Virus record (IMG/VR): IMGVR_UViG_3300036781_000230
Location: 15,072 to 79,071 of that record
Strand: one strand, 5' to 3'
Length of the DNA: 64,000 nucleotides
Source of the DNA: a virus
Shown: positions 1 to 64,000 of the stretch, one piece after another
Position numbering within the stretch: position 1 is the stretch's first letter
Layout: each line of letters begins with the position of its first letter
Made by a program: the position numbers and the translations under genes
The notes under the pieces: model-generated
Told to the model about the DNA's origin: nothing
The model's input: only the letters and a program-made list of their open reading frames with translations
Database searches by the model: none

Positions 1-2
1 AA

Positions 3-395
3 AATGCTTTAGCTAACGGAACTACTCTTGTTGTATATGAGACTCCTATGATACCTATAGGAGTAATAGCGATGTTCGTTACTCTTGCTGGTGCTTGTGT
101 TATGTGTGCTAGATATCATGAAATGTGGCCTTTTATGATGTCACTGTTTGTAGCTCACTACTGCACTCTCTATATGAGAACCGAAACAGCTTCTCCAAAT
201 GAGACTCCTTCACAGGTTGCTTCTTCTGGTCTTACAAAAGGTATTCTTATACACCGAGCGGCTGGCGATGTTAGTGCTACTTCTCAGTTAATTGCAGGAT
301 ATGAACAATGGGGAGCTTGGACTGAAACTCAGTACGGTGAACAGTTTATAACTATAGGAAGAGCTGTTAATTGTGGTCCAGTATGGGTGCCGTAA
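3..395 (+). CDS. Head-tail connector/adaptor (DUF4054-like), 5'-truncated by window edge
   Basis: Frame open back to position 3; motifs AHYCTL, AGDVS, WTETQYGEQF; first gene of neck module. Confidence 0.75.
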   Translation, partial: NALANGTTLVVYETPMIPIGVIAMFVTLAGACVMCARYHEMWPFMMSLFVAHYCTLYMRTETASPNETPSQVASSGLTKGILIHRAAGDVSATSQLIAGYEQWGAWTETQYGEQFITIGRAVNCGPVWVP

Positions 396-482
396 TGAGA
401 AAAAATCTCGATCTAGACGAACCCAATAACAGCTGGACTGACCGAGAAATTATGGTTTGGGCAGTCAAGAACGGAATAGCAG

Positions 483-1070
483 ATGAAGCCCACAGTATCT
501 GTAAAGAAAACCAGTCAGTCGGCAAAACTTCTGGCCAATCTAAAAGGCCTCACTAGAAAGGCAGTTTATGTAGGTATTCCTACTACTTCAACTAATGATC
601 GAATAGATCAACTTTTAGACATGACTAATAAGTTGAGTGGTACAAATACTCGAAGTAAAAATAAGAAGAAAAAACTTATCACAGCTGCTGTAAAAACTGC
701 AGCAAATCAGGTGAATAACGCAGAACTGCTATATACCTTCAGTAAAGGTTCTCCAGCTAATAAGCAACCTCCTAGACCAGTCATCGAGCCTGCTATTGTA
801 GCTCAAGGAAATAAGGAAGCAATATCTTTTGAATTAGGTCAAGCCACTAAGGCTCAACTATCTGGAGATTTTCCTGAAGCTAAACGTAGATTGAAGAGAG
901 CCGGTATGGCTGGTCAAAATGCCTCTCGTAAATGGTTTACTGATAGTCGAAACAACTGGGCACCTAACGCTCCGAGGACTATTGCGGAAAAAGGTTCTGA
1001 TGTTCCTGGTATAGACACAGCGGCTATGAGAAGAGCTATTATCTACGTTGTAAAGGATGACACACCATGA
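483..1070 (+). CDS. Neck/tail completion protein (HK97 gp10-like)
   Basis: VYVGIP, PPRP, WAPNAPRTIAEKGSDVPGIDT motifs; synteny. Confidence 0.7.
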   Translation: MKPTVSVKKTSQSAKLLANLKGLTRKAVYVGIPTTSTNDRIDQLLDMTNKLSGTNTRSKNKKKKLITAAVKTAANQVNNAELLYTFSKGSPANKQPPRPVIEPAIVAQGNKEAISFELGQATKAQLSGDFPEAKRRLKRAGMAGQNASRKWFTDSRNNWAPNAPRTIAEKGSDVPGIDTAAMRRAIIYVVKDDTP

Positions 1071-1459
1071 GTGAAGTTAGCGATCTTTCAGAGGTAGTGA
1101 ATGATGGGGTTCTATCAGAATCTTATTTTATTCTACGTCAGACGGGTCATTTCGGCTTAGGTGGATGGATCATAGATTCTTCAAGTAATCTTAACGGGTG
1201 GGGAGTAGTTTCAGTAGCCACGGAAGAAGACCTTTTGATGATTACAGAAGGTGATAGAGTTACCGGAATAATGGTCTTTCATTCCGAGAAAAGAATTTAC
1301 GAGACTCAATTAGACACTGCTCCTACTAATTCATCTAGTCTTCAGAAATTTAGCGATATTATGATTTGGAACCATCAACAGTGGAGAGTACTAGCTGTAG
1401 GTCCTTATCCTAACAGAAAATTCTGGAGAGCGTTAGCGGTCAGAATGGCTGGTGTTTAA
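1067..1459 (+). CDS. Head closure/head-tail joining protein
   Basis: DLLMITEGDRV and DIMIWNHQQWRV motifs; position in neck module. Confidence 0.6.
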   Translation: MSEVSDLSEVVNDGVLSESYFILRQTGHFGLGGWIIDSSSNLNGWGVVSVATEEDLLMITEGDRVTGIMVFHSEKRIYETQLDTAPTNSSSLQKFSDIMIWNHQQWRVLAVGPYPNRKFWRALAVRMAGV

Positions 1460-2280
1460 TGTCTATTATAACTTATCCAGACGGTTCACAATTAACATCA
1501 ACCGCTCTAACTGATTCAGAAATACAAACTCTGATGCAGACTATAAGTGCTCAGATGTTAGGAATTATAGTATCTCCATTCACAATAAACATTACAACTA
1601 CTCAAAACAGTAGTGTTTGTTCAGTGGTAAATACTCTTAATCTATATGCTGGAGAACTTGTAGTTTCTGCTGGCATTCCTGAGAATACCTTAATTATAGC
1701 AGTAGATAACGAAGCGAAAACCATTACTTTAAGTAATAGTGCTACTATAACTGGAACTGAAGAAGCTACAATTACAGATCCAAATTGTTATTTTAAAGTA
1801 AGAATCGGGTGGCAAATCGAGGGTCAACCAGGTCCACCCATCGATCAAGATACTGTTACTATATCGGCAGTTACTCTAGACACTGATTACTCTAGAATGC
1901 ACGATATTGTCAGTTCTGAATCTATGGATGGGACGCAGAGCATTCAGACTGATGTATACACTAGAGCGTGGAAGATAAACTGGACATTCTACGGGCCTAG
2001 TTCAGTTGACCACGCCAGAGCAATTAGATCAGCTCTAGTTACTATTCAATTTGTTACTGATTTTCTGTCTACTTCTAATCTGTATGTAAATCCAGACATA
2101 GAAGTACCCAAAAGATTTCCTGAAAATTTCCAGGGAAGATGGTGGGAAAGAGTAGATTTAGAAGTTCAGTTTAATGAACAAATTACTGAAACCTTTACTG
2201 TAGGGACCGTTCAGTCTGTCGAAGTTAAAATGTACACTAAAGACGGGCTACAATCTGATTTTACAGTTACAACGCCATAA
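1459..2280 (+). CDS. Tail terminator/neck protein with inserted beta domain
   Basis: WTFYGP and WWERVDLEVQFN motifs; immediately upstream of sheath. Confidence 0.6.
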   Translation: MSIITYPDGSQLTSTALTDSEIQTLMQTISAQMLGIIVSPFTINITTTQNSSVCSVVNTLNLYAGELVVSAGIPENTLIIAVDNEAKTITLSNSATITGTEEATITDPNCYFKVRIGWQIEGQPGPPIDQDTVTISAVTLDTDYSRMHDIVSSESMDGTQSIQTDVYTRAWKINWTFYGPSSVDHARAIRSALVTIQFVTDFLSTSNLYVNPDIEVPKRFPENFQGRWWERVDLEVQFNEQITETFTVGTVQSVEVKMYTKDGLQSDFTVTTP

Positions 2281-2292
2281 GGAGTTTAAGAT

Positions 2293-3726
2293 ATGGGATC
2301 ATCTACTTTGCCGCTGTCTATTATCGCCGATGTAACTGTAGTGACATCTTCACCTCAGGTAGCGGCTCCGACCTTTAATATAGGTTTGATTATTGGTCCT
2401 TCAACTGCTATTCCATCGTATGGAGCAAATTCAAGAGTTCGTACGTATCTTGCAGCTACGTACTCTACAGCTATGTTAGCTGACGGATTTACTACTGATG
2501 ACCCTGAGTTTATTTGTGCTCAGATTTATTTCAGTCAATCTCCTCAACCTCAGACACTTCAAATTGGTCGTCAAGATTTAACTGCTATTGCTGCTGCTGC
2601 TCCTGCTGCTTCAGAAGGTGGTACAGGATATGTGGTTGGAGATATCGTAGGAGTGACTCAATCGAGTGCCTCTTTCGGTGAGCTTCGAGTATCTACGATT
2701 GGTACCAACGGCGTAGTTACTGCGCTTACTACAGTTGCTGGCAATCAGGGAACGGGTTATTCTGTAGCTTCTGGCTTGGCTACAACTGGAGGTTCCGGTA
2801 CTGGACTTCAGGTAGATATTACCGCTATTGGAGAAACTCCTCTTCAATCTGTTCAAGTTTGCAGAAATGTTAGTGCTTTGTGGTATCCTTGCATGGTTAC
2901 CACCGCTGTCGACGCTGACCACATTGCTATTTCAGCTTGGGTATTGTCTCAAGTCGGTACAATCTACTTTGGTACTTCCTCAGCTGCTACCGTTCCTGCT
3001 GGAACTGCCGGTAATCCTTTTCTTACCATGTATGGCGCTGGCTCTAAGAGAACCTGGATGCAGTGGGCTACGACGCAAAGCGGACTCATCCCAACACAAG
3101 CATATTTTGTTGCTGCGGTCATGGGTCAAGCTATGGCTTCAAACACTCAACTTGCTAATTCTGCTTTCACTGAAAAGTTTAGCGGTGGAGTTCCTCTCGT
3201 CGGAGTATTCGTAGAACCCAATCTAACTACCACTCAGATTGCTAATATCGAAGGACAGAGCACTTCGCTTGGCCCCAATGGAAATCTTTATCTAAATTAC
3301 GGAAATTCATTCAATGTGCTTGAACAAGGCACCATGATGGCTCCCGGAGTTTTCTTTGATCAGATTTTAAATCTCGATATTCTAGCTTCTAACATTCAGT
3401 TTGCTATCATGAATCTTCTGACTTCATCTCCGAAGATTCCTCAAACTGACGCAGGTCAGCAACTCTTGATACAAGCAGTCGAGTCCGCTCTTACGCAGTC
3501 TGCTAACACCGGATTTATTGCTTCGGGAGTTTGGAAAGGACAGAATATCCTCAACCAGATTACTCCTGGTATGGCTCTTCCAACTGGATTTGCAGTAGTA
3601 TCTCCTCTTTATAAGACTCTTACTTCTGCTCAAATCCAAGCTCGTCAAGCGCCTCCTATTTATGTGGCTCTTATCGAAGCTGGAGCTGTTCACTTCGTGA
3701 CTATCGAAGTTCTTGTACAGGTATAA
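2293..3726 (+). CDS. Contractile tail sheath protein (DUF3383-like)
   Basis: YFSQSPQP, KIPQTDAG, ARQAPPIY, AGAVHFVTI motifs; strong AAGGAG RBS. Confidence 0.9.
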   Translation: MGSSTLPLSIIADVTVVTSSPQVAAPTFNIGLIIGPSTAIPSYGANSRVRTYLAATYSTAMLADGFTTDDPEFICAQIYFSQSPQPQTLQIGRQDLTAIAAAAPAASEGGTGYVVGDIVGVTQSSASFGELRVSTIGTNGVVTALTTVAGNQGTGYSVASGLATTGGSGTGLQVDITAIGETPLQSVQVCRNVSALWYPCMVTTAVDADHIAISAWVLSQVGTIYFGTSSAATVPAGTAGNPFLTMYGAGSKRTWMQWATTQSGLIPTQAYFVAAVMGQAMASNTQLANSAFTEKFSGGVPLVGVFVEPNLTTTQIANIEGQSTSLGPNGNLYLNYGNSFNVLEQGTMMAPGVFFDQILNLDILASNIQFAIMNLLTSSPKIPQTDAGQQLLIQAVESALTQSANTGFIASGVWKGQNILNQITPGMALPTGFAVVSPLYKTLTSAQIQARQAPPIYVALIEAGAVHFVTIEVLVQV

Positions 3727-3740
3727 TCTATAAGTCTCAA

Positions 3741-3831
3741 GGGTTATATGCAATTCGAGTATGAATATACATACATATTTGGGTTGCATATGATTCCATG
3801 GGAATCCAGGATATCTTAGTGATGACCCTGG
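3741..3831. repeat. Dispersed element copy A (ATGCAA-N30-TTGCAT with phased right arm)
   Basis: ATGCAA 3748-3753, TTGCAT 3784-3789, then CCATGG/CCAGG/CTTAG/CCCTGG about every 10 bp. Confidence 0.8.
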
Positions 3832-3878
3832 TGAATACTAATCATCATTTTACTGTTCGGTATTTGAAAGGATAACTC

Positions 3879-4322
3879 ATGGCTACAACCTATGCCTTCA
3901 AGAGTGTTGTCGGGGCTTTTGCTGATCCTGACGTTGGAAGTTTCCCTTTTGCAGGACAAGAGGGGGTCAAGCATATTACGATTGGAAATGCTACAGATCG
4001 TACTGTGCACGACACAGCTGCTGATGGTACTGTCATGGTATCCTATGTTTCAGGTGCTTCTGGTTACGCTGAAATTGAATGCCAACAGAATAGCACTCTT
4101 AATCAGTTTTTAGTTAACTGGGCAAATGCTAAGTTTACAGAGAGTGAAAATGGTGGAGCAGCTAATTTTGCTGCCGCTGTTCTTAAACTCGTAGATCTTC
4201 TATCTGGAGCCAACCATACTCTTACAGGAGTGTCTCCTCTGAAGATTCCAGATAAAGCTTATGGTCCTTCAGGAGCTTCTGTTACTTGGCGATTGATGGC
4301 AGCTCAAGTTGTGACTCAGTAG
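3879..4322 (+). CDS. Tail tube protein (DUF3277-like)
   Basis: 147 aa after sheath; TYAF...ADG...QNSTLNQFL...KIPD...W motifs. Confidence 0.85.
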   Translation: MATTYAFKSVVGAFADPDVGSFPFAGQEGVKHITIGNATDRTVHDTAADGTVMVSYVSGASGYAEIECQQNSTLNQFLVNWANAKFTESENGGAANFAAAVLKLVDLLSGANHTLTGVSPLKIPDKAYGPSGASVTWRLMAAQVVTQ

Positions 4323-4355
4323 GTTTAAAATCTTATTATCAAGGAGAATCAAAAA

Positions 4356-4745
4356 GTGGAACCCCGAGTAAATCAAAAGGAAGTTAAGGTAGGAGAACAA
4401 TCTTACTCAATTAAGAAGATGGACCCACGACTAGCTTGCTGGCTTTTCTCAGTCCTAGCAGGAAAAGCTCCCTCAGGGTCTTCTTTGTTGGCTGCCTTGG
4501 GAAACTGCTCCAAATCAGAGTTTGATGAAATTCAAGGTCATGCTCTTCGATTTGTGTTCCACTGTGATCTCCAAGATGGGGTGCTTCTAGAGATTCCTAT
4601 TCTCGGTTCTAATGGAATGTGGGCCATCAAAGAACTTAATGATGATCCATCAAAAGTTTATAAGTTGACTACTGAGAGTATCATGTTCAACATAAATCCT
4701 TTTTTAGAAGGAAACAAGTCGACCGACCAACCGTTGAATCGCTAA
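4356..4745 (+). CDS. Tail assembly chaperone (short form)
   Basis: Between tube and tape measure; ends near slippery site T TTT TTA at 4700-4706. Confidence 0.8.
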   Translation: MEPRVNQKEVKVGEQSYSIKKMDPRLACWLFSVLAGKAPSGSSLLAALGNCSKSEFDEIQGHALRFVFHCDLQDGVLLEIPILGSNGMWAIKELNDDPSKVYKLTTESIMFNINPFLEGNKSTDQPLNR

Positions 4746-4954
4746 ATTCTTTCGGATGGGAACCAGCTTTTTATACTAGTCTAAGTCCAATACTCATGAG
4801 ACCAGTAGAAGCTGGACTGTGGAAACTCCACGAAACATTCGATGGAACTTACATAGTGGATGACTTGTTTGACATCCTAGAAATGATGGATGTAAAGATG
4901 GAGAACGAAGCACGAGCCGAAGAATATAGGAGAAGAAAAGAAAATGTCCGCTAA
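4700..4954 (+). CDS. -1 frameshift extension of tail assembly chaperone (gpGT-like, DUF6889-like)
   Basis: -1 frame open from 4700 to TAA 4952-4954, encoding ...MRPVEAGLWKLHETFDGTYIVDDLFDILEMMDVKMENE... Confidence 0.75.
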   Translation, partial: FFRRKQVDRPTVESLNSFGWEPAFYTSLSPILMRPVEAGLWKLHETFDGTYIVDDLFDILEMMDVKMENEARAEEYRRRKENVR

Positions 4955-6575
4955 CATTCTCGATTCCTATTTAGTAAAACTCGGTGCTGTAGTAGATGGT
5001 AGTTCATGGCAGAAATTTTCTTACACTCTTAGAGACGCTGAGAAAAATGTCTTGTCATTTGCTGGTGGCACCATGCTCAATTTTCTCAAGGTTGAGGCTA
5101 CTATAGTAAGTGCTCTTTCTGCGGCTGGAACAGGAATCATAGCTCTAGCGGATAAAACCGCAATGGCTGATCAACAGTACAGACTCTTTGGTATGAGAAT
5201 GTTAATGACCAAAGAGTCTGCCAGAGCCATGAAAATTGCCCAAGATGAGCTCGGTGCTTCTCTTGATGAAATTGCTTACGATCCAGAACTTAATAAAAGA
5301 TTTCAATATCTCTATGAGCAAAACATAAAGCTCGGTAGAGCTATGGGCGACGGGTTTGACAGTAACATGCGTAGTATTCGTGATATTCGCATGGAATATG
5401 GAAGATTTACCGCCGAATTAGAATTTCTTGCTGGTGGAGCAGTTAGTAAACTTTTCGAAAAATTGGGATTTGGTTCTGGAGATGTTCTCAATAAGCTTAA
5501 TAAGCTTAATGATTGGTTCACAGAAAATCTTCCGGGAATATCAGATCAAGTAGCTAATAAGTTAATTCCAGTTTGGCAAGATTGGGTAGTGGTCGGTAAA
5601 GACCTTAAAAATACAGTTAAGGATGTTGCTGGAGAATTTCAGTTTTTAACTGGAGTAATTACTGGAGATGATTCACTTCAGACTAATACTCTAAATGTTA
5701 AAGACGCCACAAAGGCAGCTTTAGATTGGTTAGATGTACTTGCTGAAATTGCCCTTACTCTTCAACTGATTGCAAAAACAGGTACTCATGCTTTTGCAGC
5801 GGGAACTGAAGGATTAGCATCTTTGATGGCCAGATTTCATGGGAATACAAAAGAAGCAGATAGATTAAACTATCTTTCTCAGCAAGACATGAAAGCCGCT
5901 GTTAATAATGTTGGAGATTATTTCTCAGGTAACGGAGCTAATGGACTTAACAAAGATTTTAGTGGAATCAATGATTTCTTTAAGAAACAAAATGAAAGAA
6001 CTCAAGCAGAAAACACAACAAATCCAAACTTAGCTAATCTAGTAAATCAGGCTGGTAAAAAATACAACATCGATCCTAATCTTCTATCTGCTCTTATCCA
6101 TAAGGAAAGTAATTATAATACCGGTGCGATAAGCAATAAAGGAGCTAAAGGTTTGATGCAGATGATGCCAGGAACAGCTTCTCAATATGGAGTTGATAAT
6201 CCTTTCAATCCTGCTCAGTCTATAGAAGGTGGAACTCACTATCTTTCTGATTTACTTAATAAATATAATGGGAATGTTGAGAAGGCTTTAGCGGCTTACA
6301 ATGCAGGTCCTGGGAATGTTGATAAGTATGGAGGTATTCCTCCGTATAAAGAAACTGAAGACTACGTAAGAACTATCCTGAGAGACTATAGTCGGTACAG
6401 CAATGATGCCCATAGAGAAGGAGAAGCTGTTCATATAGGAACCGTTCACATTCATGTTCCCCATGACCTCCCATCTGATCAGTGGTCTCATTTCGTTAAA
6501 GAATCTATGGTTGATCTTACAAAGACTAACAACGCTAAGACCATGGCACAGACTGCGGGAGGAGCGTTCTTCTAA
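4944..6575 (+). CDS. Tape measure protein with C-terminal lytic transglycosylase (SLT) domain
   Basis: Helical N-terminal region; ALIHKES, GAKGLMQMMP, ALAAYNAG, ETEDYV motifs. Confidence 0.9.
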   Translation: MSANILDSYLVKLGAVVDGSSWQKFSYTLRDAEKNVLSFAGGTMLNFLKVEATIVSALSAAGTGIIALADKTAMADQQYRLFGMRMLMTKESARAMKIAQDELGASLDEIAYDPELNKRFQYLYEQNIKLGRAMGDGFDSNMRSIRDIRMEYGRFTAELEFLAGGAVSKLFEKLGFGSGDVLNKLNKLNDWFTENLPGISDQVANKLIPVWQDWVVVGKDLKNTVKDVAGEFQFLTGVITGDDSLQTNTLNVKDATKAALDWLDVLAEIALTLQLIAKTGTHAFAAGTEGLASLMARFHGNTKEADRLNYLSQQDMKAAVNNVGDYFSGNGANGLNKDFSGINDFFKKQNERTQAENTTNPNLANLVNQAGKKYNIDPNLLSALIHKESNYNTGAISNKGAKGLMQMMPGTASQYGVDNPFNPAQSIEGGTHYLSDLLNKYNGNVEKALAAYNAGPGNVDKYGGIPPYKETEDYVRTILRDYSRYSNDAHREGEAVHIGTVHIHVPHDLPSDQWSHFVKESMVDLTKTNNAKTMAQTAGGAFF

Positions 6576-7363
6576 TGGGATCAGGTATTATTTTTCCGCT
6601 AGGTTCTATAGCAGTAGCTGAAACTGAAGCTATAATAATTTCTAGTGAATATCAGAGTCCTCACGTAACTGTGGCTTCTCAGGGGGCCTGGACTCCTCCT
6701 CAATATTCAAAACCTGCCTTAACTATCTTAACTGTTCCAGCGACTTCAAATACCGCTACTGGCCAACCCTCTACTCCAGCAATTAATTACGTTTTCGATG
6801 CTGTTATGAGACTTAACCACAGCCGATCTCTAGTTAAGACTCAGCATCCTGTTCTTACAGGAGCTAATATCTCAGATCACGCTTATGTTAAACCTAGTGT
6901 AGTGGTCTTAGAAATTGGTATGAGTGATGCGATGAGTTCATTTAGTGCTGGAGTGTGGGTAGGGGCAGCCACCAAGAGTGTTTCAGCTTGGCAAATTCTC
7001 AAACAACTTCAGGTTAGCAGAACTCTTCTAACTCTTACAACTAGATTAGATACGTATTCTAATATGCTGATCGAGAATTTAACTTCTCCAGACGATAATA
7101 AAACTCTTCATGGTTTGAGAGCGACCGTGACTTTGGGAGAAATTCTTTCAGCTAGTGTATCTTCTGTTCCTAATGTTAGTGCCAGACCTCAAACATCTGG
7201 TAGTTCTTCTGGTGGAACTATTCAATCTGTTCCTCCTAATCCATCGCAGACTGAGCAGAATGTCATTCCATCTACGCTATGGCCTAACACTCCATTATTT
7301 CCATCAGTCCCAGGCGCTGGATTAGTCAGTAGCAACAGTCTGGGACAAGTCCCGACGGAGTAA
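6575..7363 (+). CDS. Baseplate/tail tube initiator (Dit-like)
   Basis: FDAV...H...TQHPV..GANISDHAY motif; follows tape measure. Confidence 0.75.
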   Translation: MGSGIIFPLGSIAVAETEAIIISSEYQSPHVTVASQGAWTPPQYSKPALTILTVPATSNTATGQPSTPAINYVFDAVMRLNHSRSLVKTQHPVLTGANISDHAYVKPSVVVLEIGMSDAMSSFSAGVWVGAATKSVSAWQILKQLQVSRTLLTLTTRLDTYSNMLIENLTSPDDNKTLHGLRATVTLGEILSASVSSVPNVSARPQTSGSSSGGTIQSVPPNPSQTEQNVIPSTLWPNTPLFPSVPGAGLVSSNSLGQVPTE

Positions 7364-7366
7364 GTC

Positions 7367-7792
7367 ATGAGTTTACAGCTTATACCTCTTACTAATTCTC
7401 CAAATCAACAATTCACGGTGTTACTACAGGTTGACGGAACTCCATTAACTTTAAATTTAACTATTAAATTTAATGAGATGTCTGGCTACTGGATACTTTC
7501 TATTTCAGATGTGAATAATAATCTACTAGTAGATTCTGTTCCAATGATATGCGGTAGTTATCCAGCAGCTAATCTTCTTCAACAACAAAGATACTTGAAT
7601 ATTGGTAGTTGGTATATAATCAACGTAGCTAACGGAACCCCAACTGGGGGTTCTGGAATAGGCTATGGTCAAGGTGGATATGGTCAAGGACCGTACGGCG
7701 GACAAGCCGGCCAAGGTGGAGAAGACTATCCAGATGCGAGTAATTTAGGAACTGATTTCCAACTATGGGTGGATGATACTCCTAATATTTAG
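7367..7792 (+). CDS. Baseplate plug-type protein
   Basis: IPLTNSPNQQF, NLLQQQRYLNIG, NLGTDFQLW motifs. Confidence 0.7.
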   Translation: MSLQLIPLTNSPNQQFTVLLQVDGTPLTLNLTIKFNEMSGYWILSISDVNNNLLVDSVPMICGSYPAANLLQQQRYLNIGSWYIINVANGTPTGGSGIGYGQGGYGQGPYGGQAGQGGEDYPDASNLGTDFQLWVDDTPNI

Positions 7793-7795
7793 ATT

Positions 7796-7887
7796 AGGTT
7801 TTATATGCAAATAATGACTAAGTGTATTATCATGAATAATTTGCATATAATTCCTGACGCAACCTGGATTAACTAGAGAATGACTCC
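7796..7887. repeat. Dispersed element copy B
   Basis: TTATATGCAA 7801-7810, N30, TTGCATATAA 7841-7850, then CCTGA/CCTGG/CTAG at 10-bp steps. Confidence 0.8.
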
Positions 7888-8988
7888 ATGAGCACTCAAT
7901 CAACTACACCATTCTTCGGAAGAGCATATTCACTAACTATTACTCCAAATCAAGGTCCATCAGCAGGAACTCCCATAGTTATTACGAGTGACTCTTTTGA
8001 ACCCAATGCCTTAAGGGTAACTTTTGATATAGTTCAATACGCTTTCTCAGCTTTCTGGGCAGCAGAAATAAACATCTGGAATGCTGATGGACCTATATCA
8101 ACTGGACCTTCTGCAGGAGTTGATTTGTACCAAGCTGTGATTCAAGAAGGTGACATAGTAACTTTAGCAGCTGGATATCAAGCTGACTATCCTTATCCTT
8201 CTGTTCCTCCAGCTATTTTTACTGGTCCAGTATTTTATACTATTCAAGATAGACTAGATGTCGTAGACAGAAGACTCACCATTCACTGTCTCTTGAATAG
8301 AGCACTAACTACTCAAAATTTTCTCAACGCTACTTTACCTGCTCTATCTACTCAGTTTACTCAAGCTCAGTTTATAGCCAGTCAGGCTCTCAATAAGATT
8401 GGATTGAATAATTCTCAGGTTCAGTCGGTTATAAATTCAGCTACTCCTCAAAGAGGAGCTAATAGATTACCTAGAGGAAAATCTTACTTTGGTAATCCTC
8501 ATCCTTATCTTAATGCGTTAGCTGACCAAAATAACCTATTATCGTGGTTTGATAATAAAGGATGGAATGTAGACTCTCTACAGCAACCTCTAGGAAATTT
8601 AGTAGCTACTTATGCTCCTATAGTTCCTCAAGGTGGACCTCCAGCTAAAGTTGGTGGAGTAACTCTGAGTCTCATAGGACAGCCTCAACAGACTCAACTA
8701 GGAGTGAATTTTAGAGTTTTACTAGATCCTAATGTTCAAATAACTGCGCCACTTCCTCAAGTGGCTGTTCAAAAACAGTTTATTAGACAGGCTCCTATTG
8801 CCTATCCATTACCCGTAGGACAGGGACCGCCGGTTCCTATTGTTGATAAGTATGCTGTAGTTGGAATTCGTTTTATCGGAGACACTAGGGGAAATACCTG
8901 GTACTCAGAAATTACTGGAATAGCTCAAATTCAGCAAGCTATTCAACTTCTTGGTCAAAGTCTTCAAGCCGACGCTACGGGGAATTAG
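7888..8988 (+). CDS. Baseplate hub protein
   Basis: LRVTFDI, AEINIWN, LAAGY, LIGQPQ, GDTRGNTWYS motifs. Confidence 0.8.
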   Translation: MSTQSTTPFFGRAYSLTITPNQGPSAGTPIVITSDSFEPNALRVTFDIVQYAFSAFWAAEINIWNADGPISTGPSAGVDLYQAVIQEGDIVTLAAGYQADYPYPSVPPAIFTGPVFYTIQDRLDVVDRRLTIHCLLNRALTTQNFLNATLPALSTQFTQAQFIASQALNKIGLNNSQVQSVINSATPQRGANRLPRGKSYFGNPHPYLNALADQNNLLSWFDNKGWNVDSLQQPLGNLVATYAPIVPQGGPPAKVGGVTLSLIGQPQQTQLGVNFRVLLDPNVQITAPLPQVAVQKQFIRQAPIAYPLPVGQGPPVPIVDKYAVVGIRFIGDTRGNTWYSEITGIAQIQQAIQLLGQSLQADATGN

Positions 8989-8992
8989 AAAA

Positions 8993-9703
8993 ATGCTATC
9001 AATTCAAGAGAGACTGGGACTACATACAGAACCTATTGCTGGGGCTGCCTGGCAATGGGCTTGTATGTTACGCTGCGCAGTTCCTGGAATTGTAGAATCT
9101 TTCGATCCAGTTAAACAAACTTGTGTAGTTCAGCCAGCCATTCAGGAAATGGTTCTTTTACCGCCTCCACCAACTCAACAAGTCACTAATCCTGGAAATA
9201 CTCAGAACATTCCCACATCAGTAACAATTGAACCTATTCAAGATGTTCCTATCATGATGATGAGAGTTCCTGGTTGGTCGATGACTTTTCCAATCACTAA
9301 AGGAACAGAGTGTCTTCTGATATTTTCTGATATGTGTATCGACGGTTGGTGGCAGAACGGTGGAATCAACCCCCAGTATGATCGCCGTAGACACGATCTT
9401 TCCGACGCTTTTGCGTGGTTTGGCCCATGGTCTCAACCGAATGTCTTATCAAATTATTCTACCAGTTCTGTTCAAATAAGATCAGATGATCAGACTGTAG
9501 TTATAGACTTAGCTTCTAGCACTATTACAGTTACTGCTCCTAGTGTAGAAATTAAAGCTCAAGGCGGAACAGCTAAACCGGTTCTCACTAAAGATTTATA
9601 TGACTGGGTGATCTCTACTTTATTGCCTGCTTTAGCTTCCCATAGCATTACAGTAACCCCTCCTCCAATTACTTCACTCACAACTATATTAGAGGCTGAG
9701 TAA
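8993..9703 (+). CDS. Baseplate central spike (Gp138 N-terminal-like)
   Basis: PGIVESFDP, DVP, FPITKGTECLLIFSDMCIDGWW, RRHDLSDAF; ATG 8993 preferred over the track start 8951. Confidence 0.85.
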   Translation: MLSIQERLGLHTEPIAGAAWQWACMLRCAVPGIVESFDPVKQTCVVQPAIQEMVLLPPPPTQQVTNPGNTQNIPTSVTIEPIQDVPIMMMRVPGWSMTFPITKGTECLLIFSDMCIDGWWQNGGINPQYDRRRHDLSDAFAWFGPWSQPNVLSNYSTSSVQIRSDDQTVVIDLASSTITVTAPSVEIKAQGGTAKPVLTKDLYDWVISTLLPALASHSITVTPPPITSLTTILEAE

Positions 9704-10104
9704 TGGCAACTATAACTGTAAGAAAATTAGATCCAGTTACTTGGGAACCTCAATTTGGTAACGGTCAAGAGAACTTCATCTCGGATCTAGAGGCTGTAAC
9801 TCAAATTATAGCTACTAGATTAAAATTATTTCAGGGAGAATGGTTTCTTAATCTAGAAGACGGATTACCTCTGTTTCAATCTATCTTAGGTTCTTCGGGT
9901 AGTCAGAGAAATATCACAGTCATTACCAACTTGATAGCAGCTAGAATTTTGGGAACTCCTTATGTTACGGCTATAGTTTCTATTACAGCTACCTATCAAA
10001 ATAGAAAATTTGTGTTTAGTGCAACGGTGGCTACTCAGTTTGGAGTTGTAACAGTGAGCAATTCTCCTGGAACCTCTGCTATTCTGACGAGTCCATCCTC
10101 CTAG
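9703..10104 (+). CDS. Baseplate wedge/sheath initiator (gp25-like)
   Basis: TRLKLFQGEWFLNLEDG motif. Confidence 0.8.
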   Translation: MATITVRKLDPVTWEPQFGNGQENFISDLEAVTQIIATRLKLFQGEWFLNLEDGLPLFQSILGSSGSQRNITVITNLIAARILGTPYVTAIVSITATYQNRKFVFSATVATQFGVVTVSNSPGTSAILTSPSS

Positions 10105-10115
10105 AAAGGGCTCTG

Positions 10116-11315
10116 ATGGCATATTTTCCTCCAGTAATTACGGCAGCAGGGCTCTCTATACCTACTTTCAATGATATTCAAGCTGTTATCCTGAGCGCCT
10201 TTCAGTCGATCTATGGATCGACTACTTACCTCGGAAATGACTCTGCTGATTATCAATGGATTTCTGCTCTAGCTCTTAAGTTAAATGACAATATGGGTCT
10301 CTGTCAGTTGGCCTATAATGCTCGATCCCCACTTACTGCTATAGGTTCTGATTTAGATTCTATACTTAAGATTAATGGATTAACTAGACTTTCTTCTTCT
10401 AATTCATCAGTAACTCTGTTACTTACTGGTTTATCTGGAACTCCTATTTACAGCGCCATTATAGCTGACGTGAATGGTATTCTCTGGCAACTTCCTCCAA
10501 CAGTAACTATCGGTCCTGGTGGAAGCGCTAGTGCTACTGCTATATGTCAGCAAGGTGGTCCGATTAGTGCTGCTCCAGATACTATCAAAACTCCAGTCGG
10601 TGGATTTACTGCTGGTTGGAACACAGTAACTAACCCTTCGGCCGCTAACGTAGGAACTCCTGTAGAATCTGATTCTAATGCCAGAGCTCGTCAATCTGTT
10701 TCGGTAGCTCTACCATCTAGTACTAGACTTGCTGGAACCGTCGCTGAAGTCAAAGCAGTGGCTGGAGTTACTCTTACTAATATCTTAGAGAATCAAACTG
10801 GAGTTACTGATGCTTACGGTAACCTTGGTCACTCTATGACTGCTGTTGTAATGGGTGGAACTGATTTAGATGTCGCTACTGCTATCTTCAATAATAGAGG
10901 AATAGGATGTAACACTATTGGAGCTACAGCCGTATCTATGGTTGAAGTTTCTGTAACTGATCCCAATTCTGGAAATGTTATGGTTATTGGTTTTGTTAGA
11001 CCTGTATCAGTTCCCATTTATGTCATGCTTGGAATTCACGGTCTAACATCTAATTATAATTCTGCTATGCAGACGAATATTCAGAATGCCGTAGCTAACT
11101 ATCTCAATAGTTTGCAAATTGGAGAAGAAGTTACTCAATCTGCTTTATATGGAGTGGCTTTGTCTGCTATGCCTAATCTGCTTCAGCCTGATTTTTCCAT
11201 TAGATCTCTTCAACTGGGAATTACTTCTTCCCCTACTGGAACTACAGATATTGATATGGATTTCTGGCAAGTTTCTTCTGGCTTATCAGCTAATGTTACT
11301 ATCAATGCGGTGTAA
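10116..11315 (+). CDS. Baseplate J-like wedge protein
   Basis: DSADYQW, AIGSDLD, NPSAANVGTPVESDSNARAR, VMGGTDLDVA motifs. Confidence 0.9.
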   Translation: MAYFPPVITAAGLSIPTFNDIQAVILSAFQSIYGSTTYLGNDSADYQWISALALKLNDNMGLCQLAYNARSPLTAIGSDLDSILKINGLTRLSSSNSSVTLLLTGLSGTPIYSAIIADVNGILWQLPPTVTIGPGGSASATAICQQGGPISAAPDTIKTPVGGFTAGWNTVTNPSAANVGTPVESDSNARARQSVSVALPSSTRLAGTVAEVKAVAGVTLTNILENQTGVTDAYGNLGHSMTAVVMGGTDLDVATAIFNNRGIGCNTIGATAVSMVEVSVTDPNSGNVMVIGFVRPVSVPIYVMLGIHGLTSNYNSAMQTNIQNAVANYLNSLQIGEEVTQSALYGVALSAMPNLLQPDFSIRSLQLGITSSPTGTTDIDMDFWQVSSGLSANVTINAV

Positions 11316-11318
11316 ATC

Positions 11319-11906
11319 ATGCCTGGACAACTTCCTATTCAATCACTTACTAATGGTTACTATCTAAACATATTAACCTCTGAATACAGAACAACCACCC
11401 AATTTAATCAGTGGTTTACTGTAGTTTTGAATATTGCTACTGATATTTCAAATTGTCTACAGTTTATTACGTCTGCTTTTGATTTAGATTTTGCTGTAGG
11501 AGTTCAACTAGATATTCTAGGTGTTTTAATTGGAGTTAAAAGAACAGTTCCTTTCCAGCCTAATAACGGAATAAGTCCTGTTCTCGATGATGACACCTAT
11601 AGAATACTCTTGAAAGCTACTATAGCTAATAATCAATGGGATGGAACACAGGGAAGTCTGTATCCTATCTGGAAACAACTTTTCCCTGGTGGTCAAATTA
11701 TTATCATAGATAATCAAAATATGACCGCAGACATCCTGATGACAGGGTCGTTCTCCTCTATTCTTCAAGACTTAATCACCAATGGAATGATTGTTCCAAG
11801 ACCACAGGCTGTTCAATATAATTATGTCTTCGGTACGCTTCCATTCTTTGGATTCGGATTTAACAATCAGTTCATAGCTGGCTTTGGTACAGGCCATTGG
11901 GGGTAA
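11319..11906 (+). CDS. Baseplate wedge protein (DUF2612-like)
   Basis: FDLDFAVGVQLDILG, LDDDTYR, NQWDGT, PRPQAV motifs. Confidence 0.85.
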   Translation: MPGQLPIQSLTNGYYLNILTSEYRTTTQFNQWFTVVLNIATDISNCLQFITSAFDLDFAVGVQLDILGVLIGVKRTVPFQPNNGISPVLDDDTYRILLKATIANNQWDGTQGSLYPIWKQLFPGGQIIIIDNQNMTADILMTGSFSSILQDLITNGMIVPRPQAVQYNYVFGTLPFFGFGFNNQFIAGFGTGHWG

Positions 11907-11915
11907 TAAAGAACA

Positions 11916-12488
11916 ATGGCTGGCTCAACTAATCTTCTTCAATTTAATCCCGGCGCAGCTAATCAAGAAACTGATGCTCAATATGCAGCAGATTCTCAAC
12001 GAGCTGGTGGAACTATTAATGGTCAAATCTTTAATGATCAACTGGCTAATAAGTTATTCTATCAGCTCTCTACTTTCTGTACGGCTTTTGGATTGATGAT
12101 GGCTTCTAAAGGCTATACTATTACAGATACGGATATATCCGCTTTAGAAGGTCAATTAGCTAACGTTATCACAGCTGCTGATCTTAAAGCAAATCTTCAG
12201 ATTTTAGGATTCTCTTCTACTACTAACTTTAACGCTGCTACTAGTAATGGTTTCCAAGTTACTCTTTCTGGAAATATGGTTGCTACAGCATCTGGAGTTT
12301 CTCCTGGTCAAGAGGTTACTTTCATAATCATTCAAGACGCAACTGGTGGTAGAGATATTACCTGGGGCTCAGGATTTGCTGGAGGTCCTAGCCCAGCTCC
12401 TAACCCTAATCAAGTGTCTATAATCACTTTTTATGGTGATGGTGGTGGAACTCTTCGATCTAAGGTAGCTGGCGCAGTAACGAATTAA
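11916..12488 (+). CDS. Short tail fibre/baseplate adaptor
   Basis: N-terminal LANKLFYQLS anchor motif; C-terminal IIQDATGGRDITW domain. Confidence 0.7.
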   Translation: MAGSTNLLQFNPGAANQETDAQYAADSQRAGGTINGQIFNDQLANKLFYQLSTFCTAFGLMMASKGYTITDTDISALEGQLANVITAADLKANLQILGFSSTTNFNAATSNGFQVTLSGNMVATASGVSPGQEVTFIIIQDATGGRDITWGSGFAGGPSPAPNPNQVSIITFYGDGGGTLRSKVAGAVTN

Positions 12489-12499
12489 GGGAGATTTTC

Positions 12500-13078
12500 A
12501 TGCGTAATTTTTTTAAGATTAGTGTCGTTGTGTTGTTTTTAGTCTCAGTAGCCTGGGCTATCAACTATGCAAATCAGTATAACACTCATCTACTTAATTC
12601 ACTAGTAGATAACACGCCAATTGGACAGAGTCAAGCAGCGGCCGGTACATTTACTACTCTTAATGGAAGTTCTTCTACTATTAGCGGAAATCAAAACGTA
12701 GGAAGTTTTCAGATAGGTGGAGGAGCCCCAAACGGTCAAGTTTTGATGGGTAATGGAAGTACTTACATTCCTCAAAATATAGTTATTCCTCCAGCTGGAA
12801 GTCAAGTAGTTAGCACAACTATTACCGGTTGTTCTTTCGGCGGTTATAGCAATCTTAATTCCTGTGCTGGTACATTCTTTTGGACGACTCCTTTTGGTGA
12901 TACTAATTATGATATAACGGGATGCATAGCAAATAGTAATAATGCTGCTTCTGTTATTGTAGCTCAGACTGGAACAAAACAAACGTATGGATTTTCGTAC
13001 GTAGCAACTTTGATTATGATTAATGGCGCTGGAGGAGGATGGGCTCCTCAAATTACGTGCTCAGCTTACCACCACTAA
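12500..13078 (+). CDS. Tail-fibre-like protein with Sec signal peptide
   Basis: MRNFFKISVVVLFLVSVAWA leader; VDNTPIG...AAGTFTTL fibre repeat; C-terminal beta domain FWTTPFGDTNY. Confidence 0.6.
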   Translation: MRNFFKISVVVLFLVSVAWAINYANQYNTHLLNSLVDNTPIGQSQAAAGTFTTLNGSSSTISGNQNVGSFQIGGGAPNGQVLMGNGSTYIPQNIVIPPAGSQVVSTTITGCSFGGYSNLNSCAGTFFWTTPFGDTNYDITGCIANSNNAASVIVAQTGTKQTYGFSYVATLIMINGAGGGWAPQITCSAYHH

Positions 13079-13101
13079 TAGTTAGAAACCAGGAGATTTA
13101 G

Positions 13102-16100
13102 ATGAGAAAGTTTTTGCTGTATGCGGCCCTAGTGTTTACTCTGGTTTCGACTGTTTCAGCTCAGTATGTCCCCACTCCTAACATTGGTTTAGAAATTCCA
13201 GCGAATGGTTCTAATAATTGGAACATTCCTCTTAACTATAATTTTAATAGATTAGATCAATTGCTTAGTGGGCAATTGTCTCTTCCTGGTCTTAGTGTTA
13301 GTGGAAATGTGACAGTAACTGGATCTGTTACAGCTAATAGCTTTATCGGCGCGGGTGGTGCTGGTCTTGCTACGGCTTCCATAGCTTCTCAGTGGAGTCC
13401 TGTATACTATTCTGCTTCTCCTACTGGAAATTCTTTTGCTGGAGTTTCTCCTTTTACTGGACTAGCAAAATATAGCGCTACCGGACCACCTTCTTCTGCT
13501 GTACTATCAGATATTAATTCTTTACTTCTAACTGGAAGTAATTGCTCTACCACAGGTACTGTTTATTCTCCAAAAAGTGGATCGTGTGTTGTTGCTGGTG
13601 GAGTAGCTGCTGGAAGTACGCAAGATGTTCAATTCAATACTAATGGGGCTTTTGCGGCTGACACGAATTTCTTTGGATACACTCTTGGGTCTCATACTCT
13701 TAGTACGACTAATCAAGTCAACAGCACTCTCTTTAGCTCAAAGAGCACAAACGACATACTGAATTCAGATATGTTCTTGACCAGCCCTACGAGTAATGAC
13801 GGTGTACCGAATGCATTCGCTAGTTCGTATTGCTCACCTGGACCTTGCTTAGTTACACGAAATACCAACAGCGCTGACAACTATGACGTCGGAACGGCGT
13901 TTCCTCCAAGTGGCGACACACTTGTAGATCACCAACTTGGGCGCGAAACTTACATCATCCATAATCCTCCTGCCATTTCTGCTCCTCATACAAATAGCCC
14001 CTACGATTGCAACGGATTCAATGCAGCAACCTGCCACACAGTTTTGTTTGATACTGTTGACCCTACTGCCACTGTACAACCTACTAGTCGTCCGGGGGTG
14101 GAAAGTGCTTCAGCAGCATTCAATATGTGGAGTTGGAACTACGGAAATTGTCCAAACTGTGGAAATACGCAATGGGGACCAGCAGGGAGTATGGAAAGTT
14201 TGTATGCTGGTTTTAGCTCACAAGGTATTACTCAAGTTCGAACATCTGATGTAGTCAAGCATGGAACAGGAGATTGGAGTTCTTTCTATGCCTATTTCTT
14301 CAGTGATGGCGGGCAACCCGACTACTCTGGAGAAGGCGGAAATAATGAAACGATTCAAGGTGGTGAAACCAGTGATTACGGACACTTTATCGTAGGATCT
14401 GGGGGAACTGCTAATACCATATCTCTTCCAATTGTTTACAATTCTGCATTTACTCCGTCCAGTATAAATCGCAATGCTACTAGTGGTGGCGGTTATATGA
14501 TAGATATTACTCAAGGATCAATTACTGGACATGTAACTGGAGTAGATCAGACTCTTCCTCAGAACGCTTATGTTGGAATACTTCCTATAGATACTTCAGT
14601 TACCCCTTCAACAGCATATGGAAACACAACTTGTGAAATGCCTGTTCCTGTATCCACCAATCCAAATCTGTACGGTTCAATTACCTGTACAATTAGTAAC
14701 ATTGGAGGAAGTAATTCAGCAGGTTTCACTACGGGGTTTGCGGAACTTTCAGGAGACTTTCCAGAGGGAGTAACTATTACATCTGCTCCAACTCCAGCAT
14801 CAGGAGGTAGCCAGACGGTAACTTTTACCTACGTACATCCACATGGTTCTACTCAAACGATGCTGTGGCAGGGAAGTAATGTTATTGGAGATTTTTTAAG
14901 TTGGGATTACTACACTGGACTTAACTCTATGAAATCTCCATTTCATGTGTATGGAGCTACTGACTCAACCCATATTGTAGCTCAACCTCGTTTTGGTGGA
15001 GTAGTTATAAATCCTTATAATGCTGGAGTAGTTCAAACTGTTTCTAGTTTGACTCAATCTGGAACTACTGTAACAGCGCTGATCTATCCATCTACTTCAA
15101 TATCTGCGATGCAACCATTTAATAAACAATCAGCAGTTATATCTGGTTGTTCTGACGCAGGATTTAATCAAACCGTAACTAATGTCACGCTTCATCCGGC
15201 TGCTTCTCCTAATCAGACAGTTACATGGACTTCTCCGGGAACTGGTTCTACTTGCGCTACTGCTTCTATAACTCTAGTTCCGGCAACATTCGCTTTTCAT
15301 TTGTATCCAGGCGCTGAGCAGTTTGGTCCTGCGATTGCAGCACCGGCTAATCTTCCTCTCCTCATAAATAATGTTAATTGGACTCCAGGCGATCTCATCG
15401 AAATGCCTCACCACTTCGACTGGTCTGGAACTGATTTACGCACAACTTGGATTGTGAATAATGCGACAGCTGTATTTGGAGGAAACAGTAATGGCGCTGG
15501 ACACACCTTTCAAGGTCCAGGAATCGGGGGTCAATTCAAACCATTCAATGTAGGTATCGCTAATCCATGCTCCTACTACGTAGGATGCGGGGGAAATATT
15601 CCTCCGGTTTACATGGTGATATTTGGAACTGGTGGTAATCCTTCTAATGGCGGTGTCAACGGAGGAGGAATCAGATTAGGAGAAGCTCCTATAAACGGTG
15701 GAGCTGGTCTAAGTATTGGTTGTGCCGATGCTGCTCTCGGAGGATGCTCAAGCATTGATCCAATTATCTTTCTCCAGACTAATGAAAACGCTCAAGGAAT
15801 CTTTGAGTTTTTGCCTGGTCTTTCTTCATGGGCACTCCCTAGTTTAACTGTAGGTCTTCCATCACCAAATTCACGGCCAGGATTAGGAACTATCACAGCA
15901 GGTAGTTATCACATTGCTGGATTCGAAGATAATACTTTAGGACTTAATTTCTACGGATACGGTAGCACAGTACTCAACACTCTAGGATTCTGTAACCATA
16001 ATTCCTTCACTTTTGCAATTTCGGTTGGAACCTGCACGAATGGGTCAAGGTTATCTACGTCGGTGGGAGAACTGGATGCTGGAGTCCTGAGGGCTGATGC

Positions 16101-17007
16101 TTCGGCTAGTTTGGCGAGTATTTCTGTTGGATTAGTTCCCCCAGTTAAGGCTCCTACTCTGGTATATACTGGAACAACTGGAACTACAGAAAGAAATTAC
16201 GGAGTTTCTGTAGTTAGTCCTCTTGGAGTAGAAGGTGCTCTCGGAGAATCGACATATGTGGAGAATACCGCATCAACTCTAGATGCTAGCGATTATGTAA
16301 CGATCACATGCCCCACATCATTACAGCCAAACTATCCAACCGGAACCACCTACAATGTGTGGTCTAGTACAGGCACTCCCTATCCCCTTGGGAATTGTCC
16401 AGTCGGCGGATCGATTGTTGATAATGGGACACACAGTGCAGGAACTTATCCAACTCAATTTGCCAACATGACGGCTTTGGCCCTACAGTGGCAAGTAGAA
16501 CTCGGAGGAGCTCTAGGATTCTGGAACTCTAATACAACTGGTAAAGCTCTAGACGTCTATATCAATAGACTTAGCGCTAACACTATAGGAATTGGTTCGA
16601 CCCCAGGAACGAGTCATAACGGCAGTTTTGAAGCAGCTACTATTACTGCTGATACTGGTTTTGCTGGAAGCGGATCGGCTCTTACTAATATTAATGCTGT
16701 AAAAGTTAATGGGGGTTCTCTTCCTACTTCCACTCCATATCTTGCCACTAACGGCACTGGTCAAGTAATTGCTTCAACCAATATTCCCGTTAGATATGTT
16801 GGGACAATAACTTCAGTTGCTGGAACTAGTGATACCCTATCTGTCACTGGTTTAACAACCTCGAATCATTGTTCTATACAATTTACAAACTCAGGATCAG
16901 CTGCTCTTACTGGGGATTTTGTTTCAGTAGGTACCGGCTCATTAACGTGGAATCATTCACTATCTGTAGGCGGTGAGACGGTGGATGCTTTCTGCAATAT
17001 TCCTTAA
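13102..17007 (+). CDS. Large tail fibre/receptor-binding protein with Sec signal peptide
   Basis: MRKFLLYAALVFTLVSTVSA leader, then TPNIGLEIP...WNIPLNYNFNRLD anchor motif; G/S/T- and Cys-rich. Confidence 0.7.
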   Translation: MRKFLLYAALVFTLVSTVSAQYVPTPNIGLEIPANGSNNWNIPLNYNFNRLDQLLSGQLSLPGLSVSGNVTVTGSVTANSFIGAGGAGLATASIASQWSPVYYSASPTGNSFAGVSPFTGLAKYSATGPPSSAVLSDINSLLLTGSNCSTTGTVYSPKSGSCVVAGGVAAGSTQDVQFNTNGAFAADTNFFGYTLGSHTLSTTNQVNSTLFSSKSTNDILNSDMFLTSPTSNDGVPNAFASSYCSPGPCLVTRNTNSADNYDVGTAFPPSGDTLVDHQLGRETYIIHNPPAISAPHTNSPYDCNGFNAATCHTVLFDTVDPTATVQPTSRPGVESASAAFNMWSWNYGNCPNCGNTQWGPAGSMESLYAGFSSQGITQVRTSDVVKHGTGDWSSFYAYFFSDGGQPDYSGEGGNNETIQGGETSDYGHFIVGSGGTANTISLPIVYNSAFTPSSINRNATSGGGYMIDITQGSITGHVTGVDQTLPQNAYVGILPIDTSVTPSTAYGNTTCEMPVPVSTNPNLYGSITCTISNIGGSNSAGFTTGFAELSGDFPEGVTITSAPTPASGGSQTVTFTYVHPHGSTQTMLWQGSNVIGDFLSWDYYTGLNSMKSPFHVYGATDSTHIVAQPRFGGVVINPYNAGVVQTVSSLTQSGTTVTALIYPSTSISAMQPFNKQSAVISGCSDAGFNQTVTNVTLHPAASPNQTVTWTSPGTGSTCATASITLVPATFAFHLYPGAEQFGPAIAAPANLPLLINNVNWTPGDLIEMPHHFDWSGTDLRTTWIVNNATAVFGGNSNGAGHTFQGPGIGGQFKPFNVGIANPCSYYVGCGGNIPPVYMVIFGTGGNPSNGGVNGGGIRLGEAPINGGAGLSIGCADAALGGCSSIDPIIFLQTNENAQGIFEFLPGLSSWALPSLTVGLPSPNSRPGLGTITAGSYHIAGFEDNTLGLNFYGYGSTVLNTLGFCNHNSFTFAISVGTCTNGSRLSTSVGELDAGVLRADASASLASISVGLVPPVKAPTLVYTGTTGTTERNYGVSVVSPLGVEGALGESTYVENTASTLDASDYVTITCPTSLQPNYPTGTTYNVWSSTGTPYPLGNCPVGGSIVDNGTHSAGTYPTQFANMTALALQWQVELGGALGFWNSNTTGKALDVYINRLSANTIGIGSTPGTSHNGSFEAATITADTGFAGSGSALTNINAVKVNGGSLPTSTPYLATNGTGQVIASTNIPVRYVGTITSVAGTSDTLSVTGLTTSNHCSIQFTNSGSAALTGDFVSVGTGSLTWNHSLSVGGETVDAFCNIP

Positions 17008-17095
17008 AAGATTTACGCTCAGACCTCAATAAAGCGTAAATAGGGCGAAGATATTCTTCGACCCAATCTCCTAATCAGAGAGAATCAAGGCAGAT

Positions 17096-17140
17096 GGGAA
17101 GTCATTCGTGAGGATGGCTTCCCGATTTTTCTTCACTTTT
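17096..17140 (+). terminator. Intrinsic terminator/attenuator before lysis module
   Basis: GGGAAGTCAT...ATGGCTTCCC stem followed by T-rich run. Confidence 0.6.
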
Positions 17141-17161
17141 AAAAGTATTGGGGAATAAGAA

Positions 17162-17509
17162 ATGATCAGAAGCATTCAACGAAACGGCCTGCTTTATATT
17201 CGATGCATGCTTTTGCTAACTTTTTTGTACATAGCTCTATCTGGTAATTATCCTCCGGCTCACGCTCAAGTTCCTACTCAGAGTTTTATACCGGTTATTA
17301 GTCAGGCTGATCCAGTTCAAAATGAGCAGATTTTAGAGTTGAATCGACATCTAGATAATACAGATAAAATAGTAGCTCAGCAAGAAACTGAAATTTCTAG
17401 TGTTAGAAATGACTACAGCCGAGGATACGGCATGGTCCAGGGATTTGGATGGCTTCTCACTTTTTTAGTTACTGCTAGCATTACAATTCAGGTTAGAAAG
17501 AAGGCATAA
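17162..17509 (+). CDS. Membrane protein of lysis module
   Basis: N-terminal hydrophobic segment, coiled coil, C-terminal TM helix. Confidence 0.5.
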   Translation: MIRSIQRNGLLYIRCMLLLTFLYIALSGNYPPAHAQVPTQSFIPVISQADPVQNEQILELNRHLDNTDKIVAQQETEISSVRNDYSRGYGMVQGFGWLLTFLVTASITIQVRKKA

Positions 17510-17805
17510 TGATTTCCGAAATTAGTTTCGGTATCATGAGTATTTTCTATCATCTTTGTGTTGTCATTTCCTGTGCTTCTTTAGTGGCTAACTTTCTCCC
17601 CAGCGCCAGACTACTTAATCACTATCCTAAAGTTAAAGCTATTTATCTTCTAATAGTTGACTGGATAGCTTTACTTGCTCTAAATTTTAGAGCCGATCTT
17701 CCCTCTTTGGATAAAGAAATTTTAGGATTTAAACGTAGATTCAGACACGCCTACAGAAACTGGAAACAAAGTAGACAGGATACTGTAGTTAGAAAAGGAA
17801 TATAA
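17509..17805 (+). CDS. Holin-like membrane protein
   Basis: Two hydrophobic segments and basic tail; directly upstream of endolysin. Confidence 0.5.
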   Translation: MISEISFGIMSIFYHLCVVISCASLVANFLPSARLLNHYPKVKAIYLLIVDWIALLALNFRADLPSLDKEILGFKRRFRHAYRNWKQSRQDTVVRKGI

Positions 17806-17807
17806 CT

Positions 17808-18353
17808 GTGATTGACCTAGACGCTGTAGTTCTATTTGTAATTAAACAAGAAGACTCAACTCTATCTGGAATAATTACGAATGATCCACTAGATAACGGT
17901 GGAACTACTAGATATGGGTTAACTCAGAAATTTCACTCCGAACTAAAGCGGCAAGGATTTTTTGATAGAGGAGTTGTTCCTGCTGATCGTGCGCTGATAA
18001 TGGCCCAACAGGCATATCAATCTCAATATGCACAACCTCTAATGTTGACGTCATTTAACTCTCAAGCCATAGCTACCGCCATGCTTTCATTCGCTGTAGT
18101 TGAAGGTAATCACGTTGCTGTAAAATGTCTTCAGACTTCAGTAACTAAATGTGGAATACCCATAACTGTAGATGGACTATTAGGTCATGCTACAGTAGAT
18201 GGAGCAAATACTATTGATCAGACTTCACTTCTTCAAGAGTGGATCAATCAAGAGAATACCTACTTTGAAACTATAGTAGAGCACAATTCGAGTCAGCAAC
18301 GATTTTTAAAAGGCTGGGAAGCCCGGGCTGAAAAACTTAAAACACTTCTGTAG
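17808..18353 (+). CDS. Endolysin, glycosyl hydrolase family 108
   Basis: NDPLDNGGTTRYGLT, VDGLLG..T, QQRFLKGWEAR motifs. Confidence 0.85.
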   Translation: MIDLDAVVLFVIKQEDSTLSGIITNDPLDNGGTTRYGLTQKFHSELKRQGFFDRGVVPADRALIMAQQAYQSQYAQPLMLTSFNSQAIATAMLSFAVVEGNHVAVKCLQTSVTKCGIPITVDGLLGHATVDGANTIDQTSLLQEWINQENTYFETIVEHNSSQQRFLKGWEARAEKLKTLL

Positions 18354-18361
18354 GAGTCATT

Positions 18362-18673
18362 ATGCATTATACTGCTTTCCAAATTTCTCTGTTTATGGTT
18401 CTGATCATCTTTGCTATAATGATTATCAGAGGTAAGACCGATCTTCCCCAGTTCATCGGTGCAATCAATAGTGTCGGCTCTCAGCCTACAGCCATAACTG
18501 TAATGATGATTGGTTGTATAATGCTGGTCATGTGTAAGATATACGGTTTGGATTCAACTATCGCTGGCGGTATTATCGGAGTAGCTTCTAATATGTTAAC
18601 TAACATGTTTGTGAAGACCCATACCGATAATGCTGGTAATAAGAGCCAGGATTCAGAAATCCCAAAAGTGTAA
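18362..18673 (+). CDS. Holin-like multi-TM protein
   Basis: About three hydrophobic segments; follows endolysin. Confidence 0.5.
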   Translation: MHYTAFQISLFMVLIIFAIMIIRGKTDLPQFIGAINSVGSQPTAITVMMIGCIMLVMCKIYGLDSTIAGGIIGVASNMLTNMFVKTHTDNAGNKSQDSEIPKV

Positions 18674-18714
18674 ATCAACCTTTAACGCTTTATCAACCAG
18701 AGAAAGAGAGTATC

Positions 18715-19125
18715 ATGTCTAACCCAGTCATTACATTCTTTGAAAAGATCGGTTCTAAGCTCGCCAGCATGTTCAAGAAGGCTCCATCCATAGAAGTACA
18801 GGTTTCTTCAGCCATTAACTACTGCGCTCCCTTTGTTGAAGAACTCGACACCTTGGTTGATCCCACATTGGCTCCTATCATCAACCCCATCATCGATAAG
18901 GTTAAAACTGGACTCGCTGCTCTTGCGGTGACTATTCAGCAAGCAAGTACCCCTACTGGTCAAACCAATCTTCAGAGTATTTTCTCTTCGCTGAAGAGCA
19001 ATCTCTCTTCGTTGGAGTCTGCTGCTCAAGTTAAGAATCCTGAGAATGCAGCTAAATTCTCTCAGATTGTTAACTTGATTATCGGAGAAATTTCCGCAAT
19101 CTCAACCTCTGTAATCAAGGCTTAG
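18715..19125 (+). CDS. Amphipathic helical protein in lysis module
   Basis: Good RBS; helical composition; function unknown. Confidence 0.5.
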   Translation: MSNPVITFFEKIGSKLASMFKKAPSIEVQVSSAINYCAPFVEELDTLVDPTLAPIINPIIDKVKTGLAALAVTIQQASTPTGQTNLQSIFSSLKSNLSSLESAAQVKNPENAAKFSQIVNLIIGEISAISTSVIKA

Positions 19126-19145
19126 TTTACTAAAGGAGATATCTG

Positions 19146-19820
19146 GTGGCAAAGTTACTCACTATCGCAAAGGTCGTGGCTCTCATTGCCATCAGTTTCT
19201 TCTTTGTGGAAGCTGGTCTATTCTTTAAGAATGGTATTATTTCTCTAGACAATACTTTAGTCTCCATTAATACAGCAACTGATTCTATATCAAAAGATTC
19301 CATTAAGCTTGGACAGACTCTTGATATGATCAACAATCCAGACCCTCGACTCGGAACTATTAAACTAGTGAACAAAGATCTGGTTAATTTAAAAGATACA
19401 CTAGTTCTAATAAACATGAGCGCTAAGACCTTCAGCGATACGTCAAGAACCCAAGCTCTATACGCTCAGAAGTGGGACGGTCAAATCACCGACACTCTAG
19501 GAAATGTGAATAAAATTGCAGTCACAGCTAATCAGAGTATATCAGATACTTCTTTAGCACTACAATCTTCTGTGGTAGCTATAAAGCCTGTTCTTCAACA
19601 GACGACTTCTACTTTAGTCGCCACTGAGAAACTTATAAGTAATCCTGAAGTTGTTGAAACTATTCACAATCTCAACACTAGTAGTAAGGCCTTATCTGGA
19701 ATAACCACAGACACTGAGACTTGGTGGCACAATACTCTCTATCCTAAGTGGCCAAGAAGAGTAATGAATGTCTTAACTAATCAGAGCATGACAGCAATTA
19801 AGTGGTTCACGGGGAATTAA
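19146..19820 (+). CDS. Membrane-anchored coiled-coil protein (i-spanin-like)
   Basis: N-terminal TM plus long heptad region; last gene of lysis module. Confidence 0.45.
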   Translation: MAKLLTIAKVVALIAISFFFVEAGLFFKNGIISLDNTLVSINTATDSISKDSIKLGQTLDMINNPDPRLGTIKLVNKDLVNLKDTLVLINMSAKTFSDTSRTQALYAQKWDGQITDTLGNVNKIAVTANQSISDTSLALQSSVVAIKPVLQQTTSTLVATEKLISNPEVVETIHNLNTSSKALSGITTDTETWWHNTLYPKWPRRVMNVLTNQSMTAIKWFTGN

Positions 19821-19920
19821 GGATGATGTGCAAAATTTGCGTGATAATTTACATTATTACGGTATGCATATTTATCCTTAGATAACCCAGGTTTCTCTAG
19901 TATACACTTTAAATTACTAG
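19819..19920. repeat. Dispersed element copy C
   Basis: GTGCAA 19828-19833, N30, ATGCAT 19864-19869, then CCTTAG/CCCAGG/CTAG. Confidence 0.75.
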
Positions 19921-19941
19921 TTTTTATCATTATATGCCATC

Positions 19942-19980
19942 GCCCGTACCCTTATCTCATCAATAAGGGTACGGGCTTTT
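19942..19980. terminator. Intrinsic terminator between convergent late and early arms
   Basis: Perfect 14-bp stem GCCCGTACCCTTAT/ATAAGGGTACGGGC followed by TTTT. Confidence 0.85.
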
Positions 19981-19992
19981 GGTGTTTAAGAA

Positions 19993-20250
19993 CTAGTGTT
20001 TAACTAGTGGACTTAAGGGTCTCTGTTTAGCTTTTACTTTTAACATGTTAGCTGAGATTACTTTCTCAACCATATTATTCACGTGTCGAATGGCTCTTTC
20101 ACGGCTTGAGAAAGGTTTTCCTGGAACTCTATCTTTTCCCATAGTTATGAACCATTCGTCCTTGTCTTTTACTTTTCTAATCTCAACTACTTCTCCATCA
20201 AATATAGCAGTAGAGAGTTCTGGATTCACGTGTTTGAATAGGATTACCAA
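19993..20250 (-). CDS. Hypothetical protein
   Basis: ORF colinear with the - strand operon. Confidence 0.55.
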   Translation of the reverse strand: MVILFKHVNPELSTAIFDGEVVEIRKVKDKDEWFITMGKDRVPGKPFSSRERAIRHVNNMVEKVISANMLKVKAKQRPLSPLVKH

Positions 20251-20268
20251 GGTCTTATCTCCGAGATA

Positions 20269-20697
20269 TTAAATGTGACGTGATTCTAATGTAGTTAAAT
20301 TACCAGGCTGGGCGATAATACCTTTGATATCAGGAGCTACATAATCAGGGCCTTTAGGAGTTTTTGTCCCGTATTTCTTGCCCTTTGTAGCTTTTACCGG
20401 AGTCTTAGTCATATTAGACCGATGAACTTCAGTAAAAATTCTATCGATAGGAATACCGTAGGAGATCATAGTACCAACCAACACATAAATAAGATCAGCG
20501 CAGCCATCAGCCATTTCAACAAGATCATTGCGAAGAAATGCTGTGAAGAATTCATTAAACTCTTCCATTATCAAATCTGATCTAAGTTGTTTTACCTCAC
20601 TAGGAACTTCATGATTAGGTTGACTACTTTTCATGTGACCGTACTTTTCGTGAAACTCAAGAACAGCTTTCTCCATGGTTAACTGAGAGACGAGCAT
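20269..20697 (-). CDS. MazG-like all-alpha dNTP pyrophosphohydrolase (candidate dCTPase)
   Basis: LIMEEFNEF, EMADGCADLIYV, EVHRSNMTK, KGPDY motifs. Confidence 0.85.
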   Translation of the reverse strand: MLVSQLTMEKAVLEFHEKYGHMKSSQPNHEVPSEVKQLRSDLIMEEFNEFFTAFLRNDLVEMADGCADLIYVLVGTMISYGIPIDRIFTEVHRSNMTKTPVKATKGKKYGTKTPKGPDYVAPDIKGIIAQPGNLTTLESRHI

Positions 20698-21148
20698 GGA
20701 CTTCCTTTCTATGGTTAATCATCAATTGAACTACTCTATTACTTCCATATCCTACCTGAAGTATGTCTGCGCTATTAAGCCATGGAATTTTAGCTAATGG
20801 ATTATTAGGACGAAGTTGTTCAACATTATCCATAGTAAGAATAGCTGTTTTTCTTATTTCCGGATAATAAATAGCATAAAGAACTAATGTATGTCTACTT
20901 ATCAGTTTACAAACTTCGTATTGTCTTATATCCTTTTTGATAACTTTCCAAGGTTGAATGTAGTGAAAACCTTCAGCTAAAGTATATTCATCTCCTATTT
21001 TAGTCTCTATATATGTAGCTATTCCTGTTAGGAGATGAATGTAGTCTGGGAGACCTAGAGTAGAGCGATCACTTATCTTAAAGATTTTTCCTCCCATTTT
21101 TCTTTCTATGTCACTTGAGAGCGCTCCACCAAAGGTTGCTTCTAGCAT
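20657..21148 (-). CDS. PD-(D/E)XK nuclease (VRR-NUC/resolvase-like)
   Basis: GLPD...YIETK motif. Confidence 0.65.
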   Translation of the reverse strand: MLEATFGGALSSDIERKMGGKIFKISDRSTLGLPDYIHLLTGIATYIETKIGDEYTLAEGFHYIQPWKVIKKDIRQYEVCKLISRHTLVLYAIYYPEIRKTAILTMDNVEQLRPNNPLAKIPWLNSADILQVGYGSNRVVQLMINHRKEVHARLSVNHGESCS

Positions 21149-21162
21149 CTTACCTCCTAGTA

Positions 21163-22164
21163 TTATTTCTTGATGAGTCTTTCAATCATCGTTTTCACGT
21201 GCTCTTTAGAAGATATGTTCTGATCAAGCCATATTTTCTGTCGTTCAACAATATCAAGATATTGCTTTTCAGTTTCGATATCCTCAAATTTACTAGGCTC
21301 ACCTTGAAAAGCAACGCCCATAACTGCGGCATCCTTCGGATCTGAGTATATGATACTCTCAGCCCAAGCAGCGTTAAGATATCGAGTTCTCCACCATCCT
21401 GATCCAGCAGATGGATAGCCAGTAGATAAGACTCCATAGCTATCAGCAAACAATCGAACAGTGTTACTTTCATTAAGAATCTGAGTTCCTACCATTCGTT
21501 TGTTTCCGACGTATAGAACTGGAATCTTAAAATTCTGTTTCTTCACCCATCGAGTGTGATCTGATAGCGCAGCCATTACCCACTGCCTCTTTTTCTCAAA
21601 AGGGGACGGAACTTCTACTGTAGGATACTTCAGCCATCGACTAGGGTCAACCGTAATGAGTTTAGCTGAGTAATTCTCTCTCATGAGAAATTTATGATCT
21701 CCCCAAGGAAACATAGGAGCGAGCATTGGAGCATTATTTCCTTCACTCGCTTCCATCATCATTTCGAGAGATTCTCGAGTTTTTTCGAGTATCTCAGATT
21801 GGTAAGGAAAGTTCTTATAACTTAGATATTTTCCCCAGCGCTCAAGAGCATATTTTACAGAATCTCCGTATCCACAGAAACTCCAATCATCAGCATAAAC
21901 AGCGTGACGACCTCTCATCTGATCCATCGCATAATGAGTCTCTGGTACACGGCCAGAAGTCATCGAACTAAGTGGAGCAACTCCACAAAAAGCAAAGTCA
22001 TAAATCGTTGGAAGTTCTTCTCCAATTTTTACTTTCTTTCGATGTACTACGTGTCCCATAGAGATTAGAATTTCTTCCAGGAGATATGAGAAAGTTATAT
22101 AGTCTCCCTGTACTCGATCACTACCGAACATTCGAGTAGTGTATCCGGTAATTAAAATCCTCAT
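21163..22164 (-). CDS. DNA glycosyltransferase (T4 beta-glucosyltransferase-like, GT-B fold)
   Basis: End-to-end resemblance to T4 BGT from memory (MRILI..., EILISMGHVV, YDF, VYADD, WWRTRYLNA...IIYSD, DIVERQKIWL); lies beside a dCMP-type TS homologue. Confidence 0.65.
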   Translation of the reverse strand: MRILITGYTTRMFGSDRVQGDYITFSYLLEEILISMGHVVHRKKVKIGEELPTIYDFAFCGVAPLSSMTSGRVPETHYAMDQMRGRHAVYADDWSFCGYGDSVKYALERWGKYLSYKNFPYQSEILEKTRESLEMMMEASEGNNAPMLAPMFPWGDHKFLMRENYSAKLITVDPSRWLKYPTVEVPSPFEKKRQWVMAALSDHTRWVKKQNFKIPVLYVGNKRMVGTQILNESNTVRLFADSYGVLSTGYPSAGSGWWRTRYLNAAWAESIIYSDPKDAAVMGVAFQGEPSKFEDIETEKQYLDIVERQKIWLDQNISSKEHVKTMIERLIKK

Positions 22165-22376
22165 GCTTTAGCCTCCACCTTAAGTTCAGGTATATATTTC
22201 TCAATTCTATTGGTGATAACTACTCCACATTCTTCCCATGTGGATCTGTAGTTCTGTTTAGATTTAACTAAAAATTTAACATCTTTCTCAGCTACGCTAA
22301 GACTTCCCAATTTTTCATTAAGATGTCTAGCTACTATTTCTCTTAGTTCTTTTTCGGTTAATTCTACTGTAACCAT
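22161..22376 (-). CDS. Hypothetical protein
   Basis: ATG 22376 just after upstream stop; colinear. Confidence 0.55.
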   Translation of the reverse strand: MVTVELTEKELREIVARHLNEKLGSLSVAEKDVKFLVKSKQNYRSTWEECGVVITNRIEKYIPELKVEAKA

Positions 22377-22378
22377 CA

Positions 22379-22693
22379 CTATTCTCCATCTATATTGACT
22401 TTGATGTTTACCCCATCTAATTTTCCAATAACAGTCAGTGGAGGGGTACACAGTTCCTCGAGAATACTCCTTGATCCACTAACAGTTACTGTACAGCTTT
22501 TAAATCCATGGTCGAGTTGAACTTCCACTTTAATTTCCTGAAATTTAGGTCCTAGTGAATCGTCCAAACATTTCAAATAGAGTTGTCTAAATTCTTCACA
22601 TCCCTTATTAGTAAGAGGAATTCTAGTTGGAGCCCAGTCCAACACATAAATTACTTGCTTCTTGATTTCTTCGGTTATTTCTTCGGTTGTCAT
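22379..22693 (-). CDS. Stand-alone tail sheath C-terminal-domain homologue
   Basis: RIPLTNKG and PPLTVIGKLDGVNIKVNIDG match sheath KIPQTDAG and PPIYVALIEAGAVHFVTIEV; ATGA overlap with polymerase stop. Confidence 0.6.
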   Translation of the reverse strand: MTTEEITEEIKKQVIYVLDWAPTRIPLTNKGCEEFRQLYLKCLDDSLGPKFQEIKVEVQLDHGFKSCTVTVSGSRSILEELCTPPLTVIGKLDGVNIKVNIDGE

Positions 22694-24591
22694 TCTGTAC
22701 AAGCCCTCCAGTTTGGTCCAGTTTCTACATCCCAAAGTAATGGCACGCGACACGGGATACGGCTATCAGGAGCTTCGAGAAGTTCTTTAAAGTTCTTCTT
22801 ATGTTTCGGATCCTTATCTATATCACCATCAAGTTCATCATGCACCGTGGCCCGTAAATCAATAGTGAGAAATTTACGATTGTTATAAGTTTCTAAGAGT
22901 TTAACTTTAAGAGTTTCAGCAGCCGTGCCCTGAATGATTTTATTAAGAGCTGAGTGTAGACGTTCTCCAGTAGGAAATCTACCTCTTCTCTTCATGATAG
23001 TTTTGACATAACCGCGATTTTTAGCTATTTTCATAGCTTCTCTAGTAAGAGCTTGAGCTTCAGGAAATTTAGTGTCATACTCTTTACTAATTGCAAACGC
23101 TTTGTGGATTCTGCAATCCATGTGGTGACTAGCTTTATTCCACTGATCTTTAGGATCGCACCCGCACTGACAACTTAAGCCGAGTTTTCTAGCCAACTTC
23201 GGAACGCCCATCGTATAGAGTTTTCCGAAATTATTATGTTTGGCGTCCTTTCGCTTTTGACCCAACATGTTTGCGACGAGTTGATGAAAATCCATCGTTG
23301 GGTCGGCATTATATTCTTTGATAAGTCGCTCTGACTTAGAATAATGAGCGAACCACCTGAACTCGATTTGACTAGCATCTGCAGAGACATATATCTTTCC
23401 TTGTACTGGAATCATGAGTTCTCGAACAATCCAATCTCGAATGAACTCTTCTTCTAGTTGACTCTCTACTTTCATTACTTGCTGAATATTGCATCCACCA
23501 CTCGAAGGTGCAGCTGACGCGTATCTTCCAGTTACAGTTCCAAAATCGTCATTCCTTAACTGATGAAGACTGTACCTCAAGATATTATCGCGGTCAAGAT
23601 TTTTCAGATACTTCTTCAAATACTTCGTATTTAGAGAATGGAGTTTTCTAGCGGCAATAACTAGTCGTATGCAAGGGTGCTCAACTCTTGAAAGATATTC
23701 TTCCTCAAATGTTTCTCCTCCACCTAGCTCTTCTTCTCTTTTAGGAATAGGAATACTATAGAAGTTAAACAACTTTCGAAGATCATTTCCAGAATTTGGA
23801 TTGATTTTCAACCCTGTAGTTCGGTGAAGTTCGAGAATGGCTGCTTGATGAGCTAGTTCAACTTCATGAACCCAGCGTTCAAGCTTAGGTCTATCAATGA
23901 GAGCTCCTGCTCTCTCCATAGCGCAGGTAGCATAGATGAGATCATCTTCCAGATTACATACATCTGTCAAATCTTGCTCGTCTATAAGTTTTTGTTCTAC
24001 TAAGTCTAGTTGAAGATGAAGGTAAGCATCGTATTCCGCGTACTCTCCAACTTCACTAGCGGCCATGTCTGCGATATTGCTTTTATCAGAATCGTGAGGA
24101 GATAACTCTGCTTTCTGTTCTCCCAGAAATTCAGTAGCTAGAATATTGAGATTAAATCTTCGACGATGCTCATCAAGTAAAGCCGCTTTGAAAGCCGGGT
24201 CATGAACCTTAGCTCCTATTTCTTCTAAATCTAATCCCCATGTTTTAGTTACATGAACATCAGCTTTTGCGTTAATGATACTTAGATGACGACCTTTAAG
24301 TTCTTTCTTAGCCCATCGTCTTACAGAATTCTCATCTATATTCCCGCCTCCCCGATGTCCATGAGGAAGATAATACTTCTTAAAATCTGGAGTACAAAGA
24401 GCTATTCCTACTTGCTGAGCAGTGAGAATGTTCTTGTCACTAAACGTAAACTCAGTATCGAAACCGAAATGTAGATCGAGAGGATACGCCGAAAGGTCAG
24501 GCAACTCTTGAGGAGCTGTCCAACCTGACGGAGCATGGTGCCCAGAGAACAAATTTCCTACCATACCTGGTTTAGGAAGGATTTTCGGCAT
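22690..24591 (-). CDS. polA: DNA polymerase family A with 3'-5' exonuclease domain
   Basis: FDTE, YAEYDA, TGR, DASQIEFR, RKDAKHNNFGKLY, VHDE motifs. Confidence 0.95.
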   Translation of the reverse strand: MPKILPKPGMVGNLFSGHHAPSGWTAPQELPDLSAYPLDLHFGFDTEFTFSDKNILTAQQVGIALCTPDFKKYYLPHGHRGGGNIDENSVRRWAKKELKGRHLSIINAKADVHVTKTWGLDLEEIGAKVHDPAFKAALLDEHRRRFNLNILATEFLGEQKAELSPHDSDKSNIADMAASEVGEYAEYDAYLHLQLDLVEQKLIDEQDLTDVCNLEDDLIYATCAMERAGALIDRPKLERWVHEVELAHQAAILELHRTTGLKINPNSGNDLRKLFNFYSIPIPKREEELGGGETFEEEYLSRVEHPCIRLVIAARKLHSLNTKYLKKYLKNLDRDNILRYSLHQLRNDDFGTVTGRYASAAPSSGGCNIQQVMKVESQLEEEFIRDWIVRELMIPVQGKIYVSADASQIEFRWFAHYSKSERLIKEYNADPTMDFHQLVANMLGQKRKDAKHNNFGKLYTMGVPKLARKLGLSCQCGCDPKDQWNKASHHMDCRIHKAFAISKEYDTKFPEAQALTREAMKIAKNRGYVKTIMKRRGRFPTGERLHSALNKIIQGTAAETLKVKLLETYNNRKFLTIDLRATVHDELDGDIDKDPKHKKNFKELLEAPDSRIPCRVPLLWDVETGPNWRACTE

Positions 24592-25042
24592 TCCACTCCT
24601 TCCCAGCTATTTCAATGTAGCAACCTCTTTCAGCCAACACAAGAAGTCCTTTCTTATCTGCGTAATCTTCAGCACAGATAATTACCTCAATTCCTGTATT
24701 AGCTAGCATTTTAGCACATACAAAACAAGGAACACAGCTACAATAGATAGTATGAGCCCTGTTAAGATCATTACACTGAAGAAGAGCGTTTTGTTCAGCG
24801 TGGACTGCCATACATGATGATGTATCCCCTGGCATATCAGAAGCACCCAAACAAGGAACATCGATACAGTGGTCAAAATCCTTTGGTACACCGTTATACC
24901 CTGTGCTAAGTACATGACCTTCCTTATCCGTTATAATTGCTCCTACTGCTCTTCTAATACAAGTACTACGAGCTGCTACTAGCTGTAACATTGCAAGATA
25001 GTACTCATGCCGTTGTAAACGATCTGGTCGAATTGAGTCCAC
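24572..25042 (-). CDS. dCMP deaminase
   Basis: RSTC, STGYNG, HAEQNA, PCFVC motifs. Confidence 0.92.
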   Translation of the reverse strand: MDSIRPDRLQRHEYYLAMLQLVAARSTCIRRAVGAIITDKEGHVLSTGYNGVPKDFDHCIDVPCLGASDMPGDTSSCMAVHAEQNALLQCNDLNRAHTIYCSCVPCFVCAKMLANTGIEVIICAEDYADKKGLLVLAERGCYIEIAGKEWNAENPS

Positions 25043-25883
25043 GTAACACCTCCAAACAACTTTTCTTATTACTAGTTAGTGATTGAGTGTATTCTTTCCA
25101 AGGACTATCAAAGACTTCTAGGTCAGACGGATGAACTCTTCTACTTAGAATTCTTTTAATTTCTTCCTGAGTTGGTTCCATTATATCTGGAGTAAATTGA
25201 GGAGAACGAATATTCTCTACATTACTCTGAACTGAAGCTTCAGTTCCAATCATCCAATTAGTTGAATAGATATGACTAGAAGCAAGATTCATAGTCACTG
25301 AACCAACCTCTATCCCAAGTCTAGAAGATATGAGATTAGTTAACTGACTAAAAGTAAAGAAATCATATGGAAGTCCCAACCAAACATCTGAACTTCTCAT
25401 ATTTGCAGTACAGTGAAGTTTACTTCCACGAACCATCCACTGCAGAGAAATAGTACAAGGGATATCTTTTGAATCAGATGGATTGGGAGTCCAAATAGTT
25501 GCTACAGCTTGACGTGAATCAGGTTTTCTCAACGTCTCGAGTAGATAAGGAAGTTGAGGCATAAGCCGTGGACCATATGCGCCTGATAGTATTTGATCAT
25601 CATCACTAAATTTACGCATAACTGAATTGTAAATAGCTAGACTCTCAACATCATTGAGCCCAGCTTGAATCCACAACCACTCAGCAATCATAAATCTATA
25701 GTTAAGGTCTCTGGTCTTACTTACCATGATGTTATTGAGGCCGTCTTCAATCTCGAGTGTTACATTGAGAATTTCTTTAGTTCTTAATCCTCTGGGTTGA
25801 TATTCTTTTCCATCTCCTAATAGTGTTCCAAGTAACTGGAGCCACCCGAACGCAATACTTCTTTGACGAATATGAAGAGCCAT
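25005..25883 (-). CDS. Thymidylate synthase homologue, probable dCMP hydroxymethylase
   Basis: AYGPR, SRQA, DIPC, MRSSD, GLPYD (Asp at the nucleotide-specificity position), HIY. Confidence 0.8.
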   Translation of the reverse strand: MALHIRQRSIAFGWLQLLGTLLGDGKEYQPRGLRTKEILNVTLEIEDGLNNIMVSKTRDLNYRFMIAEWLWIQAGLNDVESLAIYNSVMRKFSDDDQILSGAYGPRLMPQLPYLLETLRKPDSRQAVATIWTPNPSDSKDIPCTISLQWMVRGSKLHCTANMRSSDVWLGLPYDFFTFSQLTNLISSRLGIEVGSVTMNLASSHIYSTNWMIGTEASVQSNVENIRSPQFTPDIMEPTQEEIKRILSRRVHPSDLEVFDSPWKEYTQSLTSNKKSCLEVLRGLNSTRSFTTA

Positions 25884-25895
25884 TACCCTGTCTTT

Positions 25896-26849
25896 CTATT
25901 TTTTCATGGAGTCGAGGATGAGGTCAGACATAACTCGAGGATTATGCCCCTTAAATCTCTTAAGGAAAGACGGGTGAGGTAATCGATCTACTTTAAAAGG
26001 TAAGTCAGTATTTCCATCAGTCTGTTTCCAGAACCATTCTTTTGCTTTATTACCTAGAAGAAAAATTCTTTTCAGATGTGGAAGGTTACACAGAATAGGT
26101 CCTAGAGAATGTTGTTCCCCAGTAACTGAATAAGCATTAGACAAGGCCAACTGGGACTCTTTGATGCCAGCGAATTCAATAGCTTTGTTAAGGTATCCGC
26201 TAGAACCGTTTAGAGCAAAAAATGGTATATCAATAGAATCGTGATTTGGTTGGTCACCTATAAAAAGATACTCAGCCCAGTGAGTGCCAATAGTTCCATT
26301 CGGTAAGACTACTCTCTCGGTGGATAGAGATTCTCTGTGAATTCTCTCAGGAGCATCTTTGGTATAGTCATACATCATGCCCATATTTCCAAAATGATAC
26401 ATCCACTCAGCATATTTCATGAAAACTTTTTCCCACATAACCATTGGGCTTAAGGTTTGATTCTTAACTCCCTTAAGGTAGTCATCTTTTTCTTTTAGTT
26501 TTTCTTTATAGTTTTGTCTAGCAATATCTATATTAGGCATAACTATATACATGTTAATGTATTTTGATCGATGAAGTCTATAGAATAGATTTTGACCTTC
26601 TATTCCTAGATTGTCTTTTCCTCTGGCTATAGGGCCATATATTCTTTCTCCGAGCCATAACCGGTCGTGAACTACAGGTTTTGGAGATCTTAAAGAGTCA
26701 TCAATAATTTTCAAGTAGTGAGCTACTTGATCTACCCCAGGTGAAGGTGGACCTTCATGACGATAGTCAAAGCCCATGTCCACGAGCTTTTTAGCTATTG
26801 TAGTTTTTCCTCCACCATCCGGTCCTTCAAGAATCACAATTCTACCCAC
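25896..26849 (-). CDS. dNMP kinase fused to uracil-DNA-glycosylase-like domain
   Basis: EGPDGGGKT P-loop and HDR; C-terminal FIGDQPN, SGYL, LLGNKA, LPHPS. Confidence 0.75.
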   Translation of the reverse strand: MGRIVILEGPDGGGKTTIAKKLVDMGFDYRHEGPPSPGVDQVAHYLKIIDDSLRSPKPVVHDRLWLGERIYGPIARGKDNLGIEGQNLFYRLHRSKYINMYIVMPNIDIARQNYKEKLKEKDDYLKGVKNQTLSPMVMWEKVFMKYAEWMYHFGNMGMMYDYTKDAPERIHRESLSTERVVLPNGTIGTHWAEYLFIGDQPNHDSIDIPFFALNGSSGYLNKAIEFAGIKESQLALSNAYSVTGEQHSLGPILCNLPHLKRIFLLGNKAKEWFWKQTDGNTDLPFKVDRLPHPSFLKRFKGHNPRVMSDLILDSMKK

Positions 26850-26875
26850 GTCTGTTGCCTCAATCTTTCAGTTGT

Positions 26876-27271
26876 TTACTTTTTTTCTGGGATGGCTAAT
26901 AAGAATTGCTTCCCGCAACATTCGCACCCTACGTGAAAATGAGGCACCATAACTCCAGCACAAGTTACTGGGTGTTTGTGCTTATCTCTAAATAGTCCGA
27001 TGTGCTCTATTTCAGCTGGTTGATTTCCTCCACAGTAGGCAGACTCAAACTTACCGGTCTTTTCTCTACTATAAAAATCGTCAAGAGCGAGACACGTGGG
27101 ACACTCTAGATTAGCAATTCTATGATTGACCCTACGAGTTTCATCGGGACCAATAACAGTTCCGTTAACTGTAAAGTTTTCGATAGAAGGGAAAGGGTGA
27201 ATCTTGATGGAGGGAATGATTGAATCTAAGTTGTAGTCTTTCGTCATCGTTATTCCTCGTGTAATTCTCAC
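26876..27271 (-). CDS. Cys/His-rich hypothetical protein
   Basis: CPTC and HFHVGCECCG motifs; start uncertain. Confidence 0.55.
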   Translation of the reverse strand: MRITRGITMTKDYNLDSIIPSIKIHPFPSIENFTVNGTVIGPDETRRVNHRIANLECPTCLALDDFYSREKTGKFESAYCGGNQPAEIEHIGLFRDKHKHPVTCAGVMVPHFHVGCECCGKQFLLAIPEKK

Positions 27272-27305
27272 ACCAGAGGTTATACTGAGTTAATAAGCTG
27301 ATATA

Positions 27306-27333
27306 GGTAGTCTCCTCGATTAAAGAGACTACC
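27306..27333 (-). terminator. Hairpin downstream of wHTH gene
   Basis: GGTAGTCTC/GAGACTACC 9-bp stem. Confidence 0.5.
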
Positions 27334-27370
27334 TGTACCAGATGAATCACACAAACTGCTTAATTAAGAA

Positions 27371-27769
27371 TTAAGCAGCAGCCTTGTCTTCAGTTCCAGC
27401 AACTTCAGCAGCAGGGGCGGCTGGCGTAATCTGCTCGACTTCCTTGTCAGCCACGAGACCCTTGAGGTGATAGGTCGCGGAAGCAACCACAGGCGTCTTG
27501 GAGACCAGACCTTCGCACTTGGCAGCGATCTGCTCAGCAGTAAAGCTTCCATCGCCCAGACTCTGAAGAGCCTTCACGACGATCTGACGCTGTCCACGGA
27601 ACTTCGCAGCATCAACTCCCGCAAGGATGCGGTACTGAACATTCGCAGGAGTACGGGGCGTACGCTCTTTCTTCTGAGCTCCATCAACTGCGGTCTCAGC
27701 CTTGTCTCCCTGCTTGGTTTTACCCTTCTTTGGCTCTTCAGCAACAACCTTCTCAGTAGCTTCCTTCAT
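27371..27769 (-). CDS. Winged-helix DNA-binding protein with Lys/Ala-rich tails
   Basis: AGGAG RBS at ATG 27769; KFRGQRQIV...TAEQIA...YHLKGL; paralogue of 50886-51269. Confidence 0.7.
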   Translation of the reverse strand: MKEATEKVVAEEPKKGKTKQGDKAETAVDGAQKKERTPRTPANVQYRILAGVDAAKFRGQRQIVVKALQSLGDGSFTAEQIAAKCEGLVSKTPVVASATYHLKGLVADKEVEQITPAAPAAEVAGTEDKAAA

Positions 27770-27788
27770 GGTATTTCTCCTTTCGCTC

Positions 27789-28406
27789 TTAGGCGATAAT
27801 CTCAAGGATTCCTTGAGATGTAAGTTTATTGACAAAGTAGGTCACCACCCTACCAAGATCAGATTTAGTTTCCAGCTTTCCTTTTACGCGTGAGGTGAGT
27901 TGGTAAATAGAAGCTGGGCCATGCTCTTTAAAATCTCTAAGCAAAGCTAACTGCCTGCCATTGAACATTGTTATATCTACATTTGCTTTAAGAGCATATT
28001 CTCTGTTAGCCTTATCAGATAGACGAGATATAGATTCTCCATACTCATTTACTGACAAACTACCAATGAACTGCATGGCTTCTTCTATGGTAATTTCTTC
28101 CATATCAGCCAAGGCCCTTGCCACAGTGTTGACAGGGAAAGGGCGATTATTTTCTAAGAAGAAAGCAATTCTCTTCTTAAAAGAGTCCATGAATCTAGAG
28201 GCTGAGAACGTAACTCCTGTAGTATTCATGGGCCAGATTGATTTTCCAGAATTTCTGGCGAAATCATACTCACTAACTATTAGTTCAGTTAGAGTAATCG
28301 GATGAAGAAGATGAGCTTTACGATCTTTCTCATCGAGTACAATCCATACACCGTAACCGGTGATTGGAGATTTCTCGTGATAGGTGGTAAACTCTCTGAT
28401 TTCCAC
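27789..28406 (-). CDS. Protein with C-terminal winged-helix domain
   Basis: GTG 28406 with AAAGGA RBS downstream of promoter; FNGRQ...SIYQL...YFVNKL..QGILE. Confidence 0.6.
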   Translation of the reverse strand: MEIREFTTYHEKSPITGYGVWIVLDEKDRKAHLLHPITLTELIVSEYDFARNSGKSIWPMNTTGVTFSASRFMDSFKKRIAFFLENNRPFPVNTVARALADMEEITIEEAMQFIGSLSVNEYGESISRLSDKANREYALKANVDITMFNGRQLALLRDFKEHGPASIYQLTSRVKGKLETKSDLGRVVTYFVNKLTSQGILEIIA

Positions 28407-28440
28407 TTCAGTAATCCTTTCAGTATCAATCAATCTATTA

Positions 28441-28486
28441 ATACTATAATATGTGATACCGCTAGTTGTACACAAAATAATGAGCG
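28441..28486 (-). promoter_or_regulatory. Early promoter (conserved family)
   Basis: GCTCATTATTTTGTGTACAACT...TATAGT on - strand. Confidence 0.7.
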
Positions 28487-28526
28487 AGTTTTCATTTATT
28501 TTTGCTAGTCACTATTGCACAAAATT

Positions 28527-30008
28527 TTATACTCGATAAGAATATGTCCCATCCGGAAGAAGAAACATTAGCCTCTCTTTAGCTCTAGTGACTCCAACAT
28601 ACCACACTCTATGCTCATCGTCAGGATTAGCTAGAAGACTATCATATACCGCTCTACTAATCTCAGTATCAATAATAACTGTTTGGGCTTCTCTACCTTT
28701 GGACTGATGTATAGACAGTAATTCAGTATTTGGTCTAGCTGTATTAAGAAACCCTACTCTCCTAGCGCACGACTCTAAGTAATCTTTTCCTGGAAGATTG
28801 TGCATTATTCGTGTCCACTCGTGCCACTCTGGACGATTGATAAAAACATCCTCTAACTTAAATGTTTTTTGAGAGGTTATGCGTTTCTTGATATTCAGGT
28901 GAAGAAATCCAGGATCACAGTACTTTACTACTTTACGAGCAGCTGCTTGAGGAATTTCTTTATTCTTGATTAATTTATACCAAGACAGTAAAGCAGTTCG
29001 TACTCCAGCATCATATAAAGGGCTTCCGTGTCCTATGAACGGAACACTTTCTTCTTTAAGTTGACGAGCTAATTCTTGTCCTCGATAGTGATTTCTAAAA
29101 AGTACAAAAGTTTTATCTTTAAACTCATGAGTTCGAAGATATCCGATATCAGCTACTTCTCCATCAGACTCAGTGGGAGCATACTCTTTCGTCAGCCGTG
29201 TCCCTATCCTACTTACCACTTTCATCGCGGCCTTATGTACAGCTTTTGATACTCGGTAAGATTGATCTAGAGTCTCAATCATATCTACCTTTAAGTCTTG
29301 AAATGCTGTAGCATCAGCACCAGCCCAATGAAAAATAGCTTGATCATCATCTCCAGCTATAAACCATCTCTGAGCATTAGCTCCAAGCTTACTAACTACT
29401 TCCCACTGTAAACTGGATAAATCCTGAGCTTCATCTACAAATATAGTGTCGATGTCGAGTGGTTTGCCGTGATCTAGATACTGAGTAAGGAGGTCTGTGT
29501 AATCCAACATCCCTTCCATGTTCTTCCAGTTACGGTATGCTTTCGTGAACCAAACCGCGTATTTGAAGTCAACGTCAAGACTAATTTCTTGTAAAGCTTC
29601 TTTAAGTAAAATACCTCGGTGTCTTCCACAGTGGTTTGCTTGGAGCAGAAAATCATCTCTTGTTGGGGGATCGAAAGTTCGTTCAAATTCTTCAACCCAT
29701 GGGTCTGTAGTATTTCCATTAAGCTTAACTCCAAGAAATTTTCCGAATGTTCTGAGGTCATGAGGCTTAACAATTTGGTCCTGAGTAATTCCGAGCTGAC
29801 GATAACAAATAGCATGAATAGTCCTCAAGTAAGGGAAGTCTGCTTCAATACGTCCTGTTCTTTGTAGAGCTTCTTCTCTAGCAGCTCTAGTGAATGTTAA
29901 GAAAGCCACGCGATCAGGTCGTGTTCCAAGAGTTAGTTCCTCTTCGAGAAGTTCCATCAATCTGGTCGTCTTGCCTGTACCTGGAGGGCCGAGTAACTTT
30001 AACTTCAT
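28527..30008 (-). CDS. UvrD/Rep-like SF1 helicase
   Basis: GPPGTGKT, DEAQD, GDDDQAI, SYR, IHQSKGRE, YVGVTRA motifs. Confidence 0.92.
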   Translation of the reverse strand: MKLKLLGPPGTGKTTRLMELLEEELTLGTRPDRVAFLTFTRAAREEALQRTGRIEADFPYLRTIHAICYRQLGITQDQIVKPHDLRTFGKFLGVKLNGNTTDPWVEEFERTFDPPTRDDFLLQANHCGRHRGILLKEALQEISLDVDFKYAVWFTKAYRNWKNMEGMLDYTDLLTQYLDHGKPLDIDTIFVDEAQDLSSLQWEVVSKLGANAQRWFIAGDDDQAIFHWAGADATAFQDLKVDMIETLDQSYRVSKAVHKAAMKVVSRIGTRLTKEYAPTESDGEVADIGYLRTHEFKDKTFVLFRNHYRGQELARQLKEESVPFIGHGSPLYDAGVRTALLSWYKLIKNKEIPQAAARKVVKYCDPGFLHLNIKKRITSQKTFKLEDVFINRPEWHEWTRIMHNLPGKDYLESCARRVGFLNTARPNTELLSIHQSKGREAQTVIIDTEISRAVYDSLLANPDDEHRVWYVGVTRAKERLMFLLPDGTYSYRV

Positions 30009-30020
30009 GTCTTGCTCTTT

Positions 30021-30518
30021 CTAGAATAAACTCAATTGTGTTTCTGATACAGGCAAAACTATTTTTGTTTGTGTGATTACCTCTGGCTTATTTATTTTAG
30101 GAGTTAGATGTATTCTTCCTCCCATCTTAATTTCAGTTTTTACATTTTCTTTATATAGCGGTAATCCTTCAGATTCTGTCTTAGAGAATCTTATAATTCC
30201 CTCTTCTAGATCACCTACTTCCATTACAAATCGATACAGCATGCACAAACTTATAGCAGCCCAGTGTCCACTTCCTCGATGAAACACTTGAATCAAAGAA
30301 GTATGAATCGCGGCGGACATAGCTATATCTAAATCTATGACACTTAAAGTTTTAGTAGGTACAGCAGCTACTAATCCTTTTTCAGTAATAGCCCGAATTT
30401 CTTCTGATAATTTCTTTAGTGGCTCATTATACTTAGCTTCGTGATAGAAATCAGGATCGAGATTTCTAGCTGCATAGCAATCATTAAAGACGTCATACAT
30501 TTTCAAGTTTGTTGACAT
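30021..30518 (-). CDS. Hypothetical protein
   Basis: Colinear ORF, 165 aa. Confidence 0.6.
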   Translation of the reverse strand: MSTNLKMYDVFNDCYAARNLDPDFYHEAKYNEPLKKLSEEIRAITEKGLVAAVPTKTLSVIDLDIAMSAAIHTSLIQVFHRGSGHWAAISLCMLYRFVMEVGDLEEGIIRFSKTESEGLPLYKENVKTEIKMGGRIHLTPKINKPEVITQTKIVLPVSETQLSLF

Positions 30519-30954
30519 CGGGACATCTCCTCAAAAAATCATTAAGATAGTCTTCGTACCATTTTGATTTAGCATGATCCTGAGTTCTTTCATACTGATT
30601 TTTCTTTCCTGCCCTAGCTGTATACTTGATTATATTTCCTTTTAGGAAACCAATGAGTTCATCTCTTGATAGCCAAACCTCAAGAACCTTAATGACCTCA
30701 TAAGGGTTGTCTCCACCATAGTGAGAAGGATGGTTTACTTTATCTATGATTGGCTCTACTGGAGTATTTTCTATCATATAATTCCATCCTCTAGGTAATT
30801 CTTCATTAGCGAACCTAATCACAGAGTCTTGATTAGCATCTCCGAGTAAGATAAGCAGTTCTCTTTTTATATTATCTACTTTAGAAGTTAATCCACTTCC
30901 TCTAAAATTACAAAATAAAGTATGAGTAAAGTGTTCAATATTAGAATAAGCCAT
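30493..30954 (-). CDS. DUF3310-like domain protein
   Basis: VNHPSHY, GFLKGNIIKY..RAGKK, D..K..WY motifs. Confidence 0.8.
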   Translation of the reverse strand: MAYSNIEHFTHTLFCNFRGSGLTSKVDNIKRELLILLGDANQDSVIRFANEELPRGWNYMIENTPVEPIIDKVNHPSHYGGDNPYEVIKVLEVWLSRDELIGFLKGNIIKYTARAGKKNQYERTQDHAKSKWYEDYLNDFLRRCPDVNKLENV

Positions 30955-31115
30955 TATTCCTCCTTATTATTAGATGGGCACTTTTTATTGTAGCAATCTC
31001 CATCACACCCTAAGGGATCGCCGCACTCATCGCAAGTATACCCATCAGCATCTCCAAAATGCTCTTCTATATCGGCTCCCGTTACTCCAGGAGGATAATT
31101 AGATAGATTGCTCAT
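30954..31115 (-). CDS. Small Cys-rich protein (not in ORF track)
   Basis: MSNLSNYPPGVTG...CDECG...C...C; TAATG coupling at both ends. Confidence 0.6.
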   Translation of the reverse strand: MSNLSNYPPGVTGADIEEHFGDADGYTCDECGDPLGCDGDCYNKKCPSNNKEE

Positions 31116-31864
31116 TATCTTCCTTTCGATATATTCTCGACCTGCCGTGATTCAGGTATAATATCATTATATAATACGGGAATCAGAGTTTGAAATTCTT
31201 TTAACAACGGAATTGTAATCTGTCTCATTTGCGGGTGAGCTTCTTTTGTGGTGCGCATTAACAAGAAGTGTCTCCACGAACGAAGATTCATAGTGACTAA
31301 AATCTTAGAAGCAAGAGCATTGGGAAATACACTCCGTGCTTCTTGAGGACGCCACCCTTTAGCTAAAAGTTCTTTATACGATTTTTCTGATTCTAGTATA
31401 GACTTAACCCAGAATGGATCGTATAGACAAGTAGTTCCGTTATGTTCTGAGGTATTTTCACAGTAGTGTAAACAGACGTTATCATTTTCTAAACGCGGCT
31501 CACTGTCTCCTTCTAAGCAATAAAAACACTCAATATCAGGAATCGGATAAATGAAAGAAGGAGGCATCTTCTTTACATAATTCACAAAACGAGTAGACTC
31601 CTGAGTGTAAGACGCTATTCGATGCCTGACTATTTCATGAGTAATTCCACGGTCTACTAACATCTCAACAGATACTGATACGTGCTCGACTACAGACCAA
31701 TCACCGTGGTTCAAAACGACCGCTGTAAGAAATCGTTCAGATGATCCTTCTTTCATATCATCTTCTGATCGATGAGAAATACGAGCAGCATACTCGATTT
31801 TCTTTATACAATCTTCCATATAATCATTGGTAAGAATTTTAGCGTACGGTTTTACTATTTTCAT
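31115..31864 (-). CDS. thyX: Flavin-dependent thymidylate synthase
   Basis: SVVEH, RHRIASYTQESTR, EARSVFP, NLRSWRHF motifs. Confidence 0.93.
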   Translation of the reverse strand: MKIVKPYAKILTNDYMEDCIKKIEYAARISHRSEDDMKEGSSERFLTAVVLNHGDWSVVEHVSVSVEMLVDRGITHEIVRHRIASYTQESTRFVNYVKKMPPSFIYPIPDIECFYCLEGDSEPRLENDNVCLHYCENTSEHNGTTCLYDPFWVKSILESEKSYKELLAKGWRPQEARSVFPNALASKILVTMNLRSWRHFLLMRTTKEAHPQMRQITIPLLKEFQTLIPVLYNDIIPESRQVENISKGR

Positions 31865-32030
31865 TTAGTTTCTACCTTTATTAGTCCTTCAAGAACTATT
31901 TTCTTCCAAGCCTCTTCTATTTCAAATTGAATATCTTCATCAATACGGCTCCACTCATGCTTGAGGCCTCTTCTGTCTTTAAGGTCTCTAAGAATAGCTG
32001 CTACTATACTATCTGCTATTTTAGAATTGT

Positions 32031-32741
32031 TCATCCAATTACCCTCGTTTTGAATGGAAAATTCTCTTTCTCAATCTTATGTTTCTTGATAGAACGCACC
32101 CACATCTTAGTCGTGGCATCCCAACGGAATCGCTTCTCTTTAGCTTTTTCACGGTCATCATAAGACACTAGAGCCTGAAGCACGATGGTCGGCTGTTGAG
32201 CGGAGTATAGAATCTCATCAATCTTATAGTTTTCAAGAACTTTAAGCATCGTCAGAACGTCGAATACTGCACGATGGGCGAACGGATTAAGGAACCCATG
32301 TTCCGCTGCAAGATATGTAAGTTTACGGCTTCGAATCTCTTCTGGATAGTCGATGTCATTCTGAGTATCAATCCAAGGTTTATCATCTCGTTGATCCCCA
32401 AGATCTGTTGCTGTTACCTTCTTGCACCATTCTCGATAAAACTTACGATCGAAGAGTTCTCCATTATGAGCAACTACAGCATCAGCTATATGAACCTGTT
32501 CTGATAGTCTATAGAAAGCTGTTTCTGAATCTAAACCAAATTCATTAAGATCTGCCTGTTGAATTCCAGTGATCTTAGTAATTTCTTCTGTGAGTTCAAT
32601 TCCATCATGCTTTACAAAATAGCTGTCGATTGAGATAGGTCCACGACGCTCCGTGTCCCACAGTACTACACCAACCTCTGTAACGTAATCTTCTACAGGA
32701 TCGAGACCAGTAGTCTCGAAATCTAGTCCTAAAAGACGCAT
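32031..32741 (-). CDS. DEDDh 3'-5' exonuclease (DnaQ-like)
   Basis: DFETTG, AHNG.FD, HRAVFD motifs. Confidence 0.88.
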   Translation of the reverse strand: MRLLGLDFETTGLDPVEDYVTEVGVVLWDTERRGPISIDSYFVKHDGIELTEEITKITGIQQADLNEFGLDSETAFYRLSEQVHIADAVVAHNGELFDRKFYREWCKKVTATDLGDQRDDKPWIDTQNDIDYPEEIRSRKLTYLAAEHGFLNPFAHRAVFDVLTMLKVLENYKIDEILYSAQQPTIVLQALVSYDDREKAKEKRFRWDATTKMWVRSIKKHKIEKENFPFKTRVIG

Positions 32742-32762
32742 TTGTTACTCCGTTTCGGTCAT

Positions 32763-32859
32763 CCCAGGTTAATAATGCAAATAATTAATGAGTATACCTA
32801 TTATAATTGTACGCATATTTTACCTGATTAACCCAGGTTACTCTAGGATACACTCAGGA
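32763..32859. repeat. Dispersed element copy D
   Basis: ATGCAA 32775-32780, N30, ACGCAT 32811-32816, then CCTGA/CCAGG/CTAGG/CTCAGG at 10-bp steps. Confidence 0.75.
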
Positions 32860-32869
32860 TAATGAGTTT

Positions 32870-33058
32870 TCATTTATCTATTGAATTTAACAACACTTTA
32901 CCTAACTTATCACGTAATTCAATAGGTAGTTTACTGATTTCTACTGATACTCCTTTAGGACAGATCGACTCTCCTACGACGGCTTCTCTGAAGGACTGTT
33001 TTTCTTCTTCAGTAAAATTATCTCGAATTTTATTCCACTTCGTATCAAGCATCAACAT
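32870..33058 (-). CDS. Hypothetical protein
   Basis: GGAG RBS; colinear. Confidence 0.5.
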   Translation of the reverse strand: MLMLDTKWNKIRDNFTEEEKQSFREAVVGESICPKGVSVEISKLPIELRDKLGKVLLNSIDK

Positions 33059-33181
33059 ATCATCTCCAATTTACGGTAAGGGGGAGCAGTCCCAGATGTT
33101 GCCCTGCTCCCTTTTCCTCTCCGTTCCCGATGCGCATTATGCTAGTAATCGGGTTCTTATGAGTGAGTCCACTCATAAACT

Positions 33182-34672
33182 TTAAATTTCACTTTCCTCG
33201 TGATCAAACACTGCATCACTAAATTCTTCTTCTTGTCTATTGACTAGCTTAGCTGGAATAGACCAGGCTCTGACAACCTTACCTTTGATTTTGATCATGT
33301 CATAGTTACACTGACGTCGGTGAAGAATAGAAAAAAGATCTTTGTTGTCGATCATTACTTTCTGAGAAGCTAAGTACTTTTGAAGATAAGATACTTGGAA
33401 CAATATCTTTTCTTTCTCAACTATTGGCATACCTCGTAAAAGGTCTTCTCTACTCTTTGTTCTCTCACTTAAGCAAAGAAAATCATCTATCTTAGCACTG
33501 ATTGCTCCATATTCTGAAGCGTCATCAGGAGCTTGAATTTCAATCTTAGAAGCCAGTAATTCTCTCAATTTCTGTTCCCATTGAGCTTGTTTCATTGGTC
33601 TGATAACAGCATCATGAATTTCAAAAACTCTTTTACGGAGTTTGTCGTATCCTCTTAATTGATCCGAACTAAGATGTAAATCTATACTATTTACTTCGAG
33701 AATATACGTAGGAGGATCAGTGAGAATTTTTCTAAGATTTCCTACTACGATTTCATCAAAATTATTGTCGTCTTCCCAGGGTTTGTTACCTATTCCATAG
33801 GGTAAAGTGAGACACGTTTTTCGATCACAGTGAGAGCACAGCGGTTCCTCATCACACTTGTATTGATACTGTCGATCCCCGATCGATTTAATGAGAGCTT
33901 CCACTTCACGAGAACCAAGAGGAGGGCTAACGTAGTTTTGATTATGATAACGAAGCTTATCTGCCCATCCGTTGGGCGAAGATTTTCGATAGAAAACTCC
34001 GTAACTAAATAATCCGACGTTTCTTGTTCCTGGGGGTAATCCTTGTTCTGTAAGAGTCTTGAGACAAGGTGGCATAGAATCAATCTGAATGAGGTTTTCA
34101 TTGACGTTTTCATCTATTTTTTCCTCTCCAGTGAAATACCTAATTGATGAAAGAAATTCTCCGATTTCGATGGAACCTCTATCATTAACACAGTATCTGA
34201 CTGTATTTTCTCCATTAAAATATGGAAGATTGATCCAGTTGCCAATATTGTTAGAGGTCGATTTCGTCTGCTTAGGAAATATCTCAGTCTTAGAAGGAAA
34301 CCCCAGAAGCCCAGCCCACTTTTTGAGAATAGTTTGGACGGATACAGCAGGATGAGGCTCCTTAAAGAAGAGATATAAATGAGCTCCACCCGATTTACTT
34401 CTACACACCGACAACGGGAGATTTCTTGTGCGAACACGAGCATATAAATCCTTATGATCGATGGTATCGATGTCAATATCGATAGCACCAAAGTAGCATT
34501 TTCCTTCTTCATTTACAGGAACAATTCCTAAACCAAGGGTTCCATCTAGATGTTTTTTATAGTCTTCTTCAGTTGCGGGCGATAGAGTAGTAGCCATGTT
34601 ACCGGTCGCCTTTTCCCAGGTACCGTGTGCTAGGCTGCTCCCGCGAAACAGTTTACTAAACTCACTCAACAC
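33182..34672 (-). CDS. Archaeo-eukaryotic-type primase with PriCT-like domain
   Basis: IDID, RSKSGGAH, EIFPKQ, INLPY, PPC, GTRN motifs. Confidence 0.85.
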   Translation of the reverse strand: MLSEFSKLFRGSSLAHGTWEKATGNMATTLSPATEEDYKKHLDGTLGLGIVPVNEEGKCYFGAIDIDIDTIDHKDLYARVRTRNLPLSVCRSKSGGAHLYLFFKEPHPAVSVQTILKKWAGLLGFPSKTEIFPKQTKSTSNNIGNWINLPYFNGENTVRYCVNDRGSIEIGEFLSSIRYFTGEEKIDENVNENLIQIDSMPPCLKTLTEQGLPPGTRNVGLFSYGVFYRKSSPNGWADKLRYHNQNYVSPPLGSREVEALIKSIGDRQYQYKCDEEPLCSHCDRKTCLTLPYGIGNKPWEDDNNFDEIVVGNLRKILTDPPTYILEVNSIDLHLSSDQLRGYDKLRKRVFEIHDAVIRPMKQAQWEQKLRELLASKIEIQAPDDASEYGAISAKIDDFLCLSERTKSREDLLRGMPIVEKEKILFQVSYLQKYLASQKVMIDNKDLFSILHRRQCNYDMIKIKGKVVRAWSIPAKLVNRQEEEFSDAVFDHEESEI

Positions 34673-34702
34673 TTTAAAGGGCCTCTAGCTAAAAACAAGT
34701 AT

Positions 34703-34735
34703 GGTAAGCGGGTCTCTGTCAAAGACCCGCTTGCT
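34703..34735 (-). terminator. Hairpin terminator after SSB-like gene
   Basis: GGTAAGCGGGTCT/AGACCCGCTTGCT stem with T-rich tail on - strand. Confidence 0.55.
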
Positions 34736-34750
34736 GTGAGTGGTTAAAGT

Positions 34751-35560
34751 TTAGAGTTCAGTTTCTGAGTTATTTCCGTGGTCGAAAGAAGCGTCTCCCT
34801 CTTCTTCACCAGTCGTATCAACCTTGATGTTAGCTGCCTTAAGGGCTTCAAAATTGCTCTTCATCGATTCAAAGAGTTCTGGCTCTACGAAGCCACCTGG
34901 AATGACTTTCTTTTCAAACCACTCATTGTCACCCGATCGCATATCTACAACTGTGACTTTCCAGTACTTTGCGTACATCGGAAGCCGAGTCATGCGAACC
35001 CCAGACAAGAGTTGTTTAGATAGTTTAAGCCCAGTTGACTTATAGCTAATAGCTATTGGACTGTTTTCCTTTGGGATGAATGCCATGAAGTTATGATACA
35101 AAGTACATAGAGGGGCATCGTTTCCATGCTCATCATCTTTCTCGCCATTTCCCCAGGTGCTAAACTTGCAAATACTGCAACCATCTGGAGAAATTCGTCC
35201 TCCATCAATTCCATTTGCAGAGATACAGTCAATTCCACCACCATCGTCGATGTCGATGTACTTGATTCTGTTTTTGAAGAAAAACAAGGAAACGATGGTA
35301 ATCTCTTTTCCATAGATTTCTTGAGTCACCGTATTGAATAAATCTCCCTCATTGAGGCCCTCAATATAGGCAGCGTGACTCTTACGCTTCTGTGGAGAAA
35401 GAGCTTGACACAAGCCAAGACGAGGGATAAGAATATCTCCCTGCTCTACATTTTCCATGCCTTCTTGATGACCAATTTGAGAACGAAGCCACTCAGGAAT
35501 TTCTTCCTTCGTAGACAGGGCCGAATTACCTGCTGGTATGATATCTTTATTCTTGCTCAA
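34751..35560 (-). CDS. Putative ssDNA-binding/annealing protein
   Basis: IPRL.L.QALSP motif, acidic C-terminal tail, replication context. Confidence 0.6.
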   Translation of the reverse strand: MSKNKDIIPAGNSALSTKEEIPEWLRSQIGHQEGMENVEQGDILIPRLGLCQALSPQKRKSHAAYIEGLNEGDLFNTVTQEIYGKEITIVSLFFFKNRIKYIDIDDGGGIDCISANGIDGGRISPDGCSICKFSTWGNGEKDDEHGNDAPLCTLYHNFMAFIPKENSPIAISYKSTGLKLSKQLLSGVRMTRLPMYAKYWKVTVVDMRSGDNEWFEKKVIPGGFVEPELFESMKSNFEALKAANIKVDTTGEEEGDASFDHGNNSETEL

Positions 35561-36068
35561 GGTTTTTCACTCCTCTTACTTGGATGCTCTGTTTGAAGTA
35601 CACGTCAATTCCCGGAGGAATAGGATCGCCATCGATGAGATTCGTCTTAGTCATCGAAGACATTGTCTGGTAGTTGACAGAGAATAGATCTTCTTGCCCT
35701 GTGCTCCGAATCCAACTATGGAATTTCGGTTTATCTTTCACAGTGCAATAAACATCATCCTTAATGGTCAAAGAAATGTTATTGCTTAACTTCAAGCTTG
35801 TATAACTCTCTGATTCCATTCTTTCGACCAACATCTGATCAAGAGCAGCAATGATGAGATTCTCTTCTTTCACCAGACTTTCAAGTCGAGCCTTTTCAAT
35901 TCTCGACTCTACCATTAGAGCACCAAGATTGGAAGTGGTTACCTTTTTCTCCTGGTCTTGGAGAATCTTGATAATTTCTTCTTTCTTAGAATTTACCCTA
36001 TCCTGGTATTCCGGCTCGCCTGAGAAACTCGTCAGCTGCCCTTTAAGGTGGCTATACTTTCCTGGCAC
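35547..36068 (-). CDS. Conserved replication-module protein
   Basis: GTG 36068 with AAAGGA RBS; W.R..G.EDL...PPGI motif. Confidence 0.6.
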   Translation of the reverse strand: MPGKYSHLKGQLTSFSGEPEYQDRVNSKKEEIIKILQDQEKKVTTSNLGALMVESRIEKARLESLVKEENLIIAALDQMLVERMESESYTSLKLSNNISLTIKDDVYCTVKDKPKFHSWIRSTGQEDLFSVNYQTMSSMTKTNLIDGDPIPPGIDVYFKQSIQVRGVKNLEQE

Positions 36069-36345
36069 AGTTTTCCTTTCTATTCTTCCGTGGACATTCA
36101 AAATCATCCAACGTTGTCAACGGAACTTTATATTTCGTGGTGTGCCCACACGAACATTTAACCACAGTATACTGAGCAGTCATTTTCTTATTGATTGATT
36201 TCGGTCGATTTTCCCACCATACCGGTCGATGCCCAGAAGATCTCAGTTGTTTCAACTCAATGAGTACTGATAGATATTCTTCAGTTTTTTCAATGAGTTT
36301 ATTGAGGTCGTCACCACTCACATTTTTGTTAAAATGGGATGTCAT
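36052..36345 (-). CDS. Small Zn-binding hypothetical protein
   Basis: CSCGH...CP..C motifs. Confidence 0.5.
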   Translation of the reverse strand: MTSHFNKNVSGDDLNKLIEKTEEYLSVLIELKQLRSSGHRPVWWENRPKSINKKMTAQYTVVKCSCGHTTKYKVPLTTLDDFECPRKNRKENCARKV

Positions 36346-37840
36346 CAGCTTCCTCCTGCATTATTTCTGCTACCCACTTTGAACATGTCCAATTAGCCAT
36401 GTTTTCGTGATCTTTAAGAGCTTTCAGGATGATTCCACTCATCGTTCTCTCTCGATTGGGACCAACCACTACGTAATTCTGAAATAACATACTATTCTTC
36501 TGACCAGGTCTATCTACTCGATCATTACTCTGAGAATAAGTTAGATAAGAATGATCATAGGATAAGCGATCGACGTTAGAGCATTTAGTGAAGTTAAGAC
36601 CAAACCTTCCCGCCTGAGGCTGACCGATAAGGAGAGCTTGCCCTGGCGGATCAGGAGCGTCTGGATGGAAGAGAGACTTAGCTTCTTCTCGATCAGTTTT
36701 GGATAATCCTCCTTGGAGCACACGTACCAGTAATTTAGGAAATCGTTCCCTTGCTCGTCTCTCAAGACGAGCAATTTCTGGTCGAAATCTACACCAGACA
36801 ATGAGCTTATAATGTTCGTCATTCTCGAGTCTAAACCCGAGATGATCCAAGAAGTGATTGGTGAGCTCGGAACCAATTTCGACTGTGTCTGTTTCTGAAT
36901 TCTCGTCATTTGTTACTCCTCCCAGGAAACCTGAGCAAATTTGAGCTAATCTCAGTGCTTTTACCGGAGCAGCAGATACTATAGATGCTCCTTCATTTTC
37001 TCCAATATATGCTACGAATTCTTCTCTCATCTGAACGTATTTAGCCCAAGAATGAGCAGATAGTTTAACTTCTCTAAGAGGAGCATCGAGTCTCTCAGGA
37101 AGATCAAGGCAATCTTTTTTCAATCTCCTAAGAGCATACGGTTTTATCTTATTTTGAATTTCTTCAAGATTATAAAATCCGATGACTTGCTTATTCATAT
37201 AGCCACCCATCTGAGCGTGACGATTACGAAAAGCATAGAAATTCTTAAATCCTAAAATTGAAGGACTTAGGAATTGAAATTGAGAAAATAAATTGAGAGG
37301 AGATTGTCCTACAGGTGTACCATTCAGTATTGATCTTCGTAATACTTTGGGAGCTATAGTAAGAACTCCCTTGGTTTGTGAAGCTTTTGGATTGGAGATG
37401 GTTGAAGATTCATCTACTACAGCCCAAACTTTTCTATTCTTCAAGAGATTGAGTAATCTCTTGACGTGATCCATGTTTCTTAGAAGTTCAACTGAGGTCA
37501 CTATCCAAAGAAGACCTTTACTTACAGGTGGAATCTCTACAGACTTACTTGTATATTCGTGAATGATACCTTTTTTCCAAGCATGCTCGATGATTTGAGA
37601 AAACTGAGGATGCACCCACACATCCTTTACTTGAGCTGGGCAAATGATAAGAACTACATCTATCTGATTATCCTCAAATAAGAAACACCCAGTATCGATA
37701 ATCTGCTTTGTCTTACCGGCTCCCATCTCATCCAATAAGGCAAAATACTTATTCTGTATAAGTTTCTTTACTCCATCTATTTGATGATCAAAAGGAGGGT
37801 ACTTGCATCGAGACCAATCGAGATTATCTAGATCAATCAT
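36329..37840 (-). CDS. SNF2-family SF2 helicase
   Basis: EMGAGKT, DESS, NGTP, GLNF, QSNDRVDRPGQ motifs. Confidence 0.9.
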   Translation of the reverse strand: MIDLDNLDWSRCKYPPFDHQIDGVKKLIQNKYFALLDEMGAGKTKQIIDTGCFLFEDNQIDVVLIICPAQVKDVWVHPQFSQIIEHAWKKGIIHEYTSKSVEIPPVSKGLLWIVTSVELLRNMDHVKRLLNLLKNRKVWAVVDESSTISNPKASQTKGVLTIAPKVLRRSILNGTPVGQSPLNLFSQFQFLSPSILGFKNFYAFRNRHAQMGGYMNKQVIGFYNLEEIQNKIKPYALRRLKKDCLDLPERLDAPLREVKLSAHSWAKYVQMREEFVAYIGENEGASIVSAAPVKALRLAQICSGFLGGVTNDENSETDTVEIGSELTNHFLDHLGFRLENDEHYKLIVWCRFRPEIARLERRARERFPKLLVRVLQGGLSKTDREEAKSLFHPDAPDPPGQALLIGQPQAGRFGLNFTKCSNVDRLSYDHSYLTYSQSNDRVDRPGQKNSMLFQNYVVVGPNRERTMSGIILKALKDHENMANWTCSKWVAEIMQEEADDIPF

Positions 37841-38301
37841 CAGAATCCCTCCTTAGTCGGCCAAAAATAAGGTAAATCTACACTTTCATCTGGCCAAAAT
37901 TTTCGATAGTGAATCGGTTGCTTCCTAACTAAATTAGAACGATGAGATTTGTGAAATGCTTCAAATCCCCACCACTTAGGACGAGATTGAGAATCTGTGT
38001 CATACTTTGGAATGATAATAGAATTCGTGAATCCGCGATACTCCCATTCTCCAACTGCGCATGCCATGTATAGTTTAAGCCATTCTTCATGACTTTTCCA
38101 CATTAGGACAGCAGGATGTCTATGCCATTGACTTAAAGTTCTATCGAATGGCGCTGCTGATTGTAAACTTTTTGGGAGAATTGGCTTATCTAGAAGAATT
38201 TCTAGTATTTGAGCAGCCTCAACCCTTTGTTTACCAAGACGAGCGTTATCTAAGTACTCCATTGACTTCACAAATGATATATCAGGCAGGAATGTCTGCA
38301 C
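37840..38301 (-). CDS. Pyrimidine-dimer DNA glycosylase-like protein (MSMEG_6728 family)
   Basis: MQTFLP, LD..RLGKQRVE, HPAVLMW, HKSHRSNL, YFWP motifs. Confidence 0.85.
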   Translation of the reverse strand: MQTFLPDISFVKSMEYLDNARLGKQRVEAAQILEILLDKPILPKSLQSAAPFDRTLSQWHRHPAVLMWKSHEEWLKLYMACAVGEWEYRGFTNSIIIPKYDTDSQSRPKWWGFEAFHKSHRSNLVRKQPIHYRKFWPDESVDLPYFWPTKEGF

Positions 38302-38518
38302 TCTGGTCGTCCTCTGGTTCTATAGATTCGATACTCCAAATGCTTTCCATCTTTTCATCGAGTGCTTCTGAGATTTTTAAAGCTGTACGAAGTGTTACGT
38401 TCTTACCGCTTCGAGCATTGAAAATTGTCATTCGTGGAAGTCCAGTTTTTTCTATAAGTTGATCAACGGTGATCCCTTTAGCTTCCATTATCGCATCGAT
38501 TTGTGATTCAATATTCAT
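38282..38518 (-). CDS. XRE-family HTH regulator
   Basis: ITVDQLIEKTGLPRMTI...TLRTALKISEAL. Confidence 0.8.
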   Translation of the reverse strand: MNIESQIDAIMEAKGITVDQLIEKTGLPRMTIFNARSGKNVTLRTALKISEALDEKMESIWSIESIEPEDDQSADIPA

Positions 38519-38529
38519 GGTTATCCAAT

Positions 38530-38578
38530 AAAATAATTGTATAATACATTGTACATAGTTGTAAACAACTTTTTTTCT
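38530..38578 (-). promoter_or_regulatory. Early/middle promoter for replication operon
   Basis: TTGTTTACAACT...TACAAT on - strand. Confidence 0.65.
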
Positions 38579-38611
38579 GATAGAATATCTAAGTTATTCA
38601 GAATAAATGAC

Positions 38612-38875
38612 TTAGCGTGGATCATTTTCTAACATAGTCAATCTTAGTTCGAAAATTCTACGTCTAATAGATCTTTCAGAAATGTTCAGTAATAGTGACA
38701 TTTCTCTAGCGTTGTATCCAGCAACTATCAAGAATAGAAAATTCTCCTCTAGTTTAGTTAACTTGTCCGACTGTTTACAAAAGTCTACATGGGCTATTAC
38801 CATCAAATCTAAATTAGAGGCATAGAAAGGATGATACCGGTATTTCATCTCTCTTTGAATATCTGTTATTATCAT
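38612..38875 (-). CDS. LuxR/sigma-region-4-like HTH protein
   Basis: LT..E...GYNAREMSLLLNISERSI motif. Confidence 0.7.
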   Translation of the reverse strand: MIITDIQREMKYRYHPFYASNLDLMVIAHVDFCKQSDKLTKLEENFLFLIVAGYNAREMSLLLNISERSIRRRIFELRLTMLENDPR

Positions 38876-38884
38876 TGCGCCCTC

Positions 38885-39127
38885 TTAGAAATCTGATGTA
38901 GCAGCGTACATTTCTTGATGTCTATCGGCTCGTGTTCTTATTGGCTCGACTATCGTTTCCCGTACTCCTCTAACTGTCGATGTTATTCTAAGAGTTCGTG
39001 GATGATTAAGATCTTTTAAAATAGCCCCTCTAAACTCGTGGGCTTGCTTGAATGTGGGTAACGGTTCTACGTTCCACACATCATTGAACTCATCCTTCAC
39101 AAAATAGTCTCTCCTAACTGTGGCCAT
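38885..39127 (-). CDS. Hypothetical early protein
   Basis: Colinear ORF. Confidence 0.55.
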   Translation of the reverse strand: MATVRRDYFVKDEFNDVWNVEPLPTFKQAHEFRGAILKDLNHPRTLRITSTVRGVRETIVEPIRTRADRHQEMYAATSDF

Positions 39128-39305
39128 TAGGATCTTTCCACCTGTGGTCTTCTCTTACAATTACGTCCCAATCGATAGATCTTCCAAGGTCTATACCTTT
39201 TGATCTGGCCTCTTCTTGAATGGCTATATTGATAGCCGTAACAAGAGTTCTCTCAGTGAACTCACTTGGAAGAACTATTGTAGCGTTAAAGCTTTTTCTG
39301 TACAT
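39114..39305 (-). CDS. Hypothetical early protein
   Basis: AAAGGA RBS; colinear. Confidence 0.55.
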   Translation of the reverse strand: MYRKSFNATIVLPSEFTERTLVTAINIAIQEEARSKGIDLGRSIDWDVIVREDHRWKDPNGHS

Positions 39306-39321
39306 TCTTTATCCTTTCAGT

Positions 39322-39378
39322 TTAATTTATGCAAAATTTTCATGATAATTCTATCACTCTAATATTGCACATCATTAT
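39322..39378. repeat. Dispersed element copy E (core only)
   Basis: ATGCAA 39329-39334, N30, TTGCAC 39365-39370. Confidence 0.65.
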
Positions 39379-39663
39379 TTAAGCTCCGCCCTTACGTATA
39401 CTGCGTTCCTCAGGTGGTTCAGGTGGTTGTTCTTTTGATTGAACTATATCAAAACTACCTGTAGACATCCATCTTGTAAAGGCTACAGCGGCACACGTTT
39501 CACTGCACGCATCTTTTATAGGATTTTTAGTGTCATCAGCTACAAATAGTTCAGCAGCGCATGCTCCGAATCTTTTATTTCTTATCCAGAATTTCCACCA
39601 ATGATTCGTTGTCTCCTTTTTCTTGCTACAAATATCACATGTTACCTGCATAGTAGTAGCCAT
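39379..39663 (-). CDS. Zn-finger hypothetical protein
   Basis: CDIC...DACSETC motifs. Confidence 0.6.
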   Translation of the reverse strand: MATTMQVTCDICSKKKETTNHWWKFWIRNKRFGACAAELFVADDTKNPIKDACSETCAAVAFTRWMSTGSFDIVQSKEQPPEPPEERSIRKGGA

Positions 39664-39665
39664 AA

Positions 39666-39932
39666 CTAAACTCCCAAGAATTCTTTGAGGTTATTCTTCT
39701 GTTTACTTACCACGATTTCTTTCCACTGCTTCATCAGTGTGTCAATAACGCTCGCTTTCGACACCGAGGATTTGCAGCTAGTGACAACTTGACGATTACT
39801 ACCATTTCCTACCTGATAGCGATGAACTGCGGCATACCAACACTGCTTATCACTAAGCCAAGCTAATTGAATACCAGGAGCATGAGCGTCTCCCTCATAA
39901 AACTCAGTAAGAGATTTCAGAAAAAGATCCAA
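39666..39932 (-). CDS. Hypothetical early protein
   Basis: Colinear ORF. Confidence 0.55.
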   Translation of the reverse strand: MDLFLKSLTEFYEGDAHAPGIQLAWLSDKQCWYAAVHRYQVGNGSNRQVVTSCKSSVSKASVIDTLMKQWKEIVVSKQKNNLKEFLGV

Positions 39933-39998
39933 CCCATCTCTCTTGTTTACTATTTTTACTTTCTTTTTGGACGCTTTTTTTTAAGGCCATAACTGATC

Positions 39999-40475
39999 CT
40001 ACCTTTCACTTTCCTTAGTATAGCGCCCTAAGATGTAATCAGGACGACGTTGAGCATTAGGAGGACATACAGCTATTATCCTCCACCGATCATTCAACAT
40101 ACGTTGAATCTCATCAGTACAACAATCATCTAAATTAGTGATTTCATTGTACGTAAGCAGAGCCATGTCGGGAATGTGTATCTGAATTATTTGTCCCTTA
40201 GCATAATTCTCTATTTCCTCAATCTCACGGTCGTACTTATCTTTAATTTTACAAAGAGCTTGGTGAGGAGAGAAAGCCTCTACCATAACTTTAAAGTTTT
40301 TTCCAGCTATCACAGCCATAACTGTATCTATATCTGCAGTAATGGAACTATCATACCAGTAATTAGGTTTTTCTTTATCTCTGTGTTCAGGAAACAATAA
40401 CTGAATAGCACTCCACTGCTCATCATTCGGGGTATTCGAGTAATTTCCCAGACTTATATTCATCTTCGCAATCAT
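39999..40475 (-). CDS. Conserved phage hypothetical protein
   Basis: DCCTDEIQ...WRIIAVCPP...RRPDYILGR motif. Confidence 0.65.
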   Translation of the reverse strand: MIAKMNISLGNYSNTPNDEQWSAIQLLFPEHRDKEKPNYWYDSSITADIDTVMAVIAGKNFKVMVEAFSPHQALCKIKDKYDREIEEIENYAKGQIIQIHIPDMALLTYNEITNLDDCCTDEIQRMLNDRWRIIAVCPPNAQRRPDYILGRYTKESER

Positions 40476-40479
40476 GTCT

Positions 40480-40713
40480 CTACCTTGGAATAAAGAGTAA
40501 GTGCATCACTACTTGTGCTGCGTACACCCAAGCTTTTTCTTCACTAAATGCTGTTGGACCAATAGGTTTGCTTCCTGCTTTAACTGTGTATTCTTTTCTA
40601 GAGGGGGCGCCTACGACGTTGATTATTTCCTCTAGGCAAACTGCTCCTTCATGAACATTTTGTACTATGTCCATAAGCGTCTCTTGCTTGAGTTTAGTGA
40701 TGTCGAGGTTCAT
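40480..40713 (-). CDS. Hypothetical early protein
   Basis: AAAGGA RBS; colinear. Confidence 0.55.
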   Translation of the reverse strand: MNLDITKLKQETLMDIVQNVHEGAVCLEEIINVVGAPSRKEYTVKAGSKPIGPTAFSEEKAWVYAAQVVMHLLFIPR

Positions 40714-40858
40714 TTCGTCTTTCCTTTCGGTACATACTTATAACTAAGAACTCTTTCACACGCAGCACACCACCAGTTTATTCGACTCGCAAGACAAAGG
40801 CCTTGAGAATTACAATGAATGCAAAATGCGACCCGCATTCCAGATGGTGTGGCCATAA

Positions 40859-41020
40859 CTAATACTCCCATTCTGGGGAAAGTCCCCTTTTACACCGAGA
40901 GCATACAAGATCAGATTCTTTAAGTTCAATGTCAGCCCATATAACCATAGGTCTTCCACACTCTTTGCAGTGTATCTGATCTATTGGTCGATCTTCATCA
41001 TTCTCGATAATACGAGCCAT
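40859..41020 (-). CDS. Small Zn-ribbon protein
   Basis: CKECG...CSRC; ATG 41020 after GAGGAG. Confidence 0.55.
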   Translation of the reverse strand: MARIIENDEDRPIDQIHCKECGRPMVIWADIELKESDLVCSRCKRGLSPEWEY

Positions 41021-41022
41021 AG

Positions 41023-41235
41023 TTAAGCTCTCCTCTTCACGAGTAAAGTAGGAACACCGTGATACTTTAAGACTGATCTCCAACTGTCGATACATCGAAC
41101 TTTATCGTGTTTACCGTACACTACTATAGGAACCCAAACTCTATAATTACGGTTCCAGTAAAAGCTGTCTAGAGACACTAGAATCGTGTTTCCAGTTTCA
41201 TTCTGAGTGTCGGAAGTAATAAGTTCTATTTTCAT
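41023..41235 (-). CDS. Hypothetical early protein
   Basis: Colinear ORF. Confidence 0.55.
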   Translation of the reverse strand: MKIELITSDTQNETGNTILVSLDSFYWNRNYRVWVPIVVYGKHDKVRCIDSWRSVLKYHGVPTLLVKRRA

Positions 41236-41243
41236 GATTTATC

Positions 41244-41540
41244 CTAGTGCTTGAATGAAATTCGATAAGGTGGTTTCTTTCCACTCTTTATTGCTTCGAG
41301 ATTTAACTCTACTTCAATCAGTGTAATGAGATTTGCAAGACACTGTAGAGCATTACTGTAGTTTTTACCGAAGTAACCTCCTTCGATTAGAGGAGTTTCT
41401 TTATTAGAACCAGAAACCTGATGAAACAGATGGTATTCTGCTCTCACTAGAATCTCACGACCAGCGTCTAAATGCCGACCTGGATTAGTTTTCTGTTCTA
41501 AATCTTTGGTTGTTTCAACTAATTTACTGAAAGCATCCAT
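41244..41540 (-). CDS. Hypothetical early protein
   Basis: First gene after leftward promoter. Confidence 0.6.
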   Translation of the reverse strand: MDAFSKLVETTKDLEQKTNPGRHLDAGREILVRAEYHLFHQVSGSNKETPLIEGGYFGKNYSNALQCLANLITLIEVELNLEAIKSGKKPPYRISFKH

Positions 41541-41561
41541 TTGTATTATCCTAGTATTACT

Positions 41562-41730
41562 TGTATCTATATTATACTATGTAAAATGAGTTGTACATAA
41601 CAGTTTATAACTTTATTTCTTACGCGTACGCGCGCGCCTATATAATATTGATAAGAATAATACAGAAACAAAAATGCAAACACCGTCATTTTATTGTGTA
41701 CAACTTGATTTACAAGGTATATACTATATT
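41562..41730. promoter_or_regulatory. Divergent pair of early promoters
   Basis: TGTACA-N17-TAATAT on - strand and TGTACA-N17-TATACT on + strand. Confidence 0.7.
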
Positions 41731-41752
41731 TAGATTAATTCTGGAGATGAAC

Positions 41753-41947
41753 ATGAAGACTTTTCGAATTACTATTAAGCCCGTGGAATCTCAACCTACT
41801 ATGACTATTTCTTTCTACATCAATGGTGAAGATGAAGATGAGGTCCTCATGGGACTCAATCAGAATTTTCATGAATTTCATTGTGTAGTCAATGAAGTCA
41901 TTATTCAGAATAGTTTTTCTCAAGCTCGTAAGAATTCTGGACTGTAG
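41753..41947 (+). CDS. Hypothetical early protein
   Basis: GGAG RBS before ATG 41753; track start overlaps promoter. Confidence 0.55.
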   Translation: MKTFRITIKPVESQPTMTISFYINGEDEDEVLMGLNQNFHEFHCVVNEVIIQNSFSQARKNSGL

Positions 41948-41972
41948 TAAAATAAAATAAGGAGAAATAAAC

Positions 41973-42170
41973 ATGGAAATGATCGTGCTTGTTGAGGGTC
42001 TTCAGGATTCAGGTTTTCTAGCCACTGTTAAGTTTGGTAGAAATTCAGCCTTTCACACTGGTTTCACCTCGAAAGAACAAGCAGAGAACTGGTCAAACAT
42101 CGTTTCTAAGAAAATCGAGAAACAACATAAGGAGTTGATGAAGCATGAATACCAAGCTCTACAGAGTTAA
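41973..42170 (+). CDS. Hypothetical early protein
   Basis: AAGGAG RBS. Confidence 0.6.
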   Translation: MEMIVLVEGLQDSGFLATVKFGRNSAFHTGFTSKEQAENWSNIVSKKIEKQHKELMKHEYQALQS

Positions 42171-42363
42171 CATCTTCGAAATGTCAGATGGAGAAAGAGA
42201 GAATGTTTTCTCTGAGATTATTGAAACTAACAATGTCGCTTCGGTGGAGTTTTCTCTTGTGATGCTCACTAAAGGTACGTGTCTTGAGTGGGAGCTTAAG
42301 CCACTCGAAGCGACGATTACTCTTGAATCTCTCACCAGTAGAATTCAAGGTCTCCTAGGATAG
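42145..42363 (+). CDS. Hypothetical early protein
   Basis: AAGGAG upstream; colinear. Confidence 0.55.
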   Translation: MNTKLYRVNIFEMSDGERENVFSEIIETNNVASVEFSLVMLTKGTCLEWELKPLEATITLESLTSRIQGLLG

Positions 42364-42499
42364 TCATGTCTCGATTCGCGTGGATGTCTAAACAAAACGT
42401 AGTAGCTACCTGTAAGAAGTGCGGTGCTCTTCAAAAGGGTGCCGCAGGTTGTTCTCACGTGTCATGCGGTGGAATCTTTGTTATAAAGAAGGTAAATAA

Positions 42500-42694
42500 A
42501 TGACAACATTTGAAGCTCTTACGCTTCCTTTAACGGTAAAGTGTCCTCGTTGTACCCGTAGAAATGTCATCAAAGATGAGGTTTGCTTCGTATGCAGAGG
42601 TACTGGACAAACTATGCGCCTCAAAACTGAAATGGCTGAGATTATCGTAACTCTTCGCGCTGAATTAGAGAAAAGAGTGTGGAAACAAAAATGA
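42500..42694 (+). CDS. DnaJ-type zinc-finger small protein
   Basis: CPRC...CFVCRGTG; paralogue of 49564-49764. Confidence 0.6.
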   Translation: MTTFEALTLPLTVKCPRCTRRNVIKDEVCFVCRGTGQTMRLKTEMAEIIVTLRAELEKRVWKQK

Positions 42695-42701
42695 TTTCTC
42701 T

Positions 42702-42745
42702 GTCATTATTTTATGTACAACTCGTTATACACATGATAATATTGA
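42702..42745 (+). promoter_or_regulatory. Early promoter (conserved family)
   Basis: TCATTATTTTATGTACAACT-...-TAATAT. Confidence 0.65.
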
Positions 42746-42787
42746 ATCAGATTGATAGAGTAATTCTGATATAAAGGAAACTAACTA

Positions 42788-42952
42788 ATGAAGATTGACA
42801 TCAAGCAGCTTTTAACCTCCTCAACGCTTGGTAGCATTATTCTACTTCATGCTGCTGATTATCTCTTCAGACAGAATGAAGAAGATAAAGTAAATCTAGA
42901 AGCAGTTGGTGTTCTCGATATGCTCAGGAAAGAAATTGTAATCTTTTGCTAG
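42788..42952 (+). CDS. Small hypothetical protein (not in ORF track)
   Basis: AAAGGA RBS, ATG 42788, TAG 42950-42952. Confidence 0.5.
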   Translation: MKIDIKQLLTSSTLGSIILLHAADYLFRQNEEDKVNLEAVGVLDMLRKEIVIFC

Positions 42953-42962
42953 GAGATTCACT

Positions 42963-43148
42963 ATGTATGATTTGTTTGTAGTACCTGTTATCTGCATTGG
43001 GATAGTAGTTTGGTTAGCTCTTAATGAGAATACTTGGTTTGCTTCGAGTGATATACCAATGCTTGAGCAAATTGAAAATGCTCGTTGTCAAGCCGCAGAA
43101 GAACGTAAACTGTTGGAAAATCCAGTAGTCTATACTTTGGAGTACTAA
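42963..43148 (+). CDS. Small membrane protein
   Basis: AGGAG RBS; N-terminal TM segment. Confidence 0.55.
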   Translation: MYDLFVVPVICIGIVVWLALNENTWFASSDIPMLEQIENARCQAAEERKLLENPVVYTLEY

Positions 43149-43680
43149 ACTCATCTTGTATGATGAGTGATGCTCATAGGAAAGCATGGGGAACCATGAA
43201 ACCTTTTGCAATGGGGTGGTTCGTTTTCTTCATGGGAAAAAAACGGAGTAAACTCATCCTATGAGTAGCACTGGTTGTACAAGCAACCAGCAAGGGAGGT
43301 AATAGTGATCTTTAGTAGGCCACTGATAGTCACGTTTATCGTTCTTGCATTTGTAATTGGAGACACAGACCACGACATCGCGCGGTCGGGGAAGCCTTCC
43401 CATAGTGTCTCATCAAATGCAGATCGACATATTTCGCCCGGCTTGGCGGGCGCTATAAATTCCAAGGGATGACATATAGATAGTAAAATTAGATAGCAGT
43501 TTGATACCCTGCTTAAGCGCCGGATAAATATCAAGCACTAAAGAGTCTTGACGCGTAAGTGGGGTATTTCGTAAGTTGTATGATGAGTGATGCTCTTGAA
43601 TCTAACCAAGGCTCGGGACTGACGTACCCAATACGTTCGCGGAAAGCCCCGTTAGATAGAGAGCATCACTGGTTGTATAA
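43149..43680 (+). ncRNA. Cassette of structured non-coding RNA elements
   Basis: 20-nt exact repeat at 43156-43175 and 43576-43595, each pairing with a downstream GAG(C/T)A(T/G)CACT; nested stems; no convincing ORF. Confidence 0.6.
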
Positions 43681-43695
43681 TTGAAAGGAGCACGA

Positions 43696-43962
43696 ATGGC
43701 AAAGTGCGTAGTATGTACATCTCTCAATGCGGAGATTGAACACAACCTCAGGAGCAAATCTCTTGACAAGAAGAATGCCGATGGTTCAACATCCAAAGGT
43801 TTTCATCACCCAACTGGAGCAGTCTTGAAAGCTCTCAAGCGTCGTCGAGCTTTTTATTCTCCTCGTACGAGCCCCCACAAGTTCTGCATACATCATGCCC
43901 CAAAGGGTGAACCTAATTTCGAAGGCGGTACTGGCCGTGCCACCTGGGCAGGAGCCAAGTAA
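43696..43962 (+). CDS. Basic Cys/His-containing early protein
   Basis: AAAGGAG RBS, ATG 43696; CVVC...FCIHH. Confidence 0.6.
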   Translation: MAKCVVCTSLNAEIEHNLRSKSLDKKNADGSTSKGFHHPTGAVLKALKRRRAFYSPRTSPHKFCIHHAPKGEPNFEGGTGRATWAGAK

Positions 43963-44128
43963 TGGCGAGAATCTTTCTTAATAAGAACAACTGGAAATAT
44001 CACGCGAAAGAATTACTAGGTGCTTTGATGATGGCTGCTCTATTTCTTTGCTTGGCTCTTACTCCATTGCTGAGTAAATAAAAGAGTGTAAAATATCGTC
44101 ATTCATCATATTTAAAGTTGACTCCTAG

Positions 44129-44153
44129 TGACCCTGGCATTATGCCAGGGTCA
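44129..44153. terminator. Palindrome between convergent transcription units (overlaps dispersed element copy F)
   Basis: TGACCCTGGCAT-T-ATGCCAGGGTCA. Confidence 0.6.
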
Positions 44154-44179
44154 TTTAGTTTATGAGGATGATATAACAC

Positions 44180-44422
44180 TCATCCTTTATTTTGCATACC
44201 GCCAGGGTCAACCGATATACAGTTTCTATTATTATCGAAGCTTAAAGTGTTGATGTGCGTCAATTCAATTGAGTCGAATATTGCTTGATTGTGCATATCC
44301 TCAAACATAATCTTAGGAAACACCTCGATACACTTCACTTCTCCTGTCTTGAGTATTTCTGCTACTATGTAATATTTCCCATTAGTGTGTTTAACTATTT
44401 TGTTGATGTCTTGTGAGGTCAC
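44180..44422 (-). CDS. Hypothetical early protein
   Basis: Translationally coupled ORF. Confidence 0.5.
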   Translation of the reverse strand: MTSQDINKIVKHTNGKYYIVAEILKTGEVKCIEVFPKIMFEDMHNQAIFDSIELTHINTLSFDNNRNCISVDPGGMQNKG

Positions 44423-44613
44423 TGTTTCTTTACCTTCTCTCCTTCACTGTCTCTAACTGATTTAGCCCTCTCAGTGTGGGTGCCAGTGAGAGCAGTACCA
44501 TCAGTACGACGGCACTTAGAACCAATAGCAGCAAAACAACGAGGACATCTCTTAGTAAGATGAACCTCTCGAAAGCTTACTCGAGTAGTATTACTTCTGA
44601 GTGTGATTTCCAC
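44419..44613 (-). CDS. Small zinc-finger protein
   Basis: CPRC.A..G..C...H.ER motif. Confidence 0.6.
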   Translation of the reverse strand: MEITLRSNTTRVSFREVHLTKRCPRCFAAIGSKCRRTDGTALTGTHTERAKSVRDSEGEKVKKQ

Positions 44614-44773
44614 TATCTACCTTCTTAGGAAGTTCGATTTCTTTCCAAGTTCCGTTAAACCGCTCATATAGTTCTCCCTCATCGGTAAGAACATATAGAC
44701 TCGGAGTAAGAGCTCCGTGTGTTTGAATAGCAGCAATCTGAATTACTTTAAGCATGCTTCGTGCCCCTTTCAT
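44591..44773 (-). CDS. Hypothetical early protein
   Basis: Colinear ORF. Confidence 0.5.
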   Translation of the reverse strand: MKGARSMLKVIQIAAIQTHGALTPSLYVLTDEGELYERFNGTWKEIELPKKVDSGNHTQK

Positions 44774-45099
44774 TTCTTTGTAGTGCAGACGTACATGAAA
44801 CCTTGGTGATCCTGAATTTCAAAAGCTTTACAGTCTAGTTGATCTTGAGGATCAGTAACTTCTACAGTTCTCATACTATTGGAAAAAATAGCTGTCCATC
44901 CAGAGTAATTTAAAATGCTCGAATTAGCAATGAAAGCATCGAAACACTCCTTTGTTGTAGTTACTTTACCGTTCTTATCTAATGAAGAGGTTTTTCCTTC
45001 ATATGTACAAGGTTGAACAGGCGGTGGCATTGACTTTGCTTTGACTTGAAATAATAGTCCTAGCACTAATAAGTTTATCATTCTCCTACCTCTTTCCAT
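44770..45099 (-). CDS. Putative secreted Cys-containing protein
   Basis: MINLLVLGLLFQVKA leader; four Cys. Confidence 0.5.
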   Translation of the reverse strand: MERGRRMINLLVLGLLFQVKAKSMPPPVQPCTYEGKTSSLDKNGKVTTTKECFDAFIANSSILNYSGWTAIFSNSMRTVEVTDPQDQLDCKAFEIQDHQGFMYVCTTKK

Positions 45100-45392
45100 C
45101 CGTAAACGTGTTTGATTGTAGTTCCAATACTCATGATGAAACAGAACTGTTCGAATTCTGTATCTTTTTTCAATTCACAAAAACAGATGAATTTCTCTAA
45201 CTTACCAGTTTTTCTATCTATGGAGTCTACAAGATAAGCTATAGATACACTACAAGGTACATCAGTAGTTTTCCATGTAGATATTGGAAGTTTGAGAAGT
45301 TGTTCAGCTTTTAAATTAGCGTCTCTAACCTCATCTTCACTGGCTTTTATCTTATTAGTATGACTCTCTTTAAACCACTCTTCGGTTATCAT
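45078..45392 (-). CDS. Hypothetical early protein
   Basis: Coupled ORF. Confidence 0.55.
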   Translation of the reverse strand: MITEEWFKESHTNKIKASEDEVRDANLKAEQLLKLPISTWKTTDVPCSVSIAYLVDSIDRKTGKLEKFICFCELKKDTEFEQFCFIMSIGTTIKHVYGWKEVGE

Positions 45393-45658
45393 GAAATCTT
45401 CTCTTCATCAATTTCTAAGTACATATTGACTATTCTTCTATTACTATAAATATCGAACCACAATTTAGAAGAATTAGGTGTGTGTGGAGTTCTTAGGAGA
45501 ATTTCTGGAAAGATTCTTAAATGAGATTTAAGTGGGTCATGCTTTACGAGTTGATTTAAAGTTATTACAATTTCACTACCATCCCACTTAGGTACAGTTT
45601 CTAATCGAGTCATTACGCACTGTATTTTAACTCTAGCATTACTCACAGTTTGCTCCAA
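45389..45658 (-). CDS. Hypothetical early protein
   Basis: Coupled ORF. Confidence 0.5.
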   Translation of the reverse strand: MEQTVSNARVKIQCVMTRLETVPKWDGSEIVITLNQLVKHDPLKSHLRIFPEILLRTPHTPNSSKLWFDIYSNRRIVNMYLEIDEEKIS

Positions 45659-45796
45659 TATTTACAGGCTAATATCAATAGCGAAGAAGGGTTCATCTCA
45701 ATCTGATGAGTCACTTTAAGTTTAACTAGAAAATCGAACATATTGATAATTGTGTTGCGGTTTGTTCGTCCCATGATCCAGAGTCCCAGAGTAGCT

Positions 45797-46216
45797 CTAA
45801 ACATACACCACTCCAAAGGTAGGAAGATCAAACTCATATTTCCAGTTGTCTGAGTCTTCATCACATGTCATTACAAAATTAAGACGCTTGCTCTTGCCGT
45901 AAATATCATGAAGTTGTTCTTCGCAGTGTCTGATAAGATTACGAAGCTTCGCTACTGGTACTCCTTTCGGTACCCTCACCATCGCTATACGAGGAAGATT
46001 TTCTGGCTCTTGCTCACCAAAATCAACTTTGTCTTCGGCACCTTCACCTGGTATAACAAAGAGTAGCTGCAGCTTAATTTTCTTCTTAGTTAACTGAGTA
46101 GGGTGAATCCCCTCAAAATCTCGATCGACGTATCCTGTTGAAATTGACTCAGTGCGTAGAGGAAATGAGCTAGTGATGTGACTCATATTCTCGATTACGA
46201 TGTTGCTACCCAACAT
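45797..46216 (-). CDS. Hypothetical early protein
   Basis: GGAG RBS; colinear. Confidence 0.55.
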   Translation of the reverse strand: MLGSNIVIENMSHITSSFPLRTESISTGYVDRDFEGIHPTQLTKKKIKLQLLFVIPGEGAEDKVDFGEQEPENLPRIAMVRVPKGVPVAKLRNLIRHCEEQLHDIYGKSKRLNFVMTCDEDSDNWKYEFDLPTFGVVYV

Positions 46217-46430
46217 TTGGTTCTCCCTTTGATTTACTTACAAATAAGTAAGTCCGTTCATCTAACTTTAAACTATACAAATGAAGACCATTCTCAACTT
46301 CATCTTTAATTATCGTAGCGCCAGAAGCTAAGAGCAATCTTTTGAACTGCTCCGCTCTCCATGATTTACCGTATCTTTCTCCTCTAGCAATAGGCGTGAA
46401 CCGTCTCCTGTCAACACCATCCCACGTCAT
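46206..46430 (-). CDS. Small protein with terminase Walker-A-like peptide
   Basis: IARGERYGKS; coupled to 46427-46738. Confidence 0.45.
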   Translation of the reverse strand: MTWDGVDRRRFTPIARGERYGKSWRAEQFKRLLLASGATIIKDEVENGLHLYSLKLDERTYLFVSKSKGEPNVG

Positions 46431-46738
46431 TGTAACTTTAACTTAGACTGAATAAATCTTCGAACATTGTGATTGACGTTTTGTAAACCTATTGCTCTAT
46501 CGAATCTCTGTCCTTGTAATTTTTCGAGTGATTCGTCTCCATTGTGTGCCCACACGATAAATGTGTTACCGCTAAAGTCTGTTAATTTTGACTGACTATG
46601 GTTATAACTATACTTATGTTGATCGAAAGTCTCAAAGTGCTCATTTAACCACTCACGCTTAAACATCTCAGCTTGAAAACAAACTACACATAATAGTTTT
46701 TTCTCTTTAAATGTTATTTCGAGGATATCTTTGAGCAT
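46427..46738 (-). CDS. Truncated terminase large-subunit ATPase-domain homologue lacking Walker B
   Basis: Colinear similarity to own TerL segment KRVICG...YSYN...LGMTIGIALCDE. Confidence 0.6.
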   Translation of the reverse strand: MLKDILEITFKEKKLLCVVCFQAEMFKREWLNEHFETFDQHKYSYNHSQSKLTDFSGNTFIVWAHNGDESLEKLQGQRFDRAIGLQNVNHNVRRFIQSKLKLQ

Positions 46739-47076
46739 TAGAACTCCTGATGGTGCAGGTTAGACCGAACAGTAATAGTTTTAGAAGCAGAGCTTTCCAT
46801 CATAGTCTTAGAAGATAAATCGTTAGCAAATTGCATGATACCTATCGCTGAGTGTACGTGCCCTAATTCTTCGCATAGATTCATGCGGTTAGAGCGACTA
46901 TTTTCTTTATCTGGATTTTTACTCCCGTACCCATGCCTCAAAATCTTACCGATTGCGTGGATCACCTCGCCACACTCTTCAGAGAGCCAAGCAAGACGCT
47001 CAGCTTCAGCAGCTGATAAACCATTTGTAAAGGGCTTAACTTTCTTCTTACTTTTCTTATCGATTTTCTTCGACAC
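46738..47076 (-). CDS. MazG-like nucleotide pyrophosphohydrolase
   Basis: LSEECGEVIHAIGKILRHG...EELGHV motif. Confidence 0.75.
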   Translation of the reverse strand: MSKKIDKKSKKKVKPFTNGLSAAEAERLAWLSEECGEVIHAIGKILRHGYGSKNPDKENSRSNRMNLCEELGHVHSAIGIMQFANDLSSKTMMESSASKTITVRSNLHHQEF

Positions 47077-47088
47077 TATGATTCTCCT

Positions 47089-47592
47089 TTAAATTGAATC
47101 TGGATTCGGTATTCCACGGCTCACCCGAATCTCTCGAGCCATCTTTTGAATAGTTTTAAGATTTGGTACCAGTAAGCCTGAGTGAATAAGTTGGATAGTT
47201 GAGTCGTCAAGAGGTACGTCGACCTTGGCTTCAATTAGTTCACTGAGTATAGTATTCGAGTTTACACTCGAACACGATTCACTTGCGTGGCCTTGTACAT
47301 GTCTCTTAAAAAACAGATAAAGTTCTTTGGTGTTCTCGACTTCTGGAAACGGCACAAGAACTATCTGATTACAACCAGGACAAGCATATGTCGGTTGTAA
47401 GTAATTTGGTTTACGTGTCTGAGGATTTTCTACTGTTTCGATGTTATGAAGTCCATTAACTCTCAGATTACTGTAATACCAGACTAGTGTGAACACGTCA
47501 TGAAATCCAAGTTCCTGGATCGCGACATGCTCAGGCCATGCGTCGTCTCCCATCGGTTTAAGTGCCATTAGTAGCCTACTTTCAAGTGCCAT
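47089..47592 (-). CDS. Hypothetical protein with Zn-binding motif
   Basis: CPGC...H...H; C-terminus similar to 54581-54748. Confidence 0.55.
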   Translation of the reverse strand: MALESRLLMALKPMGDDAWPEHVAIQELGFHDVFTLVWYYSNLRVNGLHNIETVENPQTRKPNYLQPTYACPGCNQIVLVPFPEVENTKELYLFFKRHVQGHASESCSSVNSNTILSELIEAKVDVPLDDSTIQLIHSGLLVPNLKTIQKMAREIRVSRGIPNPDSI

Positions 47593-47759
47593 GCTGCGTG
47601 AAGTGAAGCACTCAGGACGACGCTAGAGCATACAGGACAGTGAGATACTCGTGAAGATACTCCCATCTCGTCACGTACTCTAAACGTATCCCAAGTATAG
47701 GGATTCCCTAGTCTTTCTTCTATACTCTTGGTTATCTTGACTTCAATACTCATTGCCAC
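47568..47759 (-). CDS. Small C2H2-like zinc protein
   Basis: CPVC...H..WH motif. Confidence 0.5.
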   Translation of the reverse strand: MAMSIEVKITKSIEERLGNPYTWDTFRVRDEMGVSSRVSHCPVCSSVVLSASLHAAWHLKVGY

Positions 47760-47929
47760 CTCAAGCTAATCGAGTATGCTGTCATGATAATACCGCAGTA
47801 TCCCACTCCGAACAGTATTCCCGCTATAAAGGAACTGCCAACGCCTAATTTTTTGTACATAGGACCTAGAGGCCACCCTATAATTAGTAAGAATACAGAT
47901 AATGTAGAAAGACAAAAGATTGAAATCAT
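47750..47929 (-). CDS. Small two-TM membrane protein (not in ORF track)
   Basis: MISIFCLSTLSVFLLIIGWP...FIAGILFGVGYCGII; ATGA coupling. Confidence 0.5.
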   Translation of the reverse strand: MISIFCLSTLSVFLLIIGWPLGPMYKKLGVGSSFIAGILFGVGYCGIIMTAYSISLRWQ

Positions 47930-48618
47930 CCGATTCTACCACATACGTCACAACGAACGTCTTTGATAGTCTGGCACTCATGTGGTCGACGCCACATATC
48001 GATCTTCTTTTCATAGTCGATGTGGAATATCTTCCACTCGTCCCCTTCTGGTGGCGGTGTGTTGAAGTCAGTCTGTACGAAGTCGTAGAGCATCAACTCC
48101 TCAGCAGGCTTCGGAAAGCCCAGCACTTTTGACAGTCGTTCGCTCGGAGTCAACAACCTTGGTACATCAATAGGTGCTGCAGACGCGACACTCTCGAGTA
48201 GGCTCTTCGGCCTGTACAGCGTCACCGCAATTGACTTGCAAGTTTGACACACCAGGTCACCACCCACATAGCCACCTTTCGAAAACTCCTGAACGAACCC
48301 TTCAAAGAGGACTTCCTTGACGTCCGCACAATTTCCACACCAAGCAAATTTAGAGTGAACAACGGTCTCTTGCGTAGCTTCATCTTTTGTTAAGAATTTA
48401 AACCCGAAGAATTCGGTCATGTTCAAAATGCCTTCGAGAGCGACTTTGAGAGCGTTTAGTCTATCTGGCGTAGGTATCGGGTTAAATATCATGTACATCG
48501 AATTCGGTCTGAACAACTGATCAAGAAGGCCCTTTACGTACGTCTCGGGATTCATCTTGGCTCGTTGAGACGTTAGCTTGAGTTGAGCTTTAGCTTCTGG
48601 GTTTAATGAGACTATCAT
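47926..48618 (-). CDS. Multi-domain protein (RHH-like N-terminus, Zn ribbons)
   Basis: MIVSLNPEAKAQL...; CGNC, CQTC, CDVC motifs. Confidence 0.55.
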   Translation of the reverse strand: MIVSLNPEAKAQLKLTSQRAKMNPETYVKGLLDQLFRPNSMYMIFNPIPTPDRLNALKVALEGILNMTEFFGFKFLTKDEATQETVVHSKFAWCGNCADVKEVLFEGFVQEFSKGGYVGGDLVCQTCKSIAVTLYRPKSLLESVASAAPIDVPRLLTPSERLSKVLGFPKPAEELMLYDFVQTDFNTPPPEGDEWKIFHIDYEKKIDMWRRPHECQTIKDVRCDVCGRIG

Positions 48619-48950
48619 GCTATGAATATATCCTTAGGAAGTTCTTTTACGATCTCGAATCTGTATTCTCCTAATTCTCTTACAAGAAACCACGGTGTTA
48701 TCATCGCGTGAAGAGAATGATTGAATCTTGACTTTGTGAGTCTCAGATTTCGTAGACAGTGTTGTTGGAATTCAGATATCTTCAGTGTGGATAAACCTTT
48801 CAGTACATCGATAGATCTAAATCCATTAGAAGACTCTAGTAGAATGCGAACATTCATACTGGTAAGTTTATTCGAGTGTAGAGATTTTACATACGTGAAC
48901 CGTTCCCCTAGTTTATTGTCCAATTGTATGACTTTACCGTCTATCATCAT
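48615..48950 (-). CDS. Hypothetical early protein
   Basis: Coupled ORF. Confidence 0.5.
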   Translation of the reverse strand: MMIDGKVIQLDNKLGERFTYVKSLHSNKLTSMNVRILLESSNGFRSIDVLKGLSTLKISEFQQHCLRNLRLTKSRFNHSLHAMITPWFLVRELGEYRFEIVKELPKDIFIA

Positions 48951-48954
48951 GATA

Positions 48955-49560
48955 ATCTTATTATATACCCCGTCATTCCTAATTAGCTAATGATTTTTAT
49001 GCACATCAAAACTTGTATTTGATGAATTTGGCGTATAAGGGTAAAAATTCAATTATCACATCACACGTGTAATGTGAGTATTGATTTTTAATGTTACTAT
49101 GTTACCTATTGACTAAGTGATTTATTATGTTATACATAGGTCTATTATTCTATGTTACCTTTAATGTGACTTGTTACCTTTAATACTCATATGCATAAAA
49201 CCAAGACTACAAGAGATATACAAGAATAACTCTTCTATGCTGAGTCAGTCTTTCAATACTCATGTTGGATGTGTGCTGCGGATATTGATTTTTACATAGT
49301 ATACCCGGGATAAACTAGATACACTAGCCATAACTAATAAGGCAGACTCTTCGATGCTGCCATAACTGTTGTAGCCATAACTATTATTAGCCATAACTGT
49401 TAGACAGAAAATGCAACTAGCGGAAAGTTTTATATACAGCCATAACTATGTATGATATAGTGCACATGTGAACTAAAATCTTAACAAAGAGTAACGAACA
49501 TCATTATTTGAAAAGTTGCTGAAGCGGGACGCGCGTCGACACATAAAAAATTCATTTTCT
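48955..49560. other. Candidate replication origin or packaging region
   Basis: About 600 bp non-coding, AT-rich, TGTTAC repeats and five GCCATAACT direct repeats. Confidence 0.5.
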
Positions 49561-49563
49561 AAC

Positions 49564-49764
49564 TTAAAGTTTTCGTCTAAGGAGTTCTACCATCAGAGTT
49601 AATTCATCTGCAGGAAGAAGCACGCGACCAGTACCGCGACACGTAAAGCACCATCTATTGATGTCTTCGTTACCTGAGAAGGAACCTTCCATTCGTGATC
49701 CAGTACCTTTACATCTAGGACACGTCGGATGTAACTCAGTAGTTAACAGTTCCTCGATAGTCAT
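49564..49764 (-). CDS. DnaJ-type zinc-finger small protein
   Basis: CPRCKGTG...CFTCRGTG; ATG 49764. Confidence 0.6.
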   Translation of the reverse strand: MTIEELLTTELHPTCPRCKGTGSRMEGSFSGNEDINRWCFTCRGTGRVLLPADELTLMVELLRRKL

Positions 49765-49773
49765 TGCTCGGAC

Positions 49774-49812
49774 CTCGAGCGGGTGTAAGGCCTCGAGGAC
49801 ACTTCCTCCAGG
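49774..49812. repeat. Left arm of long-range inverted repeat
   Basis: Reverse complement matches 51323-51362 at 34/40 positions. Confidence 0.75.
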
Positions 49813-49989
49813 AATACACAATCTAATATACAGTTATTAGAAAGTGTATATATTAGAAATGGAATCTGGTTATTAGAAAGTGTATTTTCTGAGAGAAGTT
49901 TAAGACCTACGGGACACGTCCTCTGGACGACTCGAGGAGAGTCTACGGTCCGAGTTGTTTGTCTACCAGGAATCATTATTCTCACTAAT

Positions 49990-50835
49990 TCAATTATATA
50001 CCATCTCAATTAAGTTGTAAACAAAATAATGAGCAGCTGTCACACTTAATTTCGTGTAAGAACTACTCATTTTCGATAAACTGTAAAATTGATTATAGGA
50101 GAATATTCAAAGTTTTAGCAGTTTCTTCTTTAGAATCACAAATAATAACAGAATCATCTAAAGGATCATAGATAGTGAAAAATCCATCTGAGTCAAAACG
50201 AACATTAAATCTTCCAATTTCAACTTCATTATTTTCTTCATTTTCTACTGGTTTATTTTCTAAGTTTGTGAGAATTTCTAAAATGTTCATGTTCAATCTC
50301 CTATATCTATAGTATCAAGAATAGAGAATATGTACACAGAAAAGTGAGCAGCCCTATCACTTTTGTTACTCGTCCCAGGATGAGCGAGGCAACTATTCAA
50401 TGTAGTAGCTATTGCCCATTTTCATGAGTTTCGTAGCGGTTGACCCGTGTCACGTAACCCAATTTTCATTAGTGAAAAGATGATAAAAGTAGTGTATCAA
50501 TATAGAGACGCGCACGGGCGCGTATATCATACAATCATTAAGTTGTACACAACTATTTTACTTTATTTTATGATACCCTAATATCATGTAAAAAGTCTAA
50601 AAACTGCTCATTATTCTGTTTACAACTGAAAATGTGATGATATATAGTTATCCTAGATTGATGCTACACAGTAACACACAAGGAGAAACAACAATGTATC
50701 TATTCCTTCTTCCTTCGATGATAGCAACTCTACTCATCAGTTTCATTCAACTTCGTGATCAGTTTCACTCTGCAAAATAATTCAAAAACTGCTCATTATT
50801 TTGTTTACAACTTCAGAATAACAATGTACTATAGA
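49990..50835. promoter_or_regulatory. Cluster of five early promoters (three leftward, two rightward)
   Basis: Repeated (CTGCTCATTATT)TTGT(T/G)TACAACT motif near 50010, 50330, 50540 (-) and 50610, 50795 (+). Confidence 0.7.
50093..50296 (-). CDS. Small acidic early protein
   Basis: AGGAG RBS, directly after a promoter. Confidence 0.6.
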   Translation of the reverse strand: MNMNILEILTNLENKPVENEENNEVEIGRFNVRFDSDGFFTIYDPLDDSVIICDSKEETAKTLNILL

Positions 50836-50885
50836 TACAGATTGATAGAGCAATACAAATCAAATTCGAAACTAGGAGAACTACA

Positions 50886-51269
50886 GTGAAGATCAAGAAA
50901 ACCACCGCCCCCGTCGAGTCCACCGCGCAGGATAACCAGGAAATTGTTTCTGCTGAGTACCTCGCAAACGATGCTCCTGCAGTTGCTACTGAACCGAAAG
51001 TCAAAGAGACACCAGTTGAGGAACGTCAGTATCGCCTCGTGACCCCCACGGATGAGCCTCTGAAGTTCCGTGGTAAACAGCGTCAAGTTGTATACGATGT
51101 TCTTCGTGCTCATGAGGGTGCTATGACGATTGCTCAGGTCGCAGAGCTCGCTGATAAGCTCGAGCTCAAAGCAGTAGGCGGCACGGAGCCCTCGGTACGC
51201 TACCACCTCCACCACATGACGAAGGATGGTCTCACTGAAGTCGTGAACCCCACGATCACCGTAGAGTAA
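50886..51269 (+). CDS. Winged-helix DNA-binding protein
   Basis: AGGAG RBS; KFRGKQRQVV...TIAQVA...VRYHLHHM; own promoter and downstream hairpin. Confidence 0.75.
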   Translation: MKIKKTTAPVESTAQDNQEIVSAEYLANDAPAVATEPKVKETPVEERQYRLVTPTDEPLKFRGKQRQVVYDVLRAHEGAMTIAQVAELADKLELKAVGGTEPSVRYHLHHMTKDGLTEVVNPTITVE

Positions 51270-51278
51270 CGTAACACT

Positions 51279-51304
51279 ATGCCTCAGTCTTCGGACTGGG
51301 GCAT
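51279..51304 (+). terminator. Hairpin with cUUCGg loop after wHTH gene
   Basis: ATGCCTCAGTC-TTCG-GACTGGGGCAT. Confidence 0.65.
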
Positions 51305-51322
51305 TCGTGGGTTTGCGAGCGG

Positions 51323-51362
51323 CCTGGAGGATCGATCCTCGAGGCCCTACACCCGTCTCGAG
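51323..51362. repeat. Right arm of long-range inverted repeat
   Basis: CCTGGAGGA-N4-TCCTCGAGGCCCTACACCCGTCTCGAG. Confidence 0.75.
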
Positions 51363-51528
51363 CGGCCTGGAGCGGGCTCATACGGCCTACAGGACATGTC
51401 CTCCAGGAATTGTGTCATTTCACGCGCTAATGGAAAACCAGCCCTCCCGACTGACATAATCCTGGGCCCGGCATTTTCTTAAGAAAAGCTCCCAGTATGG
51501 GGCACCAATCACGGAATATGTGCAATGA

Positions 51529-51900
51529 TCAAACGGCGTTCATAATAGAGAAGATTCTATCACACTCATCTTGAGTAAGAACACGACGATCAATGTAGGC
51601 TGGAGTAAGTTCAGTAAGTAGCCACTCAAGCCTAGAGTCATTTGAGTCGTAACCTACTTCTTTTTCTATTTCATTTGCGAGTTCTCTTAGGGCATCTGGG
51701 AGAGTATCCCCAAAACCCGCAAGTCCTTCCTGAATATCAGAACCTATAAGAGCCAAGACTTGATTACCATCACCTCTACAGTTAACAGCGCAAGGAACAC
51801 TTCTCATGATAGGTCTTTTAATGCTCATTTCTTCATCAGTCATGTTTTCCACTATACTTCTCCTTAATTCTTTTTCTAAGAGCTTCATCACTTTCAACAT
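51529..51900 (-). CDS. HicB-like fold hypothetical protein
   Basis: DGNQ..ALIG..IQEGLAGFGDT..DAL motif. Confidence 0.55.
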   Translation of the reverse strand: MLKVMKLLEKELRRSIVENMTDEEMSIKRPIMRSVPCAVNCRGDGNQVLALIGSDIQEGLAGFGDTLPDALRELANEIEKEVGYDSNDSRLEWLLTELTPAYIDRRVLTQDECDRIFSIMNAV

Positions 51901-52007
51901 AAAGTCCCCACAGTGGGTCCCAGCGAGCGTCAGGATGATCTTCAGGAAGAAACATCCTAGTTACCGAAGGCGGCCGCATAAGGTCATCTAATCTCTTGAT
52001 ATTATCT

Positions 52008-52277
52008 TCAGTCATAAAGTTTTCTATCGTGACTACAGTAGTCTACAGGCCTCTCTTGATCTTCTTGTGGAGTATCTGTTGGCATCCCACAAAATCTACA
52101 AGAGTATGGGTGATCCAGCAGGTACTGAATATCTCTGAGTTTCTGCTCTAAGGGACCTTCATTAAAGTGAGGTCTACTGACGAGATTCAGAATTCTATTC
52201 GTTAAAGTACGGTGACCATTCTTTGGAATACATTGCTTAACTCGCTCTTTATCTCGCTCAATTTTTCTCAGTAACAT
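52008..52277 (-). CDS. Hypothetical protein with C-terminal Zn motif
   Basis: CRFCG...YCSH. Confidence 0.5.
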   Translation of the reverse strand: MLLRKIERDKERVKQCIPKNGHRTLTNRILNLVSRPHFNEGPLEQKLRDIQYLLDHPYSCRFCGMPTDTPQEDQERPVDYCSHDRKLYD

Positions 52278-52279
52278 CT

Positions 52280-52648
52280 TTACGCTCTAGCATCTAATAT
52301 TCCTTTCCAATAACCCGCAGACTCATTAAAATAAGTATCGTATATAGTTCTTAGATTAGTACTAAATTTATCATCATATGATCTAGATAAAGAATCATAA
52401 TAAGACTGTACACTTATTTCTTTTCCAAATAGTGTCTTAATTGGAACTTGGTATTGACTGGCTAAAAATACTGCAAAGTCATAAAATTTCTGGGCCATTA
52501 TCCAGAGAAACTGATTGTCTGATGTGATAGGTCCCGTCACCTGTAATCCAGTTTCCTCAAAAGATGTTTCGGACGCAAGCGCCTTTGAATTGACGCAGAC
52601 GGCGATGGTGGTGGCCGCAAAGAGTCGGAGAAATGTTCTACGTTCCAA
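52280..52648 (-). CDS. Tat-signal protein carrying baseplate-J N-terminal-like fragment
   Basis: MERRTFLRL...ALA leader; SDNQFLWIMAQKFYD vs own ADYQWISALALKLND. Confidence 0.55.
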   Translation of the reverse strand: MERRTFLRLFAATTIAVCVNSKALASETSFEETGLQVTGPITSDNQFLWIMAQKFYDFAVFLASQYQVPIKTLFGKEISVQSYYDSLSRSYDDKFSTNLRTIYDTYFNESAGYWKGILDARA

Positions 52649-52841
52649 GTGAGCCTTCTTTCTGTAAAGCGTTTAATTCTTTTTCAGCGTCTGATTTTGC
52701 TTCTTCAACTGTTGCGAAATATTCACATGGGCCATAGAAGCGGTCGGGTGACGTGCCAAGCGTCCAGACGTACTTCGTGTGAAAACTATTAAACCAAATA
52801 TCTACCTGTACTCCAAGGTACTGATAACGAGCTACGAGCAT
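52638..52841 (-). CDS. Hypothetical early protein
   Basis: Coupled ORF. Confidence 0.55.
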   Translation of the reverse strand: MLVARYQYLGVQVDIWFNSFHTKYVWTLGTSPDRFYGPCEYFATVEEAKSDAEKELNALQKEGSLGT

Positions 52842-53032
52842 TATTTACCTATGCTTTTAAAGTATTTTACCATCAAGTCCATCGTACCAAAGTTTATTAT
52901 ATACGGTATAGCATCTGATTCATGATTAACGTTCGTATTCATCGAACTCTTAACTGCTAAAGGTCTACAATCGCAGCTAGGTTCTGGTTTTCCACACTTA
53001 CCACAAAGGGTCACAGGCATGGCTGTCCGCAC
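52841..53032 (-). CDS. Small Zn-binding protein
   Basis: CGKCG...CDC. Confidence 0.5.
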   Translation of the reverse strand: MRTAMPVTLCGKCGKPEPSCDCRPLAVKSSMNTNVNHESDAIPYIINFGTMDLMVKYFKSIGK

Positions 53033-53481
53033 TTTCCACTAAAACCAGGAGGTACCGGGGCACCACACAAAGAACACGTATTATAATCTTTCGCGTCCCA
53101 TTCTCCGAGTAGATATTTATCGTAGAAGTTAGTATTGTGAGGAAATTCTACGATTTCTGGAAGAGCGTAAGAACGCATAGCAGATTCAAGATCTTTCTTA
53201 GTGATATTTGGATTATCTTTTACTAGCATTACCTCATCTGGTATAAAGTATGGCTTATCTCGTTCTTTAAACCAAGCTCTGACTGCCTTAAGACTAGTTT
53301 CATTAGTAAGCCACTTATCTTTACGCCAACCATTAAAGTAAATAGTCCAATACTTACCTACACGTTTGGCTACGTATGTCGTGCCCCATCCCATTCTAAA
53401 CTCAAATCGGCGACTCGTCATCTGGACGACGGTGCTGACTGGACGAGGCGGTATAACTAGATTTACATTAACTATTCTCAT
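53011..53481 (-). CDS. Protein carrying terminase-like peptides plus Zn ribbon
   Basis: DNPNI and FYDKYLLGEW vs TerL DNPNI and YYQRYILGLW. Confidence 0.55.
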   Translation of the reverse strand: MRIVNVNLVIPPRPVSTVVQMTSRRFEFRMGWGTTYVAKRVGKYWTIYFNGWRKDKWLTNETSLKAVRAWFKERDKPYFIPDEVMLVKDNPNITKKDLESAMRSYALPEIVEFPHNTNFYDKYLLGEWDAKDYNTCSLCGAPVPPGFSGKCGQPCL

Positions 53482-53750
53482 TTTTCTACTATGACTGAAA
53501 TGGTGATGTGAGTCTTAGCCATTATCCTCTCATAACATTCTTTGAACATTTGCTGAACACGTTCATTACCTGCATCGGTGTAGGGAATTTTTTCTCCTGA
53601 GTTTAAAGCAATTAATAGAGAATGCTGAAGATCTGCAGCTAAAGCCTCAAGACCTTCCTCAGTTAGTTTACCTGGAATTTCTATGTAGATAGGTGAAGCA
53701 ATACGAGCATTTTTCTGTTGCTCTTTAAACTTTCGCTCATCTTCAGTCAT
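53478..53750 (-). CDS. Miniature, rearranged tail sheath C-terminal-domain homologue
   Basis: KIPYTDAG, ARIASPIY, HITISVIV all match own sheath motifs. Confidence 0.7.
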   Translation of the reverse strand: MTEDERKFKEQQKNARIASPIYIEIPGKLTEEGLEALAADLQHSLLIALNSGEKIPYTDAGNERVQQMFKECYERIMAKTHITISVIVEK

Positions 53751-54204
53751 ACGGCTCCGGTAAAGCTTTTTGAAGTTTACTGTCTAATTCAAATATCTCA
53801 GTTAAAGAAGGTCCATTAAATTCTATCTGATCAAAGTTTGTCTGATCATATTCCATTAGTACTCCCATAGGTCTGTAGCTATCAATTACCTGCTTAAGCC
53901 TACTCATTAGAGGAGGACTAACATAAGTAGGAACCGTAACTGTAATCGAAAACTTTTCACCGTTTTCTACGACTAACCAACTATCCCCAAGTAACCAAGT
54001 GAGCATTCGGGTCATTTGGTTTTGCCAGGGAATATATCTAGTAGTCAGATACTCATTAAATGGAATACCTACTGGATCTTCAAACATCCACTCAGATTCT
54101 TTTTCTACTATAGGTTCCAAAGGCTCCAGTAACTCCTTTGGAGCGATGGTAGCTATAGCAGCTACTCCAGCAATCTGCTTAAAGAATCCGCGTCTCGTAG
54201 TCAT
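53743..54204 (-). CDS. Tat-signal protein carrying DUF2612-like baseplate wedge fragment
   Basis: MTTRRGFFKQIAGVAAIA leader; W...LVVEN...RPMGVLMEY vs own W...IIIDN...RPQAVQYNY. Confidence 0.55.
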   Translation of the reverse strand: MTTRRGFFKQIAGVAAIATIAPKELLEPLEPIVEKESEWMFEDPVGIPFNEYLTTRYIPWQNQMTRMLTWLLGDSWLVVENGEKFSITVTVPTYVSPPLMSRLKQVIDSYRPMGVLMEYDQTNFDQIEFNGPSLTEIFELDSKLQKALPEPYD

Positions 54205-54329
54205 ATTTTCCTAGCCTTTTCCCACGCTCTTCTAATAGGAGGAGCTATCCAATTCGTAAATCTCTCCAGTAGCATTCCTAAGAAAAACCAAGTGGAGTTG
54301 CTCGAATTAAGCCACTGTCTGATGCTCAT

Positions 54330-54372
54330 AATTAATTATACAATCTATTGTACAAAGTTGTACACAACAATA
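54330..54372 (-). promoter_or_regulatory. Early promoter driving the 51.5-54.3 kb operon
   Basis: TTGTGTACAACT...TGTATAAT on - strand. Confidence 0.7.
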
Positions 54373-54440
54373 TTACTAAGCAGTTATGACGTGCAATAAA
54401 AACTTGCGAAAAAAGCCAGTGGTTGTTATATGATGAATTA

Positions 54441-54587
54441 TAAGCACTGAGTCATCCTTTAACCTTTCACGAAACACGTAAAACGAATCTCCTGACTAAG
54501 ATCGTTAGACGAAGCTATCCGGAGCTATAGCCGGAGCATTAGATCAGGTTGTACGTAGACTCGTGAGTGGAGGTTTAGTTATGCTTG
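54441..54587 (+). ncRNA. Long hairpin leader at start of packaging/head operon
   Basis: Nested complementary blocks; RBS and ATG 54581 lie in the 3' strand. Confidence 0.45.
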
Positions 54588-54748
54588 ATCCTCAAACAGT
54601 GTACTTAATTTCTATCAGTCAATATACTCCGACATTTAAAGAAGTCAGAGAAATGGCTCGCATACTTCATGCTCAAGAATGTTCAAGACAAGTTTTAACT
54701 ACTTCAAGCATTCTGATAGAATCAAATGTTCAGATTGGTCAAGCGTGA
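54581..54748 (+). CDS. Small hypothetical protein
   Basis: GGAGG RBS; similar to C-terminus of 47089-47592. Confidence 0.5.
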   Translation: MLDPQTVYLISISQYTPTFKEVREMARILHAQECSRQVLTTSSILIESNVQIGQA

Positions 54749-55022
54749 GAGGATGAAAATCTGTGATGCGGGAAACCATCTCTATTTTTTCCACTGTCCA
54801 GGTTGCGGTAATGCTCATGGGTTCTCTACTGAACCAGGTCGCTGGACTTTCAATAATGACTACGTCCAACCTACAGTCCAACCTTCAATTCTGTGCAACC
54901 GTGACGATCCACAGACTCGTTGTCACTCATTCATAGAGAATGGGAACATAAGGTTTCTCAATGACTGTCACCATGTCCTTAAAGGACTCACAGTGACGAT
55001 TCCTGATTGGGATAGTTTTTAG
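54726..55022 (+). CDS. DUF6527-like protein
   Basis: CPGCGNAH, WTFNND...PT..PSIL, CHSFI..G.I.FL.DC.H.L.G motifs. Confidence 0.75.
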   Translation: MFRLVKRERMKICDAGNHLYFFHCPGCGNAHGFSTEPGRWTFNNDYVQPTVQPSILCNRDDPQTRCHSFIENGNIRFLNDCHHVLKGLTVTIPDWDSF

Positions 55023-55164
55023 TTCATTGCTTCAAATGAGTTGCTAGCATACCTTTCTAGAGGGTTAACTCGAGTGCCGGCCGTTTGGAGTGTTGAACTG
55101 GGATAGAGCGTTTCACCTAGCCTATCTCAGATTTCTGTAACAATTAAGCCTATGGAGAAAGAGC

Positions 55165-55446
55165 ATGGACTGCTGTGTGTTGAGTTCTGAGGAAGTTGGA
55201 CAGTTAAAGCACTACAAAATTCTTCCTAATCATGAGAATCATCACCACATCCCATGTGAACAAGCTATTCTCGGGCTTAAAGATGAGGATTACGAACTCA
55301 TTAGTGGATTTAACGGTCGTCAGTATCTGACCAAAACTAAGTTGTTTTTCCTGCGCAAAGTACCTTCTGGTGGTAAAGGAGCTATTCCTATAATTCAGAG
55401 AGTAGTCAGTAACCACTTGAAGCATCTGATGCCGATCAAATACTAA
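55165..55446 (+). CDS. Hypothetical protein
   Basis: GGAG RBS; colinear. Confidence 0.55.
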   Translation: MDCCVLSSEEVGQLKHYKILPNHENHHHIPCEQAILGLKDEDYELISGFNGRQYLTKTKLFFLRKVPSGGKGAIPIIQRVVSNHLKHLMPIKY

Positions 55447-55459
55447 GGGAGGTTCAGCT

Positions 55460-55903
55460 ATGTCCCCTTCGAATAGATGGCAACCTGGACAGAGTGGAAA
55501 TCCTTCTGGAGCTCGTAAAGGTCCTCGTAAGAATAATCTCTTAAGTCCTGCTTACAAAGCAATTCTCGGAGATATTCTAGATCAAGAAACAAAAGAAGAA
55601 TTCAAGATGCCTGACGGTTCTACTTGGGCTGATCTTATTGCGAAACACGTAGTTAAACGAGCTGTAGGTAAAGTTCCAGATGAGAAAATTTGCTTTAGGG
55701 CTATTACTGAGCTTCGAGAGACGACTGAAGGAAAAACTCCTGAGAAAGTAATTGCAGCTGGAAGCAATGAAGAACTTGCTAATTTGGCTCGGATCATGCA
55801 GGGAGACCCGGCACCACCTGAGGGAGACGAAGCAGTTATTCAGGACGATGAGGTTACGGAAAATGCCGAAGCTGATTTTCATAGTTCGGCAAATGAGGAA
55901 TAA
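55460..55903 (+). CDS. terS: Terminase small subunit (DUF5681-like N-terminus)
   Basis: WQPGQSGNPSG motif; directly upstream of TerL. Confidence 0.8.
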   Translation: MSPSNRWQPGQSGNPSGARKGPRKNNLLSPAYKAILGDILDQETKEEFKMPDGSTWADLIAKHVVKRAVGKVPDEKICFRAITELRETTEGKTPEKVIAAGSNEELANLARIMQGDPAPPEGDEAVIQDDEVTENAEADFHSSANEE

Positions 55904-55908
55904 GAGTC

Positions 55909-57177
55909 GTGCCAATCTTTAAGCCATTCGGACAAAAAGCCCACGATTTCGTTAAGAGGCATCCGAGTCAGGATAAGAAGTACACTCTTCTAGAGGGTAG
56001 TGTTCGTTCTTCAAAGACGTTTGCTGTAGATGCTAAACTTATACTTCAACTTTGTAACTACAAAGTTAATGGAAAGAGAGTCATTTGCGGAGCTACTAAA
56101 CAAACCGTCTATAAGAACATGCTTCTGGATATATTCCAAGTAGTTGGTAAGAAAAACTACTCTTACAATCGAGCTTCTGGTGAACTCTGGTTATTCGGGG
56201 TTCAGTGGTTCATCATCGGAGCTCGAGACGAAGCAAGCTACAAGAACATTCTTGGTATGACCATTGGTATCGCGCTCTGCGATGAGTGGACTGAATTTCC
56301 AAGAAGTTTTACAATGCAGTTGTTTCTTCGACTTTCTCCCCCGGGCTCGAGGCTATATGCTACCACAAACCCTGGGACACCTCAGCACTATCTTTTCACT
56401 GAAGTCATTCATAACGAGAACTTTGCTCCTGATCTTGAAGTTATTCACTTCACACTTGAAGATAATCCCAATATTGAACCCGATCAAAAGAGACAGATTA
56501 TCGCCTCTCAGAAAGGTGTTTACTATCAGCGATATATTTTAGGGTTGTGGGTGGTGGCTGAAGGAGCCATTTACAAGGATGCGTGGTCTGATGATCTACT
56601 GTACAATGATCAAACTAGACCCGAAGGATTGTATGGTTCTGGTGGGTACAATAAGCATATTATAGCTATTGACCACGGGACGCACAATCCCTGTACGTTC
56701 TTAGAGTTCTTCGATGATGGTGAAGTAGCGTGGATGGATCGAGAGTATTACTGGGATTCAGTTAAAGAGATGAGGCAGAAAACTAATTCTGAATACGCCG
56801 ACGATTTAGAAGAGTTTATTGCCAGCTCTAGAGTCATAGGAGTTAACAATCCTATGATTGTAGTTGATCCTGCTGCAGCCGGTTTTAAAATTGAGCTAGT
56901 AAAACGCGGCTTATATGTAGTTGATGCGAATAATGAAGTTCTCGAAGGTATTCACCGAACCTCTGAAGTAATGGCTTGTAAAGCATTGAGGGTTCATGAA
57001 GATTGCGCGAATGAGCGTCGAGAATGTGGTCTATATTCCTGGGATAAAAAAGCCGGGGAAAAGGGCAATGAGCAACCACTCAAAGTTAATGACCATACTC
57101 AAGACGCTAAAAGATATGGAGTAATGGAACTGTTCCCAGAATGGAGAATGGTATCTACTCTTCAAAGAGCGGCTTAA
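55909..57177 (+). CDS. terL: Terminase large subunit (PBSX-like)
   Basis: EGSVRSSKT, CDE, TTNP, DNP, IDHG, VDPAA, NDHTQDAKRY motifs. Confidence 0.95.
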   Translation: MPIFKPFGQKAHDFVKRHPSQDKKYTLLEGSVRSSKTFAVDAKLILQLCNYKVNGKRVICGATKQTVYKNMLLDIFQVVGKKNYSYNRASGELWLFGVQWFIIGARDEASYKNILGMTIGIALCDEWTEFPRSFTMQLFLRLSPPGSRLYATTNPGTPQHYLFTEVIHNENFAPDLEVIHFTLEDNPNIEPDQKRQIIASQKGVYYQRYILGLWVVAEGAIYKDAWSDDLLYNDQTRPEGLYGSGGYNKHIIAIDHGTHNPCTFLEFFDDGEVAWMDREYYWDSVKEMRQKTNSEYADDLEEFIASSRVIGVNNPMIVVDPAAAGFKIELVKRGLYVVDANNEVLEGIHRTSEVMACKALRVHEDCANERRECGLYSWDKKAGEKGNEQPLKVNDHTQDAKRYGVMELFPEWRMVSTLQRAA

Positions 57178-57186
57178 GGAGCTAAA

Positions 57187-57516
57187 ATGGCACATAATTT
57201 TGGTGGTTTCTCAGCTTATGCTAATGATGAAGCACCCATCGAAGAAATGTCGAATGATGGTGGACTTCCTGGTTCTCCTTACTATGCTGGAGACGGTGGT
57301 GATGGTTCTGGCGTAATGAGACGTCATCATGTGGAAGGTCTTCCTGATCTCGATCGTAAACCGGCTGAAGACTCGATGTCTATTCCTGAGGGAATGAATT
57401 CGGGAATGAGTGGAGATTCACTTGGACCAAGCGGTAAGAAATTTACCGAACATCTTCATTCTCGTAAAAGTGATGGTAAATTTGAACCATCATCTTTACG
57501 AGGAAAGAACGAATAG
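57187..57516 (+). CDS. Low-complexity head-module protein
   Basis: AAGGAG RBS; HSRKSDGKF motif; several AxD sites. Confidence 0.6.
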   Translation: MAHNFGGFSAYANDEAPIEEMSNDGGLPGSPYYAGDGGDGSGVMRRHHVEGLPDLDRKPAEDSMSIPEGMNSGMSGDSLGPSGKKFTEHLHSRKSDGKFEPSSLRGKNE

Positions 57517-57544
57517 TAGTTAAATTCGCAGTACTGAAAGGGAA

Positions 57545-57832
57545 ATGATGAAACGCCTTGCCTATACTCTCTTGCTTCTAACGGTGGTTCCTCTGACACA
57601 AGCTCAGACTCCTACTCCGCCTCAGTCTCAACCGACCCAAACTCTGACGAATGATCCAGTTTTTCGACAGATGGTAACTGAACGTGAACTTCTATTTAAG
57701 AAACTCCAAGACATTACTGAGTTTCAACAGTTCATGCAGGTTGAGCGAAGCATCGAGCAATACATGGCTTCTCATCCTCAGGCTCCTGATCCTAAGAGTG
57801 CTGTTCCAGTAAAACCTGCTTCGAAGAAGTAA
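57545..57832 (+). CDS. Secreted small protein
   Basis: MMKRLAYTLLLLTVVPLTQA signal peptide. Confidence 0.6.
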   Translation: MMKRLAYTLLLLTVVPLTQAQTPTPPQSQPTQTLTNDPVFRQMVTERELLFKKLQDITEFQQFMQVERSIEQYMASHPQAPDPKSAVPVKPASKK

Positions 57833-57853
57833 TTCTAAAAGAAAGGAGGTCTG

Positions 57854-59503
57854 ATGCCACGCAAGAAATCTACCTCTAGTATCAGACCTCTTCCAGCCAA
57901 TGACGATGCTAATTACGTTCGTCGTCCTAGTGGTATTGCTACAGACAGTTATAGCAATGCTCCTGCTCGTCTGGGTACTGGTACTCCTAATCTTGTACAG
58001 GCTGGCAACTATCCTCTAATTCGTCTTACTGAGGATTATCCGCTTATACTCAGTCTTTATCGAAGTTCTTGGGTTATTCGTAGAGTCATAGACACTGTAG
58101 CTAATCACATTTACAGTTCTTTTCCTACTCTTACGGCTGATCTAAAGCCTGAGCAGATAAGAGATTTTGATAGAGTAGTTCGAAAGACAGGCACTCTTAC
58201 TAAACTGCGCTCAGCCCAGAAGTGGGGGCGACTCTTTGGTGGCGCAGGTGCTGTGATTGTAATTGAAGGTCACGACGACTTGATGCAACCACTTAGTTTG
58301 GATGATGTGGAAGTAGGTTCTTTCAAAGGACTTATTCCTTTAGATCGTTGGTCTGGTATCATTCCAGGACCTCAAATCGATTCTAACATCAATAACATCG
58401 GAAATTTCGGTTTACCTCTTTACTATAACTGTATAATGGATGCTGGAAATGTGAACATCCATCACAGTCGAATTCTACGGTTTACTGGTAGGGAACTTCC
58501 TCAGTGGGAAGTACAAGTTGAACTTTACTGGGGAATGTCAGAAGTTGAAATCGTTTTCGATGAGCTTCGAAAAAGAGATTATAGTTCTTGGAACATCGTT
58601 TCTCTACTTACTCGTGCTCAAGTCTTAAGTATTGAAGAACCGCAGTTAGCTACTCTGATGTCTGGAGCTGGTGGCAGCAATAAGTCCTACGGTGATTTCA
58701 TTAAGAGAATGGAATCTATTAGCCAACTTCTTAATAATCAAGGACTGTTAGTTCTCGGTAAAGACGGCAAGCTTCAACAGACTTCATACGGATTCGGTGG
58801 TATTTCTGACGTTTATCATGAGTTCATGAAAGACCTTGCGGCTTCCTGTGAGATTCCGTACGAAATCATCTTTGGAAGAGAATCTGGTCTTGGAAGCAAT
58901 TCTGAAGGTTCTCTTCAGCTTTATGATAATCTCATCGAAGAAAAACGTAAATCTGAAGCTGATCCTAATATGGATAGACTTATTCCTATTATAGCTCAGA
59001 GTACTTTCGGTTTCGTTCCCGATGATATCGACCACGCATGGTCGCCGTTTAGATCGCTATCGCAAGAGCAGCGTAATAATCTTGCTCGTGGAACTACTAC
59101 CTCTATTGTTGAGGCCTTCAATTCCGATCTAATTACTAAACGTGAAGCACGAACTGAACTCAGAAATTCTAGCTTAGTTCATGATCAATTTAGTAGCATC
59201 ACTAAAGAAGCTCTAGCAGCAACCCCAGATAAGTTCGCCTCTGAGCTTGGTATGGGAGAAGTACAGGTACCTGAAGGAGGAGGTGATCCATTCTCTGAAG
59301 GAAACAAAGAGGAAAAACCTGCTAAAGAGAAATCTGATGATGACAAATCCGACAAAGAAGAGTCTTCGAAGAAATCTAAAAAGAAGAAAAGTAAATTAGC
59401 AAAAGATTCCTATCCTTCAGTTGAGAGTGAATCTCTCAAAAATCCAATAGGCTTACTCGACTGGATAAGTAATAAAATTAATCTATTTAGGGCTTCGCAA
59501 TGA
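57854..59503 (+). CDS. Portal protein (DUF1073-like)
   Basis: LYRSSW, WGRLFGGA, IHHSRILRF, WGMS, IPYEIIFG motifs. Confidence 0.9.
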   Translation: MPRKKSTSSIRPLPANDDANYVRRPSGIATDSYSNAPARLGTGTPNLVQAGNYPLIRLTEDYPLILSLYRSSWVIRRVIDTVANHIYSSFPTLTADLKPEQIRDFDRVVRKTGTLTKLRSAQKWGRLFGGAGAVIVIEGHDDLMQPLSLDDVEVGSFKGLIPLDRWSGIIPGPQIDSNINNIGNFGLPLYYNCIMDAGNVNIHHSRILRFTGRELPQWEVQVELYWGMSEVEIVFDELRKRDYSSWNIVSLLTRAQVLSIEEPQLATLMSGAGGSNKSYGDFIKRMESISQLLNNQGLLVLGKDGKLQQTSYGFGGISDVYHEFMKDLAASCEIPYEIIFGRESGLGSNSEGSLQLYDNLIEEKRKSEADPNMDRLIPIIAQSTFGFVPDDIDHAWSPFRSLSQEQRNNLARGTTTSIVEAFNSDLITKREARTELRNSSLVHDQFSSITKEALAATPDKFASELGMGEVQVPEGGGDPFSEGNKEEKPAKEKSDDDKSDKEESSKKSKKKKSKLAKDSYPSVESESLKNPIGLLDWISNKINLFRASQ

Positions 59504-59949
59504 AAACTCTATTTGCAAATGCTCTCGATGGTCTTTACTGGGCTAATGACTCATTACCTACTAAGAAATTTCATGACTTAACTTTAGTCATCGAAACTCC
59601 TAAGTTCGAGATGAGACAAGGTCCTGGATGGATGTCCAGCCCACCGGCCGACTACGGCTATATCCTGGATACTACAGGTGCTGACGGTGACGAGATGGAT
59701 TGCTATCTAGGACCTAACCCAGAAAGTACTATAGTATACGTAGTTGATCAGAACAGAATGGATAGTTCTGAATTCGATGAGCATAAGTGTATGCTGGGCT
59801 ATAAGTCTATGGCAGAAGCCAAAAAAGATTACTATGATGGCCACACTCATGGTACTCAGATCTTCAGAGGTATAACTGCCATGACTCTGAGCGTATTTAA
59901 AGCTTGGCTTAAACATGGAGATGTCTCTAAGCCTATAATTTTACGGTAA
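59500..59949 (+). CDS. Inorganic pyrophosphatase-like domain protein
   Basis: IETPK..R, YGYI..T.GADGDEMDC, FDEHKCMLG motifs. Confidence 0.8.
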   Translation: MKTLFANALDGLYWANDSLPTKKFHDLTLVIETPKFEMRQGPGWMSSPPADYGYILDTTGADGDEMDCYLGPNPESTIVYVVDQNRMDSSEFDEHKCMLGYKSMAEAKKDYYDGHTHGTQIFRGITAMTLSVFKAWLKHGDVSKPIILR

Positions 59950-60108
59950 CAAGATTAAAAGAGACTTATATGACTAACGATGAAATCTATCGATTAGCAA
60001 AGGCTGAAGACGTACGTTGTATTAAGCCTCTTATGAATTTAGTTACTCTAGCTGCTCTGGAAATTCTTAAATTAGAAAGTAAAACTCCAGTACCAGAGGG
60101 AGTGAAAT

Positions 60109-60972
60109 TTGTCGACCTCTTTCCTCGTCCCTGATCGTATAGAATCTGCTTATAGATCAGCTATATCAAAAGTAGTTATGTCTTGGGTTCCTCCAAAGTT
60201 AAAAGGCATAAGTCCTTCTTATTGGCTGAAAGAACTAGCTGATGTTAGTACTCGTAAAAGTATTATTAATGCTAGTACTAATATAGCAGTAAATATGGTG
60301 AGTAGAGTCAATGTGGTAAATGTAAAGTCTTGGAGAGAAGCTGCTCTCAAGGCCCAAAGTAGCAGGTACATTTATGATCTTCTACAACAAGAGTTATCTG
60401 GTCCACTAGGAATACGAGTTAGACAATTAGTTTTAGAAAATGCTAGAATAGTAGGACAAATACCTGGCGATGTCGCTGATATTCTGTCTGAAGAAATAGC
60501 TAAAGCTCAACAGCAAGGAACTAGACCTGAAGCCCTCGAAGCCCTTTTGAAACATCGCTTCACAGACATAATGTCTTGGAAAATAGCTCAGGTAGCTAGA
60601 ACTCAGTCTGGGTCAGCTAGTACTGCGTTAACCAGAGCTCGAAGTGAAGAACTAGGACTTCCATGTTTTATCTGGGATACTTCTGAAGATAGACGAGTTC
60701 GTCATTCTCACCAGATCATGGACGGTGTTGTAGTTTTCTGGAATGATTTACCTTCTCCTGAATCTTTAGCCGGGCAAAAAAGTTCTTTCGGTCGTTATGC
60801 TCCTGGAGATTGTACTAACTGTAGGTGTTATCCTCGTCCAGTGTTAACCCTTGAAGATGTTTTCTCTAAGAAAACTAATCTTATTAAAGTATACACTGAT
60901 GGTCATATAGTTAAAATGACTAGAATGAATTTTTCTAAGAAATCTGGTATTGAATCCAGAATGGCTGCTTAA
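60109..60972 (+). CDS. Minor head morphogenesis protein (Mu gpF/SPP1 gp7-like)
   Basis: ARTQ, W.T..D.RVR.SH, PG...NCRC motifs. Confidence 0.88.
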   Translation: MSTSFLVPDRIESAYRSAISKVVMSWVPPKLKGISPSYWLKELADVSTRKSIINASTNIAVNMVSRVNVVNVKSWREAALKAQSSRYIYDLLQQELSGPLGIRVRQLVLENARIVGQIPGDVADILSEEIAKAQQQGTRPEALEALLKHRFTDIMSWKIAQVARTQSGSASTALTRARSEELGLPCFIWDTSEDRRVRHSHQIMDGVVVFWNDLPSPESLAGQKSSFGRYAPGDCTNCRCYPRPVLTLEDVFSKKTNLIKVYTDGHIVKMTRMNFSKKSGIESRMAA

Positions 60973-60983
60973 GGAGAATTACT

Positions 60984-61397
60984 ATGAAGAATTTGGTCCG
61001 AATTATCTTAGCTCTTTTGCTCGGAACATCTGTTTGTCTCGCGCAGTCTGCTGGTCCAGTTGCTGCGGTTCCTGGTACTCCAGGTGCTGTTGCTGTATAT
61101 GGAACTCCTATTAACGGAACTCCAGTCATTGTTCCTGGCACTGTGATTCCGACGAACGGTAAGAGTGTACTTACTGGTACTATTACGGCAACTACAGCAA
61201 CTACGGCTCCAGCAACTATTACTGGAGTAACTACGAGTTCGGTTTGTGTTTTCTCTGCTGCTAATGCTATAGCTGCGGCTGCTATTATAGCAGATAATGC
61301 TTTCATTACCCCTACTGCTAATACAGTAACTCTTACATTTAGCGCAGCTCCAGCGACTACAGGTGGAATCTTTAAAGTTCATTGTACTGTGAACTAA
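60984..61397 (+). CDS. Signal-peptide protein with beta domain shared with fibre C-terminus
   Basis: MKNLVRIILALLLGTSVCLA leader; AAGGAG RBS. Confidence 0.65.
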   Translation: MKNLVRIILALLLGTSVCLAQSAGPVAAVPGTPGAVAVYGTPINGTPVIVPGTVIPTNGKSVLTGTITATTATTAPATITGVTTSSVCVFSAANAIAAAAIIADNAFITPTANTVTLTFSAAPATTGGIFKVHCTVN

Positions 61398-61406
61398 GAG
61401 GATAAT

Positions 61407-61607
61407 ATGGCAATTGATCCTGGAAAATCAGTTTTTCCATCAGATAATCAAACTCCCTTTGAAGGTGTTGAGAATCTAAATCCTGGTAATGGTGGTGGAA
61501 ACAGTGGTGCTGTACTTAGTCCAGCTCCTGGTCTTGGTTTATCTGCTTATCAAGATCCTAGAGTTCCTGTGAAAGCACCGTTACCTAATCGTCAAGGAGG
61601 TAGCTAG
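61407..61607 (+). CDS. Small Pro/Gly-rich head-module protein
   Basis: GAGGA RBS; colinear. Confidence 0.55.
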   Translation: MAIDPGKSVFPSDNQTPFEGVENLNPGNGGGNSGAVLSPAPGLGLSAYQDPRVPVKAPLPNRQGGS

Positions 61608-61609
61608 CC

Positions 61610-61948
61610 ATGGCAAAAATCAATGGCGGATATAGCGCAGTTTCATGGGGTCCTACTGTGGATTTAACTCCACACGATAATGGACCTATTCCAGAAATGA
61701 GTACAAGCATTCCCAGTTCAATTCCTGAGCTTGGAATTCTCACTGATGGTGATCCCTATTCTGGAATAGGAAACTACGGTAGTTCTGAAATTCCTCCGGC
61801 TATGGATTCTGATTTTTCAAAGTTAGAACATAAGTTAGAGCATAAACCGGGAGTTACCAATCCTGCTGGCCTCGCAGCAAGTATTGGAAGAAAAGAACTC
61901 GGACAAGCTGAAATGACCCGTCGAAGTGAAGAAGGTCGTAAGCACTAA
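61610..61948 (+). CDS. Head-module protein
   Basis: AGGAGG RBS; F.KLE..L...GV.NP.GLAA.IGRK..G motif. Confidence 0.6.
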   Translation: MAKINGGYSAVSWGPTVDLTPHDNGPIPEMSTSIPSSIPELGILTDGDPYSGIGNYGSSEIPPAMDSDFSKLEHKLEHKPGVTNPAGLAASIGRKELGQAEMTRRSEEGRKH

Positions 61949-63348
61949 TGCCTAAGTATTACTCATTGATGCTTAGTCCCAACATCTCAAAAACTGTTGA
62001 GGGCTATCTGATATGTAAGGATGTTCCTCTTTGTCGTAGTGGCTATCAAGATTATCTAGGTAAAGAACTAGAAGATTTTACCGGCTACGAAAAATCCTGG
62101 GATTTGAATCCAAATCAAATCTACAGAGTATATCGACCTAAAGATGAAGTTCTTCATCCAGATTTCATTGCTAGTCTCGAGGGAAAGACTACAGTAGATG
62201 AGCATCCCGAAGGAAACGTAGTTCATGTTGATAATGAAAAAGAGGTCAACTGTGGACACGTTCAGAATGTTCGTCAAGGTCCCATTATTGATGGAGAAGT
62301 TACCCTCATCGGTGACATTATCATCAAGGATCTGGATCTTATTGAAAAAGTTCGACCAGAAAGCGATCCGGATAATGAATACGGAACCGCTGTTCGTGAC
62401 GTAAGTTGCGGCTATGGTCTTCACCTCAAGCGTCTCGATGATGGGACGATTGTGATGCATCGGTTGCGTGGAAACCACGTAGCTGTAGTTGAAAAAGGTA
62501 GGGCCGGTCCAAGGTTTGCTATCAAGGATTCTGCTCTGCCCGAAATCAAAATAATCAAGGAGCCGATTATGTCACTAAGAAAGACGATTATCGGGCGAGG
62601 AATCCAAGCACTCTTTGGAGATATCAGCCAAGCGGAAAAAGACAGCCTCATGGCTGAGCTTGACGCTTCTGGTACCGCTAAGATTGCGACAGATGCTGAA
62701 CCCAAGGAAATGCACCCTGCTCACGCTTGCTTGGATCGCTGCTTGTCAGCGATGAAAGCGGGAGACTCCGCAGCTCTTGAAGAGCATAAGAAAGAACTCT
62801 TCAAACACATCGGTCATCATGAGCCTGAGCACATGGATGATTCTGAGGTGGAAAAGCTCAAGGATGAAGAGAAAGAAGAAAAGAAAGAGCACAAAGCCGG
62901 TGATGAGGAACTCGAGCAGGAAGAAAAAACTCCTGCAGAAGAATCCGAAGAAACCCACGCTACTGACTCTGAAAAAGCTGAGAAAGAGATCAACGATCCT
63001 GGTGAATCTGTTCTCAAGGCCGCTAACGATTCTGTTCGTGATTACATTCGAAACACTCGTCCTTTGGTTGCAGTGATCGCAAGCAAGGATAAGAGCAAAC
63101 GTTCGAAACATGAGCAAGTTATGCTTGATAGTTACAACGGCGCTGTTAAAGGCCTTAACTCTCAGGTTGGTCGTCGATCTACTTATTCGGCTCTTGCTCG
63201 TACGAAGAAACCCGAAGGTATTCCTGCTTTGGCTACTGATTCTTCAGCAGTTACCAAAGCTCCTGAGACCTGCAATTGTTTTGATGGTGTTCCGTACAAG
63301 GTCGGTCTCAAACGTCACGAAACCGCTCATCAGAAGGGAGCTAACTAA
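61948..63348 (+). CDS. Prohead protease/scaffold (DUF2213-like)
   Basis: EGYL, RSG.Q.Y, VYRP.DEV, SCGY, NHVAVV..GRAG motifs; charged C-terminal scaffold region. Confidence 0.88.
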   Translation: MPKYYSLMLSPNISKTVEGYLICKDVPLCRSGYQDYLGKELEDFTGYEKSWDLNPNQIYRVYRPKDEVLHPDFIASLEGKTTVDEHPEGNVVHVDNEKEVNCGHVQNVRQGPIIDGEVTLIGDIIIKDLDLIEKVRPESDPDNEYGTAVRDVSCGYGLHLKRLDDGTIVMHRLRGNHVAVVEKGRAGPRFAIKDSALPEIKIIKEPIMSLRKTIIGRGIQALFGDISQAEKDSLMAELDASGTAKIATDAEPKEMHPAHACLDRCLSAMKAGDSAALEEHKKELFKHIGHHEPEHMDDSEVEKLKDEEKEEKKEHKAGDEELEQEEKTPAEESEETHATDSEKAEKEINDPGESVLKAANDSVRDYIRNTRPLVAVIASKDKSKRSKHEQVMLDSYNGAVKGLNSQVGRRSTYSALARTKKPEGIPALATDSSAVTKAPETCNCFDGVPYKVGLKRHETAHQKGAN

Positions 63349-63353
63349 CCAAT

Positions 63354-63914
63354 ATGCCAGCCTCAGTAATTCCTGTAAAAGGACTATACCTCGGCTTTGT
63401 CGGCAACATCAGCAACGAAGGTTTCTCTCTTCGTACTGCTCGGCAAGTCAATCCTTCGGATACGAATCCTATCGCCTTCGGCGAAACCTTCGTTCTGAAT
63501 GCCAACAACACCTACTCCAGTGTCAAGACCTTTGTTGCTGCTAGTGGAACCGTTACCGCTGCGACTCCGATGGGAATTGCTGTTAGTAACGTCAACATTA
63601 ATCCTACCTATAACACTCAAGGTACGGATGGCGTTAACACCCCTGGTGGAGTTTATTTGCCTGGGACCATCATGGATGGCCTTGTTCAAGGAACTATTAA
63701 CGTCAGCTGCAATAACGGTACTCCAACAGCTGGTGGAAATGTCTATATTCGGACAGTTCTCAACGGTGCTATTCCGAATGGAGTTATCGGTGGACTCGAA
63801 GCTCAGGCGGACGGCTCAAACAGCGTTCTCTACCCGAACTTCAAATGGAAGACTGGTTTCCTCGAGACGGATCTTACGGCTCAGGTTACTATCCTTCAGC
63901 GCACTATTGCCTAA
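63354..63914 (+). CDS. Capsid decoration/cement protein
   Basis: Between protease and capsid; IAFG, GTINV, GGNVYIR motifs. Confidence 0.7.
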   Translation: MPASVIPVKGLYLGFVGNISNEGFSLRTARQVNPSDTNPIAFGETFVLNANNTYSSVKTFVAASGTVTAATPMGIAVSNVNINPTYNTQGTDGVNTPGGVYLPGTIMDGLVQGTINVSCNNGTPTAGGNVYIRTVLNGAIPNGVIGGLEAQADGSNSVLYPNFKWKTGFLETDLTAQVTILQRTIA

Positions 63915-63932
63915 TCGGCGGAAAGGTAAGAA

Positions 63933-64000
63933 ATGAATCCCAGAGAATATCAACAGAGCCTAAACGCTCTGCGCAGTGGGAAGGTACTTTCCGATGCCGC
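63933..64000 (+). CDS. Probable major capsid protein, 3'-truncated by window edge
   Basis: AAAGG RBS, ATG 63933 (MNPREYQQSLNALRSGKVLSDA); assigned by synteny only. Confidence 0.55.
   Translation, partial: MNPREYQQSLNALRSGKVLSDA

What the first reader, a model, noticed from the sequence alone, without database searches (positions are those of the whole stretch)
52280..52648. Tat-like signal fused to a baseplate-J N-terminal fragment
Seen: leader MERRTFLRLFAATTIAVCVNSKALA (RRxFL plus AxA). It is followed by TSDNQFLWIMAQKFYDFAVFLASQY, which matches own BppJ SADYQWISALALKLNDNMGLCQLAY ungapped (D, Q, A, K, D, Y identical; hydrophobic pattern kept). Known: Tat exports folded proteins and can carry bound partners. 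Inference: the bait could bind a cytoplasmic sensor or rival baseplate subunit and drag it to the membrane or periplasm.
Basis: partly seen in the sequence, partly recalled or inferred. Interest (0 to 1): 0.72.

Follow-up and report, generated by a model that had tools for sequence, protein, structure and literature searches.

The report
Tat-leader phage protein with portal piece
A small gene near the start of an apparent early operon in an uncultured soil phage joins a conserved bacterial export-type (twin-arginine) leader to a short helical hairpin that resembles part of the phage's own portal protein, not the baseplate protein first proposed; its function is untested.

Summary
The ORF is real (window 52280-52648, minus strand, 122 aa, TTG start). 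Its twin-arginine-type leader is conserved in 11 relatives from related phages and is under purifying selection, so the 72-aa database gene call is truncated. The leader has the Tat consensus and layout. It is the only TAT_signal (PF10518) match in the whole phage genome, but it scores below Pfam's cut-off (13.8 vs 22.7 bits).

The claimed baseplate-J similarity is chance. 98% of shuffled baseplate sequences give an equal or better 25-residue match, and BLASTP, HMM and hhalign find nothing.

The only own protein the core resembles above noise is the portal (residues 317-363). hhalign gives P 1.4e-4 to 2.5e-5, and 0 of 120 column shuffles reach the observed score. Secondary structure is colinear in two separate AlphaFold2 models. 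A leaderless paralogue in a relative has Phage_portal_3 as its top Pfam hit (E 0.035, below cut-off).

Best reading: an early, exported or membrane-targeted mini-protein built from an old portal piece, function unknown. Earlier, unchecked notes of this scan describe the same design (Tat-type leader plus a piece of a virion protein) on other phage DNA. My five literature searches found no description of it.

The parts
52280..52648 (-). Target gene: 122-aa small protein (TTG start at 52648-52646, stop at 52282-52280).
   Evidence: ORF list. Eleven relatives. Purifying selection along the leader and core. The database gene call of 72 aa from the internal ATG (P0001) omits the conserved N-terminus.
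52654..52658 (-). Shine-Dalgarno-like GAAGG, 5 nt upstream of the TTG start. The start overlaps the end of the upstream 67-aa ORF (stop codon at 52638-52640) by 11 nt, which suggests translational coupling.
   Evidence: Sequence read directly. No other start codon exists in the open frame upstream of the RR motif.
52574..52648 (-). Twin-arginine-type leader, residues 1-25: a short n-region, the RRxFL motif, a 13-residue uncharged h-region, and a c-region with Lys and A-L-A.
   Evidence: PF10518 six-frame hit at window 52598-52648 (13.8 bits, E 0.009). 5 of 9 relatives hit PF10518 and 3 of 9 hit TIGR01409. Leader dN/dS is 0.11-0.18.
52523..52573 (-). Linker, residues 26-42. It begins with the family-invariant (D/E)-T-S motif and is predicted to be disordered.
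   Evidence: Alignment A2. AlphaFold2 pLDDT is below 50 for residues 22-37. Selection is relaxed here (dN/dS 0.38-0.62).
52382..52498 (-). Conserved core, residues 51-89: a helix, a short helix (V-P-x-x-x-L-F-G) and a second helix. This is the segment that resembles the portal.
   Evidence: hhalign against a 37-sequence portal alignment gives P 1.4e-4. The core-only alignment gives P 2.5e-5, and 0 of 120 column shuffles reach it. The AlphaFold2 model has helices at 43-66, 70-74 and 80-121.
58802..58942 (+). Segment of the phage's own portal gene (portal 57854-59503, PF06381), residues 317-363. It is the putative source or homologue of the core.
   Evidence: Pfam E 1.9e-77 for the portal. The hhalign register is shown. 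The portal AlphaFold2 model has H317-331, H336-340, a loop, and H350-385, colinear with the target's model.
53743..54204 (-). Second small protein with a twin-arginine-type leader in the same leftward gene string (153 aa). Its family sits directly next to the target's family in relative L004.
   Evidence: It has no above-noise similarity to any own protein. It has a weak Pfam Phage_Mu_Gp48 hit at E 0.01.
54335..54364 (-). Sigma-70-like promoter match (10 of 12) at the head of the leftward gene string that contains the target. A terminator-like hairpin lies at 51437-51455.
   Evidence: Consensus scan. Site counts are not above shuffles, so this is weak evidence.

Best explanation
The ORF encodes a real 122-residue protein of an uncultured soil myophage. 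It lies in a string of small genes that runs divergently from the terminase and structural genes, which is probably an early operon.

Its first 25 residues are an export-type signal peptide of the twin-arginine kind. I infer that it takes the protein to the host's Tat translocon at the cytoplasmic membrane. The leader would then be cut after A-L-A, releasing a helical hairpin of about 95 residues into the periplasm or envelope, or it would stay uncut as a tether.

The hairpin's conserved core is most likely an old, diverged copy of a portal segment. From the general portal fold, this segment would run from the second stem helix through the channel (tunnel) loop into the long following helix. 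In the copy the loop is 8 residues shorter.

Shown here: the gene, conservation and selection on the leader, the Tat-like layout, and the above-noise similarity to the portal. Inferred: actual Tat dependence, cleavage, the mapping onto portal structural elements, and the function. My best guess at function is action at the cell envelope early in infection, for example exclusion of related phages.
For: The gene and its true start:
- Eleven family members keep the N-terminus.
- Leader dN/dS is 0.11-0.18 with pS 0.64-0.69, as low as the core at 0.14-0.16.
- A GAAGG sits 5 nt before the only possible start codon.

Leader of the Tat type:
- RR, F+2 and L/I/M+3 are invariant.
- The uncharged h-regions are 11-18 residues long, Ala/Thr/Gly-rich, with mean Kyte-Doolittle 1.2-2.1.
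- By eye, 8 of 11 members have a basic residue in the c-region.
- 9 of 11 have a small residue at -1.
- PF10518 hits only this leader in the six-frame genome. It hits 5 of 9 relatives, and TIGR01409 hits 3 of 9 with best E 0.0017.
- A Chthoniobacteraceae MAG ORF starts with a very similar leader.

Portal-like core:
- hhalign family against portal alignment gives P 1.4e-4, with reversed controls at P 0.5-0.8.
- The core-only alignment gives P 2.5e-5 at 75% probability. The score is 38.3 against shuffles of mean 13.8, sd 2.4, max 23.1.
- The portal is the top non-self hit among 91 own open frames (27.6 against 17.1 or less).
- Five family members align to the same portal HMM region.
- A leaderless paralogue (L008:985-1233) matches the family HMM at E 4e-4. 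Its top Pfam hit is Phage_portal_3 at E 0.035.
- The helix, short helix, loop, long helix order is the same in two separate AlphaFold2 models.

Context:
- In relative L003 the gene comes first in the small-gene string that runs away from the terminase module, and in L004 its family lies directly beside the second RR-leader family.
- Relative L009 has three RR-leader genes in a row.
Against: - The leader scores below the curated cut-off of PF10518 (13.8 vs 22.7 bits) and gets no TIGR01409 hit.
- No dedicated predictor (TatP, SignalP) was available.
- The host is unknown, so the presence of TatABC is unknown.
- Two family members lack a usable A-x-A site.
- The h-region is more conserved than hydrophobicity alone would require, which could point to another role.
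- The portal link appears only at profile-profile level. An HMM search of 1.84 billion proteins found no portal, and sequence-to-HMM scores are 8 bits or less.
- Foldseek and VIA-align gave only generic helical hairpins.
- The core alignment was trimmed after I had seen the match.
- Nothing bears on the function.
Confidence: 0.45

Rival explanations
1. The protein is an exported or membrane-targeted orphan with no relation to any virion protein. The leader is a real signal peptide, but the portal resemblance is a chance or convergent helix-turn-helix pattern.
For: No portal appears in the exhaustive HMM search. Sequence-to-HMM scores are 8 bits or less. hhalign probability is only 32-75%. Fold searches are unspecific. 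Column shuffling is a lenient null for helical sequence.
Against: The portal is the single outlier among 91 own open frames. Reversed controls are flat. Phage_portal_3 is the top hit of all Pfam for the leaderless paralogue, and it is the only phage family among the three Pfam families that any of the nine relatives matches. Secondary structure is in the same register in both models.
Confidence: 0.2
2. The leader acts as a cytoplasmic-face membrane tether or a Tat 'hitch-hiker' handle. The portal-like hairpin binds a cytoplasmic partner, such as a portal-binding phage protein of a competitor or a host sensor of portal proteins, and removes it to the membrane or periplasm.
For: The core resembles a subunit-packing part of the portal. 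Tat can carry folded complexes (established knowledge). The gene is placed early. Another gene in the same string (53478-53750) resembles the phage's own tail sheath.
Against: There is no evidence of any partner. An A-x-A cleavage site fits release after export better than tethering. The second RR-leader protein of the operon resembles no own protein.
Confidence: 0.15
3. The leader is an ordinary Sec signal peptide (or signal anchor) that happens to carry two arginines. Export occurs unfolded through SecYEG.
For: The leader is below the cut-off of both Tat models. Its n-h-c layout with A-x-A fits Sec as well. The mature domain is small, helical and without a cofactor, so it does not obviously need export in the folded state.
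Against: The invariance of RR together with F+2 and L/I/M+3 in all 11 members fits the Tat consensus. So do the weakly hydrophobic Ala/Thr/Gly-rich h-region and the frequent basic residue in the c-region, a known Sec-avoidance feature.
Confidence: 0.1
4. One reading: the mature part is a fragment of the phage's baseplate-J protein used as bait.
For: Only the by-eye alignment, with 6 of 25 residues identical.
Against: 98% of shuffles do as well. BLASTP reports nothing there. The HMM domain scores -1.8 bits. In the hhalign scan the baseplate protein ranks 9th of 91 with P 0.14. No Baseplate_J or phrog_6 hit appears for any of nine members.
Confidence: 0.02

Closest known systems
Bacterial twin-arginine (Tat) signal peptides (Pfam PF10518 TAT_signal; NCBIfam TIGR01409)
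   Same: The RRxFL motif directly after a short n-region, a weakly hydrophobic h-region of 11-18 residues, a c-region that often has a basic residue, and A-x-A. Relatives match both models at sub-threshold to marginal E-values.
   Different: The leader is carried by a phage gene in an early-looking operon on a small cofactor-less helical protein. The target scores below the curated cut-offs. The h-region and a (D/E)-T-S motif after the leader are unusually conserved. Tat dependence is untested.
Phage portal protein, Phage_portal_3 (PF06381): the phage's own portal and cyanophage Pam3 gp3 (PDB 8HDS, E 3e-38 to the portal alignment)
   Same: About 40 aligned columns (target 51-89, portal 317-363), including the (I/V)-P-x-x-x-(I/L)-F-G turn and the following Q-x-Y motif. 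The order of helix, short helix, loop and long helix is the same.
   Different: Only a hairpin is shared, not the portal fold: no clip, wing or crown. The loop is 8 residues shorter. Identity is 26%. The match is below threshold in every sequence-to-profile search.
Phage superinfection-exclusion and envelope proteins with signal peptides (T4 Imm and Sp, T5 Llp, TP-J34 Ltp, HK97 gp15)
   Same: They are small accessory phage proteins made early (or in lysogeny) and sent to the membrane or periplasm. This is the kind of role I guess for the target.
   Different: Those proteins use Sec, lipoprotein or transmembrane targeting. There is no sequence or fold similarity (no PHROG hit), and no functional test exists here.
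Baseplate J / baseplate wedge subunit (phrog_6; own protein at window 10116-11315)
   Same: Nothing above chance.
   Different: No BLAST, HMM or profile-profile similarity.

Membership tests
Twin-arginine (Tat) signal peptide | Consensus motif (S/T)-R-R-x-F-L-K at the boundary of the n- and h-regions | tested here: met
   The target has E-R-R-T-F-L-R. RR, F+2 and L/I/M+3 are invariant in 11 members.
Twin-arginine (Tat) signal peptide | Uncharged, moderately hydrophobic h-region followed by a c-region with small residues at -3 and -1 | tested here: met
   The target has a 13-residue uncharged run (mean Kyte-Doolittle 1.67), then Lys and A-L-A. 9 of 11 relatives have a small residue at -1.
Twin-arginine (Tat) signal peptide | Score above the curated cut-off of PF10518 or TIGR01409 | tested here: not met
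   PF10518 gives 13.8 bits against a cut-off of 22.7. TIGR01409 gives no hit in the genome. Relatives reach best E 0.0057 and 0.0017.
Twin-arginine (Tat) signal peptide | Export that depends on TatABC and on the RR pair | not testable with these tools
   This needs localisation in wild type against a tatC deletion, and with RR against KK. The host is unknown (soil metagenome).
Baseplate_J / phrog_6 baseplate wedge | Significant profile or pairwise similarity to baseplate J proteins | tested here: not met
   No Pfam or PHROG hit for any of nine members. BLASTP finds nothing at the claimed site. 98% of shuffles match as well. hhalign P is 0.14, rank 9 of 91.
Phage_portal_3 (PF06381) | Match to the portal domain above the gathering score, covering the portal fold | tested here: not met
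   The target has no Pfam hit. The best relatives reach E 0.15 and E 0.035, covering about 45 of 357 model positions.
Phage_portal_3 (PF06381) | Local homology to portal residues 317-363 (a derived fragment, not a family member) | tested here: inconclusive
   hhalign gives P 1.4e-4 to 2.5e-5 at 53-75% probability. 0 of 120 shuffles reach the score. The portal is the top own ORF. The two models are colinear. There is no support from HMM or fold searches.
Superinfection-exclusion proteins | Blocks entry or growth of a second phage when expressed | not testable with these tools
   Neither host nor phage is in culture. There is no sequence similarity to known exclusion proteins.

The most novel reading that the evidence does not exclude
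The gene belongs to an undescribed class of phage mini-proteins that put a piece of the phage's own virion or morphogenesis proteins behind a twin-arginine export leader. Here the piece is the portal's channel-side hairpin. Such proteins would use the folded-protein export route either to display that piece in the envelope or to carry a bound cytoplasmic partner, such as a rival phage's assembly protein or a host sensor of portal proteins, out of the cytoplasm.
Probability: 0.2. Interest if true: 0.85.

Novelty: new variant of a known kind. Interest (0 to 1): 0.55.

Why it matters
Tat signal peptides are known almost entirely from cellular cofactor enzymes. Five literature searches here found no description of phage small genes from such early gene strings that join a Tat-type leader to a piece of the phage's own portal. 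If the export and the portal origin both hold, this is a simple, testable case of a virus recycling part of a structural protein into an envelope-directed accessory factor. It could bear on superinfection exclusion or on evasion of host sensors that recognise portal proteins. It also corrects a truncated gene call: 72 aa in the public protein collection against 122 aa.

Tried and rejected
Sequence and family searches:
- Pfam, PHROGs and NCBIfam on the target gave no family at meaningful E-values.
- tblastn and megablast against 50,697 phage records gave no match.
- The ESM Atlas gave no usable hit.
- A profile search of PDB sequences gave only designed coiled coils and a weak protein-glutaminase match, which I judged to be chance.

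Structure searches:
- Foldseek against PDB and BFVD, and VIA-align wide, returned only generic helical hairpins.
- A missing portal match there does not show that the folds differ.

Complex prediction:
- The job paired portal residues 55-470 with target residues 40-122. It returned no verdict (score 0.00), which counts neither for nor against binding.

Sequencing runs:
- No RNA holder was listed. The single DNA holder is a soil metagenome and is probably the source sample.

Tools and scans that did not run or gave little:
- The genome-contig scan returned only a bacterial Tat-signal look-alike.

Ideas tested and rejected:
- A lipoprotein signal is rejected, because the target's Cys18 is not in a lipobox and is not conserved.
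- The second RR-leader protein (53743-54204) is not a copy of the DUF2612 wedge protein: BLASTP E 67, and nothing above noise in hhalign.

Literature:
- Five searches found no phage-encoded Tat substrate of this kind.

Full report
WHAT IS THERE

The finding's coordinates hold a minus-strand ORF of 122 codons (52280-52648) with a TTG start. No other start codon exists in the open frame upstream of the arginine pair. A GAAGG lies 5 nt before the TTG. The start overlaps the end of the preceding 67-codon ORF by 11 nt, which fits translational coupling.

The public protein collection holds only a 72-residue version that starts at the internal ATG (P0001). That call is too short, for three reasons:
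- The N-terminal 50 residues are conserved in all relatives.
- Between the window's copy and two diverged copies, leader dN/dS is 0.11-0.18 with synonymous sites near saturation (pS 0.64-0.69).
- That is as low as the conserved core (0.14-0.16). The linker and the C-terminal tail are more relaxed (0.38-0.83).

WHERE IT SITS

The window is bases 15072-79071 of a 79,071-bp IMG/VR virus record. It is a myophage, with a terminase (55909-57177), a PF06381 portal (57854-59503), a DUF3383 sheath-like protein and baseplate genes. Its DNA is held by a soil metagenome run.

The target lies in a string of small leftward genes (about 54330 to 51530). This string runs divergently from the small-terminase-like and terminase genes. 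It has a sigma-70-like match at its head and a terminator-like hairpin at its end, both weak consensus evidence.

THE FAMILY

- A word-indexed search found three proteins.
- An exhaustive HMMER search of 1.84 billion representatives found eight, all 72-152 residues long and all from metagenomes. No longer or fused form appeared.
- Scans of viral and metagenome contigs added loci L003/L005, L004/L007 and L008/L009.
- In L003 the gene is the first of the small-gene string that runs away from the terminase module.
- In L004 it is directly followed by a member of a second family with a twin-arginine-type leader. That second family is also present in the window at 53743-54204.
- In a 55%-GC relative (L009) three consecutive genes start with RRxFL leaders.
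- In the target's own genome a motif scan finds such leaders only on these two genes and their second copies, apart from one hit in an overlapping frame that I judged spurious.

THE LEADER

All 11 members keep RR, Phe at +2 and Leu/Ile/Met at +3. After the motif comes an uncharged run of 11-18 residues, rich in Ala, Thr and Gly, with mean Kyte-Doolittle 1.2-2.1. Reading the c-regions printed by eye, 8 of 11 have a basic residue. Nine of 11 have a small residue at -1, and the target has A-L-A. All members then have (D/E)-T-S.

Pfam TAT_signal matches 5 of 9 members (best E 0.0057) and TIGR01409 matches 3 of 9 (best E 0.0017). Searched against the six-frame translation of the whole phage record, PF10518 hits exactly one place, this leader. 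The score is 13.8 bits at E 0.009, below the 22.7-bit cut-off. TIGR01409 finds nothing. A Chthoniobacteraceae MAG ORF begins with a closely similar leader.

So the 'Tat-like' description is justified at the sequence level. Formal membership is not shown, and Tat dependence cannot be tested here.

THE BASEPLATE-J CLAIM

The quoted baseplate peptide is at 10242-10316, inside the phrog_6 protein at 10116-11315. The evidence against the match:
- The ungapped alignment scores 18 in BLOSUM62 with 6 of 25 identical. 98% of 500 shuffles of the baseplate protein contain an equal or better 25-mer match to the target.
- BLASTP does not report it.
- The family HMM gives it -1.8 bits.
- No member hits a Baseplate_J model.
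- In an hhalign scan of the family core against all 91 open frames of 110 or more residues in the window, the baseplate protein ranks 9th, with a score of 14.8 and P 0.14.

The match is chance.

WHAT THE CORE RESEMBLES INSTEAD

The same unbiased scan has one outlier, the portal, at 27.6 against 17.1 or less for everything else. The lead first came from the family HMM and from the ungapped-window ranking. Further tests:
- hhalign of the nine-member alignment against a 37-sequence portal alignment gives P 1.4e-4 at 53% probability.
- Reversed-sequence controls give P 0.5-0.8.
- A twelve-sequence core alignment gives a score of 38.3, P 2.5e-5 and 75% probability. 120 column shuffles give a mean of 13.8, sd 2.4 and max 23.1.
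- The register is target 51-89 against portal 317-363, with an 8-residue deletion in the loop.
- Five members align to the same portal HMM positions at low scores.
- A leaderless paralogue in the 55%-GC relative (L008:985-1233) matches the family HMM at E 4e-4. Its top hit in all of Pfam is Phage_portal_3, at E 0.035 over model positions 253-300.
- Phage_portal_3 is also one of only three Pfam families matched by any of the nine relatives, by one member at E 0.15, and it is the only phage family among them.
- AlphaFold2 gives the target helices at 43-66, 70-74 and 80-121, with pLDDT 78-89 in the core. It gives the portal helices at 317-331 and 336-340, a loop, and a helix at 350-385. The element order is the same in the aligned register.

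From the general portal fold I infer that this segment is the second stem helix, the channel (tunnel) loop and the start of the long following helix. I did not verify this mapping.

Against homology:
- The exhaustive HMM search found no portal.
- Fold searches gave only generic hairpins.
- I trimmed the core alignment after seeing the match.

I put the portal origin at about two in three.

MECHANISM

Shown: a selected, conserved export-type leader; a disordered linker; and a conserved helical hairpin.

Inferred: the leader takes the protein to the Tat translocon early in infection. The hairpin is then either released into the periplasm after cleavage at A-L-A or held at the membrane.

What it does there is unknown. 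A role at the envelope against related phages is my best guess, and I hold it weakly. The complex prediction of the portal with the hairpin gave no verdict.

RELATION TO EARLIER NOTES OF THIS SCAN

I looked at earlier notes only after the portal result. Unchecked AI notes describe the same design on other phage DNA: a twin-arginine leader plus pieces of capsid, portal or terminase proteins. A note on this same window proposes an operon of virion-protein mimics.

My tests of that operon note gave mixed results:
- The sheath resemblance of the 90-residue ORF is supported.
- The baseplate-J assignment is refuted.
- The DUF2612 assignment of the 153-residue ORF is not supported.
- Of the operon ORFs I compared with the own proteome, only the target shows an above-noise portal resemblance.

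These notes are leads, not evidence.

VERDICT

The object is a small phage protein with a Tat-type leader and a probable portal-derived hairpin. I found no description of this design in five literature searches. Its function is untested.

Noticed in passing
window 51353-64000 versus record bases 1-13235: The first 13.2 kb of the 79-kb record are colinear with its last 12.6 kb, at 67-90% nucleotide identity. The record therefore looks like a wrap-around join of two related phages with a unit of about 66.4 kb, not a genome with diverged repeats. Logan contigs of the holding run include exact pieces at depth about 10 and variants about 86% identical at depth 17-43. The 'paralogues' at the record's start are probably orthologues from a sister strain.
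   Followed up: partly
window 53478-53750 (-): A 90-aa ORF in the same gene string resembles residues 362-404 of the phage's own sheath-like protein (2293-3726). BLASTP gives 34% identity at E 1.5e-4. In hhalign the sheath-like protein is its top own ORF at P 1.5e-4. It also hits phrog_9590 (E 1.3e-6) and, weakly, the tail-sheath PHROG and DUF3383.
   Followed up: partly
window 53743-54204 (-); L004:8383-8781; record bases 2297-2743: A second tiny family (three members) has a twin-arginine-type leader that ends in (V/I/L)-A-P rather than A-x-A. It has no above-noise similarity to any own protein. Its only hit is a weak Pfam Phage_Mu_Gp48 match at E 0.01.
   Followed up: partly
L009:1767-2816 and L008:985-1233: A 55%-GC relative has three consecutive RRxFL-leader genes. 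The first two share a motif right after the leader. It also has a leaderless paralogue of the target's core, whose best Pfam hit is Phage_portal_3.
   Followed up: partly
window 52280-52648 versus record bases 1127-1504 and L003:3852-4181: The gene is a mosaic. The sister-strain copy and the L003 copy are nearly identical in the leader and linker (pS 0.06-0.12) but diverged in the core (pS 0.69). This implies a recombination breakpoint between the leader module and the core.
   Followed up: no
window 51265-51535: The intergenic region between the convergent gene strings is conserved across three diverged phages. It contains hairpins, including one with compensatory changes and a perfect 22-nt palindrome. 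There is no Rfam match. It could be bidirectional terminators or a small RNA.
   Followed up: partly
window 57854-59503: The closest solved relative of the portal is gp3 of the freshwater cyanophage Pam3 (PDB 8HDS, E 3e-38). The closest cultured-phage terminases are only 34-37% identical and come from Gram-positive hosts. The host cannot be read from these hits.
   Followed up: no

Follow-up and report, generated by a model that had tools for sequence, protein, structure and literature searches.

Why would a phage encode, in an operon that leads away from its terminase, head and tail genes, a 90-aa protein resembling the inner part of its own tail sheath, with the pieces in a different order? 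The gene in question lies at 53478–53750 on the minus strand of the window, the term used here for the whole 64,000-nucleotide stretch of DNA analyzed, which corresponds to bases 15072–79071 of a 79-kb IMG/VR record from a soil metagenome. A search for sequencing runs listed one soil-metagenome DNA run, from which the record probably originated, and no RNA run. The ORF is intact, and the plus strand carries many stops and no open frame over the same interval. A GGAG sequence is found 6 nt 5′ of the ATG. Its first codon overlaps the stop of the gene before it (ATGACTGA), and its own stop shares bases with the start codon of the next gene (ATGA), which indicates that this mini-sheath gene is translationally coupled to both neighbors. 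The upstream neighbor (53743–54204, minus strand) encodes a 153-aa protein with a Tat-like RRxFF leader, and the downstream neighbor (53011–53481, minus strand) a 156-aa protein with a C-terminal Cys-rich ribbon; they are 58% and 62% identical, respectively, to their counterparts in a sister variant of the phage described below. A promoter-like site at 54335–54364 (minus strand; TGTACA-18-TATAAT, 10/12 positions), putative as a match to the consensus, stands at the head of this leftward operon, of which the mini-sheath gene is the third gene, approximately 600 bp downstream of the site.

The phage's own tail sheath is a 477-aa protein of the DUF3383/type-2 kind encoded by the ORF at 2293–3726 on the plus strand (Pfam DUF3383, E = 3e-44; phrog_205, E = 2e-67). 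It matches the solved Pam3 sheath in sequence (E = 4e-12) as well as gp6, the tail sheath protein in the baseplate complex of phage XM1 (7KH1). The AlphaFold2 model of this sheath (pLDDT 84.7) retrieved the XM1, Bas63, Sf14, phiTE and Pam3 sheaths with Foldseek at E-values of 1e-20 to 1e-17. In the phiTE sheath, nearly all contacts with the tube are made by helices alpha9 and alpha10 of the inner domain, D1; from alpha10, the chain passes through a loop that touches the tube, strand S1, a short loop containing a small helix, and strand S2, before it ends in the C-terminal strand S3 (PMC11972413). The lattice is bound together by a four-stranded hinge sheet to which one subunit contributes S1 and S2, a subunit in the next ring S3, and the neighbor of the latter its N-terminal S4 (PMC11972413). 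The same arrangement is found in the sheaths of Pam3 (PMC9942802) and A-1(L) (PMC10966104). In the model of the sheath studied here, these elements correspond to helices 355–378 and 386–406 (alpha9/alpha10), strand 433–436 (S1), helix 445–449 (the small helix) and strand 457–460 (S2), and the arms 1–23 (S4) and 465–477 (S3) have pLDDT values below 50, as expected of strands that need a partner. On the DNA, the D1 helices are encoded at 3355–3510, the S2 motif at 3631–3672 and S3 at 3691–3720. The gene directly after the sheath gene (3879–4322, plus strand, 147 aa) matches Pfam KPP10_Orf10 and phrog_280, both of which are named only as structural proteins; its position suggests that it encodes the tail tube, and its product would then be the candidate partner of the helix pair of the mini-sheath protein.

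The initial annotation had described the mini-sheath product as a permuted miniature of the C-terminal domain of the sheath, after matching three of its segments to sheath peptides. All of these sheath peptides lie in ORF 2293–3726 on the plus strand, at 3367–3498, 3631–3666 and 3691–3717, and each of the three matches held, with unequal strength. The central segment (residues 31–79; 53514–53660, minus strand) is a helix-loop-helix with a KIPYTDAG loop, homologous to the D1 helices at sheath residues 355–406, that is, to the tube-contacting alpha9/alpha10 of phiTE. The ungapped match of 14 identical residues in 44 was counted correctly, and homology is backed by BLASTP (mini-sheath residues 34–80 on residues 361–403 of the phage's own sheath, E = 1e-6), by shuffling (z of approximately 11.7; 0/2000 shuffles) and by family-against-family HHalign (E = 4e-5). 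Against a second, marine subgroup of sheaths, HHalign gave an E-value of 6e-8 for the same region, with a probability of 94.7%. A sheath-like family, phrog_9590, was matched by seven of the eight members of the mini-sheath family and DUF3383 by four of the eight, the best member reaching an E-value of 3e-4 against DUF3383. The mini-sheath protein itself scores 13.2 bits against Pfam DUF3383 (PF11863), below the cut-off of 34.9, over residues 33–75 only (profile positions 371–413 of 493). A profile of the family matched the Sf14 and Bas63 sheath chains with E-values of 0.035–0.1.

The second segment, an R-x-A-x-P-I-Y motif at residues 12–25 (53676–53717, minus strand) preceded by a predicted helix at residues 3–14, corresponds to the small helix and hinge strand S2 of the sheath (residues 447–460). 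It had been reported to match the sheath while preceding the helices, and its 7 identities in 12 positions are exact. HHalign placed it on sheath residues 447–460 in an alternative alignment (E = 1.4e-4), and this site was the best ungapped one in 202 of the 217 member-by-sheath pairs. The profile-profile score at this site was 25.3, compared to 3.0 at the next-best one, and was not reached in any of 2000 column shuffles. The third segment is the C-terminal strand, H-I-T-I-S-V-I-V (residues 80–89; 53484–53513, minus strand), likened at first to the sheath peptide HFVTIEVLV and corresponding to the C-terminal donor strand S3 (sheath residues 467–476). The sheath end is its best site, by a modest score: HHalign gave an E-value of 0.26, the site ranked first in 130 of 248 pairs, and the profile score was 17.3 against 11.3, a value reached by 16/2000 column shuffles (p of approximately 0.008). 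The strand is the last one in both proteins and is preceded in both by a conserved His; two relatives have A-G-K-H where sheaths have A-G-A-V-H. Judged from these alignments, the resemblance is beyond chance for all three pieces, the helices being the strongest, followed by the N-terminal motif and then by the C-terminal strand.

The order in the sheath is helices, S1, S2, S3, and the order in the mini-sheath protein is S2, helices, S3. Because the three motif matches are significant, the non-colinear order is real at the level of sequence motifs, and we consider it probable that the small protein is rearranged relative to the sheath. The term "permuted" thus fits only in the loose sense that the motif order differs from that of the sheath, and the event that it names is better described as a transposition. 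A strict circular permutation was rejected: it would keep S3 directly after S2, and in the mini-sheath protein the helices lie between them. Alternatively, the protein could be a plain colinear fragment, with an N-terminal strand equivalent to the one that immediately precedes the helices in the sheath and a C-terminal strand equivalent to S1, which immediately follows them. Two alignments fit such a fragment: a BLASTP match to one marine-type sheath runs colinearly over residues 9–82 (E = 2e-8), and the family profile aligned colinearly to a post-helix strand of the Sf14 sheath. However, the profile score of the pre-helix region is only approximately 0.8, compared to 25.3 for S2, the N-terminal motif was placed before the helices in only 1 of 217 pairs, and HHalign against the marine group gave nothing significant outside residues 33–79. 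We therefore regard a colinear origin as very unlikely.

The predicted structure bears on the helices in particular. An AlphaFold2 model of the monomer, built from an eight-sequence alignment (pLDDT 72.8, pTM 0.53), contains helices at residues 3–14, 31–50 and 59–79, the last two of which are modeled with confidence and correspond to sheath helices 355–378 and 386–406. The small protein thus has a D1 helix pair homologous to that of sheaths, with predicted helices at the corresponding positions. No strands were predicted, and residues 81–86 have pLDDT values below 50, as does the sheath itself in its C-terminal arm. The structural check proposed with the initial annotation, namely that a model should reproduce both the helix pair and the beta arrangement of the sheath, therefore came out in part, the helix pair being reproduced and the beta arrangement not. 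Fold searches with the model (Foldseek against the PDB, VIA-align) retrieved generic helical hairpins only (Z < 6). Superposition on the Pam3 sheath gave a Z of 3.2 and an rmsd of 2.5 Å over 60 residues (model residues 30–89 on chain residues 273–377), which is compatible with the homology and not discriminating. A predicted complex of the sheath and the mini-sheath protein scored 0.00 and carries no weight either way.

Compared with the D1 domain of the DUF3383/type-2 sheaths (that of this phage, Pam3 gp13 in 8HDW, phiTE in 9CB9, and those of XM1, Sf14 and Bas63), the small protein shares the helix-loop-helix with its KIPxTDxG loop, the R-x-A-P-x-I-x-V motif formed by the small helix and S2, and a terminal His followed by the strand (S3) that ends the protein. 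It differs in its length of 90 aa, in the placement of S2 before the helices, in the absence of S1, of the S4 arm and of domains D2, D3 and D4, and in being encoded by a dispensable gene of a non-structural operon. It also lacks the tube loop, and sheath residues 1–354 and 404–440 have no counterpart in it. Since S1, the S4 arm and the outer domains are needed for the lattice, it is reasonable to infer that the protein is unlikely to polymerize as a sheath does.

HMMER, run exhaustively against 1.8 billion cluster representatives, retrieved seven true relatives of 86–170 aa. Full-length matches had E-values of 1e-23 to 4e-7; one marginal relative (P0012) matched over the helix pair only (E = 3e-4). 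Four of the relatives (P0002, P0003, P0006 and P0007) are 86–89 aa long, and in two longer ones of 149–170 aa (P0004 and P0005) the module forms the C-terminal part. Four further HMMER matches (P0008–P0011) were rejected as repeat-protein false positives. The cluster of each of the seven relatives holds one or two sequences only among approximately 15 billion proteins. A metagenome scan yielded one 1.8-kb contig (L003, which encodes P0005) in addition to 15 full-length sheath genes. A word-based homolog search recovered the query alone, megablast against phage GenBank entries gave no match, scans of IMG/VR and bacterial genomes revealed no member of the family, and the ESM Atlas gave no usable match to the mini-sheath protein. 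No Pfam or PHROG family covers this protein or its relatives. The members are 30–60% identical, and their alignment retains the R-x-A-x-P-I-Y motif, the K-I-P-Y-x-D/E-x-G loop, the second helix and the terminal strand; such conservation of the three motifs in diverged relatives, in whole ORFs whose length stays constant, indicates that they are under selection. The mini-sheath protein has the features by which the family is delimited: a length of 86–92 aa (or a C-terminal module in a protein of 149–170 aa), R-x-A-x-P-I-Y, KIPY-x-D/E-x-G and a terminal strand ending in E-K. We conclude with high confidence that it belongs to a rare and undescribed family of approximately 90-aa proteins derived from the D1 domain of DUF3383/type-2 sheaths. 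As a side observation, the most distant relative, P0012/P0133 (92–96 aa), has R-V-S-P-T-I-T-I-I-Y at its end, a sequence similar to S2 motifs found in some sheaths; this C-terminal motif scored 27 against one sheath (L018) and was not significant overall. In this relative, the S2-like motif sits after the helices, as in sheaths, and the protein may be an independently derived colinear fragment of D1.

The first 13,200 bases of the IMG/VR record are a diverged second copy of window positions 51279–64000 (56–98% protein identity, offset of approximately 65,848 bp). This diverged end duplication suggests that the record wraps around a genome of approximately 66 kb and joins two related, co-occurring variants; the carrier of the mini-sheath gene is a soil myophage of that size. 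DNA homology to the sister variant covers both neighbors of the gene (window positions 53244–53481 and 53756–54037) and ends at the borders of the mini-sheath ORF or within 5 bases of them, and in the sister variant the slot is taken by a 66-aa ORF of no relation to it (record positions 2100–2300, minus strand). These borders, together with the unrelated ORF, point to a gene-for-gene cassette swap. A relative whose TerL is 98% identical (L020) lacks the whole block of five or six genes at the head of the operon, from the 42-aa to the 67-aa ORF (window positions ~52638–54329), and its leftward operon (L020 positions 1600–4200) begins directly at a Tat-leader gene. Moreover, none of 32 related loci encodes a member of the mini-sheath family. 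The swap in the slot and the absence from L020 and from the 32 related loci thus identify the mini-sheath gene as a cassette that the phage can do without, located in an accessory region that is hypervariable and promoter-proximal.

Other genes of the same operon (window positions 51529–54372) had been proposed as mimics of wedge, terminase, portal and baseplate J proteins, and all of these pairs gave BLAST E-values of 0.03 or worse. BLAST lent no support to the 153-aa neighbor as a mimic of the DUF2612 wedge protein (E = 67) or to the 156-aa neighbor as a mimic of TerL (E = 1.7–2.7). The 153-aa protein has a weak Pfam match to Phage_Mu_Gp48 (E = 0.01, 16 bits). In an all-against-all BLASTP comparison of the genome, the pair formed by the mini-sheath protein and the sheath was the sole similarity between an early and a virion protein. 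By these comparisons, the sheath mimic alone stands among the mimics proposed in the leftward operon.

As seven independent clusters contain whole ORFs of 86–92 aa and the gene has a ribosome-binding site and overlapping start and stop codons, the mini-sheath protein is a real, selected accessory gene product. The explanation of its role that we favor is that it would act as a soluble, non-polymerizing mimic of the module through which the sheath faces the tube and forms its hinge. Mapped onto the phiTE sheath, it retains both helices by which the sheath is held on the tube (alpha9-loop-alpha10, with the conserved KIPxTDxG loop), has the small helix and S2 ahead of them, and has the donor strand S3 directly behind them. 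Such a protein could compete for the outer face of the tail tube, for the free hinge strands of sheath subunits, or for both, and could thereby cap or delay sheath polymerization, either on rival related tails or, until the baseplate is ready, on the tail of the phage itself. The protein seems to be produced from the part of the leftward, non-structural operon nearest the promoter, its timing being deduced from gene position. We consider this competitive binding possible rather than probable. The S2 and S3 strands of a sheath hinge belong to separate subunits in adjacent rings (PMC11972413). If they lie side by side in the hinge sheet, as the numbering of the strands suggests, one such "handshake" between subunits may be recreated by the small protein in one chain; alternatively, its strands may be used in trans, as they are in the sheath. 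It should be noted that a mimic fitted to the type of sheath that the phage itself has (R-x-A-P-P-I-Y) could be expected to interfere with the assembly of its own tails as well, which counts against a competitive binder. The initial annotation had gone one step further, proposing that selection acts to present the sheath surface without polymerization. The retention of the three motifs in the relatives and the reasonable inference that the protein does not polymerize are in line with this proposal; the presentation of the surface is not borne out by a model that contains no strands.

A more specific version of this role is doubtful. It holds that the protein is a self-complemented, single-chain copy of the hinge, with S2 and S3 set on the tube-binding helices, which would poison the polymerization of a rival sheath or blind a host sensor of the sheath, and that it would exemplify a general, undescribed accessory class of virion-part mimics. 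Every contractile tail, tailocin and injection system depends on the hinge sheet and the D1 helices to stay in one piece and attached to its tube. If the proposed role is correct, the mini-sheath protein would therefore offer a natural tool with which to probe or inhibit sheath assembly and a concrete test case for phage mimics of their own virion proteins, be it in competition, timing or immune evasion. If the mimic role is false, it would still represent a new small sheath-derived family.

Among the other functions considered, an immune decoy comes first: a mimic made early could occupy a host sensor of the inner sheath domain without activating it. A promoter-proximal, hypervariable accessory slot is a typical position for anti-defense genes, and the most conserved loop of the sheath is the one kept in the small protein. 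However, one would expect such a sensor to be triggered, and not silenced, by a faithful mimic, and the protein matches no defense or anti-defense family in Pfam or PHROG. In the literature that we found, no sheath-sensing defense system is documented and such sensing is mentioned speculatively only; a 2026 preprint on Avs receptors lists the tail sheath as a possible future, hypothetical target of STAND sensors. Taken together, a decoy seems unlikely.

We also considered a role in the phage's own tail, either as a chaperone that covers the arms of the sheath or the surface of the tube and so averts premature polysheath formation, or as a minor virion component that fills out the hinge sheet at one sheath end. 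Hinge-sheet strands are known to be supplied at the two ends of the sheath by C-terminal extensions of the terminator and by the sheath initiator (gp25/TssE-like) (PMC11972413), so that strand donation by such proteins is established. They are also a precedent for the mimicry favored above, as they imitate strands of the hinge (S3/S4, or S1/S2) without polymerizing and without being sheath proteins. They differ from the mini-sheath protein in that they are structural and essential, have their genes in the tail module, and possess no homolog of alpha9/alpha10; the mini-sheath protein gave no Pfam or PHROG match to terminators or initiators, GPW_gp25 included, at E-values up to 1. An own-tail function would also agree with the S2-like motif, which fits the phage's own sheath subfamily best and not the marine subgroup. 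In contrast, the gene lies outside the structural module, an unrelated gene replaces it in the sister variant, it is missing from the relative with the 98% identical TerL, which has the same kind of tail, and the phage already has a neck/tail-completion gene (phrog_222). These observations make a part in tail assembly quite improbable. Finally, although the rarity of the family among approximately 15 billion proteins and the dispensability of the gene among close relatives could suggest a neutral relic of a sheath-gene duplication or a functionless chance resemblance, the intact ORF with coupled translation signals and the motifs kept at 30–60% identity speak against a relic and the shuffle and profile statistics exclude chance, so that we give this reading hardly any credence.

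A few further features of the region are worth recording. A tRNA scan of the sequence found none. Tat-like twin-arginine leaders, which are unusual among phage early genes, begin the products of 53743–54204 (T-R-R-G-F-F-K) and 52280–52648 (E-R-R-T-F-L-R), both on the minus strand. Both proteins are kept in the sister variant (58% and 56%, respectively), and the 122-aa one is also found in L019, L020 and L022. Cys-x2-Cys pairs typical of zinc ribbons occur in the products of 53011–53481, 52841–53032 and 52008–52277 (all minus strand), with no family match. Lastly, the ORFs at 49761–50009 and 51279–51482, which lie on opposite strands, both contain the peptide S-S-R-P-Y-T-R, and a 28-aa stretch encoded at 51399–51482 recurs with 100% identity at the start of the record, which fits a conserved repeated DNA element flanking the region of the wHTH gene.
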